From an uncultured Nitrososphaeraceae archaeon (lineage in GTDB: Archaea; Thermoproteota; Nitrososphaeria; Nitrososphaerales; Nitrososphaeraceae), in assembly GCA_963729045.1 (NCBI GenBank), contig CAVSMN010000015.1:139474-203473 (forward strand): DNA of 64,000 nt, read 5' to 3'. The notes beneath the pieces were generated by a model. The model was given only the letters and a program-made list of their open reading frames with translations. It ran no database searches and was not told where the DNA came from. The position numbers and the translations under genes were made by a program. Shown here piece by piece: positions 1 to 64,000 of the stretch. Within the stretch, counting starts at the first letter, position 1; each line of letters opens with the position of its first letter.

Positions 1-125
1 AGAATGAATTTGCAATTTTGCGGGTTAATTTATTATTGAAACACCCTTAGTCGACACCGACAAAACTGTCCTGTGTCCAAGCTGAATGGTATCTTGTATT
101 CATATGGGGCCAATCAGATTGGTTT

Positions 126-2610
126 TCAAGTGGTATTTTTCTTGTTGCTATTGCTTGGGATTTTCAAAGGACATTGTGAATTAATACAAAACTCCCATTG
201 GTATCTTTTTCCTTGATTATAACCACTACCGGCTATGATAGGCCAACTACATTTTTCACACTTTTTGCCAGTACTTTTTTATTGTACCTTTTTGAGGTAA
301 TGGCGATGTAGCCAAGCATTTTGTTGATGAATAGTTTGTACAACCTAGCAAATCTTTTTTTTGATTTTATCGCCTTTTTGATCATTAAATTTCCACTCTT
401 GCAAACAGGGCAAGTGCCTAACGTAGCTAGGGCAGTAGGTTTTCGCGATGGGCTTGTTGTTCTATTTAATTCAAAGGCTAAAGATATTTCTTGGCCAATT
501 TTACTTTCATTGAGATTAAAAGATTGTATTGCATCTTTAATTTGGTTTCTTGCCTTTTCTACCACTTGTACACTTGTAGTATTGCCTGATTCAATTTGTT
601 CTAACTGTGTTTCCATGTCTCGTGTTAGACTCGTTGAAACAATGTTAGGTATGTATTTCTTCATAGAACTTATTATTGCTATTCCAATTTCTGTAGGTCT
701 TAATCCTGATTTTTGGATACCTACATATTCAAGTTTGTTTGTTTGTTCCTTTTTATTATTGGAAATAGGAACGCTTTTCGATACCTTTGAATCATAGGTA
801 ACGGATTGCTTGGTAGCAGTAGCAGCAGCAGAGGGTACAAAATTAGTTATATAGTTTCTCTTAAACAATGTACTGATTATTTCAGACCTGGTTGCTTTGG
901 TACCTATTTTTTCCCTTTCCATTTTTTGTAACAATGTTGATTGATTGTATCTGGGGGGAGGTTGGGTAAATTTTTCTAACAGTTCTATTTTTACATTTTT
1001 TAAAATATCGTTTGTTTTTAGAAACGATAGTGAGTCCAAATTTACAAAGCCTGATAAATCAAAATAGGGTCTATAGTATTGAATCCATCCTTCAAATACA
1101 ATTTTTTTCTCCTCTGCCTTAAAAGTAAATTTGTCTTTAACTGTTATTGTGATAGTAGTTTGACTAGATAATGCCTCCTTCCCAAATGAAGAGAAAAATC
1201 TCCTGATTATCAGATCTAACAGTTTTAATTCTGTATCTTGAAGATTTTGTTTTGGTTTTTGGCCTGTTGGATATATGGCGGGGTGTGCAGGATCAGTCTC
1301 TTTTCCTTCATTTGGTTTAAGGGCCTTGTTGGCTAACAATTTTGAAGAGATCTCAGAATAAGAAAGAATTGATTTAGTTTTGTTACCATATGAATTATTT
1401 TGATGTAAATTATTATCTTGTTTTGAAACTGCTTTGATGATTTTTTCATAATTAATTGAAGGAGGCAACTTTTGGCTTGATGTTCTTGGATATGAAATAA
1501 GGGCAGCCAGGTATAATTTTTCAGCGATTGAAAGGGTGAAACTTGGGGTAAACCTAAAAAGCCTATAGGCTTCTTTTTGAAGGTCTCCAAGGTTAAAGGG
1601 AATTGGAGGCTTTATTGATGTTTTTTGAATATTAATGTCTGTTACTTTACCGAGTTGATTTTTGCAAGAGTTGATTATGTTTTCGGCAGTTGACTTTGAA
1701 TCGATTTTTTGAGGATAATAATAGGTTTTGATGATCTGATTACTCTTTATCAAAATCCGCTGTAACATTCCAATAGGGTTCAAATATGTGATTTTCAATT
1801 TCCTTTTCCCTTTCTACAACAAATGCGAGAGTGGGGCCCTGGACTCTGCCTATCGATAATTGTAGATAACCATTCTTCTTTTCTTCTGATGAATCTTTCT
1901 TCTTGACGGAATTGGTAAGGGCTCTTGAAAGATTTATTCCATAAATGAAATCTATCATATGTCGGGATGTCCCTGCATCCTTTAGCTTTTCATTGGGAGG
2001 TAACAAATTGTTAAACGATTGTATTATTTCTTCATCTGTAAGTGATGAAAATTTGGCTCGCTTTGAAATAGAGTATTTGTTGTTACACGCGTGCTCTAGT
2101 ATGTTGTACCCTATGACTTCTCCTTCTTGGTCATAATCGCAGGCATGGATAAAGCCTGCAGCATTTTTAGATATTTGAGAAATTTCCCTTAATATTTTCT
2201 CAATCTTGAAAGCCAAAAATTTTGAACCTGATCCTTTACTTTTTAGTATGGACAATGGTAACCATGTTGGATCAAGAACTGGGAATGCTTTTTTAGGTCC
2301 TTTATTAGAATCCGACAGTCCGTATAGATGCCCTAATGCATGACAGATGATATAATTTTGACCATTCATCCCCCTAATAGTAGTAAATAATGTGGAAGAT
2401 GTAGGTGGTGATGGTGAAAGTGTTGATGATGATCTATTTTTTTGTTCTTGGTCTAAAGATTTGTCTGAATAATTATTATTGTGATGGTGATAATGCTGTA
2501 CTGAGTGCTTGTGCAATTCGTTTTGCAACAGAAGGTTTTTCACATATTACAACTATGGATTTATTTGCGATAGGAAAAGCACCAACCTGTGTAAATTATT
2601 AGGTTTCATT
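126..2610 (-). CDS. topA: DNA topoisomerase IA, reconstructed across several frameshifts
   Basis: Toprim start VICEKPSVAKRIAQAL lies in another frame (~2500-2550). Also present: ALGHLY, ACDYDQEGE, SIGRVQGPTL, active-site ISYPRT and IGTKATR. The C-terminal Zn ribbons CPVC...GCTNY...C and CEKC...FCINSQC continue in shifted frames to a TGA at 126-128. The start position is approximate. Confidence 0.93.
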
Positions 2611-2710
2611 TCTTTTATAAATACCGGTTATTAGTTTATTGATAAATAAAATTACTAATTTATTAATAAAGATAGGTGATAACCCTTCCTTAAATCATCA
2701 AGAAAGTTTT

Positions 2711-3298
2711 CTATCTCCATTTCCAGACCTTGGTAAGACCATTTCCCTCAGGGTCTACTGTTTTCTTGTAAATGCCAAATAAATTATCAAATTGTGTATA
2801 AAGTGAGTCTGTTGAATTCGAGGATAAGCTTGTAGAATTTGCTGAATTCATTTTGAAAGGCAAGTGGAAGACCATTATCCCACTATCTGAGAAACTTCCA
2901 TCAGGATTGTAGTTACCTATTGATTCAGATCTGTAAGTTATGACTTGACCTGATGCTGTCAATATTATTGCTTGACCTTTAGAGGAAACTGTCCCATCAT
3001 TATTCATCTTATCTACTATTGTACCTATAGTTTGGGTTGGCGCTCCACCAATAGTACTGTTACCAGTATAAGTAACTTCAACAGTTGGAATGGGATCAAT
3101 ACTTGATACTTTAATGTTTGTTGATTTAGTATTTTCTGTATAAAATGGACTACCTAGTATATCGTAGTCATCCATGGTTGATAGATTAGAGTTAGAACTG
3201 TTTGCTTCTAAGGAACCAGTTTGACCAAAAGTGGATGATACGGCTGAAACTGACTCTATTATCATGAAAGAAGCCAATAGAAATACTACTAATAACAA
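2711..3298 (-). CDS. Secreted hypothetical protein
   Basis: 195-aa ORF with a hydrophobic N-terminal signal, an S/N-rich linker and a beta-rich body. Confidence 0.7.
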   Translation of the reverse strand: MLLVVFLLASFMIIESVSAVSSTFGQTGSLEANSSNSNLSTMDDYDILGSPFYTENTKSTNIKVSSIDPIPTVEVTYTGNSTIGGAPTQTIGTIVDKMNNDGTVSSKGQAIILTASGQVITYRSESIGNYNPDGSFSDSGIMVFHLPFKMNSANSTSLSSNSTDSLYTQFDNLFGIYKKTVDPEGNGLTKVWKWR

Positions 3299-3509
3299 GA
3301 AACAAAGATATTCTTCTTAATGAATCACTTAACATTGTACATTTAGTTTCTGATTCAATCATTATAGAAAAATCATATTAGGAAAATATAAAGGTTTAAG
3401 GAACTTCTTTTTACCTAATCACGTCTATACCACATTGCTTGCCCTAATTATTGACCTAGGTCCTAATTTAAGTAAATATATTACGAATCCTTACCAGACG
3501 TTGACATAT

Positions 3510-6278
3510 TCATGAAATGGATCTTGATTCAGAATTAATTAACAAGGGTTTGCTTGCCCATGTATGTATCCATTCTCTCACGATGTTTGCACTGTGTTCA
3601 GCCTTTCTTCTGACAAATCCGTCTAAATCATTTTTTGCGACATCTATAAGCACTTCAATAGTTTCATACGTTCTCTTATCCGGTATAGTGTGAAATTTAC
3701 CGTCTTTATCTGCCAGTGCAGAACATGCATTTATCTTTATCTTTCGTCTATCATCTCTTAACAAATCCTTAAGTCTGTTAAAGACCGCCTGGTTCATAGC
3801 ACTGGTGTCGGCGTTTGCTGTGTCATTCTTGTTGATCAAAAACTTGGCCAAATTTGATGTCGCTTTTGCTCTAATAAAGTAGTCCTTTGATTCGAGTGTA
3901 TTCTCTAGAAAAAAATGAGCTACCTCAATGTTTATCTTGTAATCTCTATCCGTTGCTAACTCTTTTAGTCCTTCCAGAGCCCCAGTGGCTAAAACGCTTT
4001 GAAAGGTATCTGTTCCTTCAACAAGGTTTTTTAAAAGGGAAATTACTTGGACTTTATTCTCTATCGACTCTAAGTCCTTGCTGCTTTTTCCTAGTGCCGT
4101 TGCGGCGGAGGATTTTACAAAATTACTTTCGTCATTGGATTTGTGAATTAGATCTTTAAGCAGACTAATTGATTCAACTCTTTCAAATGTCCCAATATTT
4201 CTTATAATTGCTTTTTTGGTCTCTGATCGTAAAGCATCAAAGGTTGATTTATTATTTAATATTGAAACTAAACACTGATATGAATTATCAGATTTTTCAT
4301 AATCATTTTTATCATAAAAAGAACCAATTGTATTAGTAGCCTCAACGGCTACTCCGTAAAATTTGTCCTGAACAATAGCATCGTATAATGCTCTAATTCC
4401 ATCTTCTGAATATTGATTCTTAAGTAATCTTATGGCGTTAATTCTTTCTATAATGGTTTCTCCATATTTCATCTGATTATAAAGCAGTCTTTTTAATTGA
4501 AAGTCTCTGGTTTCATTTACTACTTTAATGGAACTTATTTCTTTTAGAATCTTAAACTCTGGATCAATGGATATGGATTCAATATTTGAATTATTGTCTA
4601 TCTCAACAAACAACTCTGAATCATTATTATCCACATTCATTATATGCACCAGGTGACTTTTTTGTCCCGATTTATCTACAATATTTATTTTAAATTCCAA
4701 TTGAAATTGATAATATCTAGAGGAATCTTCATAGCTTTCATAATTGTTTTTCTGTAGGGTTTTGATTTTTAACTTTTGAGAATTTATACTATCTTTCTCT
4801 ATTAAATTATTACGTGTCAGAGTGTACTCAATTTCCAATTTAGGATGACCTTCTCTGTAAATCCATTGATCAAAAAATGATGCCATTTCTCTACCTGAGA
4901 CTTCTTCAAGTACTTTGAGTAGGTCAAGTGAATCAGCCGATCTATTCTGGTATTTTTCCAAATAGACTTTAAGTGATTTTCTAAAATTCTGCTCTCCTAT
5001 ATGATTTCGAATCATATGGAGGATAAAACCTGATTTTTCATATGAATGGGCATCAAACAAATCGTCTACATGTTTATATATATTAGTAACAATTGGTCTG
5101 TCATAGAGTTTATTTGATTCATCAAAATAAATATCTGTAGCTTCTATCAAGTTATAGTGGAATTCATCTTTTCCCCGAGAATTTTCCCAATACAAAGATT
5201 CACAATAAGTAGCAAATCCTTCATTTAACCAGATATGAGGCCAATCCTTGCAAGTAACCATATCTCCAAACCATTGATGTGCAAGCTCGTGAACCACCAA
5301 GAAGATATCATTTCTATAGTCTCTAGAAGCTGTCTTATCATGCAAAACTCTTCTAGTCAAGGTAGTGCAGGTGGTATTTTCCATACCTCCAAACTCAAAA
5401 TTATCAACCGCTGTCTGTGAGTATTTTTGAAAAGGGTAATTAGTTTCGAAATATTCTTCAAAGAATTTTAACATTTGCGGAGTCTCAGAAAAAGTTAACA
5501 TGGCATCTTCTTCCTTGATTTCCTCTGGCCAGTAATAGTAGAGGGAAACGTCCCTATATTTTGATTCATATTGTGAAAACGTGCCTACCACAACCGAAAC
5601 AAGGTAAGAAGGAAGGGGTTTCTTTTCAACATACTTCCAAATTACATATTCATCTTTCATAACTTTTGATTCTAATAATCCATTTGAAATTACCATATAC
5701 CCTTGTGGTGCGGAAATTTCGATATCCAAAGTAAATTTGACTTGAGGTGTATCAATAGACGGAAACCAGTAGCGTGATTCAGCTGCTTCACCTTGTGTCC
5801 AAGCTTGGTACGATGGAGATTGTTTATCTTGATTACCCTTCGTAATAAAGTGAAACCCAGTTTTTGGAGGACCAAATTCTTCTTTGCCTTCAATAATGGT
5901 ATAGCCGGCAGAATATGAAATATCTATAATGATGGTACTTCCGGCTCTAAATTGTTCTAAAAATTCTATAACAACTTGTTTGTTATCAACGCATCTAAAT
6001 TTTGAAATATTGATAGACTGTGAATTTACCTTTGTAACTTTTAAATCAGAAATATCTAACACGATTTCTGATAAATCATTAAAAGCTCTTATCGTTATTT
6101 GCTGTTCGCAATCAATAAGAATATTGTTCACAAGATCTGGCTTTATCTTTAATGACATATGCTCAATGGTGTAGGACAGGAAGGGAATAGCGTGGATTTT
6201 ACTTCCAGGAAATGCAAACCTTTTTTTTTCTGACTCTTTTTTTTCCCTTTCAACAGAATTTTTATTAAATTGTATCAT
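3510..6278 (-). CDS. pepN: M1 family Zn aminopeptidase with C-terminal HEAT-like repeats
   Basis: GGMEN exopeptidase motif, HELAHQWFG (HExxH), WLNEGFATY and YEKSG; helical repeat C-terminus. Confidence 0.95.
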   Translation of the reverse strand: MIQFNKNSVEREKKESEKKRFAFPGSKIHAIPFLSYTIEHMSLKIKPDLVNNILIDCEQQITIRAFNDLSEIVLDISDLKVTKVNSQSINISKFRCVDNKQVVIEFLEQFRAGSTIIIDISYSAGYTIIEGKEEFGPPKTGFHFITKGNQDKQSPSYQAWTQGEAAESRYWFPSIDTPQVKFTLDIEISAPQGYMVISNGLLESKVMKDEYVIWKYVEKKPLPSYLVSVVVGTFSQYESKYRDVSLYYYWPEEIKEEDAMLTFSETPQMLKFFEEYFETNYPFQKYSQTAVDNFEFGGMENTTCTTLTRRVLHDKTASRDYRNDIFLVVHELAHQWFGDMVTCKDWPHIWLNEGFATYCESLYWENSRGKDEFHYNLIEATDIYFDESNKLYDRPIVTNIYKHVDDLFDAHSYEKSGFILHMIRNHIGEQNFRKSLKVYLEKYQNRSADSLDLLKVLEEVSGREMASFFDQWIYREGHPKLEIEYTLTRNNLIEKDSINSQKLKIKTLQKNNYESYEDSSRYYQFQLEFKINIVDKSGQKSHLVHIMNVDNNDSELFVEIDNNSNIESISIDPEFKILKEISSIKVVNETRDFQLKRLLYNQMKYGETIIERINAIRLLKNQYSEDGIRALYDAIVQDKFYGVAVEATNTIGSFYDKNDYEKSDNSYQCLVSILNNKSTFDALRSETKKAIIRNIGTFERVESISLLKDLIHKSNDESNFVKSSAATALGKSSKDLESIENKVQVISLLKNLVEGTDTFQSVLATGALEGLKELATDRDYKINIEVAHFFLENTLESKDYFIRAKATSNLAKFLINKNDTANADTSAMNQAVFNRLKDLLRDDRRKIKINACSALADKDGKFHTIPDKRTYETIEVLIDVAKNDLDGFVRRKAEHSANIVREWIHTWASKPLLINSESRSIS

Positions 6279-6542
6279 ATCTTATTTCTTTTGTCATTTA
6301 CCAGTAAGCGCTTATTCAAACATAAGTCTATTGAAATTAGAACGAACTAAGATTTTGAAAATGTGGTCATTTAGTGTTTGTTTGGGGGGCTGACCTTTCT
6401 AGTTTACTTTTCAACCCTTTGCTTGTCGGCGACCTCCATTCATCTAAATCCTCGCACATATCAACAACTTTTAGATGATTCATAATGGAAAGGCTTTGCA
6501 TAGGAGCACTTGATTTTTAAATGATTGTTTGGTGATTAACTA

Positions 6543-7301
6543 GTGCTAAACATTTTTGATTTAGCAAATAATGGCCTTCCTTATCCACTCACAAAGGACA
6601 TTCTTATTTTGTACAAGCAAGTGAGCAAGCAATATTTGGATAAGGCTCTACTTGAATCCATTAGGATGTTAGTGCCAGTCAAAATTAGAACCGAATTTGA
6701 TATGGCAGTCGATGGAAACGTAAACTTGATGATACCTATGGCATTGCTGCTTAATTGGTTTAAACAGGATTTTATGAAATGGATGGACAAGAGCCCAGTA
6801 TGTCCATCATGCAACTTATCATTGAATCTCAGATATGTAAAAGGCAATTCTTGGATAGTAAGAGGTGTAGAGTATCATGAATGCCCTAAATGTTCATTTA
6901 CAGTGGTGTTCCCTCGATATGGCGAAATAGAAAATATAGCTTTTAATCGAGTCGGTAGATGCAGTGAATGGACGTTTCTATTTGGGGCTATACTTAGTTC
7001 TTTGTCGGTACAATCTAGAATAGTTCATGATTTTCTCGATCACTGTTGGAACGAAGCTTTTATTGAAGGTAAATGGATTCATGTGGATTCAACTCTTGAA
7101 TATCCCATTTCAATCAACCATCCTAATTATTATGAAAAAAATTGGAATAAAAAATATCAATACGTGCTAGCGTTTTCAAATACTGAGATAACAGACGTTA
7201 CAAAAAATTATTCTTTTAATTGGAAAACTATCTTTGAACAAAGAAAAAAGCGAAAGAATAGTGATATGTCTAGAATCATAAATTGTTATGAAAAAATATG
7301 A
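6543..7301 (+). CDS. Peptide:N-glycanase (Png1/NGLY1)-like transglutaminase-fold protein
   Basis: LLNWFK..F.W, CPSC and CPKC Zn pairs, FPRY, GRCSEW (Cys), DHCWNE (His), WIHVD (Asp), YEKNWNKK.QYVLAFS and DVTKNY. Confidence 0.85.
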   Translation: MLNIFDLANNGLPYPLTKDILILYKQVSKQYLDKALLESIRMLVPVKIRTEFDMAVDGNVNLMIPMALLLNWFKQDFMKWMDKSPVCPSCNLSLNLRYVKGNSWIVRGVEYHECPKCSFTVVFPRYGEIENIAFNRVGRCSEWTFLFGAILSSLSVQSRIVHDFLDHCWNEAFIEGKWIHVDSTLEYPISINHPNYYEKNWNKKYQYVLAFSNTEITDVTKNYSFNWKTIFEQRKKRKNSDMSRIINCYEKI

Positions 7302-7814
7302 TTTTTAATTACTTATCCATTCTTTTATCACGGAACATGGTTCAAATTCATAGGTGATAGTCTTTCTTAATGATGATCCCTCATTTTTATATTTTTCAAA
7401 GTCTGAGAAATTATTCTGATTTTATGCTCTCAAGCACATCAACATTATGTTTGGTTCATCGGATTGATTCTCAAAATCATTTAATCATTTTTTCTAAAAT
7501 TATCATCAAAGACTGATCTCCAGTAGCCTATTTGAGGGTTTCACTCACAATTCCAAAGCTACCTTTTTCCTAAGTTGTAAAATCTGTTTATTTTTATAGT
7601 AGATACCTCCAAGCCCTTGAATCTTTTTACCAAATTTCGGATTACCGCATCTTCTTTGGTCATAGCTACATAACTGATCAATTAAGAATTGATGTCACGT
7701 AGATGATAATGAATTTCTCAATTTTGATGTATTTTCAATTAATCTACTAAAATAGGTAGTATGGGGACAATCTGAGATTATTAGAATTCACAAAACTTAT
7801 CAGGTTCTTTTCTA

Positions 7815-8270
7815 TTATTTTTGCTTTTTTCTATTTGCATTAAGAAATTCTTCTAGTCTTTCTAGCGTTTCGGAATGTAGGTGATGCTCTATGCCCTCGG
7901 CATCTGAGTTTGCAATATCCTCTCTCACACCTATGAAAGTAAAGAACTCTGTCAATAATTCATGCTTTCTTCTAATATTTTGGGCGACATTTGTCCCTTG
8001 TTGGGTTAATCGAACACCTCTGTATTTTTCATATTCTAAATATCCTGTGGTATCTAATCTTCTCATCATCTTGGTAACACTAGGGGCCGAGACATTCAAA
8101 CATTCGGTAATATCAACACTGGTAGCATATCCTTTTTGTTGGACTAGTTCGTAAATAATCTCAAGATAGTCTTCCATCCTATCTGTACGTTCCTTTCTCT
8201 GTGAACTATTGACCTTTTTAATAGAGTCGATTATTGTGTTTTCTCCAAAAGATGAAGTATTATTTGACAC
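7815..8270 (-). CDS. mntR: DtxR/MntR family metal-dependent repressor
   Basis: MEDYLEIIY, VSAPSVTKM HTH, YRGVRLT, RKHELL and AEGIEHHL. Confidence 0.92.
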   Translation of the reverse strand: MSNNTSSFGENTIIDSIKKVNSSQRKERTDRMEDYLEIIYELVQQKGYATSVDITECLNVSAPSVTKMMRRLDTTGYLEYEKYRGVRLTQQGTNVAQNIRRKHELLTEFFTFIGVREDIANSDAEGIEHHLHSETLERLEEFLNANRKKQK

Positions 8271-8277
8271 TTTCTAG

Positions 8278-8311
8278 TTCACCTAGTTAGTTATATAGAA
8301 ACCAAGGTTTG
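8278..8311. promoter_or_regulatory. Candidate DtxR/MntR operator pair upstream of mntR
   Basis: TTCACCTAGTTAG (8278-8290) and AAACCAAGGTTTG (8299-8311) resemble the two boxes upstream of the multicopper oxidase gene. Confidence 0.55.
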
Positions 8312-8337
8312 ATAAAAAACTTTGCAAGACCATCACA

Positions 8338-10029
8338 CTACACCAGCAATCCTGTTATGTACATTATTAGCAATCCTATGATAAAGCCTGCTATTATTGC
8401 CGCACTGGGACTTTTCTCCTGGGAAGCTAGTAATTTCATTCCGGATCTAGCAGTTTTTTCTCCAAAATCCCCACTTTTGGCGTTGTCAGTCTTACTACTT
8501 TGCCTTAATGATTTACTCATCCAGACTGCGAGGGCATAAACAACCTGAAATATTGCACCTGCTCCAACCGACAAAAATATGATTGAAGCTAATGGGGAAT
8601 ATACAAATCCGCCAATCCAGGTACCTAAAATAGTAGGAACTCCTGCAATAAGTCCCATTGCAATTAATCGTCTTATCATTAACTTTCCTGTTTTTGCAAG
8701 GGGTGCAACGATAGCCAGTCCTTCTGTTGTATTATGTATTGTAAAGCCGATGATCAAAAAGGTGCTAAGTGCAATTTCACCCAGTAAAACTGCTGCTCCT
8801 ATTGCCAAGCCCTCTCCGAAATTATGTAGGCCAATTCCTATTGCAACCATTAGAGATAGAGTAAGTGGCTTGATGATTTCACGCTTATCAATCAATCGGG
8901 TCAGTTTTTCTTCTTCTTCTCCTCTTTTCTTCTTCTCTTCCTTATCCTCTTGTTCATTTTGTGCTAGACCTATTGTATCATTTGAAAGCCGATTTGTCAG
9001 GGATATTGATGAAACCGTTGTTTTAGACAGGGGTTTGACTGGGGATTTTAGAGAATTATTTTGAGCACTCAAATGATTTGTTTCATTTTGCGCTTTCTCC
9101 TCTTTTTCATATTCATACGATAACTTTGACTCTGCTCTCTTGCCGAAATATTCTGAGAGATAAAATAGTCCGAGGAAAGTCGCAATGATTATGACTGGTA
9201 TTAAAAGTTGGCCATTAAATGTTGCAGCTAAATTATTCGCAGCTATTTCGTTACTTTCTAAAAATGCATCAATACCCAAGAATACCAGCAAACCTGCGGT
9301 CAAACTCAGAAAGAAATTATACTGATTTCTTGTTATTTTCCTCAGAAACGGATACCATGCAAGTCCAATTAGTACTGGTATCACACCTACGAATATTCCC
9401 AGCATCGCAAATACTGAGAACTGATTGATGTTTGGAATTGGAGCAGGAGCAGCAGCCTCAATGACCTTGCTGAATCTTGTCCCGTCCGAAGTAGTTATGC
9501 CTACTTCATAAGGTTCTGCTGTGTTCCAAAAAAAGGGTATTATGACTTTAGCTTCTGAAAGCCTTGGCAATACCTGAGAGGGTTCAATCGCAGCAGATTG
9601 TATCCTATCATTAATGTCTGCTTGAGAAATCGTAACTTGCTCGGGACCCGTATTGCGGATAAAAGCCACCACTTGATTCTGATGAAATTCTACTTTTTCT
9701 ATAGTTACTTCTGGTAGGGGAACACCAGTGTTTATCAAGTTTTGACCATATGGGCTAGAAAGAAAATAAATCATACCTGCTAGGATGATCAGCGGTGTAA
9801 CGGCTAGAACTAATGAAGCAATTTTTCTTCTTTTTCCTTTGGATGCTTTTGTGTTTGCATTATCTGCGTTGATACCAATAGTGGTTGGCTCTTCTGCATC
9901 TGTAATATCTGGTTTACTTTGACTTTGTCCTTTGATACTGTCAATAGTGTTGGTGGTGGATGTTTTATTTTCCTCGTTCATCCCTAATTCTTCATCCTTT
10001 GCTGCTTTTTCTAATTTCTTATCTTTCAT
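8338..10029 (-). CDS. ZIP family metal transporter with an extra N-terminal extracytoplasmic domain
   Basis: ZIP motifs GLHNFGEGLAIG and HNTTEGLAI; multiple TM helices; soluble beta-rich domain after the first TM helix. Confidence 0.9.
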   Translation of the reverse strand: MKDKKLEKAAKDEELGMNEENKTSTTNTIDSIKGQSQSKPDITDAEEPTTIGINADNANTKASKGKRRKIASLVLAVTPLIILAGMIYFLSSPYGQNLINTGVPLPEVTIEKVEFHQNQVVAFIRNTGPEQVTISQADINDRIQSAAIEPSQVLPRLSEAKVIIPFFWNTAEPYEVGITTSDGTRFSKVIEAAAPAPIPNINQFSVFAMLGIFVGVIPVLIGLAWYPFLRKITRNQYNFFLSLTAGLLVFLGIDAFLESNEIAANNLAATFNGQLLIPVIIIATFLGLFYLSEYFGKRAESKLSYEYEKEEKAQNETNHLSAQNNSLKSPVKPLSKTTVSSISLTNRLSNDTIGLAQNEQEDKEEKKKRGEEEEKLTRLIDKREIIKPLTLSLMVAIGIGLHNFGEGLAIGAAVLLGEIALSTFLIIGFTIHNTTEGLAIVAPLAKTGKLMIRRLIAMGLIAGVPTILGTWIGGFVYSPLASIIFLSVGAGAIFQVVYALAVWMSKSLRQSSKTDNAKSGDFGEKTARSGMKLLASQEKSPSAAIIAGFIIGLLIMYITGLLV

Positions 10030-11386
10030 TATCTAGTTGCTCCTTGGCTTGGCTTGGCTTGGCTGAGTTTGCACCGTACTGATAGGAAGAAATTACATCA
10101 TTTGGATTGTTAGTATGTTGTTGGTTGTTATGGAGTGAGTTCTTATCAAGCTCATAGGAAGTGTGGTTATATACCATATTATTATTTTCTAAATCCGTAT
10201 TCTTTACACCATTCTGACTAGAATCTGCTACGAGATAGGATTGATTGTTGGGAATAGATGCATTATTTGGGTTTTCTGCACTATTGCTCCTCAGATCAGC
10301 GTCATTTTTATCGTCTTGGCTGTTATCTATCACTTTGAACATACCCATCCAACCCTTTTCTGCAAATTCTGTTTTATGAGCGTGGAACATGTAATTTCCT
10401 GGATATTTATACTTGAATTCTAAGATACCTCTTTCTCCTTGACTCATAGTTACGATGTCATTTAGCTCCGCAGGAGTTTGACTGGTTCCACTTGGATAAT
10501 AGTTAAACATGTTAGCGTGCAAATGAAAGTTGTTTATTGGATCAAACTCTAGCATATTGACGAGATAAATTCTTGTTAGCTCATCCTTTTTGATCTCTAT
10601 TGGATTGTGCATATAGAAATATGGAATTCCATTTACAGTGTAAAAGTTATTTTCCGTGTCAAAGTCGGTATCATAACCATTCATAACCATGACCATTTCA
10701 TCTGCCTGAGGTCTTGGAGTCTTTGGATCAATAATCATCACACCATATAGTCCATGTGTTATATGTTCTTCTAGAGGTGTCATGTGACAATGGTATGGAT
10801 AAACACCAAATGGTTCAGCCGTAAATTCATACGTGAACTTGCCCTTTGGGCCAATCATGTCAAAAACCCCGTCCATCTCTGCTGGATGAATTCCGTGGGT
10901 GTGCAGTGAATGAGGTTTTGAACCGTTATTTATGAAATTGATCTTTAGGTGATCACCTTCTGTAGCTCGAATTGTCGGGCCAGGTATTGTGCCATTGTAC
11001 GTCCATACATTGTAAAAAACCCCTGGTGACACTTCTTTTATTTCCGAATCCGAAGCAATTAGTGTGTATTCCCTTAGTGTGGTTCCATTTGGATATTTTG
11101 ATACGTGTCCATAATTGAATTCACGTAAATATTGATTCGGATCTACTACTGCATTTTTTGAGTTGCCAGGAATAGAAATTGGATCTAGTATGTCTCCAGT
11201 TGATCTGAACACAGGATAGCCTGGAGTATGACTTCCGATCATTTTCCTATTGTCGGTCGAGTTTTGAGCATGGGTATCAAAAGATGGATTTAATGGGTTA
11301 AGCAGGTAGGTAGACATAATCAAAGCTACCGTAATTACAAATACAATTGAAAAAAGGGGCAATGCCAATCGCCTAAAATTTTGCAT
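10019..11386 (-). CDS. Membrane-anchored two-domain multicopper oxidase (type-1 Cu site in domain 1)
   Basis: HSLHTHG and YHCHMTPLEEHITHGLYG in domain 1; FHLHAN and FHAH in domain 2; N-terminal TM anchor. Confidence 0.92.
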   Translation of the reverse strand: MQNFRRLALPLFSIVFVITVALIMSTYLLNPLNPSFDTHAQNSTDNRKMIGSHTPGYPVFRSTGDILDPISIPGNSKNAVVDPNQYLREFNYGHVSKYPNGTTLREYTLIASDSEIKEVSPGVFYNVWTYNGTIPGPTIRATEGDHLKINFINNGSKPHSLHTHGIHPAEMDGVFDMIGPKGKFTYEFTAEPFGVYPYHCHMTPLEEHITHGLYGVMIIDPKTPRPQADEMVMVMNGYDTDFDTENNFYTVNGIPYFYMHNPIEIKKDELTRIYLVNMLEFDPINNFHLHANMFNYYPSGTSQTPAELNDIVTMSQGERGILEFKYKYPGNYMFHAHKTEFAEKGWMGMFKVIDNSQDDKNDADLRSNSAENPNNASIPNNQSYLVADSSQNGVKNTDLENNNMVYNHTSYELDKNSLHNNQQHTNNPNDVISSYQYGANSAKPSQAKEQLDNER

Positions 11387-11397
11387 AATCTATATTA

Positions 11398-11432
11398 CTT
11401 AACTAGGTTAATAAATGTTAACCTTGGTTAAG
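11398..11432. promoter_or_regulatory. Tandem palindromic operator upstream of the mco-zip-mntR operon
   Basis: TTAACTAGGTTAA (11399-11411) and TTAACCTTGGTTAA (11418-11431) lie immediately upstream of the start codon at 11386. Confidence 0.65.
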
Positions 11433-11736
11433 TTTTTCATATTTGAGTTCTATGATCTGCGAACCATACCGTCGATAGGGTAAATCTACGTCCGTTTGAA
11501 AATCAAATGGAAATTTCAGTCGTCAATTGCTTGAAGTCGGCATATTCTACTTTGATATCTAACAAGTCTAATCTTTTTGGCCCGAAAGTTGGAGAGGGGA
11601 TCTGAAGAATAATACAAAACAAAACATGAAAAGTATCTAATACTCAATCAATGTGTTTGTCTGCAGGACAACTAATTACTAAAAACAAGTGTCATGTTTT
11701 CCTATAAGACAAAAAAATCGTTAGTTTTAGATTAAT

Positions 11737-12660
11737 TCAGACAGGTTGAATTTCTCTGATACTAAGATTCTTAAAATCAAAAGCTACGTTGTCTGCTCTG
11801 AAACTTGCTATGGGTCCTGAATTAGTTATGACGTAGTCCTTGGGTTTATTGCAATTTGCACTGCTAAATTCTTTATCTGAACTATTGGCAAACCAGCCAC
11901 CATCATCAGTAATCTCGTTAACCTTCTTCCATACATTATCATTATTATCATCAATAAATGATTCCATTTTGACACTACTATCATTATCCTGGTTGTAAAT
12001 TATTATCTTCCATCCGATCCATCTATCTAACAGAGGATTCTCAGTTGCCTTAGCGGAACCTCTAGAATCGGTGTATCCGCCGGTATGCCAGATTTCCTTC
12101 TTCCAAGCTGCCTCCATGTTTACCACGTCAATTCCTCCATTTAATGCGGTTCCTTCACAAGGATTTTGATTATTATGTGAGCCTCCCCGTGCACGCCATG
12201 TAAAATCAGGAGCCAAAGACTCCGAGTCCCCATTATCGGTTCCTCCTTCATTTTCTTGATTGGTATCATAAACTGACTTTATCTTGACATAACCAGTCAT
12301 CTCAATATTTTTCCATGGTTGTGCATTAGCTGGAGTATTTACATTCATTCTTATCTGAGTATCATTGATTGACCAGGATAAACCATCTTCTGAATTCTTA
12401 ACTATGGGAACATTTGATGTAATTGAGAAGGACTCGTCACTAAGAGGATCTTGCATGTCAATAAACCACTCTCTTCCATCTTTTGCTGTGGGATAAATCT
12501 CCTCAACTCCAAAAATATCTTTGCCTTCAGGAGTGATTACTTTTTGAGGCTCTGGTTGCTTCTCTCTCAATACAACTATCTCATAGTAATAGTAATATAT
12601 TAGAATAATCGTTATGATTGTCAAACCTACTATAGCCAGATGAGGTTTTTTTATAATCAA
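11737..12660 (-). CDS. Membrane-anchored extracellular protein, possibly a lectin or polysaccharide-lyase-like beta-sandwich
   Basis: N-terminal TM helix followed by a Trp-rich beta-strand pattern (WKNIEMTGYVK, RWIGWK, SFRADN). The fold assignment is inference only. Confidence 0.55.
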   Translation of the reverse strand: MIIKKPHLAIVGLTIITIILIYYYYYEIVVLREKQPEPQKVITPEGKDIFGVEEIYPTAKDGREWFIDMQDPLSDESFSITSNVPIVKNSEDGLSWSINDTQIRMNVNTPANAQPWKNIEMTGYVKIKSVYDTNQENEGGTDNGDSESLAPDFTWRARGGSHNNQNPCEGTALNGGIDVVNMEAAWKKEIWHTGGYTDSRGSAKATENPLLDRWIGWKIIIYNQDNDSSVKMESFIDDNNDNVWKKVNEITDDGGWFANSSDKEFSSANCNKPKDYVITNSGPIASFRADNVAFDFKNLSIREIQPV

Positions 12661-12851
12661 CCTATAATTTGTTATTTTGAACCATTTTTAAACTTTGGTA
12701 CTTTACATTTATTTGGCAGTAAAGGCCTAATTTTGAGCCAAAGTTTGAATGGCTCTCATCTTTTTTCTCTTGGCTCTAGATTAAAAGACCTTTGATTATC
12801 TATTAATTCTTAACCTAGTTAGTAAGGCAAATACATTCTAAAAACCTAATT

Positions 12852-12881
12852 TAATTAATAAACCAAATTGTATATTAATTA
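12852..12881. promoter_or_regulatory. Inverted-repeat operator upstream of the SufR-like regulator
   Basis: TAATTAATAAAC-N6-GTATATTAATTA; 12-bp arms with 1 mismatch. Confidence 0.55.
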
Positions 12882-12914
12882 GGAATGCTCTATTCAAGTA
12901 TCTTATGAATTCTA

Positions 12915-13584
12915 ATGAGGAATTATAATGAAATGAAATCTGAAACCTTTTCACAATCTGATCCAAAAAGAAAAATACTGTATTATCTTAAAGTCATGAA
13001 GCAAGCAGGATTAAAGGACTTGTCAAAAGTTATGAAGATTTCTAGAATGGCTGTACACAAGCATTTGAGTGACTTACAAGATAGAGGGTTGGTTGAAAGC
13101 GCGGAAATTCGAAAAGGCGTGGGGAGACCTACAATGCAATATTCATTAACAAGTACTGGTAAAACTGCATTTCCAAAATCATATGGTGAAATAGCAACAC
13201 ATGCTTTGGACTATCGTAGAAAAAAAAATGGGTAAGGATGCAGTAGAGTCGGTATTGCGGGAGCGTCAAAAGGAGTTATTAGAAAAATATAGTATTCGTA
13301 TGAAAGATATGAAATTCAATGAAAAAGTAAAAGAATTAGCAAGGATTAGGGATGAAGAAGGCTATATCGCCGAATCCAAAAAAGACAGAAAACGCAATTC
13401 TCATACTCTACTGGAGTACAATTGTCCAATAATAATGATAGCAGAAAAACATTGGGAGGCTTGCTCCATTGAAACAGAATTATTCGAACATGTACTGGAT
13501 GCTAAAGTAGAAGTAACCCATAGAGCAGCCAAAGGAGATTCAATTTGTAAGTTCTTGATTAAAGAAAAGAGCGAGTATCTCTAA
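12915..13584 (+). CDS. ArsR-like HTH regulator, SufR/COG2345 type (frameshift near 13216)
   Basis: HTH ISRMAVHKHL and GVGRP wing; C-terminal EYNCPI...ACSIETELF...SIC Cys triad. Removing one base joins ORFs 12915-13235 and 13201-13584. Confidence 0.85.
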
Positions 13585-13630
13585 TTTTTGTTCTAGTCAC
13601 CTATTTAACATCTGTGAATTCTAATTTATA

Positions 13631-13660
13631 TAATTTGTAAACTATTATATTTATAAATTA
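13631..13660. promoter_or_regulatory. Second copy of the 12-6-12 operator, upstream of the FMN reductase
   Basis: TAATTTGTAAAC-N6-ATTTATAAATTA, same geometry as 12852-12881. Confidence 0.5.
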
Positions 13661-13732
13661 CCATAACGAATATGAATGTGTGAATAAAACAAATTATACT
13701 TTTCGGATCAATATAGGTGGTAGTTACTAGAG

Positions 13733-14323
13733 ATGACCTTAAGGGTTCTAGGTGTTGGATCTAGTATGAGGCGAGATTCTTTTAGCACTGAAACTTTGAA
13801 GATCATATTAAACAAAGTTAACAAAAATGGCGCAGATACTAGATTATTGAATCTCTATTCAAATCCTTTGCCCATGTATACTGCAGAATACAATGAAAAA
13901 TTAGGTGGCATTAAACAAGCCGTTGAATTGGTTAACTGGGCTGATGCTATTGTTCTTGCAACACCAGACTACCATGGTTCAATGGCAGGATCACTGAAAA
14001 ACTTTTTAGATTACTTTTGGGCAGAGTTTGCCGGAAAGACATTTGGGTACTTTTGCTCCTCGCATGAAAAAGGCTTGACTGTAATGGATCAGATGAGAAC
14101 TGCTATAAGGCAATGCTACGGTTGGAGTTTACCATATGGGATATCTATAAACTCAAATCAGGATTTTAATGCGGACCGCGAGATCATAAACTCTCAATTG
14201 CTCGGTAGACTTGAAAGTTTTGCAAGAGACTTGGTAGTATATGGTGGCTTAATTAGCAATCAATTTAAAAAGGATTTGAATTCAACAATACGAAATTCTT
14301 ATGCAGTACACTACAGAAAGTAA
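13733..14323 (+). CDS. NAD(P)H-dependent FMN reductase (flavodoxin-like fold)
   Basis: GSSMRRDSFS and ATPDYHGSMAGSLKNFLD. Confidence 0.9.
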   Translation: MTLRVLGVGSSMRRDSFSTETLKIILNKVNKNGADTRLLNLYSNPLPMYTAEYNEKLGGIKQAVELVNWADAIVLATPDYHGSMAGSLKNFLDYFWAEFAGKTFGYFCSSHEKGLTVMDQMRTAIRQCYGWSLPYGISINSNQDFNADREIINSQLLGRLESFARDLVVYGGLISNQFKKDLNSTIRNSYAVHYRK

Positions 14324-14549
14324 AAGCGGAATATTGGTCCCACACAATCAAGAACAAAGATATTTTGACTTTATTTCCTAGTAACAGGCTAAGATGATAA
14401 ATAACCAATATTTCTTGAAATCCATTTAATAAAAAAGACACAATGTGAGTAGTTTTGGTAGCATGGGATTTAACTCTGCGTTAAAACTTAAACCACACTG
14501 TAACTCCTTTCCTAAGATACTTTGAATAAAAAAAGGTAATAGCAAGAAT

Positions 14550-15488
14550 TTATTTTGCCTTGAAAGTTTTTTTTAATAGTAAAATCCCCACATAATAAGG
14601 AATATTGAAAAATGCAGCTAACGCAGCGACCTCAGTTCCAAAGAATTGTTGAGCAAACACCACTATCAAAATATTGTTAATGTATATCATTGAAATCATT
14701 GTTGATATTCTATCATCCTTTGATAGACCCATCAACCTGGAGATGCCATAACCTGTCAATCCATAATAACCAAATAATATAAACGCTAAAATGATATTTT
14801 CTACAGTTACGAGGGAATTGGAAAAAAAGAAATAAGAATATTTGGCAAAAACCCCTAGATTGATTAGAAAAATGAAAACAAGTGAGAGGTTTAGTGATTG
14901 TTTATTGATTAGATCCGTGAGTTTAGGGGAAATCTTTTTTAAAAGCTGACTAGCTATCAAAGGCAGCATTAAAGCTACCAATAGAAGTACTATCATGTCG
15001 AAAATAGGAATTGCAAAGTTGCTACTAAAAAATAGAAATATTAAAATAGGTAACAAAAATGGAACAGTTAATGAAGTTGCTATTATTAATCCTACCACTA
15101 TTGGTAATCTGCCTCCAACAAAGTTTACAACAAAGGGTGATCCTAGCCCTGTTGATATGCCCGATAATAAAAACACTGACAACATTAAATTTGCACTTAT
15201 AGGAACAATGGTAAGTGAAAACAGGTTCATTATTGCGTATAAACCGACCGGAATTAACACTAGTTTCGCTATTGTAAGTATTATCAGATTCTTCGGATGG
15301 GAAAACACTGTATAAAGTTCTGACAGATTTATATTGATTAGATTAAACAAAAGTAAGAGTCCAAGCCACAATAACAAGTACGGTTCTACCAGGATTCCTA
15401 TATTTGGGAATAATAAACCTAATATTGTCGAAAATAGCACCGATAAACCTAGGTAATAAAAAGTGCGACTAGAATTCGTCATGTGCAT
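14550..15488 (-). CDS. Bile acid:Na+ symporter (BASS/Acr3-like) membrane transporter
   Basis: About 9-10 TM helices with BASS-like spacing (LVLIPV, STGLGSP, NNIL). Confidence 0.7.
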   Translation of the reverse strand: MHMTNSSRTFYYLGLSVLFSTILGLLFPNIGILVEPYLLLWLGLLLLFNLININLSELYTVFSHPKNLIILTIAKLVLIPVGLYAIMNLFSLTIVPISANLMLSVFLLSGISTGLGSPFVVNFVGGRLPIVVGLIIATSLTVPFLLPILIFLFFSSNFAIPIFDMIVLLLVALMLPLIASQLLKKISPKLTDLINKQSLNLSLVFIFLINLGVFAKYSYFFFSNSLVTVENIILAFILFGYYGLTGYGISRLMGLSKDDRISTMISMIYINNILIVVFAQQFFGTEVAALAAFFNIPYYVGILLLKKTFKAK

Positions 15489-15757
15489 TTGTCATATCAC
15501 CGCCATTATCATCAAATAGGTTTATTGAATAAAAAAGTTAGACATTGCAACACCCTGGAGTAATTCTACATCCCTTTCAAGAGTATTTTTGTTATATTCG
15601 TCTTCTTTGCTTTCTAAGATTTCAATTTTTGAAATAAACATCAATTTTTGTATCTTGACAATGAAATATTTTTGCTGGTTCATGGAATTTGCACCAAAAA
15701 GATTCCTTTTACATAGAGAGAACCGAATTCATTTTCTAATAACCCACTATGTTACCA

Positions 15758-16114
15758 CTATAGTAACTTTAAATGCCCAGTCAATTTATCCAATTTTGTT
15801 GAATAATCTGGACCAAACCCGCAACATGTCAAGGTGTTAGGTTCTATCTGAGTTTTTCCAGCATCTCTGATCACTGTAGTAATGATACCATATGCTTGAG
15901 CCTTTTTTATTATATCTATTAGTTCTCTTTCCGATTGGATCTTTAATACTGCTTTTTTTTGACCACCGTAATTAAACCAATTAGCAACATGGTCTGGGTT
16001 TTGCCACACTACAGAACTACATGCATGTCCTACTTGGCCAGCAATTTTTCCGACACCCATTCCAAGATCTTTTCTTACTACTACTACGTATTTTATGTCG
16101 TCACTGCTGTTCAA
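15758..16114 (-). CDS. pth2: Peptidyl-tRNA hydrolase 2
   Basis: VRKDLGMGVGKIAGQVGHA, GQKKAVLK, IRDAGKTQI and DKLTGHLKLL. Confidence 0.95.
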   Translation of the reverse strand: MNSSDDIKYVVVVRKDLGMGVGKIAGQVGHACSSVVWQNPDHVANWFNYGGQKKAVLKIQSERELIDIIKKAQAYGIITTVIRDAGKTQIEPNTLTCCGFGPDYSTKLDKLTGHLKLL

Positions 16115-16477
16115 TAATCTAAAAATGAGAATGAATTATATAAATTAAGCAAGATGGTAAATATGAATATTCTTGAAAATCTGCTAATTCTATCAATCTA
16201 ATCCAAAGAATGTACGTTTCTCTGCAATATTTCTAATAGATTGATGCATTTACTGCTCTCCTGTTTAGCTACTATGATTTCTATAAAACAATGCATCAGA
16301 TTGCAATTGACAATTTTATTAACAAGAGCATAAGCTATGAAGAATAGTTACGATTTTATGAATTAATACCTTCTTCCTAAAAATGGTACTGTCATAAAGA
16401 TTCACTATTGTTACCTCAGTTACATATCAACTATGGTGATATATTTAGCTGGAGAAAAAAATCAATTCATATCTTAA

Positions 16478-17347
16478 TTAGTCGTCTTTATTTCCATCTG
16501 ATGTCATTTTCTTTTTCATTATGAAGCTTATCTTACCGTTCGATTCCAATCGGGCATACTTAATTTCACTTGCATCTTCTAATCCGTTTAATCTCATTTC
16601 GGCCTCAAATTCTGCTTTATCCATTTTGGCTTTCTTTAGACCGTCATTGACAATCGATCCATGTTCTACTAACAAGATTGGTTTAGGTTCTATGGATTCT
16701 CTAAATCGCCTACTCTTTAAAGTCAAATAGTCAATTACTTTAAAGAATATAACTGCAATTATGACGGCAGCCATAGCCTGTGGGATAGATATTTCTTTAT
16801 AAATCATAGGATCGCCAATCGCTGATCCCAATCCAACTACGATTAATAATCCAAAAGGAGATAACTGCCCGATTCCTTTTCCACCAAGCCATTTTACTAT
16901 AACAAAAACCAAAGTGGCGATTATTGCAGTTCTTATGATTACAGATAAAATAGAAGATGGGTCTGGAATTAAAGCGTCATAAATTACTTTGTAAGGTGAG
17001 GTACGAGAGTCCGCACTCTGTCCACCACCGTCAGTCCCAGATTCCTGTGATTCAGATGACGTTGCGGATGACACGTTATTTAGCATTAGTTGTTCTGAAA
17101 TACTATTATCGTTTGTACTATTGTTACTACTGTTTTCTTCCACATGCAGTAAGCTTGAACTGTCTCGAGTTTTTGTCTTATAGGATGAAGAATCTTGTTC
17201 TAATACTGTGTTTAGTGTGACTGAAATACTATTAATCTGATAAACAAGAATTCCAAAAATTACTATCATTATTGCTAGCGGTATGACTGTTATTATTATC
17301 CATATTCTTGAATTATTTATCAATCTATCAAGTGGGTATGCTATCAT
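16478..17347 (-). CDS. DUF421/YetF membrane protein with N-terminal extension
   Basis: GGKGIGQLSPF, GSAIGDPM and ARLESNGKISF. Confidence 0.85.
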   Translation of the reverse strand: MIAYPLDRLINNSRIWIIITVIPLAIMIVIFGILVYQINSISVTLNTVLEQDSSSYKTKTRDSSSLLHVEENSSNNSTNDNSISEQLMLNNVSSATSSESQESGTDGGGQSADSRTSPYKVIYDALIPDPSSILSVIIRTAIIATLVFVIVKWLGGKGIGQLSPFGLLIVVGLGSAIGDPMIYKEISIPQAMAAVIIAVIFFKVIDYLTLKSRRFRESIEPKPILLVEHGSIVNDGLKKAKMDKAEFEAEMRLNGLEDASEIKYARLESNGKISFIMKKKMTSDGNKDD

Positions 17348-17783
17348 ATATGTTAATGTTAGTAACTACAATCAAATAGCAAAATTTCTAGGTGTCTAAA
17401 ATTTAGTTATATGTTTTAAAAAAATTGATAACGAAATTTCAACGTTTCTGCTTTGGTAAAGTCTTTTACATGCTAAACTGGTACAATCGAATTAGTCGGG
17501 TGTCCGTATGTGTGTAATCAATTACATTTGTTAACATAAAATACATGTCTTTAGATATTTTACTAATATACAATTTGGTTGGGTGTCATCGTCTAATTGT
17601 CTTTTATTATGAACCTTTATCGATGTAAAGTCAGAAAAATCATTGCAAGTTAGTTTACTTTCATGACATTTTCGATATTTGCAAAAAGAGGATAATTAAG
17701 ATACATTTTTTGTAAAGACAACTGGATAGGGATACAAATTGATACTTGGTTTCTTATAACCTTTGTAGATTAAGATTTCATAG

Positions 17784-19589
17784 ATGCAAGATACCAAACC
17801 CATCGGAATTACCTTCGTATCTGAAAATTTTTCAAATTCCATAGATTCGTTTTGGATCATAGTCAAACCTGAAATCCTGATAAATCCTTTTGACTTTATT
17901 AGTGTGGATAATGTTCAAAGCACCAAAACTATTGGAATGGTTAAAGAACTCAAGAGGATCTATATAGATAGAGAAACTATTTCTAAAAATCAATATTCCT
18001 CTCAGTTTGATCTACTTTTAAATACGGAGGAGAAGGTGGGTGATGGCATGACAGTGGCAAAGGTTGATGTGATTGCCAATCGTCAATTTCACACGATTCA
18101 AGAGGAATTTTCTTCAAATACTTCAAGTCTCAATAAAATACCACTAAAACCAAAAAATTGGAGCATTAACATGCCCGTTCAAGAAGGAAAACTTGTTACT
18201 TTTGCAACTGCCGAGGAAGTCATTTCATCTCTTGGAATTCCAGAAATGGAACATCCTATTCCTGCAGGAGTGATTTCGATGACTAACAATGCTAAAATAC
18301 CCATAGATCTAGATGTAACGTACATTTTTGGGCCTGATACCACTCATGTTAACGCCACAGGAATCTCAGGGAACATGAAGACTGGCTACCTCCTATTTTT
18401 GTTACAGGTCCTTCACCAAAAACTATCGGAAGAAGGTATTTCTATAATTTTATTTAATACCAAAGAAAAAGATCTTTTATACATAGATAAAGAAAGAGAT
18501 GAAGCCTATACTAGTGAGGATAAAAATGAACTGGATATACTTGGTTTGAATTTAACACCATTTAACAATGTAAAATATTTTCTCCCAAGGGGAAAAGATG
18601 GTAAACCAAATTCTGCACATATTCCTGAGAAAAACTATTTCACATATTCTTTTGAATTATCAGATGTTTATGATCGCTTGGAATTGTTATTTTCCTCTGA
18701 AACAACTCTAGATCCTCAACACAATATTTCATCAATCCTAAATTACATTTATGAATTATGGCCCAACTTGAGCCAAGGGGGTGATGATAAGGCAAGTCCT
18801 CACAAACTTGCAACCTGGACGGACTTGATTAATTTTAGTGAATTTCCTGGAGAAATCGTTACCCATAAAAATACGTTGTTAAAGTTTCAAGGGATGATGC
18901 AAAAATATAGAAAGCCATCAACTCTATTTGTAGATAAAAAGGTAACAAGCAGATATCTTGGTAATGAAATTAAAAAAATGAAGAAAAATGAAGTGTTTGT
19001 GATAGATATAGCTATGCTGCCTACATTAGACGAACAAGCATTTGTAGTTGGAGATGTAATGAAAACGATAAACGAGATGTACTCCCTTGGCCATGCAAAT
19101 ACTCCTGCTGACGATTATGAGGGTGGTAGTGATGGTAGTGTTGGTGAAAATGATGATGAAAAACAGAGGACAAAAACAGAGTTGACAAAAAAACCAAAAT
19201 ATATTGTAATCTTTATCGACGAAATTAACAGATTTTTACCACGGGGGGAATCAGGTAATACGGGTCTAGGAATATCAATGTCTAATCGTTCGGCTGTTGC
19301 CGAAGAATTATTAAAAACCTTAATCACAGGCAAGTCCAGACATTGCATACTTTTCTCTGCTCAACAATTCAAAAGTCAAATTGATCAGAGCATTAACGAA
19401 AATACTGGTTTACATGTTATCACCAAGTTGGGTTTGTCCGAACTTGCTTCAAAATCTTATTCAATGGTAGACGATGCTACCAAATCAGTTATTAGCAAAT
19501 TACACAAAGGTGAGTTTATTTTGGTACATCCTGCCTTTAGACATCCTATCAAAATTGCTATACCAAAACCTACATTCAAAAAACCATGA
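17784..19589 (+). CDS. HerA/FtsK-superfamily ATPase (COG0433-like)
   Basis: N-terminal HAS-barrel-like region, variant Walker A HVNATGISGNMKT, Walker B IFIDEINRF, LFSAQQ and HPAFRHP. Confidence 0.8.
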   Translation: MQDTKPIGITFVSENFSNSIDSFWIIVKPEILINPFDFISVDNVQSTKTIGMVKELKRIYIDRETISKNQYSSQFDLLLNTEEKVGDGMTVAKVDVIANRQFHTIQEEFSSNTSSLNKIPLKPKNWSINMPVQEGKLVTFATAEEVISSLGIPEMEHPIPAGVISMTNNAKIPIDLDVTYIFGPDTTHVNATGISGNMKTGYLLFLLQVLHQKLSEEGISIILFNTKEKDLLYIDKERDEAYTSEDKNELDILGLNLTPFNNVKYFLPRGKDGKPNSAHIPEKNYFTYSFELSDVYDRLELLFSSETTLDPQHNISSILNYIYELWPNLSQGGDDKASPHKLATWTDLINFSEFPGEIVTHKNTLLKFQGMMQKYRKPSTLFVDKKVTSRYLGNEIKKMKKNEVFVIDIAMLPTLDEQAFVVGDVMKTINEMYSLGHANTPADDYEGGSDGSVGENDDEKQRTKTELTKKPKYIVIFIDEINRFLPRGESGNTGLGISMSNRSAVAEELLKTLITGKSRHCILFSAQQFKSQIDQSINENTGLHVITKLGLSELASKSYSMVDDATKSVISKLHKGEFILVHPAFRHPIKIAIPKPTFKKP

Positions 19590-19735
19590 CCTTGACTTGA
19601 CTAGAATGCATCGGCTGAATTTGTAGTATTATGTGTGTAGGGAGAGTCAATCAATTTGAAGAATTTAGTTCAGAACGCTTTCATTGTGAAAGTATTTAAT
19701 GTTTGCTTTCAAATTATTAAATAAGATAATACTAT

Positions 19736-20616
19736 ATGAGATTTGTTCAAATATCTGACTTACATATTGGTGGTTTATTTAAAAAGGATGTCTTTGATAC
19801 TTTAGTAGATGAGGTAAATAATGAATTAAAACCTGATGTCATTATTATTTCAGGAGATTTAACTGATGACGGACTATTCTTTCAGTTCGAACAGGCACAG
19901 CACGAAATAAAAAAATTCTCATGCAAGAATCTAATAATTTTTCCAGGAAACCATGATTATAGGCACACTGGCTATCTTTTATTTAGACAATTCTTTCCGG
20001 TTTCTGCGCCAAGTGGTTCGAGGGTTTACAAGTATAATAATCCAAAGAACAAGAACCAAACAGTAATAGTTACTACGGTTGGAACTGCAAGAGCAGATAG
20101 AGATGAGGGTGAAGTTGGATATAGACAAAACCTATGGTTAAACAAGATTCTAAAAAAATATCATATTCCGAGACCTTCTACTAATCAGAAACAACAAACA
20201 CAAAAACCTCAAGATAAGATATAAGACAATAATAAAGATTGTTGCAATGCATCACCACTTGATTGCCATACCTGATACAGGTTATACAAATGTAGTAGGA
20301 ATATCTGATGCAGGTGATGTTTTAAGGACATGTCTGGCTAATGATGTTGATATTGTTATCTGTGGTCACAAGCACAGACCTTGGATATGGGATCTGAGGT
20401 ACAATGAAAATAGCCTATGCCGGCACAGCTTGCTCTTGGAGATATAGGGGGATTTTTGAGGATACCTATAATATTATAGATATAGGAGAGGATGGCAAAA
20501 TCGAAATAGATATCAAAATAGTTGGGGGAAAAAGAATGCCATTGTCTGAGGTAGTTAATCAGTATAATCCGGAGGATAGGGTAACACGAATTGCCGATAT
20601 GATGTCACCAGATTAA
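19736..20616 (+). CDS. Calcineurin-like metallophosphoesterase (CpdA/Icc-like), two frameshifts
   Basis: ISDLH, SGDLT, GNHD, MHHH and CGHKH are spread over ORFs 19736-20224, 20247-20447 and 20404-20616. Confidence 0.85.
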
Positions 20617-20840
20617 ATAACAGTTAAATTATTATCGAGATTTCCTGGCAAGCCATTACAGATTTATTATTACATTATATTAAATGTTAGGATCCTAAAA
20701 TAGAGGTATGCATAATAATGAAAATTCAAAATTTGTAGCAACGACTGTTGGCTTTTAGTTTTAAAGATGTTTTATCCAGATATTTGTTTGAGTGAATTAT
20801 AGAGAATTAATATCTTTTTTACCAAAGTGCTACTGAATTT

Positions 20841-21168
20841 TCAACTTTTTGAAACATTAAATATGTACAAGACTACTAGTCTGTTCCTTGTTTCCATGGA
20901 AATAATGCTTTGTTTTTGATGGAACAAAAATACAAGAACCTTTTCTTATTTCATGATTCTTTTCTACCATATTGATATATCCTTTTCCTTCCATAACAAT
21001 ATAGAGTTCATCTTCAGAATGAGGTCCCTGTGTGTCCTTTTGACCTGGATTGAGTCTAAGCACCCCAACTTCAAAACTATTATTGTGCAAGAAATCTAAG
21101 AAATATGTTGAATTGTCTTTTTTATCTAGCTTTAACAGTATTGAATCAAGGTCAAAAATATTATCCAT
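20841..21168 (-). CDS. Cupin domain protein
   Basis: PHSEDELYIVMEG and FVPSKTKHYFH. A terminal frameshift restores LVVLYIFN to a TGA at 20841-20843. Confidence 0.85.
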
Positions 21169-21467
21169 GTCTTCTTACAATATATCCTAAATTAGTTTGT
21201 TCTCTTGCTGCTATGTTGGACCTAATGATGTACGTTTGATGAATGAACAATTTAATTCGTAAATAAGACCGGGAGAATATACGATTTGGTTCAGTCCCTA
21301 CATGAAATTTATTCGAAACATAACAATGATTTTACCTACATTGTCAGGATCTAGATTATGATTTGAATTAACTGAAATATTAAAAAATACCTGTATTAAA
21401 ACAACAGCCGCGAAGTGTTCCAAATAATTTTGTTTCAGTTTAATACTGGAACTGTATATGTACTATT

Positions 21468-22148
21468 ATGAGCGTCTTGTTTCAGGATCGCGAGCAAGCT
21501 GGACACGAGCTAGCAAAAGAATTGGCAGTGATTCTGAAAAAAAATCAAATAGATTTATCTAATGCTGAAAATGAGTTAATTGTTTTAGCGATACCACGAG
21601 GTGGTATCATATTAGGTGACATCATAGCAAACCATTTCCAATGTAATTTGGATGTTATCATTTCTAGAAAGATAAGGGCTGAATTCAATGAAGAATTCGC
21701 AATAGGTGCAATGATGCCAGACGGAAGCTACTTTTTGAATGAAGGAATTGCACGCCTTTTCAATATTTCCCAAGCTTATTTAAAAAAGGAGATAGATTTT
21801 CAAAAAAAGGAAATCAGGAGACGTCTGATAGAATTTAGAGGCGATATTTCCTATCATGATAAATTTGAGGGGAAAGTTATTGTCCTTGTTGATGACGGAA
21901 TAGCTACAGGATCTACCATAATCGCCTCAGCAGAATGGGTAAAGAACAATTGTAATTGCAAACAACTTGTTGTTGCAGTACCTGTAGCACCCGCCAGAGA
22001 TGAAACTGTGAATAAGCTTGCTAAAATAGCTGACAATATTGTAATTTTGCATATGGAAGAGGCTTTTTCTGCCGTCGGTCAATTTTACAGAGACTTTGAT
22101 CAAGTAAGTGACGAAACTGTAAAGAAAATCATGATGAAATATCATTAG
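21468..22148 (+). CDS. Phosphoribosyltransferase (COG1926-type)
   Basis: FQDREQAG, LAIPRGG, PRPP-binding VLVDDGIATG and AVGQFY.DF.QVSD. Confidence 0.9.
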   Translation: MSVLFQDREQAGHELAKELAVILKKNQIDLSNAENELIVLAIPRGGIILGDIIANHFQCNLDVIISRKIRAEFNEEFAIGAMMPDGSYFLNEGIARLFNISQAYLKKEIDFQKKEIRRRLIEFRGDISYHDKFEGKVIVLVDDGIATGSTIIASAEWVKNNCNCKQLVVAVPVAPARDETVNKLAKIADNIVILHMEEAFSAVGQFYRDFDQVSDETVKKIMMKYH

Positions 22149-22284
22149 TCTATTTTGGATAATAACTTTTTATAAAGAATTAAAGTTAATATTGTAAAAT
22201 GTATATGACTTCATTATCAATCTTGGTAAATACTATTGAGACCAATTTGGGCTATTAAAAAATAAATAACCGGATCGAATTTGG

Positions 22285-24700
22285 ATGATTGAATCTGCTG
22301 TGCCTTTACTACTGGCGGGACCCATTATTCGTCGAGTTGACAAAACACAAGTGTGTATCTGGATAGCAACGAGCAAAGCCGTAAATGCAAAAGTAGAAAT
22401 ATTCAAATTCTATAGGTCAAAAAGTAACTTTTTACTAAGCAAAACAGTTAATGAACATACTGATAACGAACTTGTACTACACTTCTCTCGATCTAATATG
22501 CATATTATAGGTAGTGGTAAATGTACTTCGCTGAAACTGGGAGATAACCTATATGTGAGCCTTATAATTGCTAGACCATTTTCCTATAATAAATATAATA
22601 TAGATAATAAAACAAACATGTTATCCACTTTTCCCACAGACGAGATCCTGGCTTATGATATTGGAGCTTTTTTTATCTAACGAGAGTAAAGAACATGGAC
22701 TGCGCTTAAAGGATCTGGGATTATTATCTGGGGAAAATACTATACTTTATGATAGTTCTAATCCTGAAGAACTGAACAATCACGACGAAAATCAAGACAA
22801 ACCATTACCTCCTTTGTTTTCCTTGCCCACACTCTATATCCCTGCTGGGAAAAATAGTTCTCACCTAAATATTCTCTACGGTTCATGTAGAAAACTGCAC
22901 GGTAATGATGGGGATAGTTTGATTATAGGAGATAAACTTCTTGCCTCTTCCATCTCTGATCTAAAAAAAAGACCAAGCTCACTCTTTCTAATAGGCGATC
23001 AAATTTATGCTGATGACGTAGCTGGACCTCTAATAGGATATCTAGGAAGATTATCAAACGAGCTTCTTGGATGGCGAGAAATTGTTGATGGAATAGACAA
23101 AAATCTAGAAGACATACCAATTGGTGGCCGCAAGGAGATCGTAAGTTCCAAAGCTCAATTTACTTCGGAAGTATCTGACAATCACTTACTAGGATTTGGC
23201 GAATTCGCTGCAATGTATTTAGTTTCATGGAATCCATTAATCTGGCCCAAAGAATTTAATCCCTATCTAGGAAAATTACATCATACTATCGAATCTAAAC
23301 AAAAGTATGAAACAGAATTGAAGGATCTTGAAGAAAGTCGCAAAAATCTTAGAAAAATTAGAAGACTTCTTGCTAATGTGCCTACTTATATGATTTGTGA
23401 TGATCATGAAATAACTGACGATTGGAACATAGATCGGAAATGGAGCGACTCTGTGAGAAACAGTAAGAGCGGATCTCAAATAATTGCCAATGGTCTTGTA
23501 GCTTATTGGGCTTTTCAGGCTTGGGGGAACGATCCAGATTCGTTTGATGATGACTTTGTTGAAACAATCAAGATGTACCTTGATCTAAAAAAACAAAAGA
23601 GTTTGTTCCATTTTGACAAGACTTCAAAGATTTCGATTTTGAATGACGACCGTGAAGACAATGAAATTGATAAAACACAAATATGGAAGATAGGATTTGG
23701 GATATTAAAAAGTGGACGTATGTTGCTCCTACATATCCGCTTTCCATATTTTTAGATTGTAGAACACAGAGAGAATTTGTAAATCCCGATGGTCCTCCAG
23801 TATTATTAAATGATGAGGTCTTAGATTACATTAAATCTGAAGTTTATAACTCTGGATATAAACGAGGTGACCCGCTCGTCATTATATCTCCGACACCAGT
23901 TTTTGGTTTTGAACATGCCGAAAGTGTACAGCGATTTCTGACCTCCATTTCAGGAACTTATAAGTGGGACCTTGAAACATGGAGATCTAATGAAGCGGGA
24001 TTCATAAAATTCTTGGCTTTTGTGTCTAATACGTTTAGCCCTGATTATTGCGTTATTTTATCAGGAGATGTTCATTATGCCTTTACAATGAAAGCAAGAT
24101 TTGATCTATCCACTGCAGGGAATCACACAAAGCAATTTGCTTTTGATTTGGGAAATAATATCCCGATATTATCTTCTTTATCATTTGCTCAATTGACTGC
24201 TAGCCCTTTGCGAAGTAACAGCTTGAAAAAGAGAAAGTTAGCAATAATGATTCTAAATTTGGTACATAAAATCATCATAACTAGAAAATGTCATCACGCA
24301 TAGGCTTTCTTGACGCATCTTATGACCCTGGTTACAATAGTCATAGAATTTCAAAAGAATTAAAGGAAGATAACAGTATCCAAATAAAGAAAATCCAAAT
24401 TATTCAAAACATGGAAAAGAAGTGTCATTTCCTATTAAAATTAAGACTATCTATACAAGTTTGATTAATCGTTATTTTATTGATAAGGAGGCGAAGGCTG
24501 CTGAGCGATTTCCAAATTGGAGGGAGTCTAGAATGCTTGTCACACCAAAAGGTCATGGTACTACTCCCGTGTTAGCAAATAATAACATAGGTTCGGTTTC
24601 ATTAAATTTAAAATCACGTACTGTAGAACACACCTTATTTTTTCTTGAAAGTAATAAAGTACGATCTAGCATGGCCATAATTGAATTTGAAGATAGATAA
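22285..24700 (+). CDS. PhoD-like metallophosphatase, cytoplasmic, reconstructed from four ORFs
   Basis: LLAGPIIRR, GSCRKLHG, GDQIYADD, DDHEITDDW, LDCRTQR and SGDVHY; no signal peptide seen. Confidence 0.8.
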
Positions 24701-24980
24701 AAAGACACTGGACTGAATTTTCTTCTTCTTTTTAAAATCTAAAAATATTTAAAAGATTAAGAAGGTAAATGAAGAGGATAATTAAACTAATTGTTATTTA
24801 GATGACAAGTTATTATGATGCGATAATCCATTACTATGACAATATTTTTAAAAAGAATTACTTGAAGATTACCTGAAGACTTTGTTCATGCTAGCAAAAT
24901 GATAGGAAAATCTCTTGTTACCACTCTTACGAACCTGATTGAGATATTGAATAAATATTTGTAAAAGATTTTACTGATGT

Positions 24981-26195
24981 TTACTTACTTTTTTCTAACT
25001 TTTCTTCAGTTTTACTTTCGCCTTGATCTATTAATTCCCTAATCGTTCTACTAGAGAAATCACTATTCTTTAAGATTGATGGAGATTCGATTTCACTTCT
25101 AATTATTCTAGTAACAGATTTAATTTCTGCCCCATAATTTTCAATCAAGTCTTTATATTCATTTTGGATATCATTTCTTTCCTGCTTGCTTAGCATGGAA
25201 TGATCAACTTGTTTCTCAAATATTTCGTATAGTTTCTCTATTAATTTTATATGCCTAGTAACTAATCTTGCATTTTTAATACTTTCAATATCTTTATCAC
25301 AAAATAAAATGTCCTTATATCTATTTACCACTTCTATAAAATTGGAAGGAAGTCTATCGATTCTTTGGGGATAGTTTTCAACTATGAAAATATTCTTATC
25401 ATTTCGTGGTGACACATAGAGTACTTCTCTTATTGGAGTATTGCTAAGCAAGCTTCCATCCCATGCTTTAATGTTATTTCCTAAATCGACCCAAGGAAAT
25501 CCATATATTGGATATCCCGAACTTGCTAGAATATGTTCTGGTTTTATTTTCATCAGTGTATTATCAAAAATAAGTGGCCTGGCTGTCATAACATCCACTG
25601 CTGTCATTATTAACCTCAAAACGGAAGGCAACTCTTCTTTGGTTGCTGCAAGATTTAATTTTTCATAGTCTATGTATTTTTCTAGAGTCCCTACTAAAGG
25701 GGAGTGGTCATAAATAAATGTCCAATTTCTAGGATCAAAATACTGCTCTTCGAGTCTACCCATGATGCCATGAAAGTTCTTACTGGTATTCCACCACTGC
25801 CATCTTGGTATAAACATTTTGGGAACTCCAAAAAAAGCTGCATTTGCAGAAGCGGATGAAATGGTCTTAGGGACATACGTTCTTGTTCTACTGTCCCATC
25901 CATAAGCCCATAAATCTGGTATAATTTCAAGGCTACTCTCACCAATTTCCAGCCAAAAGTCTTCAAGGTCTTTTTCTGGGTGCCCGGATTTACTTCCAAC
26001 TATTATGGCTGCGTTGACTGCACCTATGGAAGTGCCTGCGACTATATCTATCTGCACCTTATGTTTTACTAATGCCTTAAACACACCACAAGCGAAAGCC
26101 CCTAGAGAGCCACCCCCTTGCATGACAAGAACATTTTCTATATTTCTAGATTCCTTGTGTCTTGTAGTACTGGCCTCTTTTATGGTATAACTCAT
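24981..26195 (-). CDS. Patatin-like phospholipase/esterase
   Basis: QGGGSLG oxyanion motif, GTSIG nucleophile and WDGSLLSNTP catalytic Asp. Confidence 0.9.
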   Translation of the reverse strand: MSYTIKEASTTRHKESRNIENVLVMQGGGSLGAFACGVFKALVKHKVQIDIVAGTSIGAVNAAIIVGSKSGHPEKDLEDFWLEIGESSLEIIPDLWAYGWDSRTRTYVPKTISSASANAAFFGVPKMFIPRWQWWNTSKNFHGIMGRLEEQYFDPRNWTFIYDHSPLVGTLEKYIDYEKLNLAATKEELPSVLRLIMTAVDVMTARPLIFDNTLMKIKPEHILASSGYPIYGFPWVDLGNNIKAWDGSLLSNTPIREVLYVSPRNDKNIFIVENYPQRIDRLPSNFIEVVNRYKDILFCDKDIESIKNARLVTRHIKLIEKLYEIFEKQVDHSMLSKQERNDIQNEYKDLIENYGAEIKSVTRIIRSEIESPSILKNSDFSSRTIRELIDQGESKTEEKLEKSK

Positions 26196-26490
26196 CTGTA
26201 TAACATAATTTACAAGAAAGCTTATTTAGATGAGCCATAAAAGATTTAAATATATTAGAAAAATTGACCAGAGTCCTTTCGCTACTCTAATTCGGCGTTA
26301 TTATTTCTCAGATATGGGCATTAAAAATTCAACCTTGAAATTGATTCTTATTTTTGTAGACAGATGAAGGAAAAATCATCTGATGATCTTACTATTGTAA
26401 ACTAATTTCTGTTAGACCTATTCAAATTAATTTGGTGATTAACTGCCTAGTAAAGCATGATTATAGAAGCCGCAGCGTACTGCACCATAC

Positions 26491-27372
26491 TTAACCAATT
26501 ATGAATTCTGAAGAATCTATTTTTACTCTTGGAAATTCTGGTTTCATACTTTCCAATTTTTTTAAAATAATATAAGATATTGCCCAATTTCGAAAATGTT
26601 TTACGTTTGCAGGTATGATATACCAGGGTGCCCATTTCCTGTTGCATAAACTTATTACTTTTTCGTAGGCATCCATGTATTTACCCCAATTACGATGACT
26701 TACTAAATCACTTTCTTTTATTTTCCACTGTTTTGTAGGGTCCTGTATTCGTTCTTGGAGTCTCTTTTTCTGTTCATCTTTGCTAATATTTAAAAAGAAC
26801 TTTATTATGGTAACATTATTTTCTGACAAATATCTCTCAAAATCATTGATTTGGTTGTACCTAAGATTCAATTGATCCTTAGAAACTAGATTGTTTACGC
26901 TAGGTTCTATAATGTCCTCATAATGAGAACGATTAAAAATTGCTATTTGACCTTTTGAAGGAACTTCGATATGAATTCGCCAAAGATAGTCATGAGATAA
27001 TTCTGTTTCATTAGGAACCTTAAATGACTTTACATAACAGTTTTGGGGATTTAATGCTTCCATCACTTGACGAATTGTTCCATCTTTTCCTGAGGCGTCA
27101 GCTCCCTGTAAGATAATTAATAAGGATTTACTATTGGCTGCGAATAGCTTGTATTGTAATTCTGATATCCTTTTAGAAAATTGTTCCATTTCTGTCAACA
27201 TCTCAATTTTACTTTTATTCCCGCTATATTGCGGATCCCAATCCTTTAATTTTATCTGATTTGCAGAGGATTTGGTTGGCTTTACTAAAAATTTTCTAAA
27301 AGGATCCATGACTGATCCAGATAAAATGATACTGGATTTAAATCTGTATCTGCCATGCATTTTATAAAACAT
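26491..27372 (-). CDS. ppk2: Polyphosphate kinase 2 family (class III-like)
   Basis: QGADASGKDG, HDYLWR, FNRSHYED and APWYIIPAN.K. Confidence 0.92.
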   Translation of the reverse strand: MFYKMHGRYRFKSSIILSGSVMDPFRKFLVKPTKSSANQIKLKDWDPQYSGNKSKIEMLTEMEQFSKRISELQYKLFAANSKSLLIILQGADASGKDGTIRQVMEALNPQNCYVKSFKVPNETELSHDYLWRIHIEVPSKGQIAIFNRSHYEDIIEPSVNNLVSKDQLNLRYNQINDFERYLSENNVTIIKFFLNISKDEQKKRLQERIQDPTKQWKIKESDLVSHRNWGKYMDAYEKVISLCNRKWAPWYIIPANVKHFRNWAISYIILKKLESMKPEFPRVKIDSSEFIIG

Positions 27373-27750
27373 TCAGAAGAATTGGCTACTTGGAAAGTAT
27401 CTTGCTAAAAAGTGCAGAAAATGATAAAGTTATCTTTTATCTTTTTAAAACTTGAACTTGATCTCTATTAAAAAATATATAATTAACTACTACTAACGAA
27501 TATTGTAAATATAAAAAATATTCCCAATGAAAATAATTTTGTTAATTGTTATCCTACTTCATTAGTCCATTAATATTTTTTAAAGTATTAGAGGTCTAAT
27601 CTTAAGGTCATGAAGGTGTTGAATACTTAGATGCGAATTTGCAACGAAATCTACAATCATATCATTTATGACAAAACAATGCCTAAAGCAACGATTAAAC
27701 TAGTAAATGAAAGCAAATATTTAGATAATATAAAATATTGACTATTATTT

Positions 27751-28274
27751 ATGCGAATTTCACCAGAAATGACAAAAGCAATTAATGAACAAATTTCTTA
27801 TGAAGCCTCGTCCGCGAATGCATATATTGCAATCGGATCATGGTGTGAGAGAACTGGATATGACGGTAGTGCAGCTTTCTTCTTTGAACAAGCTAGCGAA
27901 GAAAACCAACATATGCTGAGGTTCATTCATTATCTCAACGGTGCTGGTGCAGAAGCGATTGTTCCTGCAATAGATAAGCCTCAAAATAGCTTTGAATCAC
28001 TTAAATCTGCATTTGAATTTGGTCTACAAGGTGAGCAAACCGTATCCAAATCCATTTATGAGTTGGTGGATATGGCTGGAAAGAAAAAGATTATTCTACT
28101 TACTCATTTTTGCAATGGTTTGTAACCGAACAGATAGAGGAAGAGACATTATTTCAAACAATTCTCCAAAAATTTGATTTACTCGGTGGTGACAAATTGG
28201 CTATTTATCAGATCGATCAGTCTCTTTCTTCTATCAGATCCCAGATCGTGAGTAAGCAAGCAAAGCAGGGATAA
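27751..28274 (+). CDS. ftnA: Ferritin (non-haem), frameshift near 28085
   Basis: NEQISYE..S...Y and EENQHM; the shifted frame gives DYSTYSFLQWFVTEQIEEE to a TAA at 28272-28274. Confidence 0.9.
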
Positions 28275-29607
28275 TCCTTATAGATGTAAAAATTCCAATT
28301 TATCTTTTTTAGTAATTCTCAGCTGGAAGTATTTCATTAACAAAAAATTTTGAACTCAAAATCTTTATTTTAGCCTCTTTTCTAGTAATCTTGTCTTACG
28401 CAATTTATTAATGTGTGTATTTTAATTGCTCTTCACTAACTCAATAAACAGATAGATTTCAGAGTCAATAAACATTTTAGACAATGAGTAGTGATTCGTT
28501 GCATTACCATTGATTACTTTTTTGAGTTTGAACATTAGACCTATATCCGATAGCATCCAAATGAACCGCTCAATCAACCTTGAATAATACTTGGACGAAT
28601 CATCCATATAATTACCTGTGAACTAGTAAGCTCGAGTGATCTCATATCAAGATTATTAATAAAAATATATGCCTCGAAACGTAAATTTGATGGCACTGTA
28701 AGAAAAAATTTAGTAGAACTATGTGAATGCGAACTCGGCATAATGAATACTAGTTCATTCTGGAATGTCCATGTATTCAATAACGAAATTGAGAAGGAAG
28801 CGGATAACAAGAAATTTCGTGATGTCAAAGTGGATGAAGTAGATGGGGTTGATCAGGATTATTTAGATGAGCAAATTAATATGTGATTCTTATTGGAAAA
28901 GATATTAAAAAATTTCAAAACTTAAGACTTAATCGGATAAAACTGAGAACGAAAAAAATCAGATTTTTACTGATTCGCTATTTGAACACAAAATAACACC
29001 AACGATTTAGTCCAAATCTCTGAATTACACACTGACTTTTGAAGCTCACTGAGAACCAAATTTAATTTTGTAAATTAATGCTTATCAAAATATTATGAAA
29101 ATACCTCCATTATGCCGCGTCTTCGTTAAAAAATTTAGTAAAAAACAACCACTGGATTAAAAAAAGAAACCAAATTTAGACAAAACCATATTGCTGAGAA
29201 TAATTCTATATATTCGTTTTTGCACTCAGATTTCTACAGAAGAACGGTATAAGGCAGTTTCTTCTACTTTCGCTAATAGGTCTATATTTAAGGAACCCTT
29301 GAAGAGTTATTTTGTAAAATTATTCTAAAGCCTTTCAAATAAAATTAAAAATATGACAATCATTAATTCTAGTTAATTACGTTATACTCTTCCGTTCTCT
29401 TACCTCGATAAAGTTGGTATTTGATGCTGGGCATTAGAGTCCAGTTTTTATCGTTTTCGATTACAAGTGTAATGGTTGATTGATTGCAAAAAATTGGATA
29501 GGATTTTTACCCTTTGTCAATATCTGAATAATAATTTAAAGTTCAATAGTTAAAAGTATGTAACATACACTAGAAGCTCTTAAACGAGATGCATCTGTGC
29601 AAATATC

Positions 29608-30471
29608 ATGAGTCTCAACATTGCGGTAATTATTAAATTAGAACCGGATTTTTCTGACGGAAATGTAAGTTATAATCCGGATGGGACATTAAACAGAGCA
29701 GAAACTAAAACTATTTTGGGACATCATAGTGCAATTGCATCACAAGCTGCCTTTTATGCTAAAGTAAAGTATGGTGCGCGTATATCTATTGGGACTATGG
29801 GTCCGCCAATGGCCGAATTGGCTCTTGATCAATCACTATTATTATCTGACGCTGAAGAATTGCATCTATACAGCGACAGATCGTTTGCAGGTGCAGATAC
29901 TCTGTCTACAGCAGAGGTTCTAAAAACAGGGATATCCAAGATGAATGATGGAAAATCAATGGATATTGTATTTTCTGGCTTTAGAGCATCAGATGGTGAA
30001 ACAGGTCAGACTGGTCCTCAAACGGCCTGGAAATTGGGTTTTACTTTCTTAGGTAATGTTATTAGCTACGAAATAGATATTGAAAAACGAGTAATAACTG
30101 CTGTCCGCCTTGTTTCATACGGAAATTATAACCTGATAGAACAGGTGCAGGCACCTCTACCCGTTTTTATTGCTATAGATCCATCTTACAAATCTCCTTT
30201 TATGACAGTTTCTCAAAGATTAAGCGCATCAAGATATCAAAAAGAAGCCACGATAAGATCGAGTAATTATAAATCAATTTTGAAAGTATTTAATGCTAAA
30301 GAATTGGGAGTTGATCCAAAATTAGTAGGGTTGCCTGGTTCACCTACAATTGTATATAAAGTGGAAAAAATTCCAAAAATAAAATCAAATAGGAGTGCAC
30401 AGACCATTGAGAATATTGATACTGGTGAAATCTCTAACATTCTTGAGAAAATCCATGAAACAATTACATAA
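29608..30471 (+). CDS. fixA: Electron transfer flavoprotein beta subunit (FixA-like)
   Basis: TMGPPMA, SDRSFAGADT, GFRASDGETGQTGPQ and GLPGSPT. Confidence 0.9.
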   Translation: MSLNIAVIIKLEPDFSDGNVSYNPDGTLNRAETKTILGHHSAIASQAAFYAKVKYGARISIGTMGPPMAELALDQSLLLSDAEELHLYSDRSFAGADTLSTAEVLKTGISKMNDGKSMDIVFSGFRASDGETGQTGPQTAWKLGFTFLGNVISYEIDIEKRVITAVRLVSYGNYNLIEQVQAPLPVFIAIDPSYKSPFMTVSQRLSASRYQKEATIRSSNYKSILKVFNAKELGVDPKLVGLPGSPTIVYKVEKIPKIKSNRSAQTIENIDTGEISNILEKIHETIT

Positions 30472-30496
30472 ACAATGTGAGTGTGTGAATGAGTGA

Positions 30497-31832
30497 ATGA
30501 GCGTGAAAGAAATGAATGAAAATATGAACAAGACAATAGATCAAACTGCTGCTTTGACGAAAGAGAAAGAGAAGGAGGTTGAGGTTAAGGAGGTTGACAA
30601 CATCAATAAAATGAATGAGACAAGTAAATACAGAAACTTGTATGTTATTATCGAACAAGTGGATGGTAAAATTATTCCTGTTGGTCTTGAAATGTTATCA
30701 GAAGCAAGGAGGCTTATCGATGATTTTAATAAAAAATATTCACTAAATGAAAAGGTAATTGCAGTAATTCTAGGCAATAATATTAAACATTTATGCAAGG
30801 AATTGATTTATTTTGGTGCAGACGCTGTCATTTTTGCAGACGACCCAAAACTAAATTATCATATAAATAAAATCTATACAAAAATAATTGTTCAAATAGC
30901 AACCAATGCAAAATATATCGAAAAGATATCGCCAGAATATTCTAAAGCGTTTAAACGACCTAGATACATGTTCTTTGCTGCCGATAGTACAGGACGACAC
31001 TTGTCATCCACAGTTCTGGCAGAACTAGAATCTGGATTGGCCTCTGATATTAATAAACTGGTGATAGAAGATATCGACTTTAGACATGAACATAAAACAA
31101 AGGGACAAATGTTAACTTTTGAAAAAACACTTAATGATGTATAGACCCGATTTCTCCGGATTTCTTTGGACTACTATTCTTTGTCTAGATAACAAAAATC
31201 CCGAAATAAAGAGGGATTATCATCCTCAAGCATGCAGTATTATTCCTGGTGTATTTGAACCATTAGAAAGAGATGTGTCTAGGACTGGGATAATTGAAGA
31301 ATGTATTCCAGAGTTTGATACAAAAGATCTTGAAATTAAAGTTCTAAGTAGAAATATTCTTAAAGACACGATCGATTTTGGCAGCTATAAAACAATAATA
31401 AGTTTTGGAAGGGGTATAAAAGAGGCTCCAGAAGAGAACATAAAGTTAATAGAAAAACTTGCAAAACTATTAAACGCTGAAATTGGTATATCACTTCCCA
31501 TTTCAAAAAAACCTTTTAAGTTAAGTGACAAAATGAATTCGCTCTATATTACTCCAGAAAGAGTAATAGGAACAAGTGGTCAAAAAGTCGAACCCACTAT
31601 TTATATCGCATTGGGTATTAGCGGGGCCACTCAACATCTAGCAGGAATGAAAAATTCAGGATTTATTATAGCAGTAAACCCTGATGAAAATGCTCCAATA
31701 AAAAATGAATGCGATGTTTTCATTAAGGGAAGAATAGAGGATGTTTTACCAATCATGATAGAAGAGCTTGAGCGAGAAAAAATGACACAAACAAAAGAAG
31801 AAGAAGGTAGTGCCGTAGTTGGAACAGTTTGA
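30497..31832 (+). CDS. fixB: Electron transfer flavoprotein alpha subunit (FixB-like), frameshift near 31133
   Basis: GRHLSSTVLAELESGLASD, YRP, SFGRG, IGTSGQKV.P.IYIALGISGATQHLAGM and NPDENAPI. Confidence 0.9.
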
Positions 31833-33699
31833 TGTTGTAATAATTGGCGGCGGTTCTGCAGGTCTAGCTGCATTAAAGCAACTATCCTCTCAGGGAATTC
31901 AGGCAGTATTGATAGAAGCAGGATCTCCTGTAGGTTCAAAGAACGTCTCAGGTGGTATACTGTATTCAAAAAATCCTCAAACTGGTAAGGTTTATAATGT
32001 TGATGATATATTTGAAAATTTCCTACAGGAAAAACCATGGGAAAGACAAATTACAAAATATATCCTAAATTGTGTATCTAAAGACAAAGTCCTGTCAATC
32101 GATTTGACAGATTCCCATGATTATCAATCTAATTTTGGTTGTTCTGTGTTATTAAATAAATTAAACTCTTGGTTTGCCAAACAATCTTTGGAGTCTGCGG
32201 AAAGAAATGGCGGAGGCATCGTAAGTGGAGTTCATGTTAGAAATATCAGATGGGATGATGAAAAAGGCAAAACAATTATCGAAACAGACGAGTTAGATGA
32301 TTTTGAAGCCAAAGCTGTTATTGCTTCTGACGGAGTAAATTCAGAGATTGCAGAAATTACAGGAGCACGACAAAAATTTTCACCCCCGGAGTTATATCAA
32401 GGGGTAAAGGTTGTTATCAAATTACCAGAAGAAATAATAGAAGAAAGATTTAATCTAAATCCTGGGGAAGGAACAGCCCATATTTTTGCTGGCGACGTAA
32501 CTCTCGATCACATTGGGGGAGGTTTTTTATATACCAATCTTGATTCTCTATCTGCGGGAGTTGTATATCATTATGACTCTTTGATTTCAAATCCAACAGG
32601 ACCAAACAATCTTGTAAACGCGCTTCTAAATAATCCATTTGTCAAAGAATATATCAAAGATGAAGTAGCCTTAGAACCCTATCCAGACAAAACCTTATCT
32701 AAGATGGAACAATTACGCATTAAATTTGCAGTCAATAAACAGATAAAAAAATGGGAGAAATTGAGATTTGATTATTATTCGCATGAGGGCAAAAAGAGAT
32801 TTCTTGAAGATAAAGAATTCAATTCTATCGAGGAGGCAAAGTCAAAAATGGATGCTATTCACAAGGAATTACTTGAAAAATATAATACTAGATTTGAAAC
32901 AGATTATGTAGAATTAGAGTATAGTACGAAATTAATTCCGGACGGAAAACGCTGTAGAATGAAAAAGCCCTATATCAAAAACATATTATTCATAGGTGAT
33001 GCTGCAGGAAGAGGATTATTCATTGGACCACGAATCGAGGGATTAAATGTAGGAATTGATGATGCAGCAAGAGCATCTAACGCGATAAAACAAGCGTTAG
33101 AAAAAAATAATCTTGATATTACATCAAACTATTTGGGTGAGCTTTATTCACAGTCTGTCCAACAAAGTCCTTATACAAGGGATATGGAAAGGATAGACAA
33201 GTATTATATCAAAACAATAATCGATGCTGCAGGCAAGCAAATTCCACCCCAACAGATAGGCAAGTATGGATTTCTTTTTAAGTTGTTTCTAAATGATAAA
33301 TTAAGAAACGTGTCTATTGACATTGTTAACAAAATAGGGTACAATAATATGTTATCACTAATAGAATCAAAAGAGACATACATAAATACTCCAATAAATC
33401 TCGCAGAAAAACTCGGTACCAAAACCATCTCTGAATATTCAATATCTATTCCAGAATTATCTCAACGGATATCGAGTTTAAGTTACAATGATGATCCACA
33501 AAGTCATATCAAAATAACAAACTCAAAAAGCGAATTTATGAAAAAAATGGTTACACTTTGTCCAACTAAATGCTACAGTCTTGAAGGAGAGGATGTAGTT
33601 TTGCAACATGAGGGTTGCATAGAATGTGGGACATGTTCCCCAGAAACAGAATGGAGACATCCAAGAGGTGAAAAAGGAATACAATACAAGTATGGATAA
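31819..33699 (+). CDS. fixCX: FixC-FixX fusion (ETF:quinone oxidoreductase plus ferredoxin)
   Basis: GGGSAG FAD motif, GSKNVSGG, SDGVNS, GGGFLYTN, LEYS..IP and IGDAAG. C-terminal CPTKCY...CIECGTC...WRHPRGEKGIQYKYG matches the FixX signature. Confidence 0.9.
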   Translation: MEQFDVVIIGGGSAGLAALKQLSSQGIQAVLIEAGSPVGSKNVSGGILYSKNPQTGKVYNVDDIFENFLQEKPWERQITKYILNCVSKDKVLSIDLTDSHDYQSNFGCSVLLNKLNSWFAKQSLESAERNGGGIVSGVHVRNIRWDDEKGKTIIETDELDDFEAKAVIASDGVNSEIAEITGARQKFSPPELYQGVKVVIKLPEEIIEERFNLNPGEGTAHIFAGDVTLDHIGGGFLYTNLDSLSAGVVYHYDSLISNPTGPNNLVNALLNNPFVKEYIKDEVALEPYPDKTLSKMEQLRIKFAVNKQIKKWEKLRFDYYSHEGKKRFLEDKEFNSIEEAKSKMDAIHKELLEKYNTRFETDYVELEYSTKLIPDGKRCRMKKPYIKNILFIGDAAGRGLFIGPRIEGLNVGIDDAARASNAIKQALEKNNLDITSNYLGELYSQSVQQSPYTRDMERIDKYYIKTIIDAAGKQIPPQQIGKYGFLFKLFLNDKLRNVSIDIVNKIGYNNMLSLIESKETYINTPINLAEKLGTKTISEYSISIPELSQRISSLSYNDDPQSHIKITNSKSEFMKKMVTLCPTKCYSLEGEDVVLQHEGCIECGTCSPETEWRHPRGEKGIQYKYG

Positions 33700-34095
33700 A
33701 TTCATCTCTCGGCCCTATTACGCCTTAAACTAATTTCATCTTCTGACCTGGTATATTTTATTTTACTTTGTTAAAACTCTAATTCCACTATTAAAGAAGG
33801 ATAACATTTATCTATTTTCCTATGTTTTTTTAGCTTTGTAAATAAGATAGTTATTATAGTAACTTTGAAATGATTTGACCGTTAAGGAATTAATCAACAA
33901 AGAGAATCGAGCATGGGGGTTAACAATAAAAGAAAAGCTATTTTTTGCTAGGAAAAATCAGCTCTATCATGTGTAATATTTTAAGACATTTTTTGACTTA
34001 TTATTTAACAAATGATAAATAAATCTGTTAGCTATATATCAATTGTAAACAAAAATTGCAGACAAGTTTATCTTTTTTAATGTTGTCATATATCA

Positions 34096-35592
34096 ATGCA
34101 AGTAGAAAAAACCTTTAAAAATTCTGAAATGGATGTGATAAATGAATTAAAAAGATCTGGGATAAAATGGGTACGACTAAATTTTTGCGACCCTTTTGGA
34201 TTTCTTCATCAAATATCTGTAAACAGCACTGAAATTACAGAGGATGCATTTAAGCAGGGATTGCCTAGACTGGATGGTAGTTCCATAAAAGGATTCAAAG
34301 AGATATATGAATCAGACATGCTACTCAAACCAGACCCTTCCACTTTTGCAATCTTGCCAGAATATTTTGACAAGAATAATCATAACAGGAGAAATTATGC
34401 CTACCCTTCCATGGCTGCGCGTATGTTTGTTGATATTTATGACGGATATGGAGGGAGAAGGTATTCCAGAGATTGCAGATATATAGCACAAAAAGCAGAA
34501 GAATTCTTAAAGAACAAAGGTTTTGAGAAAAGTTATTGGGGACCTGAATTAGAATTTTTTGTATTCAATAAAATATCACTTCTTCCAAGTCCTATGTCTT
34601 CGGTAAATTGTTCTGGTGGATCAGGATATTCAATAGAGTCTGGAGAAGCACCATGGAATTCTTCAGGTGGTAATGATTATACGATCCCATTTAAAGGAGG
34701 ATATTTTCCCGCACCTCCAGCCGACAGTTTAACAGATTTAAGAGACGAAGTATCAGAAACACTGCAAGAATTTTTTGGAATACAAGTTGATGCACATCAT
34801 CATGAGGTTGCAACAGCCGGACAGTGTGAAATTCAAATGGTGTATGACGATCTTACTAGAATGGCGGATAAAGTTGTTACCTATAAGAAGACCGTAAAAG
34901 AAGTCGCTGCTAAACGTGAAATGATTGCAAACTTTATGCCCAAACCAGTTGCCCTTGACAATGGTTCAGGTATGCACGTAAGCCAGAGTTTATGGACAAA
35001 AAAGAAATACGGGCATGACGCAAACATGTTCTTTGATGTTTCCGACGATTACGCAGAACTAAGTCAAACAGCACATTACTATATTGGAGGCATAATAGAT
35101 CACGCTAGAGCACTATGTGCTTTAACAAATCCAACTACTAACTCATATCGAAGATTAGTCCCCGGCTTTGAGGCTCCAATTAACGTGGCGTGGAGTAAAA
35201 TGAATAGGTCAGCTAGCATCAGAATACCGTCTCATTATAAAAATATGGAGAAGCAAAAAAGAATAGAATATAGGACACCTGATCCGAGTTCAAACATTTA
35301 TCTTGTGGAGTCGGCTTTATTACTAGCAGGACTTGACGGAATCAACAAAAAAATATCTCCTCCAGACCACGTGGATAAAGATATCTACAAACTCACAGAG
35401 CAAGAAAAGAGAGAATATGGGATTAGAAAATTGCCTACCTCTTTGTTAGAAGCTATCGAGTCACTAGAATCTGATGCTGATTTTTTGAATCCTGTATTTG
35501 CAGCCGACTTTATTGAGATGTATTGTCAGATTAAAAAGGATGAGCATGCAGCAGTAGCCGCAATACCTTCGCCTAGAGAATTCTATATGTAA
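34096..35592 (+). CDS. glnA: Glutamine synthetase type I
   Basis: DGSSIKGF, GPELEFF, KGGYFP, HHHEVATAGQCEI, FMPKP..DNGSGMH, SYRRLVPGFEAP, NRSASIRIP and RIEYRTPDP. Confidence 0.96.
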   Translation: MQVEKTFKNSEMDVINELKRSGIKWVRLNFCDPFGFLHQISVNSTEITEDAFKQGLPRLDGSSIKGFKEIYESDMLLKPDPSTFAILPEYFDKNNHNRRNYAYPSMAARMFVDIYDGYGGRRYSRDCRYIAQKAEEFLKNKGFEKSYWGPELEFFVFNKISLLPSPMSSVNCSGGSGYSIESGEAPWNSSGGNDYTIPFKGGYFPAPPADSLTDLRDEVSETLQEFFGIQVDAHHHEVATAGQCEIQMVYDDLTRMADKVVTYKKTVKEVAAKREMIANFMPKPVALDNGSGMHVSQSLWTKKKYGHDANMFFDVSDDYAELSQTAHYYIGGIIDHARALCALTNPTTNSYRRLVPGFEAPINVAWSKMNRSASIRIPSHYKNMEKQKRIEYRTPDPSSNIYLVESALLLAGLDGINKKISPPDHVDKDIYKLTEQEKREYGIRKLPTSLLEAIESLESDADFLNPVFAADFIEMYCQIKKDEHAAVAAIPSPREFYM

Positions 35593-35606
35593 GAGAATTC
35601 TATATG
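35575..35606 (+). repeat. 15-bp direct repeat spanning the glnA stop codon
   Basis: AGAGAATTCTATATG at 35575-35589 and 35592-35606. Confidence 0.9.
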
Positions 35607-35625
35607 AGGAATGTTTAGGTAATAT

Positions 35626-37092
35626 ATGTCGTATCCTAAAGATATATTAGAAATCAAAAGAAATCTTCTAAAAGAGGTTTCTTCTACCTCCGTTGTTGCC
35701 AAGAATGATAATTTAAATTTCTTATATTACGATCAATCAAAAATTATTCTAGATGCAAGAAAAGCATTTGACGGTCTTATTCCTTATTCAGGGCTAGGCG
35801 CTAATTCCACAAATGATTATTTTTCTTCCATCGATCTCATTGGTGGATCTATTAAAACAGACGTTGATTATAGTAATGTCGATCTATCCTTAACTATTGG
35901 AGGCCTTTATTCAAACAGAAAAATAACCACGGATATTCCGTTTTTTGTCTCTGGTATGAGCTATGGGTCATTAAAACTTCCTGCAAAAATAGCATTGCAC
36001 CTAGCATTAAATCAGCTTGCTGATGACGGAATAAGAGTTATAATGAATACTGGGGAAGGAGGAGCACTACCTTGGGAAGTTCATGATTTTGACAATGGTG
36101 ATCCCAATATAACGGAATATGTATCTAGGCTACTTAAGGAACACAATTTAGACAGTATAGATAGAGAACAGCTTTTTCGCAGAAAGTATCCATTGGTGGT
36201 TCAATATGCATCAGGAAGATTTTGGAAAGATCCTGACTACTTGCTCAATGCAGATGCAATAGAGATCAAGATAGGACAAGGTGCAAAAATAGGACATGGT
36301 GGATTGTTACCAGGCTCAAAAGTGACAGAATTAGTGGCAGAAAACCGTGGTATACCTCCCTATAAGTCGGCTCATTCCCCATCAAGACACCTTGATATCT
36401 TGGGACCAGAAGATCTGGTTGCAAAAATTCTTGAGTTAAGAGAGCTTACTAACTGGAATGTTCCTATTATTGTAAAAGTGGGGGCATCAAGAGTTCATGA
36501 CGATATTGCCATAATACTCAAATCTTGTTCAGATGCAGCTGCTATTGATGGTTACGTAGGAGGTACTGGGGCTGCTCCTTGGGAGATTCGAGATAGTATA
36601 GGTGTAAACACAATACCTGCAATAAGGTTGGCTAAAGATGCAATAGACAATTATTATTCAGAGAGGGATATGGAAGAGTTTAAACTAATTGCTCATGGTG
36701 GCATTTGGGATTCAAAACGAATCGCAAAATGCATCGCTCTTGGGTCAAATGGAGTAGGTATAGGTACAGGGTTTCTCATATCGATGGGATGCACATTGGT
36801 TCAGGATTGTTATACCAATACTTGCCCTGCAGGATTAACTGGGTCGTATGAAAAATTAAACATACAATCCAGTGTAAAGAGAATAGTCAATTATATTAAG
36901 GGAACAAGGATCGAACTGCAAAATATCGTAGGTTCTTTAGGAAAGAATAGAATACGGGATCTCAACAAAGAGGATCTTTTTGCGACTGATGAGATATCCA
37001 ACTTGGTATCAGGATTATCTACAAACGATACGAATTACCATAACAAGATAAAGAGTAAGAATATACAGACACTAGGATGTATCGGAGATTAA
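35626..37092 (+). CDS. gltB2: Glutamate synthase FMN-binding subunit (archaeal split type)
   Basis: SGMSYGSL, NTGEGG, QYASGRF, EIKIGQGAKIGHGGLLPG.KV, DGYVGGTGAAP and the [3Fe-4S] motif CTLVQDCYTNTCPAG. Confidence 0.93.
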   Translation: MSYPKDILEIKRNLLKEVSSTSVVAKNDNLNFLYYDQSKIILDARKAFDGLIPYSGLGANSTNDYFSSIDLIGGSIKTDVDYSNVDLSLTIGGLYSNRKITTDIPFFVSGMSYGSLKLPAKIALHLALNQLADDGIRVIMNTGEGGALPWEVHDFDNGDPNITEYVSRLLKEHNLDSIDREQLFRRKYPLVVQYASGRFWKDPDYLLNADAIEIKIGQGAKIGHGGLLPGSKVTELVAENRGIPPYKSAHSPSRHLDILGPEDLVAKILELRELTNWNVPIIVKVGASRVHDDIAIILKSCSDAAAIDGYVGGTGAAPWEIRDSIGVNTIPAIRLAKDAIDNYYSERDMEEFKLIAHGGIWDSKRIAKCIALGSNGVGIGTGFLISMGCTLVQDCYTNTCPAGLTGSYEKLNIQSSVKRIVNYIKGTRIELQNIVGSLGKNRIRDLNKEDLFATDEISNLVSGLSTNDTNYHNKIKSKNIQTLGCIGD

Positions 37093-37097
37093 TAAAA

Positions 37098-38222
37098 ATG
37101 AATATCAAAGAAAAATTTATAATACGATCTTCAATCTTGGAATTAGCAGAAACAGGTCTTCCTCGCAATGTTTCCATAGATGATAAAATAAGACTTGAAC
37201 AAAAAAATGGTGATGAGCCAAAAACTGAAGACTTGTGGAATTGTATTACTGCATTAGGTGCACAACTATCGCGACCCCCATACGATCCATATCGAGAAAT
37301 AATTAATCTTGATATATCCATAGGTCGAAGACAATGTCCCAACAAAGTTATTCTATCAATGCCTTTGATAATTTATGATAATGACATGCAAATAGATGAA
37401 ACGACGTTAGAGTCACTCCACGTTGCGTTAAATAAGCTAAAGAACTTTAACACAAACTTGGGGCTTATTTCAGAAAAGAGAATAAAAAATAGAAATTACC
37501 CACATTTTAGAAGATTAAATGAAAGAACGGCAGTATTAGAGGAAGAAGAAGAAGACGATTATGGCACCGATGGCCTTGTATTTCAATGCAACGATGAAAA
37601 GTCCCTACAATTTCTGACTGATATAAGAAAAGAATTTAATGGGCCAATCCTTGTTGAGGTGGATAATTCTTTTGAAAGATTTCTTGGACCATTGTTAGAC
37701 GCAGGAGCTGATGGGATTATTGCAAATACTATCAAAATAACAAATAAATCAAAATACAAAGAAATGCATGCAATAAAAGTTATACACGATATAAGATGCG
37801 CGATAGACCAGTACTATGCTGGAAAGGAAAATGATGGGACAGTACTAATAGTTGCTGGAGACGTTAATAATACTGGAAGGATTGTAAGAGCTGCTGCATT
37901 AGGTGCAGATATCATTGGATACTCCACAAGCTTATTGATTGCTAATGCTGCTCATCACTATGAGGTTCAATCCAACCTGGATACAGTATCCGATAGGATA
38001 TACAAACACGTGTTGGCTACTAAGGGAGAACTTAAAGGAGTACCTGCCGCATTAGGATATAGTAATTTCTATAATCTTTCATCCTCAGATTTGCGTACAT
38101 CAAGTATTGAGGCAAGTATACAGGCAGATATTGCAATAGAAGGAACAAACAAAACTTATCGTCAAATAATTGAGGATTTTATATATAAGTATACGACAGA
38201 AGAACAACTGAGATCTGAATAA
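37098..38222 (+). CDS. Degenerate paralogue of the glutamate synthase FMN-binding subunit
   Basis: Retains AQLSRPPYDPYRE..LDISIG, LIVAGDV..GRIVRAAALGAD and ALGYSNFYNLS..DL. Lacks EIK.GQGAK and the Fe-S cysteines. The start is either 37077 or 37098. Confidence 0.75.
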   Translation: MNIKEKFIIRSSILELAETGLPRNVSIDDKIRLEQKNGDEPKTEDLWNCITALGAQLSRPPYDPYREIINLDISIGRRQCPNKVILSMPLIIYDNDMQIDETTLESLHVALNKLKNFNTNLGLISEKRIKNRNYPHFRRLNERTAVLEEEEEDDYGTDGLVFQCNDEKSLQFLTDIRKEFNGPILVEVDNSFERFLGPLLDAGADGIIANTIKITNKSKYKEMHAIKVIHDIRCAIDQYYAGKENDGTVLIVAGDVNNTGRIVRAAALGADIIGYSTSLLIANAAHHYEVQSNLDTVSDRIYKHVLATKGELKGVPAALGYSNFYNLSSSDLRTSSIEASIQADIAIEGTNKTYRQIIEDFIYKYTTEEQLRSE

Positions 38223-38286
38223 ATCTCAAAAACAGGAACTAGTTGAATATCTGTTGATAAATAGGTAATGGAGGGGTGGAAGGAAC

Positions 38287-39165
38287 ATGTGTGGAATTTG
38301 TGGGATTATATTAAAAGAACATACCGATTCAAATTTCTTAGTAGGTGCATTGCTTTACAAGATGATGGAAAGCCAGCAAGTAAGAGCACAAGATAGCGCC
38401 GGAATAGCCATTTATAATAATGACGAGAATTGTCAAAGTAATTCGTTTTCTAATCTTGCCTATCTTATGAAGTGTGAAAATGAATACGAGCTGAGGGAAG
38501 AAAGGACTACTACAGGATTTAAATATTCAAAAGAATCCGACCAACTAGTTTCCAGGTTAAAGAAAGACGAAAACGTTTCAATTATGGGTTATACTAAAGA
38601 AATGAAGTTGATAAAGAATGTGGGTCTAGTGAGAGACCTTGATAAAAAATACAATATAAGATCAATGAAAGGGACTCACGGGATTGGACATTTGAGAATA
38701 GCGACAAGCAGTAACGTCGATCCAAGCAATGCTCATCCATTTAGTACTACTGTTATGCCAGATATTGCAGTAGTACATAACGGAGAAATAGCAAATTATT
38801 CCAAATTAAGAAATATGCTAGAAATTAAAGGGTACCCCTTCTATTCTAGCTGTGATTCAGAGGTAATAGCAATATTTCTTGTTGATCAGCTATTACAGCA
38901 TGGCGACCTAAAAAGGGCGCATGATGAATTTATCCAAAAAGCTGATGGACCTTTTACATATATTGCTTCTACCAATCGTACATTGTCATTAGTAAGGGAT
39001 AGATTTGGAACAAGAAAGGGTATTGTGGGGTATAATCCTGGGTCAGATGGGATTCCTGCATTTTGGGCAATGGCGACGGATCTATCTGCATTGGATATCA
39101 TCGGAGCGAATAAAGACGTGAAAGCAGCGTCACCAGGTAAGTCGCTGATTTTTGCCATAGAATAA
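38287..39165 (+). CDS. gltB1: Class II (Ntn) glutamine amidotransferase subunit of glutamate synthase
   Basis: N-terminal MCGICG nucleophile, DSAG, GHLRIATS, NAHPF, HNGEIANY and DSEV. Confidence 0.9.
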   Translation: MCGICGIILKEHTDSNFLVGALLYKMMESQQVRAQDSAGIAIYNNDENCQSNSFSNLAYLMKCENEYELREERTTTGFKYSKESDQLVSRLKKDENVSIMGYTKEMKLIKNVGLVRDLDKKYNIRSMKGTHGIGHLRIATSSNVDPSNAHPFSTTVMPDIAVVHNGEIANYSKLRNMLEIKGYPFYSSCDSEVIAIFLVDQLLQHGDLKRAHDEFIQKADGPFTYIASTNRTLSLVRDRFGTRKGIVGYNPGSDGIPAFWAMATDLSALDIIGANKDVKAASPGKSLIFAIE

Positions 39166-39202
39166 ATAAATTAATAAGGCATGAATCAACGACCAAAGAT
39201 TA

Positions 39203-40127
39203 ATGTGTTACATGTTAGATATAGATGAACTTGGGTTAATAGTAAAAGAAATAGGTTCAAAAATATCTAATCCGGATACGCAATTTGAAAGGGTTAACAC
39301 TATATTTGAGCAACATTATGGGATAAAACTCCCAGATGGTATAAAACGTGCATCGATTGAAAAATTTGGAGATATTGTAAGCTCCCCACTGATAATGGAA
39401 CGAGCAATAAATTTAATCATAAGTAAAAAGGTGATCGAGGGCGAAACTAAGATCATAATAAAAAACCCACGGTCCCTATACAGAATAGGAATACTCAGTT
39501 TTGACAAGACAATAAAACTCGATCTAGTGGTAGATGGTAACGTAGGTAATTTTTTTGGAGCATTTTGCAATTTTGATGGCACATGGACAGTAAAAGGGAA
39601 CAGCGAGAATGGGTTGGCAGATAAAGGTTATAAGGGCAAAATAATTGTAGAGGGCTTTGCCACGGAATTGGCATGTCAAAATAATCAAGCAACTGAATTT
39701 AGTACCGGTGTGGACGTCTTGATCAAAAAAGGATGTATGGAAAGGGCGATGGGACAGGCAAGGGGTGGAAGACTGGTAACTTTTGGCGCAGGATATAATT
39801 CGGGGTTGTATATGTCAGGTGGTATATTGCTTAATTTGGGATTGCCAGGTGAATTATTTGGTCCAGGGATGGTTGGAGGCGTAATTTATTCTCCCAAACG
39901 GAACTACTGCAGCCGAAGGTGCACAAATTGATAGATTGTCAGTAGAAGATTACTCAATAATAAGAGAAACACTGCTGGTATTTGAAAAAGAACTGTGTAT
40001 TGAACAATTAAATGATTTTTCAATAGAAAACCCCATAATATCCCTAACGAATAAATCAATGGATGATAATCAAAAATACGATATGCGTGACTTTATCAAA
40101 ATAGTGCCTGATTTAAGATCACAATAA
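39203..40127 (+). CDS. gltB3: Glutamate synthase GXGXG beta-helix subunit, frameshift near 39900
   Basis: GNVGNFFG, G...RAMGQARGG, GAGYNSGLYMSGG and GPGMVGG. Removing one C continues the frame SPKGTTAAEGAQ into ORF 39936-40127. Confidence 0.88.
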
Positions 40128-40556
40128 CCTGAAATCTTCTTTCGCAGTAATTAAGACAATGTGGGTATTGGTTCTATCGATATATGGAAGTGATAAATCA
40201 TGCTTGACAAAATCACTTAACTCCGAACGATTCTTAAACTTTGCAATGATTATTAAATCAGTCAAGCCTGTAATATCATAAACTGCACAAACATTAGAAA
40301 ATTTTGAAATATGTCTTTGTACCTCAATTATTTTATTCTTAATGGCAGTAACTTCAATTACTGCTGTCAAATCAAACCCAATTTTTGCATAATCTACCAT
40401 TGCCGAATATGATTTTATTACCTCATCTCTTTCGAGTCTTGATATTCGATTAAGTACGGTAGGTGGAGAAATTCCCAATTCAAACGCTATTTTTCTATAC
40501 GAACTCCTAGCATCTGTTAGCAGTCTTCTTAATATTTTTGAATCTATTTCATCCAT
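40119..40556 (-). CDS. Lrp/AsnC family transcriptional regulator
   Basis: DEIDSKIL..L..DARSS, HTH ISPPTVLNRISRL and YDITGLTD. Confidence 0.95.
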   Translation of the reverse strand: MDEIDSKILRRLLTDARSSYRKIAFELGISPPTVLNRISRLERDEVIKSYSAMVDYAKIGFDLTAVIEVTAIKNKIIEVQRHISKFSNVCAVYDITGLTDLIIIAKFKNRSELSDFVKHDLSLPYIDRTNTHIVLITAKEDFRLL

Positions 40557-40979
40557 TGATAATTTCTCTATTATTGACTTTATAAATATAAAATGAATTT
40601 AACTTATTTTTGATAGATTTAAAATAGTATTGTCATAATACTTTTATTGTAAAAGATTTTCTAGCCTAATATTTTAGATTCTAAAAAGGTGGGCATGTAT
40701 GTCCAGTTCAATTATGCTTATTTTCCTATCCAGAAAATAAATTATAGATTGTCTTTCTTTTATCTTTAAAGGCTAAATATTAGTTTAAAATTTATACGAC
40801 TCGTGATTAATAGGGCATTTTCTACTCTAGTAATTTATTGGAATAATCAACAAAGTATTAGATAAAAGCTTGATAACAAAGTTACTTTGAAATTTAGAAA
40901 TTATTTAACTAACTAATAGCATCTATAAATTATTTCTGCAGTCATAAATAGAATTGTCTACTGACTATGATGATCAATA

Positions 40980-42146
40980 TTGGGAATAATTTTAATTCTA
41001 GTTCAAATAATTGTTATGTCTTTTGCTATTTGTACAATTATAAATAATAATGCTTTTAGCTTTTCCATTCCTGAGGAGATGGATTATTCCGTTCCATTTG
41101 ATTTTCTTTCCTCTGCCGAGGGTGATAGTTTAGCCCCTAATTCCCTCAATGATGATAATAGTACTAGTCCAAAAATGGATGATGCAAATTTTGCAGGCAG
41201 AGTCGACTCTGATATTTTTCTTGAACGTGAGAACGAGCATCTTAAAAACAATGATCATATTGACTACAAGTATGATAAAGATTTGAAGATTGATAATGTT
41301 ATGAGCAAGTTGATTGAACCTGAATCAAATAATGCTAAAAATGAATCAAATTCACAATTAGATTTCTACAAAAATAAGTATCAGGAAAAAAATGATGAAT
41401 TCAAAAGTGAAAACATAAAAAAAAATTCTAACATACCAATTAGTGATGGAAAAATTGCAGTAATCAATTTCGATGATAGCTGGAAAAGCCAATATGAAAA
41501 TGCAAAAGCTATACTTGATGAATATCAGTTCAAGTCTACGTTTTATGTTGTATGTGATTACATAGATGGAAAAAATAGATTGACTTGGAAGCAAGTACAA
41601 ACTTTACAAGAAGAAGGAAACGAGATAGGTTCTCACAGTATGAATCATGTAAATTTAGACCAAATAACACGGGATTCTAAATATAATGAAATCGTTGAGT
41701 CAAAGAAATGCCTTGAAGATAGAGGACTTAATATTAACAGTTTTTCGTATCCTTTCAATTCAGGTGATGATGACCAGGAATCTTTGGACTTGGTATCAAA
41801 TACTTATGATTTTGCTAGGACTGCAGGTGGCGATAGTCACACAGGTAGCGACCGTGTTGGAAGTCTTAAGGGCTATGAAAAATATACCATCGTGGGTTGG
41901 AGCCATGACGCCGAAAGAAATGAGAATAATTATTCTGATTTACAAATGCTAGATGCGTTCAAAGCATATGTAAATCAATATAGTGAAAAAAGTCACAGTG
42001 TTGGTAGCATACCCATAATAATTTATCATAATATTGATGATGATAGAGGTGAGTATAGCACGAGCATCGATTTATTTAGGTCTGAAATGAGATATCTTTA
42101 CGATAGTGGTTTCAAAACAGTTACAATGAATGAAGTATTTGGATGA
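40980..42146 (+). CDS. Secreted polysaccharide deacetylase (CE4/NodB-like)
   Basis: Signal peptide, INFDDSW, EIGSHSMNH, FSYPF and IIYH. Confidence 0.85.
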   Translation: MGIILILVQIIVMSFAICTIINNNAFSFSIPEEMDYSVPFDFLSSAEGDSLAPNSLNDDNSTSPKMDDANFAGRVDSDIFLERENEHLKNNDHIDYKYDKDLKIDNVMSKLIEPESNNAKNESNSQLDFYKNKYQEKNDEFKSENIKKNSNIPISDGKIAVINFDDSWKSQYENAKAILDEYQFKSTFYVVCDYIDGKNRLTWKQVQTLQEEGNEIGSHSMNHVNLDQITRDSKYNEIVESKKCLEDRGLNINSFSYPFNSGDDDQESLDLVSNTYDFARTAGGDSHTGSDRVGSLKGYEKYTIVGWSHDAERNENNYSDLQMLDAFKAYVNQYSEKSHSVGSIPIIIYHNIDDDRGEYSTSIDLFRSEMRYLYDSGFKTVTMNEVFG

Positions 42147-42544
42147 AAGCATTTGATAATAGAAGAATGAAATTAATTTTTCTTGCTGTCATTCTTTCAG
42201 ATATGAGAAAGATAACAAGGGTATCAAAGTGACACATTGGATCAGCAATTTGGAAGAAAAAGATAAACAATTGAGCATTTTAAGCATGGAAAAAATCAAG
42301 AATTAATACCGTGTTCAGTAGCTAAAGTACTGGGCTGATATTTTTTAAACATCTCTTTTTGTTCAAAATATTTTGTTAATCAAGAAACGTGTAATGGGGG
42401 TTTGAATAGCGATCAGGTTGCAGCTTTTTCTGTTGTACTAAAACCTTTTGATGGTCGAATGGTTCTGAAAATACCATGAACTCATTTGCCCCAATATGAA
42501 ATCATAATTAATTTATTCTGATAATAACACTACACTCTCAGAGA

Positions 42545-43318
42545 ATGTCAGATCGATCCTTAAATAACAAAAGTATTGCCGATGAGCGCAGTGTACTTAA
42601 TCTAGATAGAGTAGTATTCATAGGAAGATCTTTATCAGAATACATGTGGATGTTTAATCTTGATTTGACCAATTTTAAAGATCTTGAAATACTTGATTGT
42701 CCCTCTGGTGCATCATCGTTTGTTGCCGAAGCTTCAGATGAATATAATGTTAAAAAGGCTATTGGATGCGATTTAATGTATGATAATGATCCATCAATCA
42801 TAGAAAAAAGAGGAAGAGACGATCTTGAATATATGATTGATCGTCTATCTAAAGTTCCCGACTTTTACGACTGGAATATTTATTCAAATATTGAAGAGCT
42901 TCGCAAGGCAAGAGCCTCATCACTGAAGAAATTCATTTCAGATTATTCAACAAAGGGGATGGTAAATAATCCGTCTAAAAAATATGAAAGATATGTAAAA
43001 GCGATACTACCAAATTTACCTTTTAATGATAAAAGTTTTGATCTAGTACTAAGCTCTAATTTCCTTTTTTACTATCACAATATGTTTGATTATACTTTTC
43101 ATCATGATTCAATTTTAGAAATGCTGCGAGTTACTTCAAAGGAGGTAAGAATTTTTCCTATTCAAAAACCAGACGCGAAAATTCCTGAATATTTTGAAAC
43201 ATTGATGGAGAGCATAAATAAACATATGAATAAAAAAATTTCATTTAGAATCGAAAAAGTAAAGTATGATTTTCGCAATGGAGTCAATAAGATGTTAGTA
43301 TTAAATAGGGATGAATAA
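42545..43318 (+). CDS. Class I SAM-dependent methyltransferase
   Basis: ILDCPSGASSF, LPFNDKSFDLVLSS and EMLRV..EVRIFP. Confidence 0.85.
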   Translation: MSDRSLNNKSIADERSVLNLDRVVFIGRSLSEYMWMFNLDLTNFKDLEILDCPSGASSFVAEASDEYNVKKAIGCDLMYDNDPSIIEKRGRDDLEYMIDRLSKVPDFYDWNIYSNIEELRKARASSLKKFISDYSTKGMVNNPSKKYERYVKAILPNLPFNDKSFDLVLSSNFLFYYHNMFDYTFHHDSILEMLRVTSKEVRIFPIQKPDAKIPEYFETLMESINKHMNKKISFRIEKVKYDFRNGVNKMLVLNRDE

Positions 43319-44072
43319 TGGGATAACAGAGAGTATGATTGCATTATTAAATCTCTAATCTAAATTCTGTTGTTAATAACTTTTCATTATTATCTTGTTT
43401 GTTGTCCCACGTCATTTGTTTTTGGATTTTGGTTTGCTACGAAAATTGAAAAGTTCAATTTAGAAAATTAGTTTCTAAAATTATGCAGTCATCTTAGAAT
43501 AAAAAAAATAATTAGTAATAAGTTAAATATTGAATATGAATGTATTTAACATACAATTAAATGAAACAACGTATAAAACGGGATCTCAGGTTAGTGGTAC
43601 CCTAAAAATACTAGGAGGTAGTATATTTAACAAATTTTTCATGCTCAAAATATTTTGATGACCAAGTGGGACATAATTATGATGTGAACAAAGATTATAA
43701 GGCATTTTTCTGTAATTCTAATATTTATTGACCTTGTATGAATAAACTGCTTATTGTGATGATGTCCGTGGCCATTCTAGAAACTATTGGTATCAAAGTT
43801 GCTATCTTAGTATAACCGTCTAATAGCATCACTGCAAGTTTATCTCAAAAATAATAAAATTCAATCACTATAATTGTAATTTGTTATTTTCTATTTACTT
43901 GTACTTAATCTGAAGTTAGACATATCTAAAATATACTCGTTTTCTATTTAATCGCTTGTCATATTATGCAGTGCAGTATTTGTTGTAATAATGCAATGTA
44001 GTTATGTTATCAATTAACATTGTTCCCGTCAAGCCTAAATAAAACATTATACTACTTATTATTGTATAGTAA

Positions 44073-44933
44073 ATGACAAAAGATAAAATATCGTTTTTTG
44101 CAAATTCTTTAAGACTTTGTACAGGTAGGTCATTAACACCTGATCAAAAAAATATAAGAATTCTGGTCCCAATTTTATTATTTATTTCATCAGTTTTTTT
44201 CTTTGGCTTTCTGCATAGCACTAGCACTGCAGACGCAACCCCTACCTTAGACCAATCGATCCAACAGTTCCAAAAAAACTTACAATCGTCAATTACCAAA
44301 GAGATACAATCAATCGCTAATAATACCAATAATATTAATTGCAGCAATAGTATTTCAATCCAAACTCAAACGAATAATAATGGTCAAACTAGTAGTACTA
44401 CTAAAAACGACTGTAATAACAAATCAATTATCTCTTCCTCATCCATGAATCCCTTTATCAATAAGAACCTGTCAGGTGCAATAGTAAGCACCGAGTATGA
44501 CCTACAAACTGGAAAAATCATTAGCAGCATTTTTGGAAACTGGTCACTAAAAACTAATAGTGATAACCAAATTGACTTTAAAACCACATTCACAAAACAG
44601 CCTGTCAATTTATCTCCTAGTCAAACAGAATCATCATCAGCTTCTAAGCAGTCCGATGTCGAAAATAATAAAACAGAGTACAATCTTTCAAATTTTAGAG
44701 TTACTACTGTAAATCAACAAGACTCTGATATAACATACAAGGGTACTATAAATACAATCGAGAAGAATCTCTCTTCTGGTGTCAATGGATCAACCACAAC
44801 TAACACGTTTGAAGATGCCAAAGTATCTATATCTATTTTGGATGGTCGGATTTTGGTGATCAACTTTGATAAACAAAGCAATTTATTCAATGAATTTAAA
44901 GACATTCCTTTAGTGGGTTTGGTAACAAAATAA
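44073..44933 (+). CDS. Secreted or membrane-anchored hypothetical protein
   Basis: TM/signal segment, S/T/N-rich linker and beta-rich domain. Confidence 0.7.
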   Translation: MTKDKISFFANSLRLCTGRSLTPDQKNIRILVPILLFISSVFFFGFLHSTSTADATPTLDQSIQQFQKNLQSSITKEIQSIANNTNNINCSNSISIQTQTNNNGQTSSTTKNDCNNKSIISSSSMNPFINKNLSGAIVSTEYDLQTGKIISSIFGNWSLKTNSDNQIDFKTTFTKQPVNLSPSQTESSSASKQSDVENNKTEYNLSNFRVTTVNQQDSDITYKGTINTIEKNLSSGVNGSTTTNTFEDAKVSISILDGRILVINFDKQSNLFNEFKDIPLVGLVTK

Positions 44934-45520
44934 AAAATCTTTTTAACAAGAAAGTGATCAAACTTTTTTATAATTAACTGTTGTTATTATCTCCGTCTTT
45001 GAAAAAAGATTATTCTAATATTGAAGAGAACTATGAATGTGGCAGAAATCCTCTGCAAAGTCATATCGTCAATAGCGCTAAAAGCCAAGTATACACAAAT
45101 CGCAAGAAAAGGTGCAACTTACAAAAAAATACCAACAACTATGTGGCGCTAGGCAAAGAAAAGTTAAACATTTTATGGTTAGAAGTTACCCAAGAGCTTG
45201 ATTACTTCAAAGCTCCATGTTAGTCAACCCATTATTAAGGGATATTCGTAGGATAAACCAGGGACATAACGAAAGAAGCAAGACCATACTGTCAAATAAG
45301 TGGCTGCTGACAAATATCTTGTCAGGATAAATCGATGAGCAATGTGTATGATTATAGGAACTACTTGAACAAACAAAATCTCCAAACTTTTATCTGAAAA
45401 TAATAAATTTGTTGGTTCACATTTCAAAAATAAACGCAAAGATGTCTAAGTTAGAGATATAGAATACGATTTTTACATTATTTCAAAAAATAATCAATAC
45501 AAAATGTGGTAATTTGACGT

Positions 45521-47014
45521 ATGGGCTTATTATCTACCCTGTTAAAATATACTAAATTGAAATATACTGATGGTAGTAATTTTGAAGGAAATACAGCGCT
45601 TTTGACGGACTTTTATGAAATAACTATGGCTGCTGGGTATTATTTCAGTCAATATCACAAAGATTGGGAAACAAAGGGTATCTTCGAATTATTTGTGAGG
45701 AGGCTACCTAAAAACAGGTCATATTTAGTAACAGCAGGATTGCAACAATCAGTAGAATATATTTTGAATTTCAGGTTTAACAAACATGAAATAGAATATT
45801 TAAGGTCACTAGATGTATTTAGAGGAATAAGACAAGATTTCTTTGATTATCTGCTGAAAATGAGGTTTACTGGAGACCTATGGGCAGTGCCAGAAGGGAC
45901 TGTTTTATTTCCTACTGAACCAATACTTAGAATCGAAGCTCCAATCATTGAAGCTCAATTATTAGAAACTTACCTTTTATCAACAATCAATTTTCAAACT
46001 CTCATCGCTACAAAAGCTTCTAGAATTTGTAATATTGCTAATAACAAACCGATAATTGAATTTGGTTCAAGAAGGGCACATGGACCAGAAGCTGCTCTTT
46101 TAGCGGCCAGGGCTGCTTATGTAGGAGGATGTGCAGGTACATCAAATACTTTGGCCGGCATGCAATTCGGTATCCCTGTTTATGGAACTATGGCACATTC
46201 ATTTATTATGAGTTTTGATAGTGAAATAATTGCGTTTAAAGAGTTCCAAAAATTATTTCCTGATGGTTACCTTCTAGTGGATACTTATGATACATTAAAC
46301 GCTATAAAAATGATGATCAAAGAAGGAATATTACCAAAAGGAGTCAGGCTGGATAGCGGAGACTTGTTGTATTTAAGTAAAAAGATAAGAGAAATGCTTG
46401 ATGAGGCTGGGGACCGTGATCGTGATTATTATAGTACAAAAATAATGGTAAGCGGTGACCTAGATGAAAATATTATAAAAGAATTACTCAAAAATAAGGC
46501 TCCAATAGATAGTTTCGCTGTTGGTACGGAGCTTAGTACATCACGAGACGATCCGGTACTTAATGGCGTATATAAAATGGTAGCTACAATAGTACAAAGA
46601 GAGGACAAATTAAATCACAGTAATAAAGAAACTAAACTTTCCAATAATATTGAGAAAACTGACGGAAAAGCAAGTACACAAAAATCAATTATCTATAAAG
46701 TAAAAACAAGTCCTGGTAAACATACATACCCAGGTCCCAAACAAATTCACCGAATACTTGATGATAAAAGGATATTGATTCAGGACATAATTTCACTTGC
46801 CGACGAGCTCATTGAAGGCTCTCTACCGCTTTTGGAAAAGATTATTGAAAATGGCTCTATCGTAAAGTCGTTACCTTCACTAGATGCAACACAACTATAT
46901 CATACTCAACAAGTTCAAATGATTCCGTTTCTAACGAATTTGGATCAAGTTCAGAGTTTTCCTGTAAGTTACAGTAAAAAATTGTTAAAGCTGACCGATG
47001 AATTAGGAGTATAA
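45521..47014 (+). CDS. pncB: Nicotinate phosphoribosyltransferase
   Basis: LLTDFYEITM, EFGSRRAHG, GTSN, GTMAHSF, LVDTYD and RLDSGD. Confidence 0.95.
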   Translation: MGLLSTLLKYTKLKYTDGSNFEGNTALLTDFYEITMAAGYYFSQYHKDWETKGIFELFVRRLPKNRSYLVTAGLQQSVEYILNFRFNKHEIEYLRSLDVFRGIRQDFFDYLLKMRFTGDLWAVPEGTVLFPTEPILRIEAPIIEAQLLETYLLSTINFQTLIATKASRICNIANNKPIIEFGSRRAHGPEAALLAARAAYVGGCAGTSNTLAGMQFGIPVYGTMAHSFIMSFDSEIIAFKEFQKLFPDGYLLVDTYDTLNAIKMMIKEGILPKGVRLDSGDLLYLSKKIREMLDEAGDRDRDYYSTKIMVSGDLDENIIKELLKNKAPIDSFAVGTELSTSRDDPVLNGVYKMVATIVQREDKLNHSNKETKLSNNIEKTDGKASTQKSIIYKVKTSPGKHTYPGPKQIHRILDDKRILIQDIISLADELIEGSLPLLEKIIENGSIVKSLPSLDATQLYHTQQVQMIPFLTNLDQVQSFPVSYSKKLLKLTDELGV

Positions 47015-47417
47015 AGTTAATGTAAGAATCATCAACGATTGCATATTGTTCTAATTATAACTATGTTCTATATCTCCCATATGGTTCTTTATTCATTTAT
47101 AATTTTCTAATCTATATTTTGTATCTGCTGGTCGGATAAGGGACAGTTTGGGCCGCTTTCTGAAAAGGTTGAGGTAAAATCTTTTAGATGTTAAAGTAAA
47201 GATCATACTTCCCTCTATTGTTAATTTTTTAGATAGATAAATCTATAGAATGTTACTATCTCAGATTTATCTAATTCATTGATGCAATAATCATATTGTA
47301 AGTTATCATTAAGATCTTTTGGAATCAGGTCTAACTAAAAGCATCAAGATACCATACGTTATAATATTAGAAAGGAAAATATCAAGTACTAAAGTATTAG
47401 CTTAGTGTGAGAAAAAC

Positions 47418-47987
47418 CTGGCAAGATATGCAATTTTAGTATTGGACATGTTGAATGATTTTATTAAAGGTAGTTTAAAATGCGAGCGGGCGTTAGAGAT
47501 TATTCCAAATATCCGCACTTTATTGGATTTCGCTAGGAATGCTCAAATTCCTATCTTTTATTGTGTAGATGAACATCTTCCCACTGATAGATATGAATTA
47601 GACCTATGGGGACCTCATGCAATGAAAGGTACCATTGGACAGCAAATTATTGAGGAGTTGAAACCTCTTAAGAATGATAGCGTTATCACGAAAAGAACCT
47701 ATAGCGCGTTTGATAGAACTAAGTTAGACAGAGCTTTAACCAGTGCGTATGATGGAAAAGGCGTCGACACAATAATTATTACTGGAGTACATACACATAT
47801 TTGCGGAAAACATACATCATACGATGCTTTTACAAGGGGATTGAAAATAGTAATAGCAGAGGATGGAGTGCAAGCCTTTTCAGAAGAGGAACACCTATCT
47901 GGCCTTGAATATATTAGAAAAATTTATGGTGCAGATATAAAGAAAATAGACAAAATTATCGATCTTCTTGCTGTTAATACACGATGA
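47418..47987 (+). CDS. pncA: Nicotinamidase / isochorismatase-family cysteine hydrolase
   Basis: AILVLDMLNDF, DEH, WGPHA, KRTYSAF and TGVHTHIC; located next to pncB. The exact start is uncertain. Confidence 0.8.
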   Translation: MARYAILVLDMLNDFIKGSLKCERALEIIPNIRTLLDFARNAQIPIFYCVDEHLPTDRYELDLWGPHAMKGTIGQQIIEELKPLKNDSVITKRTYSAFDRTKLDRALTSAYDGKGVDTIIITGVHTHICGKHTSYDAFTRGLKIVIAEDGVQAFSEEEHLSGLEYIRKIYGADIKKIDKIIDLLAVNTR

Positions 47988-48168
47988 CTAAAACCAGTAT
48001 AAAGAGAGAATACCTATACCAAGTTTTCAATTAGGATCAGATTACAATTATTCAAACCTCTGCTACTACATAAAGACGTCAATTAAAACAATATGTCAGT
48101 ATTAAATATTACATCATAAAATTTTTGAAATACATTATCCAATCTAAGATTGCTTTCATCTATTTTAA

Positions 48169-48540
48169 TTAATCAATTTTTAACAATGTATGAAATTCAC
48201 TATTTATCAGATATTTTTTAAGCTTTGAGTATTTTTTGAATCATTTCCAACTGTAAGTCTTAGGATAGAAGAAGTGGTAGTATTTAATTCATTAGACTAA
48301 TTCAATGCTATGGATTATTTCATCTGCAACAATCCGTGGATAAGGCACTTTACTCATTGCTTTAAAGCAAAACGTCAAGAATTTTTTCATTGTATCATTG
48401 TAAAAAGATAATTGGACATCCTTATTGTTTTCATCAAACTGGTTAATTCCATTCCCCATTTTTATCATCTTCATACTTATTAGTAGGAACGACTATATCT
48501 TGTACGAATTTTGTATTTGTTACTCCAGGTCAATCAGAAC
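48169..48540 (-). pseudogene. 3' remnant of a short-chain dehydrogenase/reductase
   Basis: Shifted minus-strand frames read VLI(E)PGVTNTKF ... PRIVADEIIHSIE ... LRLTVGNDS. No N-terminal GxxxGxG/YxxxK half is present upstream. Confidence 0.6.
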
Positions 48541-48622
48541 ATTTAGGTTTGTTAGTTCGTAGATTCTAAAATAGTTGTATAAAAAAAGTGGAGTTATTAC
48601 AATAACCATTTTGTTGCCATGA

Positions 48623-49266
48623 CTAGCCTACTTGACCTAGTCCGGTAGCGTTGTCTGCGGCGTCCTTTATGCAATTATTAAGGAAAAATTGTGCGGCCGC
48701 ATTGAAGCCAGATGCTATTAATAAGTTATCAATTTCTCCAAGTAAAACAGAATAGTCGTTTCTGTCAAGTTTCCGTTAGTTAGTAGATTCCACAAGTCCG
48801 TCGTAGTTTGCGGTGTTGGAACACCTACGCTAATAGCAATACCAATTATAACTTGGTCAGTAATGATTCCTCCTATAAAGTTCTTAACGGACTGAAAGTA
48901 TTGTGGATTTATTTCTCCATAGGTTATAAAGCATTGTTCTATGGGATTGTCAGAGGTACCTAACCCGGGGTCTTGATTGATTCCACCAGCACCCGATTCT
49001 ATATTAGTGTTATCACTGTCAGTAACTACAGGACTGTTTTGATTATCTTTGATGTTTTGGTTAGTACAATCAGAAGCAAAACAGAGATTGCCAATATTTA
49101 TACTTGAATTACTTTTGACACCATCTAAGGAACCCAAGTCAAAAGCACTGACCATTGAAGATGATGTGGAAAATACTCTGACTGCTAACATCGAAACTAG
49201 TGCAATGGTAATGATAATTCTACTGCTATTGTGAAAAGAACGATTTAACTTTTCATTAAAGTTCAT
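48623..49266 (-). CDS. Secreted hypothetical protein, probable frameshift near 48745
   Basis: Signal peptide. The shifted frame continues LGEIDNLLIASGFNAAAQFFLNNCIKDAAD to a TAG at 48623-48625. Confidence 0.6.
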
Positions 49267-49674
49267 ATTAAATCTAATACTAAGATGTCCTATATCTGAG
49301 CTCTAGATTTAGATTACATTTGCTAATCCCAGATCATTTAAACTGAAAGATGATATCATGTTTATAAAATAGGATCTTACTATGAAAGAAATTAATCAAG
49401 ATAGATTTGAATATGTTAACTAATGGTGATGACGGGCCAATATTCATGGTTTCTTTACCCTTATACATGGACTGACATTTAGACCAAAAATGATATTGTG
49501 ATTTTAGTTTCACCAAATCCTAATTCAAATTCTAATCCACTTTAAAAGGAGTTTTCAATCAATACTATATTATGACGCTAAGAACAATATCTTTTTTATT
49601 TTACCATAATAAATTATACTGGTTTCTGATTTGTGCTTTTACGTTTATTTCAATCAGTAATCTAATGCATCACA

Positions 49675-50274
49675 ATGAATAATAACGTCAAACAAAAACT
49701 ATATTATATGACAAAACTTATTTCTAATCAGAACTCATCTGCTCCTAATACTATTAATACAGCTATACGCATTCCGACTGATGTATACGAAAAGATCAAT
49801 AATCAGGCAATTCAAGAGGATAAAACTGTTTCAAGTATAATAAATCATATATTAAGAAAATATGTTAGTTGGGATCAGTTTGTAAGCGATGTGGGGTTTG
49901 TCTTTTTACAGAAACCATTTGTACAAAGTATTTTTGAACATATTTCAGATGAAGATTTAGTAAAAGCAGCCAGAACCGTGTGTTATACTGGTATGCGGGA
50001 TGCTATTTCATTTATTCATGGAAAAAATGATGTTGATTCTATTATAGATGTAATAAAACTTTGGCTTTCTGCCTCTAAATTTACAAACACAGTAATCAAA
50101 TCTGAAAATACTGTCGAATTAAGAATACAGCATAATTTAAGCCAAAAATGTTCTTTATATATGGGTGCTCTAATTTCTATGCTATTTGCAGATTTGAACA
50201 TGAAACCTGAAAAATCTCTACTAAGGGATCATTCTTTAATTTTGACTTTTAAAATACCATCATCAAGAAAATAG
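49675..50274 (+). CDS. Ribbon-helix-helix (CopG/Arc-like) DNA-binding protein with C-terminal ligand-binding-like domain
   Basis: TAIRIPTDVYEKI...TVSSIINHILRKYVSW RHH pattern; C-terminal IQHNL..KCS. Confidence 0.7.
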   Translation: MNNNVKQKLYYMTKLISNQNSSAPNTINTAIRIPTDVYEKINNQAIQEDKTVSSIINHILRKYVSWDQFVSDVGFVFLQKPFVQSIFEHISDEDLVKAARTVCYTGMRDAISFIHGKNDVDSIIDVIKLWLSASKFTNTVIKSENTVELRIQHNLSQKCSLYMGALISMLFADLNMKPEKSLLRDHSLILTFKIPSSRK

Positions 50275-50644
50275 ACTATCTCATATCACATGAGGCATTC
50301 CTAATTATTTTAATTGATTAACATATATAATTAAACGTAAAAACCTGTTAAGTCTTATATCACTAATCAAACTTGCACAGTAGAATTAAGACGATATTGG
50401 ATTTAAATAGTGAATTTTATTATATGATTTTCAATGTCTATCTAAATACCTGGTTTTCTCTAATCGGAAGGGTATGATAGTAATTGTGTATATGAAAATT
50501 TTTATTTTCTAAAAGGAACCCAAAATATCTATGGGTGTGTTATTTGATGATCTTTCAGAGAAATGGAAATCTAGGTCCTACATAAAATGTTAGATGGTGA
50601 AAAAATACTTCGAGTAAAATGAGTTTGATATTTATTTCAAAAAC

Positions 50645-50911
50645 TCAAACGGGTCTATGAGAACCTATTGCAGGTTGCTCATTCTTAAATGTAATAACAA
50701 TCTGATCCCCTGCTTCATACTGACAATTGTTTATTTGTCGTGGGACTTTATCAGATGCCTCTACTATACACACTCCATTTTGTTTTAGTAATACCGTAAC
50801 TTCCTCTTCTGTACCGGGAGAGAATACTTGGAATATTTGAAACCCTGAAATGAACATGACCGCTAACACTCCTATCGGAATGAGCATAAGTGCTATAAAA
50901 GTTGGAGACAA
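50645..50911 (-). CDS. Small membrane-anchored protein with a Cys pair
   Basis: N-terminal TM helix and a beta-rich tail containing two Cys. Confidence 0.65.
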   Translation of the reverse strand: MSPTFIALMLIPIGVLAVMFISGFQIFQVFSPGTEEEVTVLLKQNGVCIVEASDKVPRQINNCQYEAGDQIVITFKNEQPAIGSHRPV

Positions 50912-51179
50912 TTTTGATCAGGCTATAATTATAATCCTTTATATTATTGTTATGAATGTATAACATTGCATTGCAATGCAATTAGTATGACCAATAAGAC
51001 ATACGACGAATGTGCAAAGTTGATAACCTGGCAGAAAGCAAACTATTACTTCAGGTTGGGCATATTACGGAAATGAGACAGGTTTTTTGTAGGACCGTCA
51101 CTCTAGTATTATATGTTGGGTTCTGACTCATAAGATCGGGTTATCACGGGCGATTGTGTGGCATCCTAAAGCTAAAAAA

Positions 51180-51219
51180 AAATATTCAAATATTCAAATA
51201 TTCATATTCAAATATTCAA
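51180..51219. repeat. Short tandem repeat (AAATATTC)n
   Basis: aaatattc aaatattc aaatattc atattc aaatattc aa. Confidence 0.8.
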
Positions 51220-51273
51220 CGCTTTCACAATTAGTTTCATATAAAAGTTAATGAAAAAAAGACATTGAGGTAT

Positions 51274-51347
51274 CATAAACAATCACACTTTTCCAATTGC
51301 TGATGTCTTTCATCCAATCAATTTCAAAACAGACATTTGGATTATTT
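51274..51347. repeat. 74-bp direct repeat, copy 1 (orphan internal fragment of the PNPOx-like gene)
   Basis: Identical to 59326-59399 except for one G/C mismatch. Confidence 0.95.
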
Positions 51348-51892
51348 TGTATTCCACTGGTACTTGCCTTGAATATTTCAATAGGTGTAATAATCCTTAT
51401 AATAGGATCTAGATTAAATCCAGATACTCGGGATGTGGATCTAAATTAACCTTAATTGACCATAATGGTTTGAGACCAATTAGTACTTTCAAAAGGAAAG
51501 GTTTTGCAGAAGGGTTAACTCACTTAATAAAATCCCACCGGCTGGAGAAAGGAAGGCAATTACTGCAATAAATAGATGCACAAGCCTATTTTTTTACTCT
51601 CAAACGGAGCATTTTAGCTTTGAACCTATTAGCCGACATACAATACTGTGGGATACTACAAGATATTCGAATCACCAGGGCTTCAAATTCGATATATAAT
51701 CGGAAGACAAGACTCATACAAAACAACAAGAAAGCCTATATAAACAACATCAGAATCCTTTGTTTTTAAATAATTGTTAAATTATCTTATTTCATCTGAT
51801 TTTGCTCTCCCTAGAACGATTTTGCAATAACAATTAGAATTATACTAGAACGATAACGAAAACTCTTTTTATTAAATTGTATAAATTGGATT

Positions 51893-53428
51893 ATGAATTT
51901 TTCTGATTTAGAAGCCAAGAGGATAACTCATCTTCTAGGTGGTGGAAAAGAGAAACTAGAAGAACAGAGAAAAAAGGGTCAATTGACAGCGACTGAAAGA
52001 ATCAATGCCTTATTTGATACAGGCAGTTTTGAGGAAATAGATCCTTTTGTAATTCACAATTGTCATGATTTTGGAATGGAAAATAAAAAAATTCTAGGTG
52101 ACGGTGTTATAACAGGTTATGGAAGAATAGATTCTCGTTTAGTCTATTCATTTTGTCATGACTTTACAGTCTTAGGGGGTTCACTCGGTCTTAGTTTTGC
52201 ATCAAAGATATGTAAGGTAATGGATCATGCATTAAAACAAGGGGTTCCAATAATAGGTATAAACGATTCTGGAGGTGCAAGGATTCAAGAAGGGGTCGAA
52301 AGCCTAGGTGGTTACGCAGATATATTCCACAGAAATGTTAGAGTCTCTGGCATAATTCCTCAAATATCTTTGATAATGGGCCCTTGTGCAGGAGGTGCAG
52401 TTTATTCTCCCGCTTTGACTGATTTTATAATAATGACAAAATCAGCATACATGTTTGTCACTGGTCCAGATGTTGTGAGACAGGTCTCCAATGAAAATGT
52501 TACATCTACAGATTTAGGGGGCGCTTACATACATAATGAAAAAAGTGGTGTGGCTCATTTTGTTGCAGATGATGAATATGATTGCTTTGAAATATTGAAA
52601 AAATTGCTTTCATTTATTCCGTCCAACAATCTGGAATCATCACCAAGGGTCAAATCAATGGATAGTTCCAATCTTCTGGATGAAAGCCTTGATTCAATTC
52701 TTCCTTCCGACTCACATATGTCATATAGTATGGAAAATGTAATTAGAAAAGTAGTTGATAAAGGAGACTTTTTCGAAGTCCAAAAATTCTGGGCTAGAAA
52801 TATCATAATTGGTTTTGCTAGGTTGGATGGTAACGCTGTCGGTATAGTTGCCAATAACCCGGAAATTTTAGCCGGAGTTTTAGATATAGATTCTTGCAAC
52901 AAGGCAGCAAGATTTGTAAGATTTTGTGACTGCTTCAACATTCCTATAATAACTTTCGTTGATGTTCCTGGATTTCTTCCTGGTACAGATCAGGAATGGA
53001 GGGGAATAATAAGACATGGTGCAAAGCTGTTATTCGCATTCTCGGAAGCTACTGTACCTAGACTTTCAGTAATCACAAGAAAGGCTTATGGTGGAGCATA
53101 TGATGTAATGAATAGTAAACATATAGGAGGAGATTATAATTTCGCTTGGCCAAAAGCTGAGATCGCTGTTATGGGTGCTGAAAGTGCATGTAATATTATA
53201 TTTAGAAAAGAATTATCTATTTCTGAAAATAAAGGCAAAAGAAGATCTGAGTTAGTATCAGATTATGAAAAAAAATTTTCAAATCCATATATTGCAGCTT
53301 CTAAAGGTTATATTGACAATGTAATAATGCCCCGAGAGACTCGGCAGAAACTGATTTCTGCTCTAAATGCCATCAATAGGAAAAGAGAAGATTTACCAAA
53401 AAGAAAGCATGGAAACATGCCTATATAA
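51893..53428 (+). CDS. pccB: Acyl-CoA (propionyl/acetyl-CoA) carboxylase carboxyltransferase subunit
   Basis: DFTVLGGS, DSGGARIQEG, GPCAGGAVYSPALTD, DVPGFLPG, RKAYGGAY and RKHGNMP. Confidence 0.93.
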   Translation: MNFSDLEAKRITHLLGGGKEKLEEQRKKGQLTATERINALFDTGSFEEIDPFVIHNCHDFGMENKKILGDGVITGYGRIDSRLVYSFCHDFTVLGGSLGLSFASKICKVMDHALKQGVPIIGINDSGGARIQEGVESLGGYADIFHRNVRVSGIIPQISLIMGPCAGGAVYSPALTDFIIMTKSAYMFVTGPDVVRQVSNENVTSTDLGGAYIHNEKSGVAHFVADDEYDCFEILKKLLSFIPSNNLESSPRVKSMDSSNLLDESLDSILPSDSHMSYSMENVIRKVVDKGDFFEVQKFWARNIIIGFARLDGNAVGIVANNPEILAGVLDIDSCNKAARFVRFCDCFNIPIITFVDVPGFLPGTDQEWRGIIRHGAKLLFAFSEATVPRLSVITRKAYGGAYDVMNSKHIGGDYNFAWPKAEIAVMGAESACNIIFRKELSISENKGKRRSELVSDYEKKFSNPYIAASKGYIDNVIMPRETRQKLISALNAINRKREDLPKRKHGNMPI

Positions 53429-53565
53429 AGCCATAATTTAATATGCTTGATCAATTTATTGGTACAAAATGGTTTTGTAACTAAGCCATTATGTAATATG
53501 CTGGTGAATACCAAAATTTTTTGGTATAGAATAATTTTAATTTTACTTTGTGACTTAGTTTCAAA

Positions 53566-55089
53566 ATGGAGAGAATACTTTTAGCTAATAGAGGAGAAAT
53601 TGTGATAAGAGTGGCCAAGACATGTCGTAAACTAGGCTATTCTCCATGTGGAATATATTCTGATGCTGACAAGGATAGCTTGCATATAAAACACTGTGAC
53701 AGTGTAGAAAATATCGGGGGAAATTTACCCAATGAGAGTTATTTGAATATGATGAAGATAATTGATGCAGCAAGAAAAATGGATTGCACATTCATACATC
53801 CAGGATATGGTTTTCTTGCTGAAAAATCAGAATTTGCTAATTTGTGTAACAAAGAAGGATTGGTCTTTATTGGCCCTTCTGCTGATGTATTAAAAATTTC
53901 GGGAGATAAAGTGCTAGCTAAAGAGATATTATCAAACGTTGCTACTACTATAAAGGGTAAAGAAGTATCTGATATAGATGAGGCATTGGAATTTGCAGAA
54001 GAATTAGGATATCCGGTAATTATAAAAGCTGCAAGAGGAGGAGGTGGGAGGGGACTTCAAATTATAGATACTCCTCAACAATTGACAAAATTATTAAAGT
54101 TCTCTATAAGAGAAGCGTTATTAAGCTTTGGTTCAGGTAGAGTATATCTTGAAAAATATATACAAAATCCAAGACATATAGAAGTACAGATAATAGGTGA
54201 TCATTCGAGAGTAATCCATCTAGGAGAAAGAGAATGTACTATTCAGAGGAGACATCAAAAATTAATCGAAGAAACACCCTCGCCAGCATTAGATGACGTT
54301 TCTAGGGAGAGTTTGGTAAAAACTGCGGTTGAAATTATGGAAAAAATTCGATATGATAACGCCGGGACGGTCGAATTTCTATTAAAGAATGGTTCATTTT
54401 ATTTTATGGAGATAAATTCAAGGATACAAGTAGAACATCCTATAACAGAAGCCGTTACTGGAATTGATATAGTAGAACAACAACTTAACATATCATGTAG
54501 GGATGGGATGACACTTGAACAAAATGATATAAAAGCCAGTGGACATGCCATTGAGTGCAGAATAAATGCTGAACATCCTATTAGCTTTACACCATATCCT
54601 GGTTTGGTAAAGAATTATACCCCTCCTATTGATTCACAAAGTATTAGGATAGATAGTTCATTGTATACAGGATATAGCATCCCTCCATTTTATGACTCGT
54701 TAATTGCCAAAGTAATAGTCAGGGCAGAAAATAGAAAAGAGGCAATTGAAAAAATGAAAAATGCTCTCTTATCTTTCAGAATTTCTGGCATTCCATCAAC
54801 TATACCTTTTCATTTATCTGCTTTAAATGATGATCGATTTCTAACCGGAAATTACGATACTGCTTTTGTTGAAAAAATGAAATCATATTCAGAAAAGGAT
54901 GGAGAAATTGCAGCAATAGTATTTGAAAATATGTTGAAAAGACGAGGATCATCAGGTGAGTCCTTTAAAGAAGACGAAACAAAACAAGAAAATGAGCAGA
55001 GACAACCATGGATTTTAAGCAGATATGAAGAATTTCTTAAGTTACAAGGAAATTATAATTTAGAAAATTCTATGAGATGGGTCAAATGA
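53566..55089 (+). CDS. accC: Biotin carboxylase subunit
   Basis: ANRGEI, HPGYGFLAE, GGGGRG, ERECTIQRRHQK, EINSRIQVEH and YDSLIAK. Confidence 0.95.
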   Translation: MERILLANRGEIVIRVAKTCRKLGYSPCGIYSDADKDSLHIKHCDSVENIGGNLPNESYLNMMKIIDAARKMDCTFIHPGYGFLAEKSEFANLCNKEGLVFIGPSADVLKISGDKVLAKEILSNVATTIKGKEVSDIDEALEFAEELGYPVIIKAARGGGGRGLQIIDTPQQLTKLLKFSIREALLSFGSGRVYLEKYIQNPRHIEVQIIGDHSRVIHLGERECTIQRRHQKLIEETPSPALDDVSRESLVKTAVEIMEKIRYDNAGTVEFLLKNGSFYFMEINSRIQVEHPITEAVTGIDIVEQQLNISCRDGMTLEQNDIKASGHAIECRINAEHPISFTPYPGLVKNYTPPIDSQSIRIDSSLYTGYSIPPFYDSLIAKVIVRAENRKEAIEKMKNALLSFRISGIPSTIPFHLSALNDDRFLTGNYDTAFVEKMKSYSEKDGEIAAIVFENMLKRRGSSGESFKEDETKQENEQRQPWILSRYEEFLKLQGNYNLENSMRWVK

Positions 55090-55541
55090 AGTCAGAGGTT
55101 AACGGAACAACTTATGAAGTAAAAATGCAGGGGGACAAAATTCTTATAAATGAAAAAACTATAGATTTGACCAAAATAAAAGAAAATGAATTTGTTATAG
55201 ATTCAAAGAGGTTTTGTCTTGATTTTTATGAGAGAACAGGAATAGGAAATGAGGGTAAACAACAATCTTTCTTAATCATAAATGGCATGGCATACACGAT
55301 ATCTAAAATAAATATTGACCAAGAAACCATTCGGGAATTGCGTGCACCCATGAGTGGAAATATAATTGATATTTATGTGCAACTTGGATCATATGTTAAA
55401 ACGGGTGAATCTCTTTTAGTTCTTGAAGCAATGAAAATGCACAATGAAATCAAATCTCCAAGAGATGGAAAGATAATAGACATATTGTTCAACAAACAGC
55501 AACCTGTAAAAGCGGGAGAAATAATACTAATATTTGAATAG
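55086..55541 (+). CDS. accB: Biotin carboxyl carrier protein
   Basis: APMSG and the EAMKM biotinylation motif. The start is either 55077 or 55086. Confidence 0.93.
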   Translation: MKSEVNGTTYEVKMQGDKILINEKTIDLTKIKENEFVIDSKRFCLDFYERTGIGNEGKQQSFLIINGMAYTISKINIDQETIRELRAPMSGNIIDIYVQLGSYVKTGESLLVLEAMKMHNEIKSPRDGKIIDILFNKQQPVKAGEIILIFE

Positions 55542-56575
55542 TACTTGCTATCAGAAATGTTATATTTAGATGACCTTAATATACTATAAAGTTTCTTTAT
55601 ATGTGAATTTCAAATAAAAACAAAAAAAGTTATGTCTGTTTTATAATTTGGTAATCCTAACTATATAAGAATATAATTCAACAAATTAGTTGTTATTTGA
55701 TTTTATGATTAGAGCTATAATATGATGGCGTTTATTGGCATTTCTGATTTTTTTAATCAATAATAATGAGAAATCTAAGGTAATAGCACGCGATAATCAT
55801 ATCTTCTAACATCACCTGATTTTGTAATTATCCGATATTCATTATCTTATGGTAGTTTACCAGTCGTAATACCATATCTGAAACCCAATCATACTTAATC
55901 TGTATCTGAAGTTACCAATCCTTATTCTATATTTCTTCAATCGGTATATCGGATATTTCAGATAACGTCTCTATGATTGATGGAGATGATGATGTAACAG
56001 ATACCATCATAGTTGTTACTGGTCCGATGGGAACTACATCCAACTCATATAATGGACCCGTATAATTTACAAATATTAATTCAAGCACTGTCTCCGGGAT
56101 TAGTGAAACAACTCTACCATTACAAGGGATCATAGGCTCCGTAAATAGCATAAAAATACAGATTCAGCATAATACTGGAGGGAGTGCTAATGGTAATCAG
56201 ACATTTCGTACTCATATGAATCACTATTCCAAAGTCAATCAACTAATCAGAACAGCAATGTTGTTTCATGATTTATGCTTTCTTAATAAAATGCAGAAGA
56301 TGTAAGATATCTCAATTTAATATTTTTTCAAAGATACGAGAGTTTACTTATCAATAAATTGCTAATAAATTATAAGGTGAGCCCCGTGGGGTTTGTATCC
56401 ATGAGGGATAGTGGATCTGTTAACTTAGTAATTTTTTGTTTAGATGAATTCAAGTCTAGTTGTACCTCATAAGGTAATAAACAAAACAACTGTTCAGTGT
56501 TGTTTAGCAGTAGATTATGTCATCGAAAATCTTTAATATCTTTTACCATCTAATCCGATAGTATATAATTATATA

Positions 56576-57610
56576 TTGGGTTGTTTTCACGATATTGTGG
56601 ATACGCCCAGAAATTGGCAAAACGTCAAAGAAAAAATAGAGTCTGTCTTATTAACTATTAAAACAGATCCATTAATTGATAGTTTAGTTAAAACGTCTCT
56701 ATCGTCTATTCCTGGGATAGGGCTTTTCTTATCCGTAATTTATGACAATTCTATAGTTCCACCAAATGAAAAATCCAAACAAGTTATACTACTTTTGGAG
56801 AACTTACAAAGACTATCAGAAAGAGAATTTGAAAATTTATATGACATGATAATAAAAAATGAAATGCAACTCATAGAAAATACTAAGTCGCTTGAAAGCT
56901 TGATTCAAAAAATAGACATTTTTAGAGGATATTTTTTGATTATAGAAAAGAATCAATTGGAGGAAATAATGCTCAGTTCTCAAACTCTTGAAAAAATAAA
57001 AGATCTAGAAAAGAGTATAGCAGATAGATTTGATAACACTTTGCGAGATATTAGAATAGTAACACTTTCAATTGAAAGATATAATTATCTTATTCCCTCC
57101 GAACGTCTGCTGTTCTATTTATCATTAATGGAAAATCTTCACATGTCAAAGGTTGTATATACTTCACATTTAGTAATAAGAAATGAGCTCTATGGTCTAT
57201 TGCTAAAGAAGTACCAGCACGCAATAAATGATTATCATGAAAAAAACAGCGGTCGCGACGTTGGATATGATGAAATTTTCTATTATTTTCATAATAATAT
57301 GGATCAGTATCAATTATCTCTTTTTGACTTCCTGAGGAAAAATACTGAGGATACAAAAAAATTCAATTTCTATGCTGCTAGTCTCATTAAGAATAATCCT
57401 GAATTTGTAGAAGAATTGCCAGAACTAAAACAACTATTGGATCATTTTAGTATATGGCAATGCAGGTATGAAATATTCAAAAAAGATCCTCATATGTGTT
57501 TGATTTATCTGGGTCCAAAACTTAAGAAACAATATCCGAAGGTGATAGATCATTATATTCAGAAAATTATAGATGATCTCAGAAGGGATCTAGATTTAAA
57601 AGAATTTTGA
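56576..57610 (+). CDS. Hypothetical protein (helical N-terminus, coiled coil, uncharacterised C-terminal domain)
   Basis: 344-aa intact ORF; no motif that I recognise. Confidence 0.7.
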   Translation: MGCFHDIVDTPRNWQNVKEKIESVLLTIKTDPLIDSLVKTSLSSIPGIGLFLSVIYDNSIVPPNEKSKQVILLLENLQRLSEREFENLYDMIIKNEMQLIENTKSLESLIQKIDIFRGYFLIIEKNQLEEIMLSSQTLEKIKDLEKSIADRFDNTLRDIRIVTLSIERYNYLIPSERLLFYLSLMENLHMSKVVYTSHLVIRNELYGLLLKKYQHAINDYHEKNSGRDVGYDEIFYYFHNNMDQYQLSLFDFLRKNTEDTKKFNFYAASLIKNNPEFVEELPELKQLLDHFSIWQCRYEIFKKDPHMCLIYLGPKLKKQYPKVIDHYIQKIIDDLRRDLDLKEF

Positions 57611-58176
57611 TGTTGATAGATAATAAGATGAGTATACACAAGTATTGCGAATTTAAAGGAGGGATAACAGAATGAAAATTACGTCATATTTAAATTGGAT
57701 CAAAGTTAAAAATTATTACCTTACATAGGTAATCTGGATGGAATTGCCTGAGATGATTCCAAAATTATTAATAATGCCCTTTTATTTGAAAATTATCATT
57801 CTACCCGTTGTTGCTTCATGATAGGCAGGCTTCGAATCCATGAGATATATGGGACCTGAATTTTCTATTTATACTTGTATAGAAATGTGTAGAGTTATGT
57901 ATCCTCCCTCGATTTTTACAGATGATACAAACATCAATATCAAGTCTTATCAGATCAGTTTAAGGTTAGTAGCTGTTAAGACCATCAAAAATCGATAATA
58001 AAATGATTAGATCCAACATTATAAAAACAACAGAATAATCCTAAGACATTGTGGATTAAATCCGTCTCTAAAATTTTTATGGACTGAATTTAACAAACAT
58101 TTTCAATAATAACTGTCTGATTAGCAAGAGCCATAAAAATAGATAAAGGGTAGAAATTAGTATGTGAAATAAATAT

Positions 58177-58473
58177 ATGAATAATGGTAATCAAGGAAAA
58201 CCATCACCGAATAAAGGTGAAATATTGCGAGTTTGTATTCAATTATATTCTTACCATGATAGAAGAATTAATGAAACAGAGTTGTCTGTAGGTGAATTAT
58301 ATCATGAAATATTTGGGAATGATGGTAGGTTAGACTTTAATAATTTTAAAAGCGATATCGACTGGTTAAATTCAAATGGTCTAATATCCATAAAGAATAA
58401 TATCATAGTTATCGATAACAACGTTGCAAAAACCTTGATAGATTACGTTTTTGAACATAAAAATGAAATCTGA
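58177..58473 (+). CDS. Small winged-helix-like protein
   Basis: ELSVGELY..IF ... IDWLNSNGLISI fits a wHTH pattern. Confidence 0.5.
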   Translation: MNNGNQGKPSPNKGEILRVCIQLYSYHDRRINETELSVGELYHEIFGNDGRLDFNNFKSDIDWLNSNGLISIKNNIIVIDNNVAKTLIDYVFEHKNEI

Positions 58474-59049
58474 TTATTTAGACGATTGAGATCCACTCGA
58501 ACTTGTTTAATATAACGATAATAACCTCAAATATTCAATCTTTAGTATCTTAATTTGAATTCCGCGAGAGGTCTAAAAATGATCATACATCGACTAGACG
58601 AATAAGAAACACTGCACAAAATAATGTTCCAAAAGCCTTTACACAAATAAACAAGTTCGTATAGAACATATGAAATTATCTCTGTAATTATTGAAGAATT
58701 TGTAGATAATTTCTATCATAGAACGTCAATCAAAGATTATATAAATACTAAATATGTCATTTTGTTTTATAGAGTATCATTTTTCTCCACTCTACAGGAA
58801 GATTCAGTTGACTTTGTTAGGTAAATGTAAACCATATATCTTTCTCTAGTTGCCTAATAAGCTTGGACCTAATTTAGAGAACTGATATCAGTATTTGCCT
58901 CCTCGTACAGTTAAGATCTCTTATGGTCTGGGATTAAATCATACCTTTTGATGTCGACTCTAAATCCAAACCAAATCGATTACAATTCAAATCTATATCG
59001 TTACCAATTATTTGTTTACACTAAATTATGGAACTAATAAAAATATTTG

Positions 59050-59572
59050 CTAATTGTCTGAAAGAGATTCTTTATTATCCCCATATTTTCCTGTAGCCTC
59101 ATTTACTTTAATTCGATACACCACAATATCAAAAATTTCCTTATTATTACTATGTAAAAATGGCGATAAAAATGAGTGCTGAAATGCAAAATTTTTGATA
59201 CCTAGATTATCAGGACCATAGGTTTCAGTCGGAGAGGATTTTCTATCTAAATTAGACATTAATTGATTTCATCAGAATTTCCAATCCTTTATTAGCTTCA
59301 TCTCCTTTCAGTTCCTCAAAGGTTCCATAAACAATCACACTTTTCCAATTGCTCATGTCTTTCATCCAATCAATTTCAAAACAGACATTTGGATTATTTC
59401 GCATCATTTGGATTTTCAATCCATCCTTTGTATGCCCATAAATGTATCCATTATCATAAGCATAAGTGATAGGAACAACATAGACTTTGTTACCATCAAA
59501 ACATCCCAATCTGCCTATTAATTCTGATTTTAAAAGATCATCAATTTGACTCTTATCCAAATCGCCCCACAT
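59050..59572 (-). CDS. Pyridoxamine 5'-phosphate oxidase-like (NimA-type) flavin-binding protein, frameshift near 59260
   Basis: GRLGC..YVVPITY, GLKIQMMRNNPNVCFEID, WKSVIVYG and VYRIKVNEATGK. Confidence 0.88.
59326..59399. repeat. 74-bp direct repeat, copy 2 (inside the PNPOx-like gene)
   Basis: Matches 51274-51347 at 73 of 74 positions. Confidence 0.95.
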
Positions 59573-59860
59573 GATTAGAGTATTACATATTCTATGATTA
59601 AAAACATATACTAATAATAGATTTTAGCAGCTCTGCGAAGTTGATATCAACACCAGCAGCTTTATGGTGTCGCATCTCTAAGTAATTTTGATTTATTGTC
59701 ATATTTTCATAGTATTTTCAAATTCTTTGAAATAGGAATTTGTGGATACCTTAGGGATGGTTAGAGGTGCAACTCAGATTTGAATTTTCAACTATCCTCC
59801 TACTCAATCGGCAATAAAATATTAAATAATAAAGTCTAATTATGCTAATCAGACAATTCA

Positions 59861-61619
59861 TCATCCATAGATGATGCTTATCAGGAAAGGTCCTAGTATT
59901 ATTAAGACAATGAGCCTCAATAAATCAGATACCATACCCGTTTTGAACATATTTAGAATTGTGACCGCTTTTGAGGAATATACTATTGCCATTGGTGGTG
60001 TTGTGGAAGGAAGAGCACTTGAGATTGAGGCACCAAGCCCTGCTGCAATAATTGACGGAATGGGGCTAAAACCAGCACCTATTGCAAGAGATGCTGCGAT
60101 AGGACATACTATTACCGCAGAAGCGGTGTTTGATGCAGCATATGACAGTAAAAAGGCCATTACGGCACTTATTGCAAATATTCCCCATTCTGTAGAAAGC
60201 GGACCGGCATTCTCGGAAATCAGATTCCCTAACAGGGTGGCAAGACCACTAGCCTCTATTCCAAGACCTAGCACTAAGCCTCCGCCAAAAAGGAATACGA
60301 TATTCCAATCAATAGATTTTAGAATATCATTCCAAGATAATATCGGTTGCCACGAATAGGGAGCGCGTTTTCCTTGATTTGTTCCTATCTTTTCTACAAC
60401 TTCTCCTGTATCATTTGTTCTGTATACCTTGATTTTGACCAACCCTATCAACAATATTATCAGCAGGGCAGGCACGGACTCTGGAATGTTACCAAGGATA
60501 TTAATTATTTGGTTTGACAAATGACTCATGGTGTTCACAACACCATTTAAATCGCCGTTTCCATCATCAGGATAAAACGATCTCAAAACTGAAGGAATAA
60601 TCCACAAAGACATTGCCAAAAAAAGTATGGTTAAGACTGCTTTTTCCTCGGTTTTGATTTTTCCGGCCTTTCCCAAGCTGTTCTTGAATTGATCCCTAAT
60701 CTTTGAAGGAAAATTAATTTTTGGGCACAAAAGCAGGAAAACTATGTTCCATGATATTAGTAACCCAATAACTGCAAGAGGCAATCCTATAACAAGCCAG
60801 TCAGTAAATGAAACTGTCATACCAGGAACAAAGTCTTCCACTGTAGCCTTGGCAATGAGGTTGGGAGCAGTGCTTATCAAAAGGAGCATGGCTCCAGCGG
60901 TAGCAGCCTGTCCCAAGGAAAGAAAACTAGCCTCGGTGTATTTGTTTATTTCTGCGTCATTATTTGATATTTTGTTACTATCTACATCTAAAGAGCGTGA
61001 GTCGATATGTCTATCAATATTGTTATTACTTAGTCGATTCGACTCAAGAAAGGATGTTTTTAAGGGTACTTAGATAGGCCAAAACAAAGGGAAAAACAAT
61101 TGTTGTGGATGCCGTAATGGAACCAGTCATGGAGAGCAAAAATACAGGAAGGCAAGCAACAAAGAATATGGCCATCTTTGGGTTGTTACCTTTGTAGAAT
61201 AAAGCAAGTTTGAAAGCTATCCTTTTGTCGAGACCACATTTCTTGAAGGCTGCTGCCAGAACAAACCCCGATATGAATATCCATATTATTGGATCGGCGA
61301 ATTTGGGCAATGCCTCGTCAACAGTAAGAATGCCCGTTATTATAAAGATAAATGGTGCCAACAAACTTGTAAAACCCAGTGGTACACATTCCGTTACCCA
61401 CCAAATGATCATCCAGAGCATTGTTCCCAATGCAATTTGAGGTAGAATTACAGTAAACAAACTTTCTGTCTCTGACTGTGATGATGAATTTTCGAAAATC
61501 GCACCACTAGGAAAAGGGATCAAAAGCATGGTTAGGAAAAGAATTGGCCCAAGAATCAGACCAAGGTTTCTCTTCAGATTCTGTTCTGAAAAATTCCGTG
61601 TTCCAATGTTCTTTTTCAT
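59861..61619 (-). CDS. SLC13/DASS family anion (dicarboxylate/sulfate) transporter, frameshift near 61055
   Basis: WWVTECVP, GLDKRIA, STAPN, IDWNIVFLFGGG, ASNTASA and PSTTPPMAIVY. Confidence 0.9.
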
Positions 61620-62307
61620 TTTGACCTATATTACCTGTTCGACCTGAATATTAGTAGATGACTATTGTCAGAGATTGCATATAAGTATCACAAATAGTGT
61701 GAAACAATTTCGAAAGGGGAGATGGGATTTGATTCGAGATATTATGGATATATGCTAATACAACAAATCTATAATGCCCATCCGGGGTTATACAACTGTT
61801 TTCTTTTCGCATTTCTTTTACCATGCCTTTGCAAACTCCAATTCCTGCTTTGTTTTTAGGATTCTCTATCCGGTATATTTTACACCTCTTTTCTTGGACC
61901 TTGATGAGATCTCAAAGTCGTTTAAGTCCTGTTTTTCAGTTTTTTGGTGAGAATGTTTTTTATATGTCAATCCAAAAATCTATATCAGGGTAGAACTCTT
62001 ATCGATCTCAAAATCCTTCTGTTGATATTAGAATAATTATATCAATCCAAGGGATAACATACACTCCTCATGAGATATTTGTTGTTCAGAAATGGAAAAT
62101 TCAAATTGGTAAACTGCTATGGAAATGATTTGTTTGGATATCTCAAGGGTTAAATGAGTTCCTAATTAATTAACAATCAATTAACTTGCTATAATCGCCC
62201 AAAATAGATATGGATTTCCTACTTACAGATTATATAAACTATGATACGATTCTCATTATCAAGAATGAGAAGTAGCTTTTATGTAACTTCTAAATCCCTT
62301 TTTATCG

Positions 62308-63132
62308 ATGGATAATAAAAATAAAATTTCAAATATTTCATCTACTTTTAGTCTATTGCTGGTATGTTAGCATTATCTGGACCCATTTCTTATGTTTTTT
62401 CAAATGATGTATTTGCGCAAACAAATTCCTATCATAATAGTGGTGGTGATGTACAGCCAAATATTAATGCAGAAAGCATTTTTAACACCAAAACAATGAC
62501 TTTGGGTAATAATATAAAAAATCTTGTTATCCTTATTCCTAATGAAGGTCATCATGCTGCTGGTGAAGACAATGAAGCCAGATTTTTGGACCAACATTTT
62601 GTACCAGAAAATGCAGTAGTTAACACTGGTACTACCGTACAATGGTTTAACGGTGATGCAGGTCATGAACGCACTATAGATGTTAAAGATGACTGACTGG
62701 TAGATACGTGTATTTAATACCGGAGAAATCGTTGATAGTCAAGCATCAACTCCATTTACTTTTAGTAATCCAGGTGTGTATAACTATGAAGCAGAAGGTG
62801 ACCCAGGTGTAACAATGACTGGTTCAGTCACAGTAGGCAACATTCAATCACCTGTTACACCGTCTAGCCCATCTACCTCAAATTCAAGTTCAAGTGGTAT
62901 TGATACCGTAGGAATTTTAATGGTTCCAACACAAGATATTGATGACTATATTCAACAGATAACAGGTGCAGGAATTACTGTTGACAATACATATGACTTT
63001 AAAGACTTGAGAGGCGGGCAAGAAGGAACAGGAGATACACAAACATTAATTGTATGGACAACAGGTGGCAAGGATTTAAGTCAAACACTTTCATTCTTAA
63101 GTGGACTTTCCTCTGATTTGCCATATAGTTAA
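62308..63132 (+). CDS. Secreted cupredoxin-fold protein, frameshifted
   Basis: FVPENAVVNTGTTVQWFNGD.GH and TF.NPGVYNY...MTGSVTV. Removing clustered extra bases at ~62690-62710 restores DADGSTVFNTGEI. The start is approximate. Confidence 0.7.
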
Positions 63133-63348
63133 TAACAAACTATTTTTATTTTTGATTGAACATTGAACATTACTGTGAATTTTTTTAGAGATATTATCAT
63201 TTTAAAATAGAATTTATTTGTTTTAAATGCAAACGAACCTAAATTATTTATGGGGCTAAACGATTCTATTATCATTTATTTCGTAAATCCAATCCCGTTC
63301 ATTCAACTTTTTTGTAGATTTTTATACCAGAATTAGTATGTTACTTAT

Positions 63349-63768
63349 ATGAACCAAAAACTAAGACAGATATTATTTTCTATTTTTATCTTATCATCTA
63401 TCATAGGTGTTACATCCTATGCCACTGTTCAGGTTTATGCTCAAGGGAGTCATTCAGAATCTGATTCAACACCGATCTCTGCCATTATAATGATAACTTC
63501 GGATGATCAAGGGAATCCAGTATTTAGTCCGATGAAAACTACCATAAAGCAAGGTGAAGAATTATTAGTCTTGAATAATTTGACAGAAACTCATACTTTC
63601 ACCAACGGAAATGGCACAGGAGATTCTATGGATGGCAAAATATTTACAGTAGATATATCTCCTGGAAGTTTTTCAGAATATCTGGCTACAAACATTTCTC
63701 CAGGTAATTATTCATTCTATTCAAAAAATGACCCCAACCTGAAAGGAGAATTAGTCATCCTACCGTAA
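63349..63768 (+). CDS. Secreted cupredoxin/plastocyanin-fold protein lacking the Cys-His-Met ligands
   Basis: Signal peptide, FSP...IKQGE, NN..THTFT and PGNYSFYSKNDPNLKGELVI. Confidence 0.7.
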   Translation: MNQKLRQILFSIFILSSIIGVTSYATVQVYAQGSHSESDSTPISAIIMITSDDQGNPVFSPMKTTIKQGEELLVLNNLTETHTFTNGNGTGDSMDGKIFTVDISPGSFSEYLATNISPGNYSFYSKNDPNLKGELVILP

Positions 63769-64000
63769 ATTTTGTTTTTTATCAATACTGAACATGAATT
63801 TTAAGTGAATAGTGTTCACTCCTCATCCATTAAATCTTTTGTTTTACAAAAGATTTTAACTGAGTCTGAAGGATTTTGCCGTCGGCTAGATTCTTGCCGA
63901 ACCTAATCCTACAAACTATATTTTAGTCATTAATCTTTCTGCAGAAAAAGAATCCAATGCGTGCCATTTATAGTATCAAAGTAGGAAATATTGTGCAATA

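Follow-up and report, generated by a model that had tools for sequence, protein, structure and literature searches.

A fixABCX operon beside a four-polypeptide glutamate synthase cassette in a Nitrososphaeraceae archaeon

In diazotrophs, FixABCX serves nitrogenase. In the 64,000-nucleotide stretch of Nitrososphaeraceae DNA analysed here (the window), genes for a complex of this kind are followed on the same strand by genes for a glutamine synthetase (GS) and a glutamate synthase (GOGAT), which raises the question of whether electron bifurcation could drive ammonium assimilation in an ammonia-oxidising archaeon (AOA). A sequence-only reading had proposed that the two gene sets form one such module. 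The genes present, their domain families and motifs, and their distribution and synteny, all of which bear on this proposal, were established directly. The 11-kb stretch is two known gene systems side by side, both already described for soil AOA: fixABCX in PMC3379541 and a four-subunit GOGAT of Ca. Nitrosocosmicus in PMC6657660, with PMC10432482 as further literature behind this explanation, each paper taken on its accessible portions. Coupling between them is possible, though unlikely.

The fix operon and its flavoprotein type

All open reading frames stand where the sequence-only reading had placed them, in the order fixA-fixB-fixCX-glnA-gltB2-paralogue-gltB1-gltB3 with a convergent lrp gene (Table 1). 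Its positions hold; three of its genes need amending, as fixB, the paralogue (here called P381) and gltB3 each carry one one-base indel in the window that is absent from other contigs. In fixB, an extra T near 31129, seen as a one-base gap against the close relatives L013, L014 and L034, splits the gene, and this base is omitted in both RNA-library contigs that cover it (one from X15 and one from X16). A one-base difference at 38210 alters the C terminus of P381, and another near 39893, a base omitted in contigs of X1, X5 and X15, truncates GltB3. The GltB3 of the closed relative G043 has 314 aa and aligns in two frames; the window copy would reach ~40127. Further split genes occur elsewhere in the window, so the three breaks are probably assembly errors.

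Table 1. Features of the locus, with positions numbered along the window
Feature	Position	Strand	Basis
fixA, ETF small/beta subunit, 287 aa	29608..30471	+	PF01012 68.6 bits; carries GFRASDGETGQTGP and GLPGSPTIV
fixB, ETF large/alpha subunit	30497..31832	+	two ORFs, 30497-31144 and 31119-31832; PF01012 and PF00766
fixCX fusion, 626 aa	31819..33699	+	NF007542 FixC and NF011993 FixX matches
spacer, 396 bp, AT-rich, oligo-T tracts	33700..34095	.	sequence read
glnA, type-I glutamine synthetase of the cassette	34096..35592	+	TIGR00653 516.4 bits vs cut-off 429.15
gltB2, GOGAT FMN domain	35626..37092	+	PF01645 276 bits; 3Fe-4S motif C389-x5-C395-x4-C400
P381, gltB2-like, 381 aa	37077..38222	+	weak PF01645 / PF04898 family matches, FMN-barrel-like fold, Atlas hits
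gltB1, class-II (Ntn) glutamine amidotransferase	38287..39165	+	starts MCGI; PF13522 and PF13537
gltB3, GXGXG beta-helix subunit	39203..40127	+	called 39203-39931; PF01493 47.7 bits vs cut-off 32.5
lrp/asnC-family regulator, convergent	40119..40556	-	PF13404 and PF01037

The three fix genes are adjacent, with C and X fused, and the same operon is found in 10 loci of relatives. FixA carries ASDGETGQTGP, as had been noticed from the sequence. All five of its matches to solved structures at E 0.001 or better are bifurcating ETFs (7KOE, 5OL2, 6FAH, 4KPU and 7QH2), the best being 7KOE chain A at E 1.7e-28. FixB is intact in relatives at 427–442 aa, and the intact L013 protein has 7KOE chain B as its best solved match (E 1.1e-38). 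The best 5 of 15 solved matches of FixB are the same bifurcating complexes as for FixA, and human and Paracoccus ETFs match it in the C-terminal FAD domain only. FixC, a flavoprotein:quinone oxidoreductase, and the FixX-like ferredoxin domain at its C terminus have 7KOE chains C and D as their best solved matches.

Motif comparison used the accessible part of PMC10734219. The small-subunit GxxSPTxV loop described there is present in FixA as GLPGSPTIV, and the RxGV motif reads RAET, with the Arg alone retained. The Arg of the large-subunit RPxFGG motif, which according to the same text adjoins the bifurcating FAD and corresponds to the R140 that mutagenesis found to be required for ferredoxin reduction in T. 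maritima, is kept as RPDFSG in intact L013 FixB and in the second fixB ORF of the window, four codons downstream of the frameshift. The FixX domain has just five cysteines (CPTKC and CIECGTC), a tail kept in 10/10 loci; relative to 7KOE chain D, it is missing the first CxxxCxxxxC block and the final Cys of the second motif. With only five cysteines it would hold one [4Fe-4S] cluster and not two, making the Nitrososphaeraceae FixX domain a single-cluster variant, and it lacks one of the two [4Fe-4S] binding motifs that PMC6085437, in the text available, gives as the rule for bifurcating-type FixX. The nearest solved relatives of the ETF are not AMP-binding ETFs but enzymes in which electrons from NADH are bifurcated to quinone and ferredoxin. 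By these relatives and by its motifs, the ETF resembles the bifurcating type (group 2), and we infer an activity of that kind. The operon encodes an EtfABCX-type flavoprotein complex.

The GS-GOGAT cassette and its probable fourth subunit

The cassette glnA is the third GS paralogue in the genome, with 49% identity to one other GS locus and 41–47% to the other. GltB2 aligns to residues 907–1161 of A. brasilense GltB, Cys motif included; C389, C395 and C400 are invariant in 12/12 relatives, and residues 1–300 have no cysteine. In GltB1 the catalytic Cys is N-terminal, and the remaining motifs of class-II amidotransferases are also present. The cassette encodes the features of a GOGAT alpha subunit or ferredoxin-type enzyme, namely a class-II amidotransferase, an FMN domain with 3Fe-4S cysteines and a GXGXG domain. 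The sequence-only reading was right that the cluster has no GltD and that the GOGAT keeps its 3Fe-4S cysteines. Its picture of a lineage relying mostly on GS and GDH overlooks the Nitrosocosmicus GOGAT published in PMC6657660, as described in the accessible portion of that paper.

The gltB2 paralogue is borne out as a distant one, P381 being 25–27% identical to GltB2 (E 1e-6 to 1e-9, tblastn). P381 has no Pfam match at E 0.001. Within its family, weak PF01645 matches are found in 15/15 members and PF04898 matches in 7/15 at E 1 or better, the best at 0.0013. Its profile gives marginal TIM-barrel matches only against solved structures, and its structural model (mean pLDDT 62) resembles FMN-dependent barrels. 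Neither Fe-S cysteines nor a recognisable nucleotide-binding domain were found in P381. Binding to GltB2 was predicted at 0.85, against 0.46 for the best control. Among solved complexes, 116 of 157 come up to that mark, as do 2 of 215 mismatched pairs. At least 90% of contacts are shared by the three runs, with a partner pLDDT of 84 or more. P381 is probably, as modelled, a divergent TIM-barrel paralogue of the FMN domain and a fourth GOGAT subunit standing in for the central domain. The four polypeptides would then be the amidotransferase GltB1, the FMN/3Fe-4S protein GltB2, the GXGXG protein GltB3 and P381, a degenerate barrel that is most likely the central-domain part, together forming a counterpart of the GOGAT alpha subunit or ferredoxin type. 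The P381-GltB2 prediction may mirror the model's memory of solved fused GOGATs; the input alignments were built in this analysis.

Distribution, linkage and electron supply

The two gene sets are distributed very differently across the family. Of 151 sampled Nitrososphaeraceae genomes, 140 have fixA, covering 18/18 genera, versus 24 with gltB2 and the cassette, in 5/18 genera; the closed genome G032 has fix without the cassette. The conserved unit consists of lrp, glnA, gltB2, P381, gltB1 and gltB3, with fix excluded. The block glnA-gltB2-P381-gltB1-gltB3, usually with lrp, recurs in genera g1, g5 and g12, where lrp lies beside the cassette in most loci that extend far enough to show it, though its place and direction differ between them. 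GOGAT genes are also found on partial g18 and g4 contigs. Transposase remnants lie beside the cassette in two loci, and one genus is rejected as a monophyletic group by a gene tree (p-AU 2e-56). The fix operon is near-universal in the family, and the cassette, with lrp, its dedicated glnA and the glutamate synthase in four polypeptides, is accessory and probably mobile.

In g12, fix and the cassette are on separate contigs in all 11 cassette-bearing genomes, two of these cases involving contigs of 121 kb to 1.8 Mb. Adjacency is found in two genera, with nine genomes resolved and one (G148) inferred. In the window's genus all resolvable genomes with the cassette have it, in three layouts: tandem (G000, G043, G073 and G136), tandem but with ~3.5 kb inserted in the spacer, carrying two peptidase-like ORFs (G132 and, by contig overlap, G148), and divergent (G019, G096 and G064). 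The tandem layout becomes the divergent one by a single inversion, so the two do not count as independent. In the second genus, G005 has a g12-type cassette 1.7 kb from the fixCX 3' end. G005 had been a candidate for a cassette genome without an ETF and was dropped, as its cassette contig ends within the fixCX 3' end. In the window's genus, fixA is present in 9/9 cassette-bearing genomes and 7/21 genomes are without both sets, though adjacent genes can go in a single loss event. Independent fix acquisition within the genus was also considered and rejected: the genus is not resolved in the FixCX tree, and a single clade is not rejected by the AU test (p 0.30). Unlinked and independently distributed genes, which the sequence-only reading had named as evidence against its module, are largely what the relatives display.

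The gap between fixCX and glnA had been estimated at about 400 bp and measures 396 bp. A scan of this spacer for bacterial-type promoters and terminators gave nothing usable, as did an Rfam scan of the whole window. Fix and cassette genes alike are covered by contigs from the soil RNA libraries X15 and X16, and among the RNA pieces listed, which are metatranscriptome contigs that may contain DNA, none bridges the gap. In the bin 33812–34212, depth is 0 and 0.13 in RNA libraries versus 10.5 and 19.9 in DNA runs.

A gltD or F420-type donor elsewhere in the genome, which the sequence-only reading had named as further evidence against its module, did not turn up: searches of the window's genome (87% complete) gave neither a GltD-type Fer4_20 domain (PF14691) nor an FrhB-type F420 input module. 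Fer4_20 is also absent from four of five other cassette-bearing genomes (G043, G073, G078 and G005, one of them closed); the fifth, G012, has one unlinked match. An acyl-CoA dehydrogenase, the conventional ETF partner, was likewise not found in the window's genome. With no alternative donor or partner found, FixABCX is the sole recognisable NADH-to-ferredoxin route among those sought. The 3Fe-4S cluster of the GOGAT would most likely be fed single electrons by a soluble low-potential carrier such as ferredoxin, for which FixABCX is one plausible source, though the role of FixABCX is wider and independent of GOGAT.

The best explanation overall, and one that we regard as fairly probable, is a widespread fix operon and an accessory GS-GOGAT cassette that are neighbours by inherited gene order. 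The proposal of a single ammonia-assimilation module, in which NADH electrons bifurcated by FixABCX reach quinone and ferredoxin and that ferredoxin is the main GOGAT donor, is partly supported. It draws on the bifurcating-type ETF sequence, on a GltD-less GOGAT that keeps its 3Fe-4S ligands, with neither a GltD-type nor an FrhB-type donor found, on the lack of an acyl-CoA dehydrogenase in the window's genome and on an adjacency that survives rearrangement in one genus and recurs in a second. Distribution and linkage weigh against it: fix is far more widespread than the cassette, the sets are unlinked in every g12 case, the spacer grows to 3.5 kb with unrelated peptidase-like genes, and the layouts reduce to one inversion. 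The FixX domain also has one Fe-S motif where characterised enzymes have two, and a literature search found no paper linking FixABCX to GOGAT. A single module is an unlikely account, and the position of fix beside the cassette in the window's genus is best explained by inherited gene order, not by a dedicated module. Improbable as well is a FixABCX with no particular link to GOGAT that works mainly in the ordinary ETF direction, from flavin dehydrogenases, an acyl-CoA dehydrogenase for example, through FixCX to quinone, or in reverse to make NADH. In favour of such a role, an acyl-CoA dehydrogenase gene immediately precedes fixA in the same orientation in G019 and G096, the dehydrogenase is present in 93/151 family genomes, and the single-cluster FixX differs from characterised bifurcating complexes. 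However, in G014, G079 and G107, all closed genomes, this dehydrogenase does not adjoin fix, it occurs in just 2/21 genomes of the window's genus, and the sequence features are of the bifurcating type, including the Arg needed for ferredoxin reduction (PMC10734219, accessible part).

Two further readings concern the cassette itself. P381 could be a built-in electron input that oxidises a pyridine nucleotide or other cofactor and passes electrons to GltB2, replacing GltD; its constant place within the cassette, its modelled FMN-barrel-like fold and the large predicted interface with GltB2 are consistent with this. Its very weak family matches, low model confidence and want of Fe-S ligands or a nucleotide-binding domain make such a role very unlikely, and the weak PF04898 matches suit a structural, central-domain-like role better. 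The N-methylglutamate pathway (GmaS and MgsABC) uses a GS-like ligase plus three GOGAT-domain-like proteins, and a gamma-glutamyl-amine pathway of this kind would have similar content, with a GS homologue and separate amidotransferase-like, FMN and GXGXG proteins. It is nonetheless extremely unlikely here: GlnA scores 516 bits against a type-I equivalog cut-off of 429, its TIGR03105 (type-III, GmaS-like) score of 217 bits is far under the cut-off of 469.6, the amidotransferase has its catalytic Cys and other class-II motifs, and no dehydrogenase genes of that pathway were found in the window.

Should coupling nevertheless occur, Nitrosocosmicus-type AOA would have an oxygen-exposed EtfABCX with fused, single-cluster FixCX that uses NADH and quinone to reduce ferredoxin for a four-polypeptide, ferredoxin-type GOGAT, a scheme we hold to be doubtful. 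Bifurcation would then drive high-affinity ammonium assimilation in an aerobic archaeon, and GOGAT would join nitrogenase as a second physiological client of FixABCX. Such coupling would account for the way in which an energy-poor aerobic nitrifier meets the cost of GS-GOGAT and would point to a role for a fix operon known in soil AOA since 2002–2012 without one. For AOA nitrogen assimilation more generally, the cassette is inherited as a fixed set of genes that includes a GS of its own and a probable fourth subunit, in most cases next to lrp.

Comparison with known systems

The complex has the same four parts as T. maritima EtfABCX (7KOE) and A. vinelandii FixABCX, and all of them best match 7KOE. 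It keeps the GxxGSPTxV loop of the small subunit and the RPxFGG Arg of the large subunit found in T. maritima EtfABCX. It differs in the fusion of FixC to FixX, an insertion of ~85 residues in FixC relative to its 7KOE counterpart, a one-cluster FixX and RAET in place of RxGV. The host here is an aerobic ammonia oxidiser without nitrogenase, in which bifurcation is predicted.

Relative to the ferredoxin-dependent GOGAT of cyanobacteria and plants (1LLW) and the alpha subunit of NADPH-GOGAT (1EA0), the FMN domain aligns with its CX5CX4C 3Fe-4S ligands, and the cassette likewise encodes an Ntn amidotransferase and a GXGXG domain. As in ferredoxin-type GOGAT, there is no beta subunit. In contrast to 1LLW and 1EA0, the enzyme is made of four separate polypeptides, ordered FMN, P381, amidotransferase, GXGXG, with the central domain represented by a very divergent barrel only.

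The closest counterpart is the 'archaeal type' four-gene GOGAT of Ca. Nitrosocosmicus arcticus (NARC_80135-80138) and Ca. N. oleophilus, which is the same cassette, going by the accessible text of PMC6657660; the N. arcticus P381 homologue is 83% identical to that of the window. That text calls the enzyme NADPH-dependent, yet no NADPH-binding GltD subunit was found here. Going beyond that report, the cassette always has its own glnA, lrp adjoins it in most loci long enough to show this, and it also occurs in four further GTDB genera of the family, making five cassette genera, a wider range than is stated in the available portions of the 2019 and 2023 papers.

Gene order and reading frames of the cluster

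The order and coordinates proposed by the sequence-only reading for the fix operon (fixA-fixB-fixCX) and for the cassette downstream of it (glnA-gltB2-P381-gltB1-gltB3) were borne out by the ORF listing and family scans used to place the genes, and the stretch ASDGETGQTGP was likewise read in the FixA protein. The window has a GC content of about 33%, and its GltB2 is 90-93% identical to the closest public records, which are Candidatus Nitrosocosmicus and Nitrososphaeraceae MAGs.

Features of the fix-GOGAT cluster, in window positions
Feature	Position	Remark
fixA	29608-30471	same strand as cassette; ORF and family scan
fixB	30497-31832	split into two ORFs
fixC with fused fixX domain	31819-33699	
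FixX domain	33400-33696	
fixCX/glnA spacer		396 bp
glnA	34096-35592	type-I GS equivalog model, 516 bits (cut-off 429)
gltB2	35626-37092	PF01645, 276 bits
P381 (gltB2-like ORF)		381 aa; no Pfam match at E 0.001
gltB1	38287-39165	N-terminus MCGI
gltB3	39203-39931 (as called)	GXGXG domain
lrp/asnC	40119-40556	convergent to cassette

Upstream of fixA, about 1.5 kb (28126-29607) holds a single ORF of at least 80 aa (84 aa, minus strand) and no Rfam match. Beyond it lie PPK2 and a ferritin/Dps-like gene (26491-28125), a flank kept in close relatives. Elsewhere the window carries a metal cluster of a DtxR-type repressor, a ZIP transporter and a multicopper oxidase (7815-11386) and an acetyl/propionyl-CoA carboxylase operon (51893-55541).

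Three cassette or fix genes have altered reading frames. One extra T near 31129 divides fixB; it is absent from three close relatives and from both contigs covering the position, which come from two RNA libraries, one contig each; neither of the two DNA runs has a contig at that position. One-base differences at 38210, which changes the end of P381, and at 39893, which shortens GltB3, are seen in every contig covering those positions. In the closed relative of the same genus, G043, FixB, P381 and GltB3 have 442, 388 and 314 aa, respectively, and its GltB3 aligns to the window through two frames, to about 40124. Adjacent ORF pairs also represent a topoisomerase (233-2543), a CitMHS/Na-sulfate-type transporter (59861-61619) and, outside the window, a third glutamine synthetase (contig C14:35785-36892 of the same genome). 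These further split genes suggest that single-base indel errors are frequent in this assembly. Because relatives and other contigs lack the breaks and other genes are split too, those in fixB, P381 and gltB3 are probably assembly errors rather than marks of pseudogenes.

A proposed four-polypeptide GOGAT and its possible donors

The alignment of GltB2 to solved GOGATs covers their FMN domain and takes in the CX5CX4C residues that ligate the 3Fe-4S cluster; all 12 relatives compared keep these cysteines unchanged. Its residues 1-300 contain no cysteine and therefore no extra ferredoxin domain. P381 is a weak GltB2 paralogue: tblastn in five relatives gives 25-27% identity with E 1e-6 to 1e-9. 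Weak matches link its family to PF01645 (15/15) and to PF04898, the central domain of GOGAT (7/15, best E 0.0013); a structure model of middling confidence (pLDDT 62) is similar to FMN-dependent barrels, and a feature search returned the same barrel family. A GltB2-P381 complex was predicted at 0.85 against 0.46 for the best control, with at least 90% of contacts agreeing between runs and a partner pLDDT of at least 84; 116 of 157 solved complexes attain the mark applied, as do 2 of 215 mismatched pairs, and this prediction used custom alignments and may reflect the model's memory of fused GOGATs. The four polypeptides would thus correspond to the four domains of the alpha subunit, i.e., to a putative ferredoxin-type GOGAT.

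The claim that this GOGAT lacks GltD held up. No GltD-type Fer4_20 domain was found in the window's genome (2.85 Mb in 22 contigs, 87% complete) or in four of five further genomes that carry the cassette, closed G043 among them; the fifth, G012, has one match, unlinked to the cassette. Nor was an F420 module of the FrhB type found in the window's genome. The donor search did recover a 2-oxoacid:ferredoxin oxidoreductase.

FixABCX as an electron-transfer flavoprotein

All five matches of FixA to solved structures are bifurcating electron-transfer flavoproteins (ETFs), the best being Thermotoga maritima EtfABCX (7KOE, E 1.7e-28). The same five complexes rank top for an intact FixB from a close relative (L013), and 7KOE is also the best solved match of FixC and of the FixX domain. 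In the ETF grouping of Garcia Costas et al. 2017, taken here as presented in parts of PMC10734219 and PMC6085437, group-2 motifs include RPxFGG, whose Arg is required for ferredoxin reduction, the SPTxV loop and RxGV (PMC10734219, in the part consulted). The RPxFGG Arg is retained in FixB (RPDFSG) and the SPTxV loop in FixA (GLPGSPTIV); at the RxGV position FixA has RAET. Five cysteines (CPTxC and CxECGTC) are all that the FixX domain contains: the first of the two cluster motifs is missing, as is the final Cys of the other, a pattern shared by all 10 loci compared, which span six genera of the family. By their number, the five are predicted to suffice for one [4Fe-4S] cluster, whereas characterised FixX proteins are described with two cluster motifs (PMC6085437, in the part consulted).

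The resemblance to bifurcating-type ETFs proposed from the FixA motif stands as regards nearest solved relatives, the RPxFGG Arg and SPTxV, but not as regards a two-cluster FixX; of RxGV, the Arg is kept. Judged by kinship, i.e., by solved matches and group-2 motifs, FixABCX is of the bifurcating type, and its five-cysteine FixX departs from that type in one defining feature.

Linkage of fix and cassette across the family

The recurring unit among relatives is the cassette itself, with lrp alongside in most loci of sufficient length, and the location of fix relative to it is variable. In a list of layouts compiled without G125 and G140, fix lies directly upstream on the same strand in four genomes (G000, which holds the window, G043, G073 and G136). 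G132 likewise has it upstream, with fixCX and glnA separated by a 3.5-kb insertion (L050 3781-7251) that holds two ORFs, one with a caspase domain and one for a papain-family peptidase; overlapping ends of two contigs (L068, L049) place the same insertion in G148. Fix and cassette are divergent in G019, G096 and G064, the last with transposase fragments at the locus. A single inversion of the fix operon separates the tandem from the divergent layout, so the two do not count as independent events. In G005, from another genus, the 3' end of fixCX lies 1.7 kb from lrp, and in G042 no cassette gene occurs within 2.5 kb after fixCX.

In G019 and G096, two species of the window's genus, a gene for an acyl-CoA dehydrogenase, the customary partner of an ETF, separates fix from the cassette, directly upstream of fixA (L033 8415-9698; L063 7776-9059). 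That gene occurs in 93 of 151 family genomes (including G035, flagged unpublished). In the window's genus only 2 of 21 genomes have it, and in closed genomes it lies a long way from fix. A search of the window's genome gave no match to the protein or to PF02770.

Distribution and synteny, the comparison proposed by the sequence-only reading, speak mostly against a dedicated module. Whereas fixA is found in 140 of 151 sampled family genomes and all 18 genera (137 of 148 without three genomes flagged unpublished, G035, G077 and G099), gltB2 is found in 24 of 151 and 5 of 18. Among 21 genomes of the window's genus besides its own, nine have both sets, five fixA only, seven neither and none the cassette alone. 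In genus g12, fix and cassette are on different contigs in 11 of 11 genomes and clearly far apart in two (G012, G078). Sampling 401 genomes across the phylum gave no relative from beyond the family above 48% identity, and the sister family's match rate is 1/56.

The window's genus groups together in the gltB2 tree, which places G005 and a G125 sequence among those of g12; a single clade of the four g12 rows, a group chosen after the tree was seen, is rejected (p-AU 2e-56). GltB2 of L053 (G125, genus g4) and L059 (G059, g12) are nearly identical (branches about 0.005), which suggests either that the cassette was transferred recently or that binning or taxonomy is at fault. The FixCX tree did not resolve, and a single clade for the window's genus is not rejected there (p 0.30). 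G125 also has fixA fragments on two contigs (L066, L067); they differ from each other, with 71% and 51% identity to the fixA of the window, and may stand for two fix operons or a mixed bin.

The proposal that FixABCX supplies low-potential electrons to the adjacent GS-GOGAT has its prerequisites (a bifurcating-type ETF, a GltD-less 3Fe-4S GOGAT and no GltD- or FrhB-type donor found), but the comparison with relatives counts mostly against it as a dedicated module. Such coupling is unlikely, and is kept in consideration because fix and cassette are adjacent in two genera.

Full-text searches outside supplements (fixABCX with ammonia-oxidizing archaea, AOA; glutamate synthase with EtfABCX) returned no paper linking fixABCX to GOGAT. 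Loss of GOGAT in the AOA ancestor has been inferred (PMC7554672). In the portions of the sources consulted, a four-subunit GOGAT is reported in Ca. N. arcticus and Ca. N. oleophilus and its reaction called NADPH-dependent (PMC6657660), a statement repeated in a review (PMC10432482), and GOGAT appears in a figure legend on a different soil clade (PMC11131427). The fixABCX genes are described on soil AOA fosmids and in Nitrososphaera, with no role assigned in the passages concerned (PMC3379541). The neighbours of fix in closed Nitrososphaera-like genomes are uvrABC and a peroxiredoxin gene, as on the soil AOA fosmid in that part of the paper.
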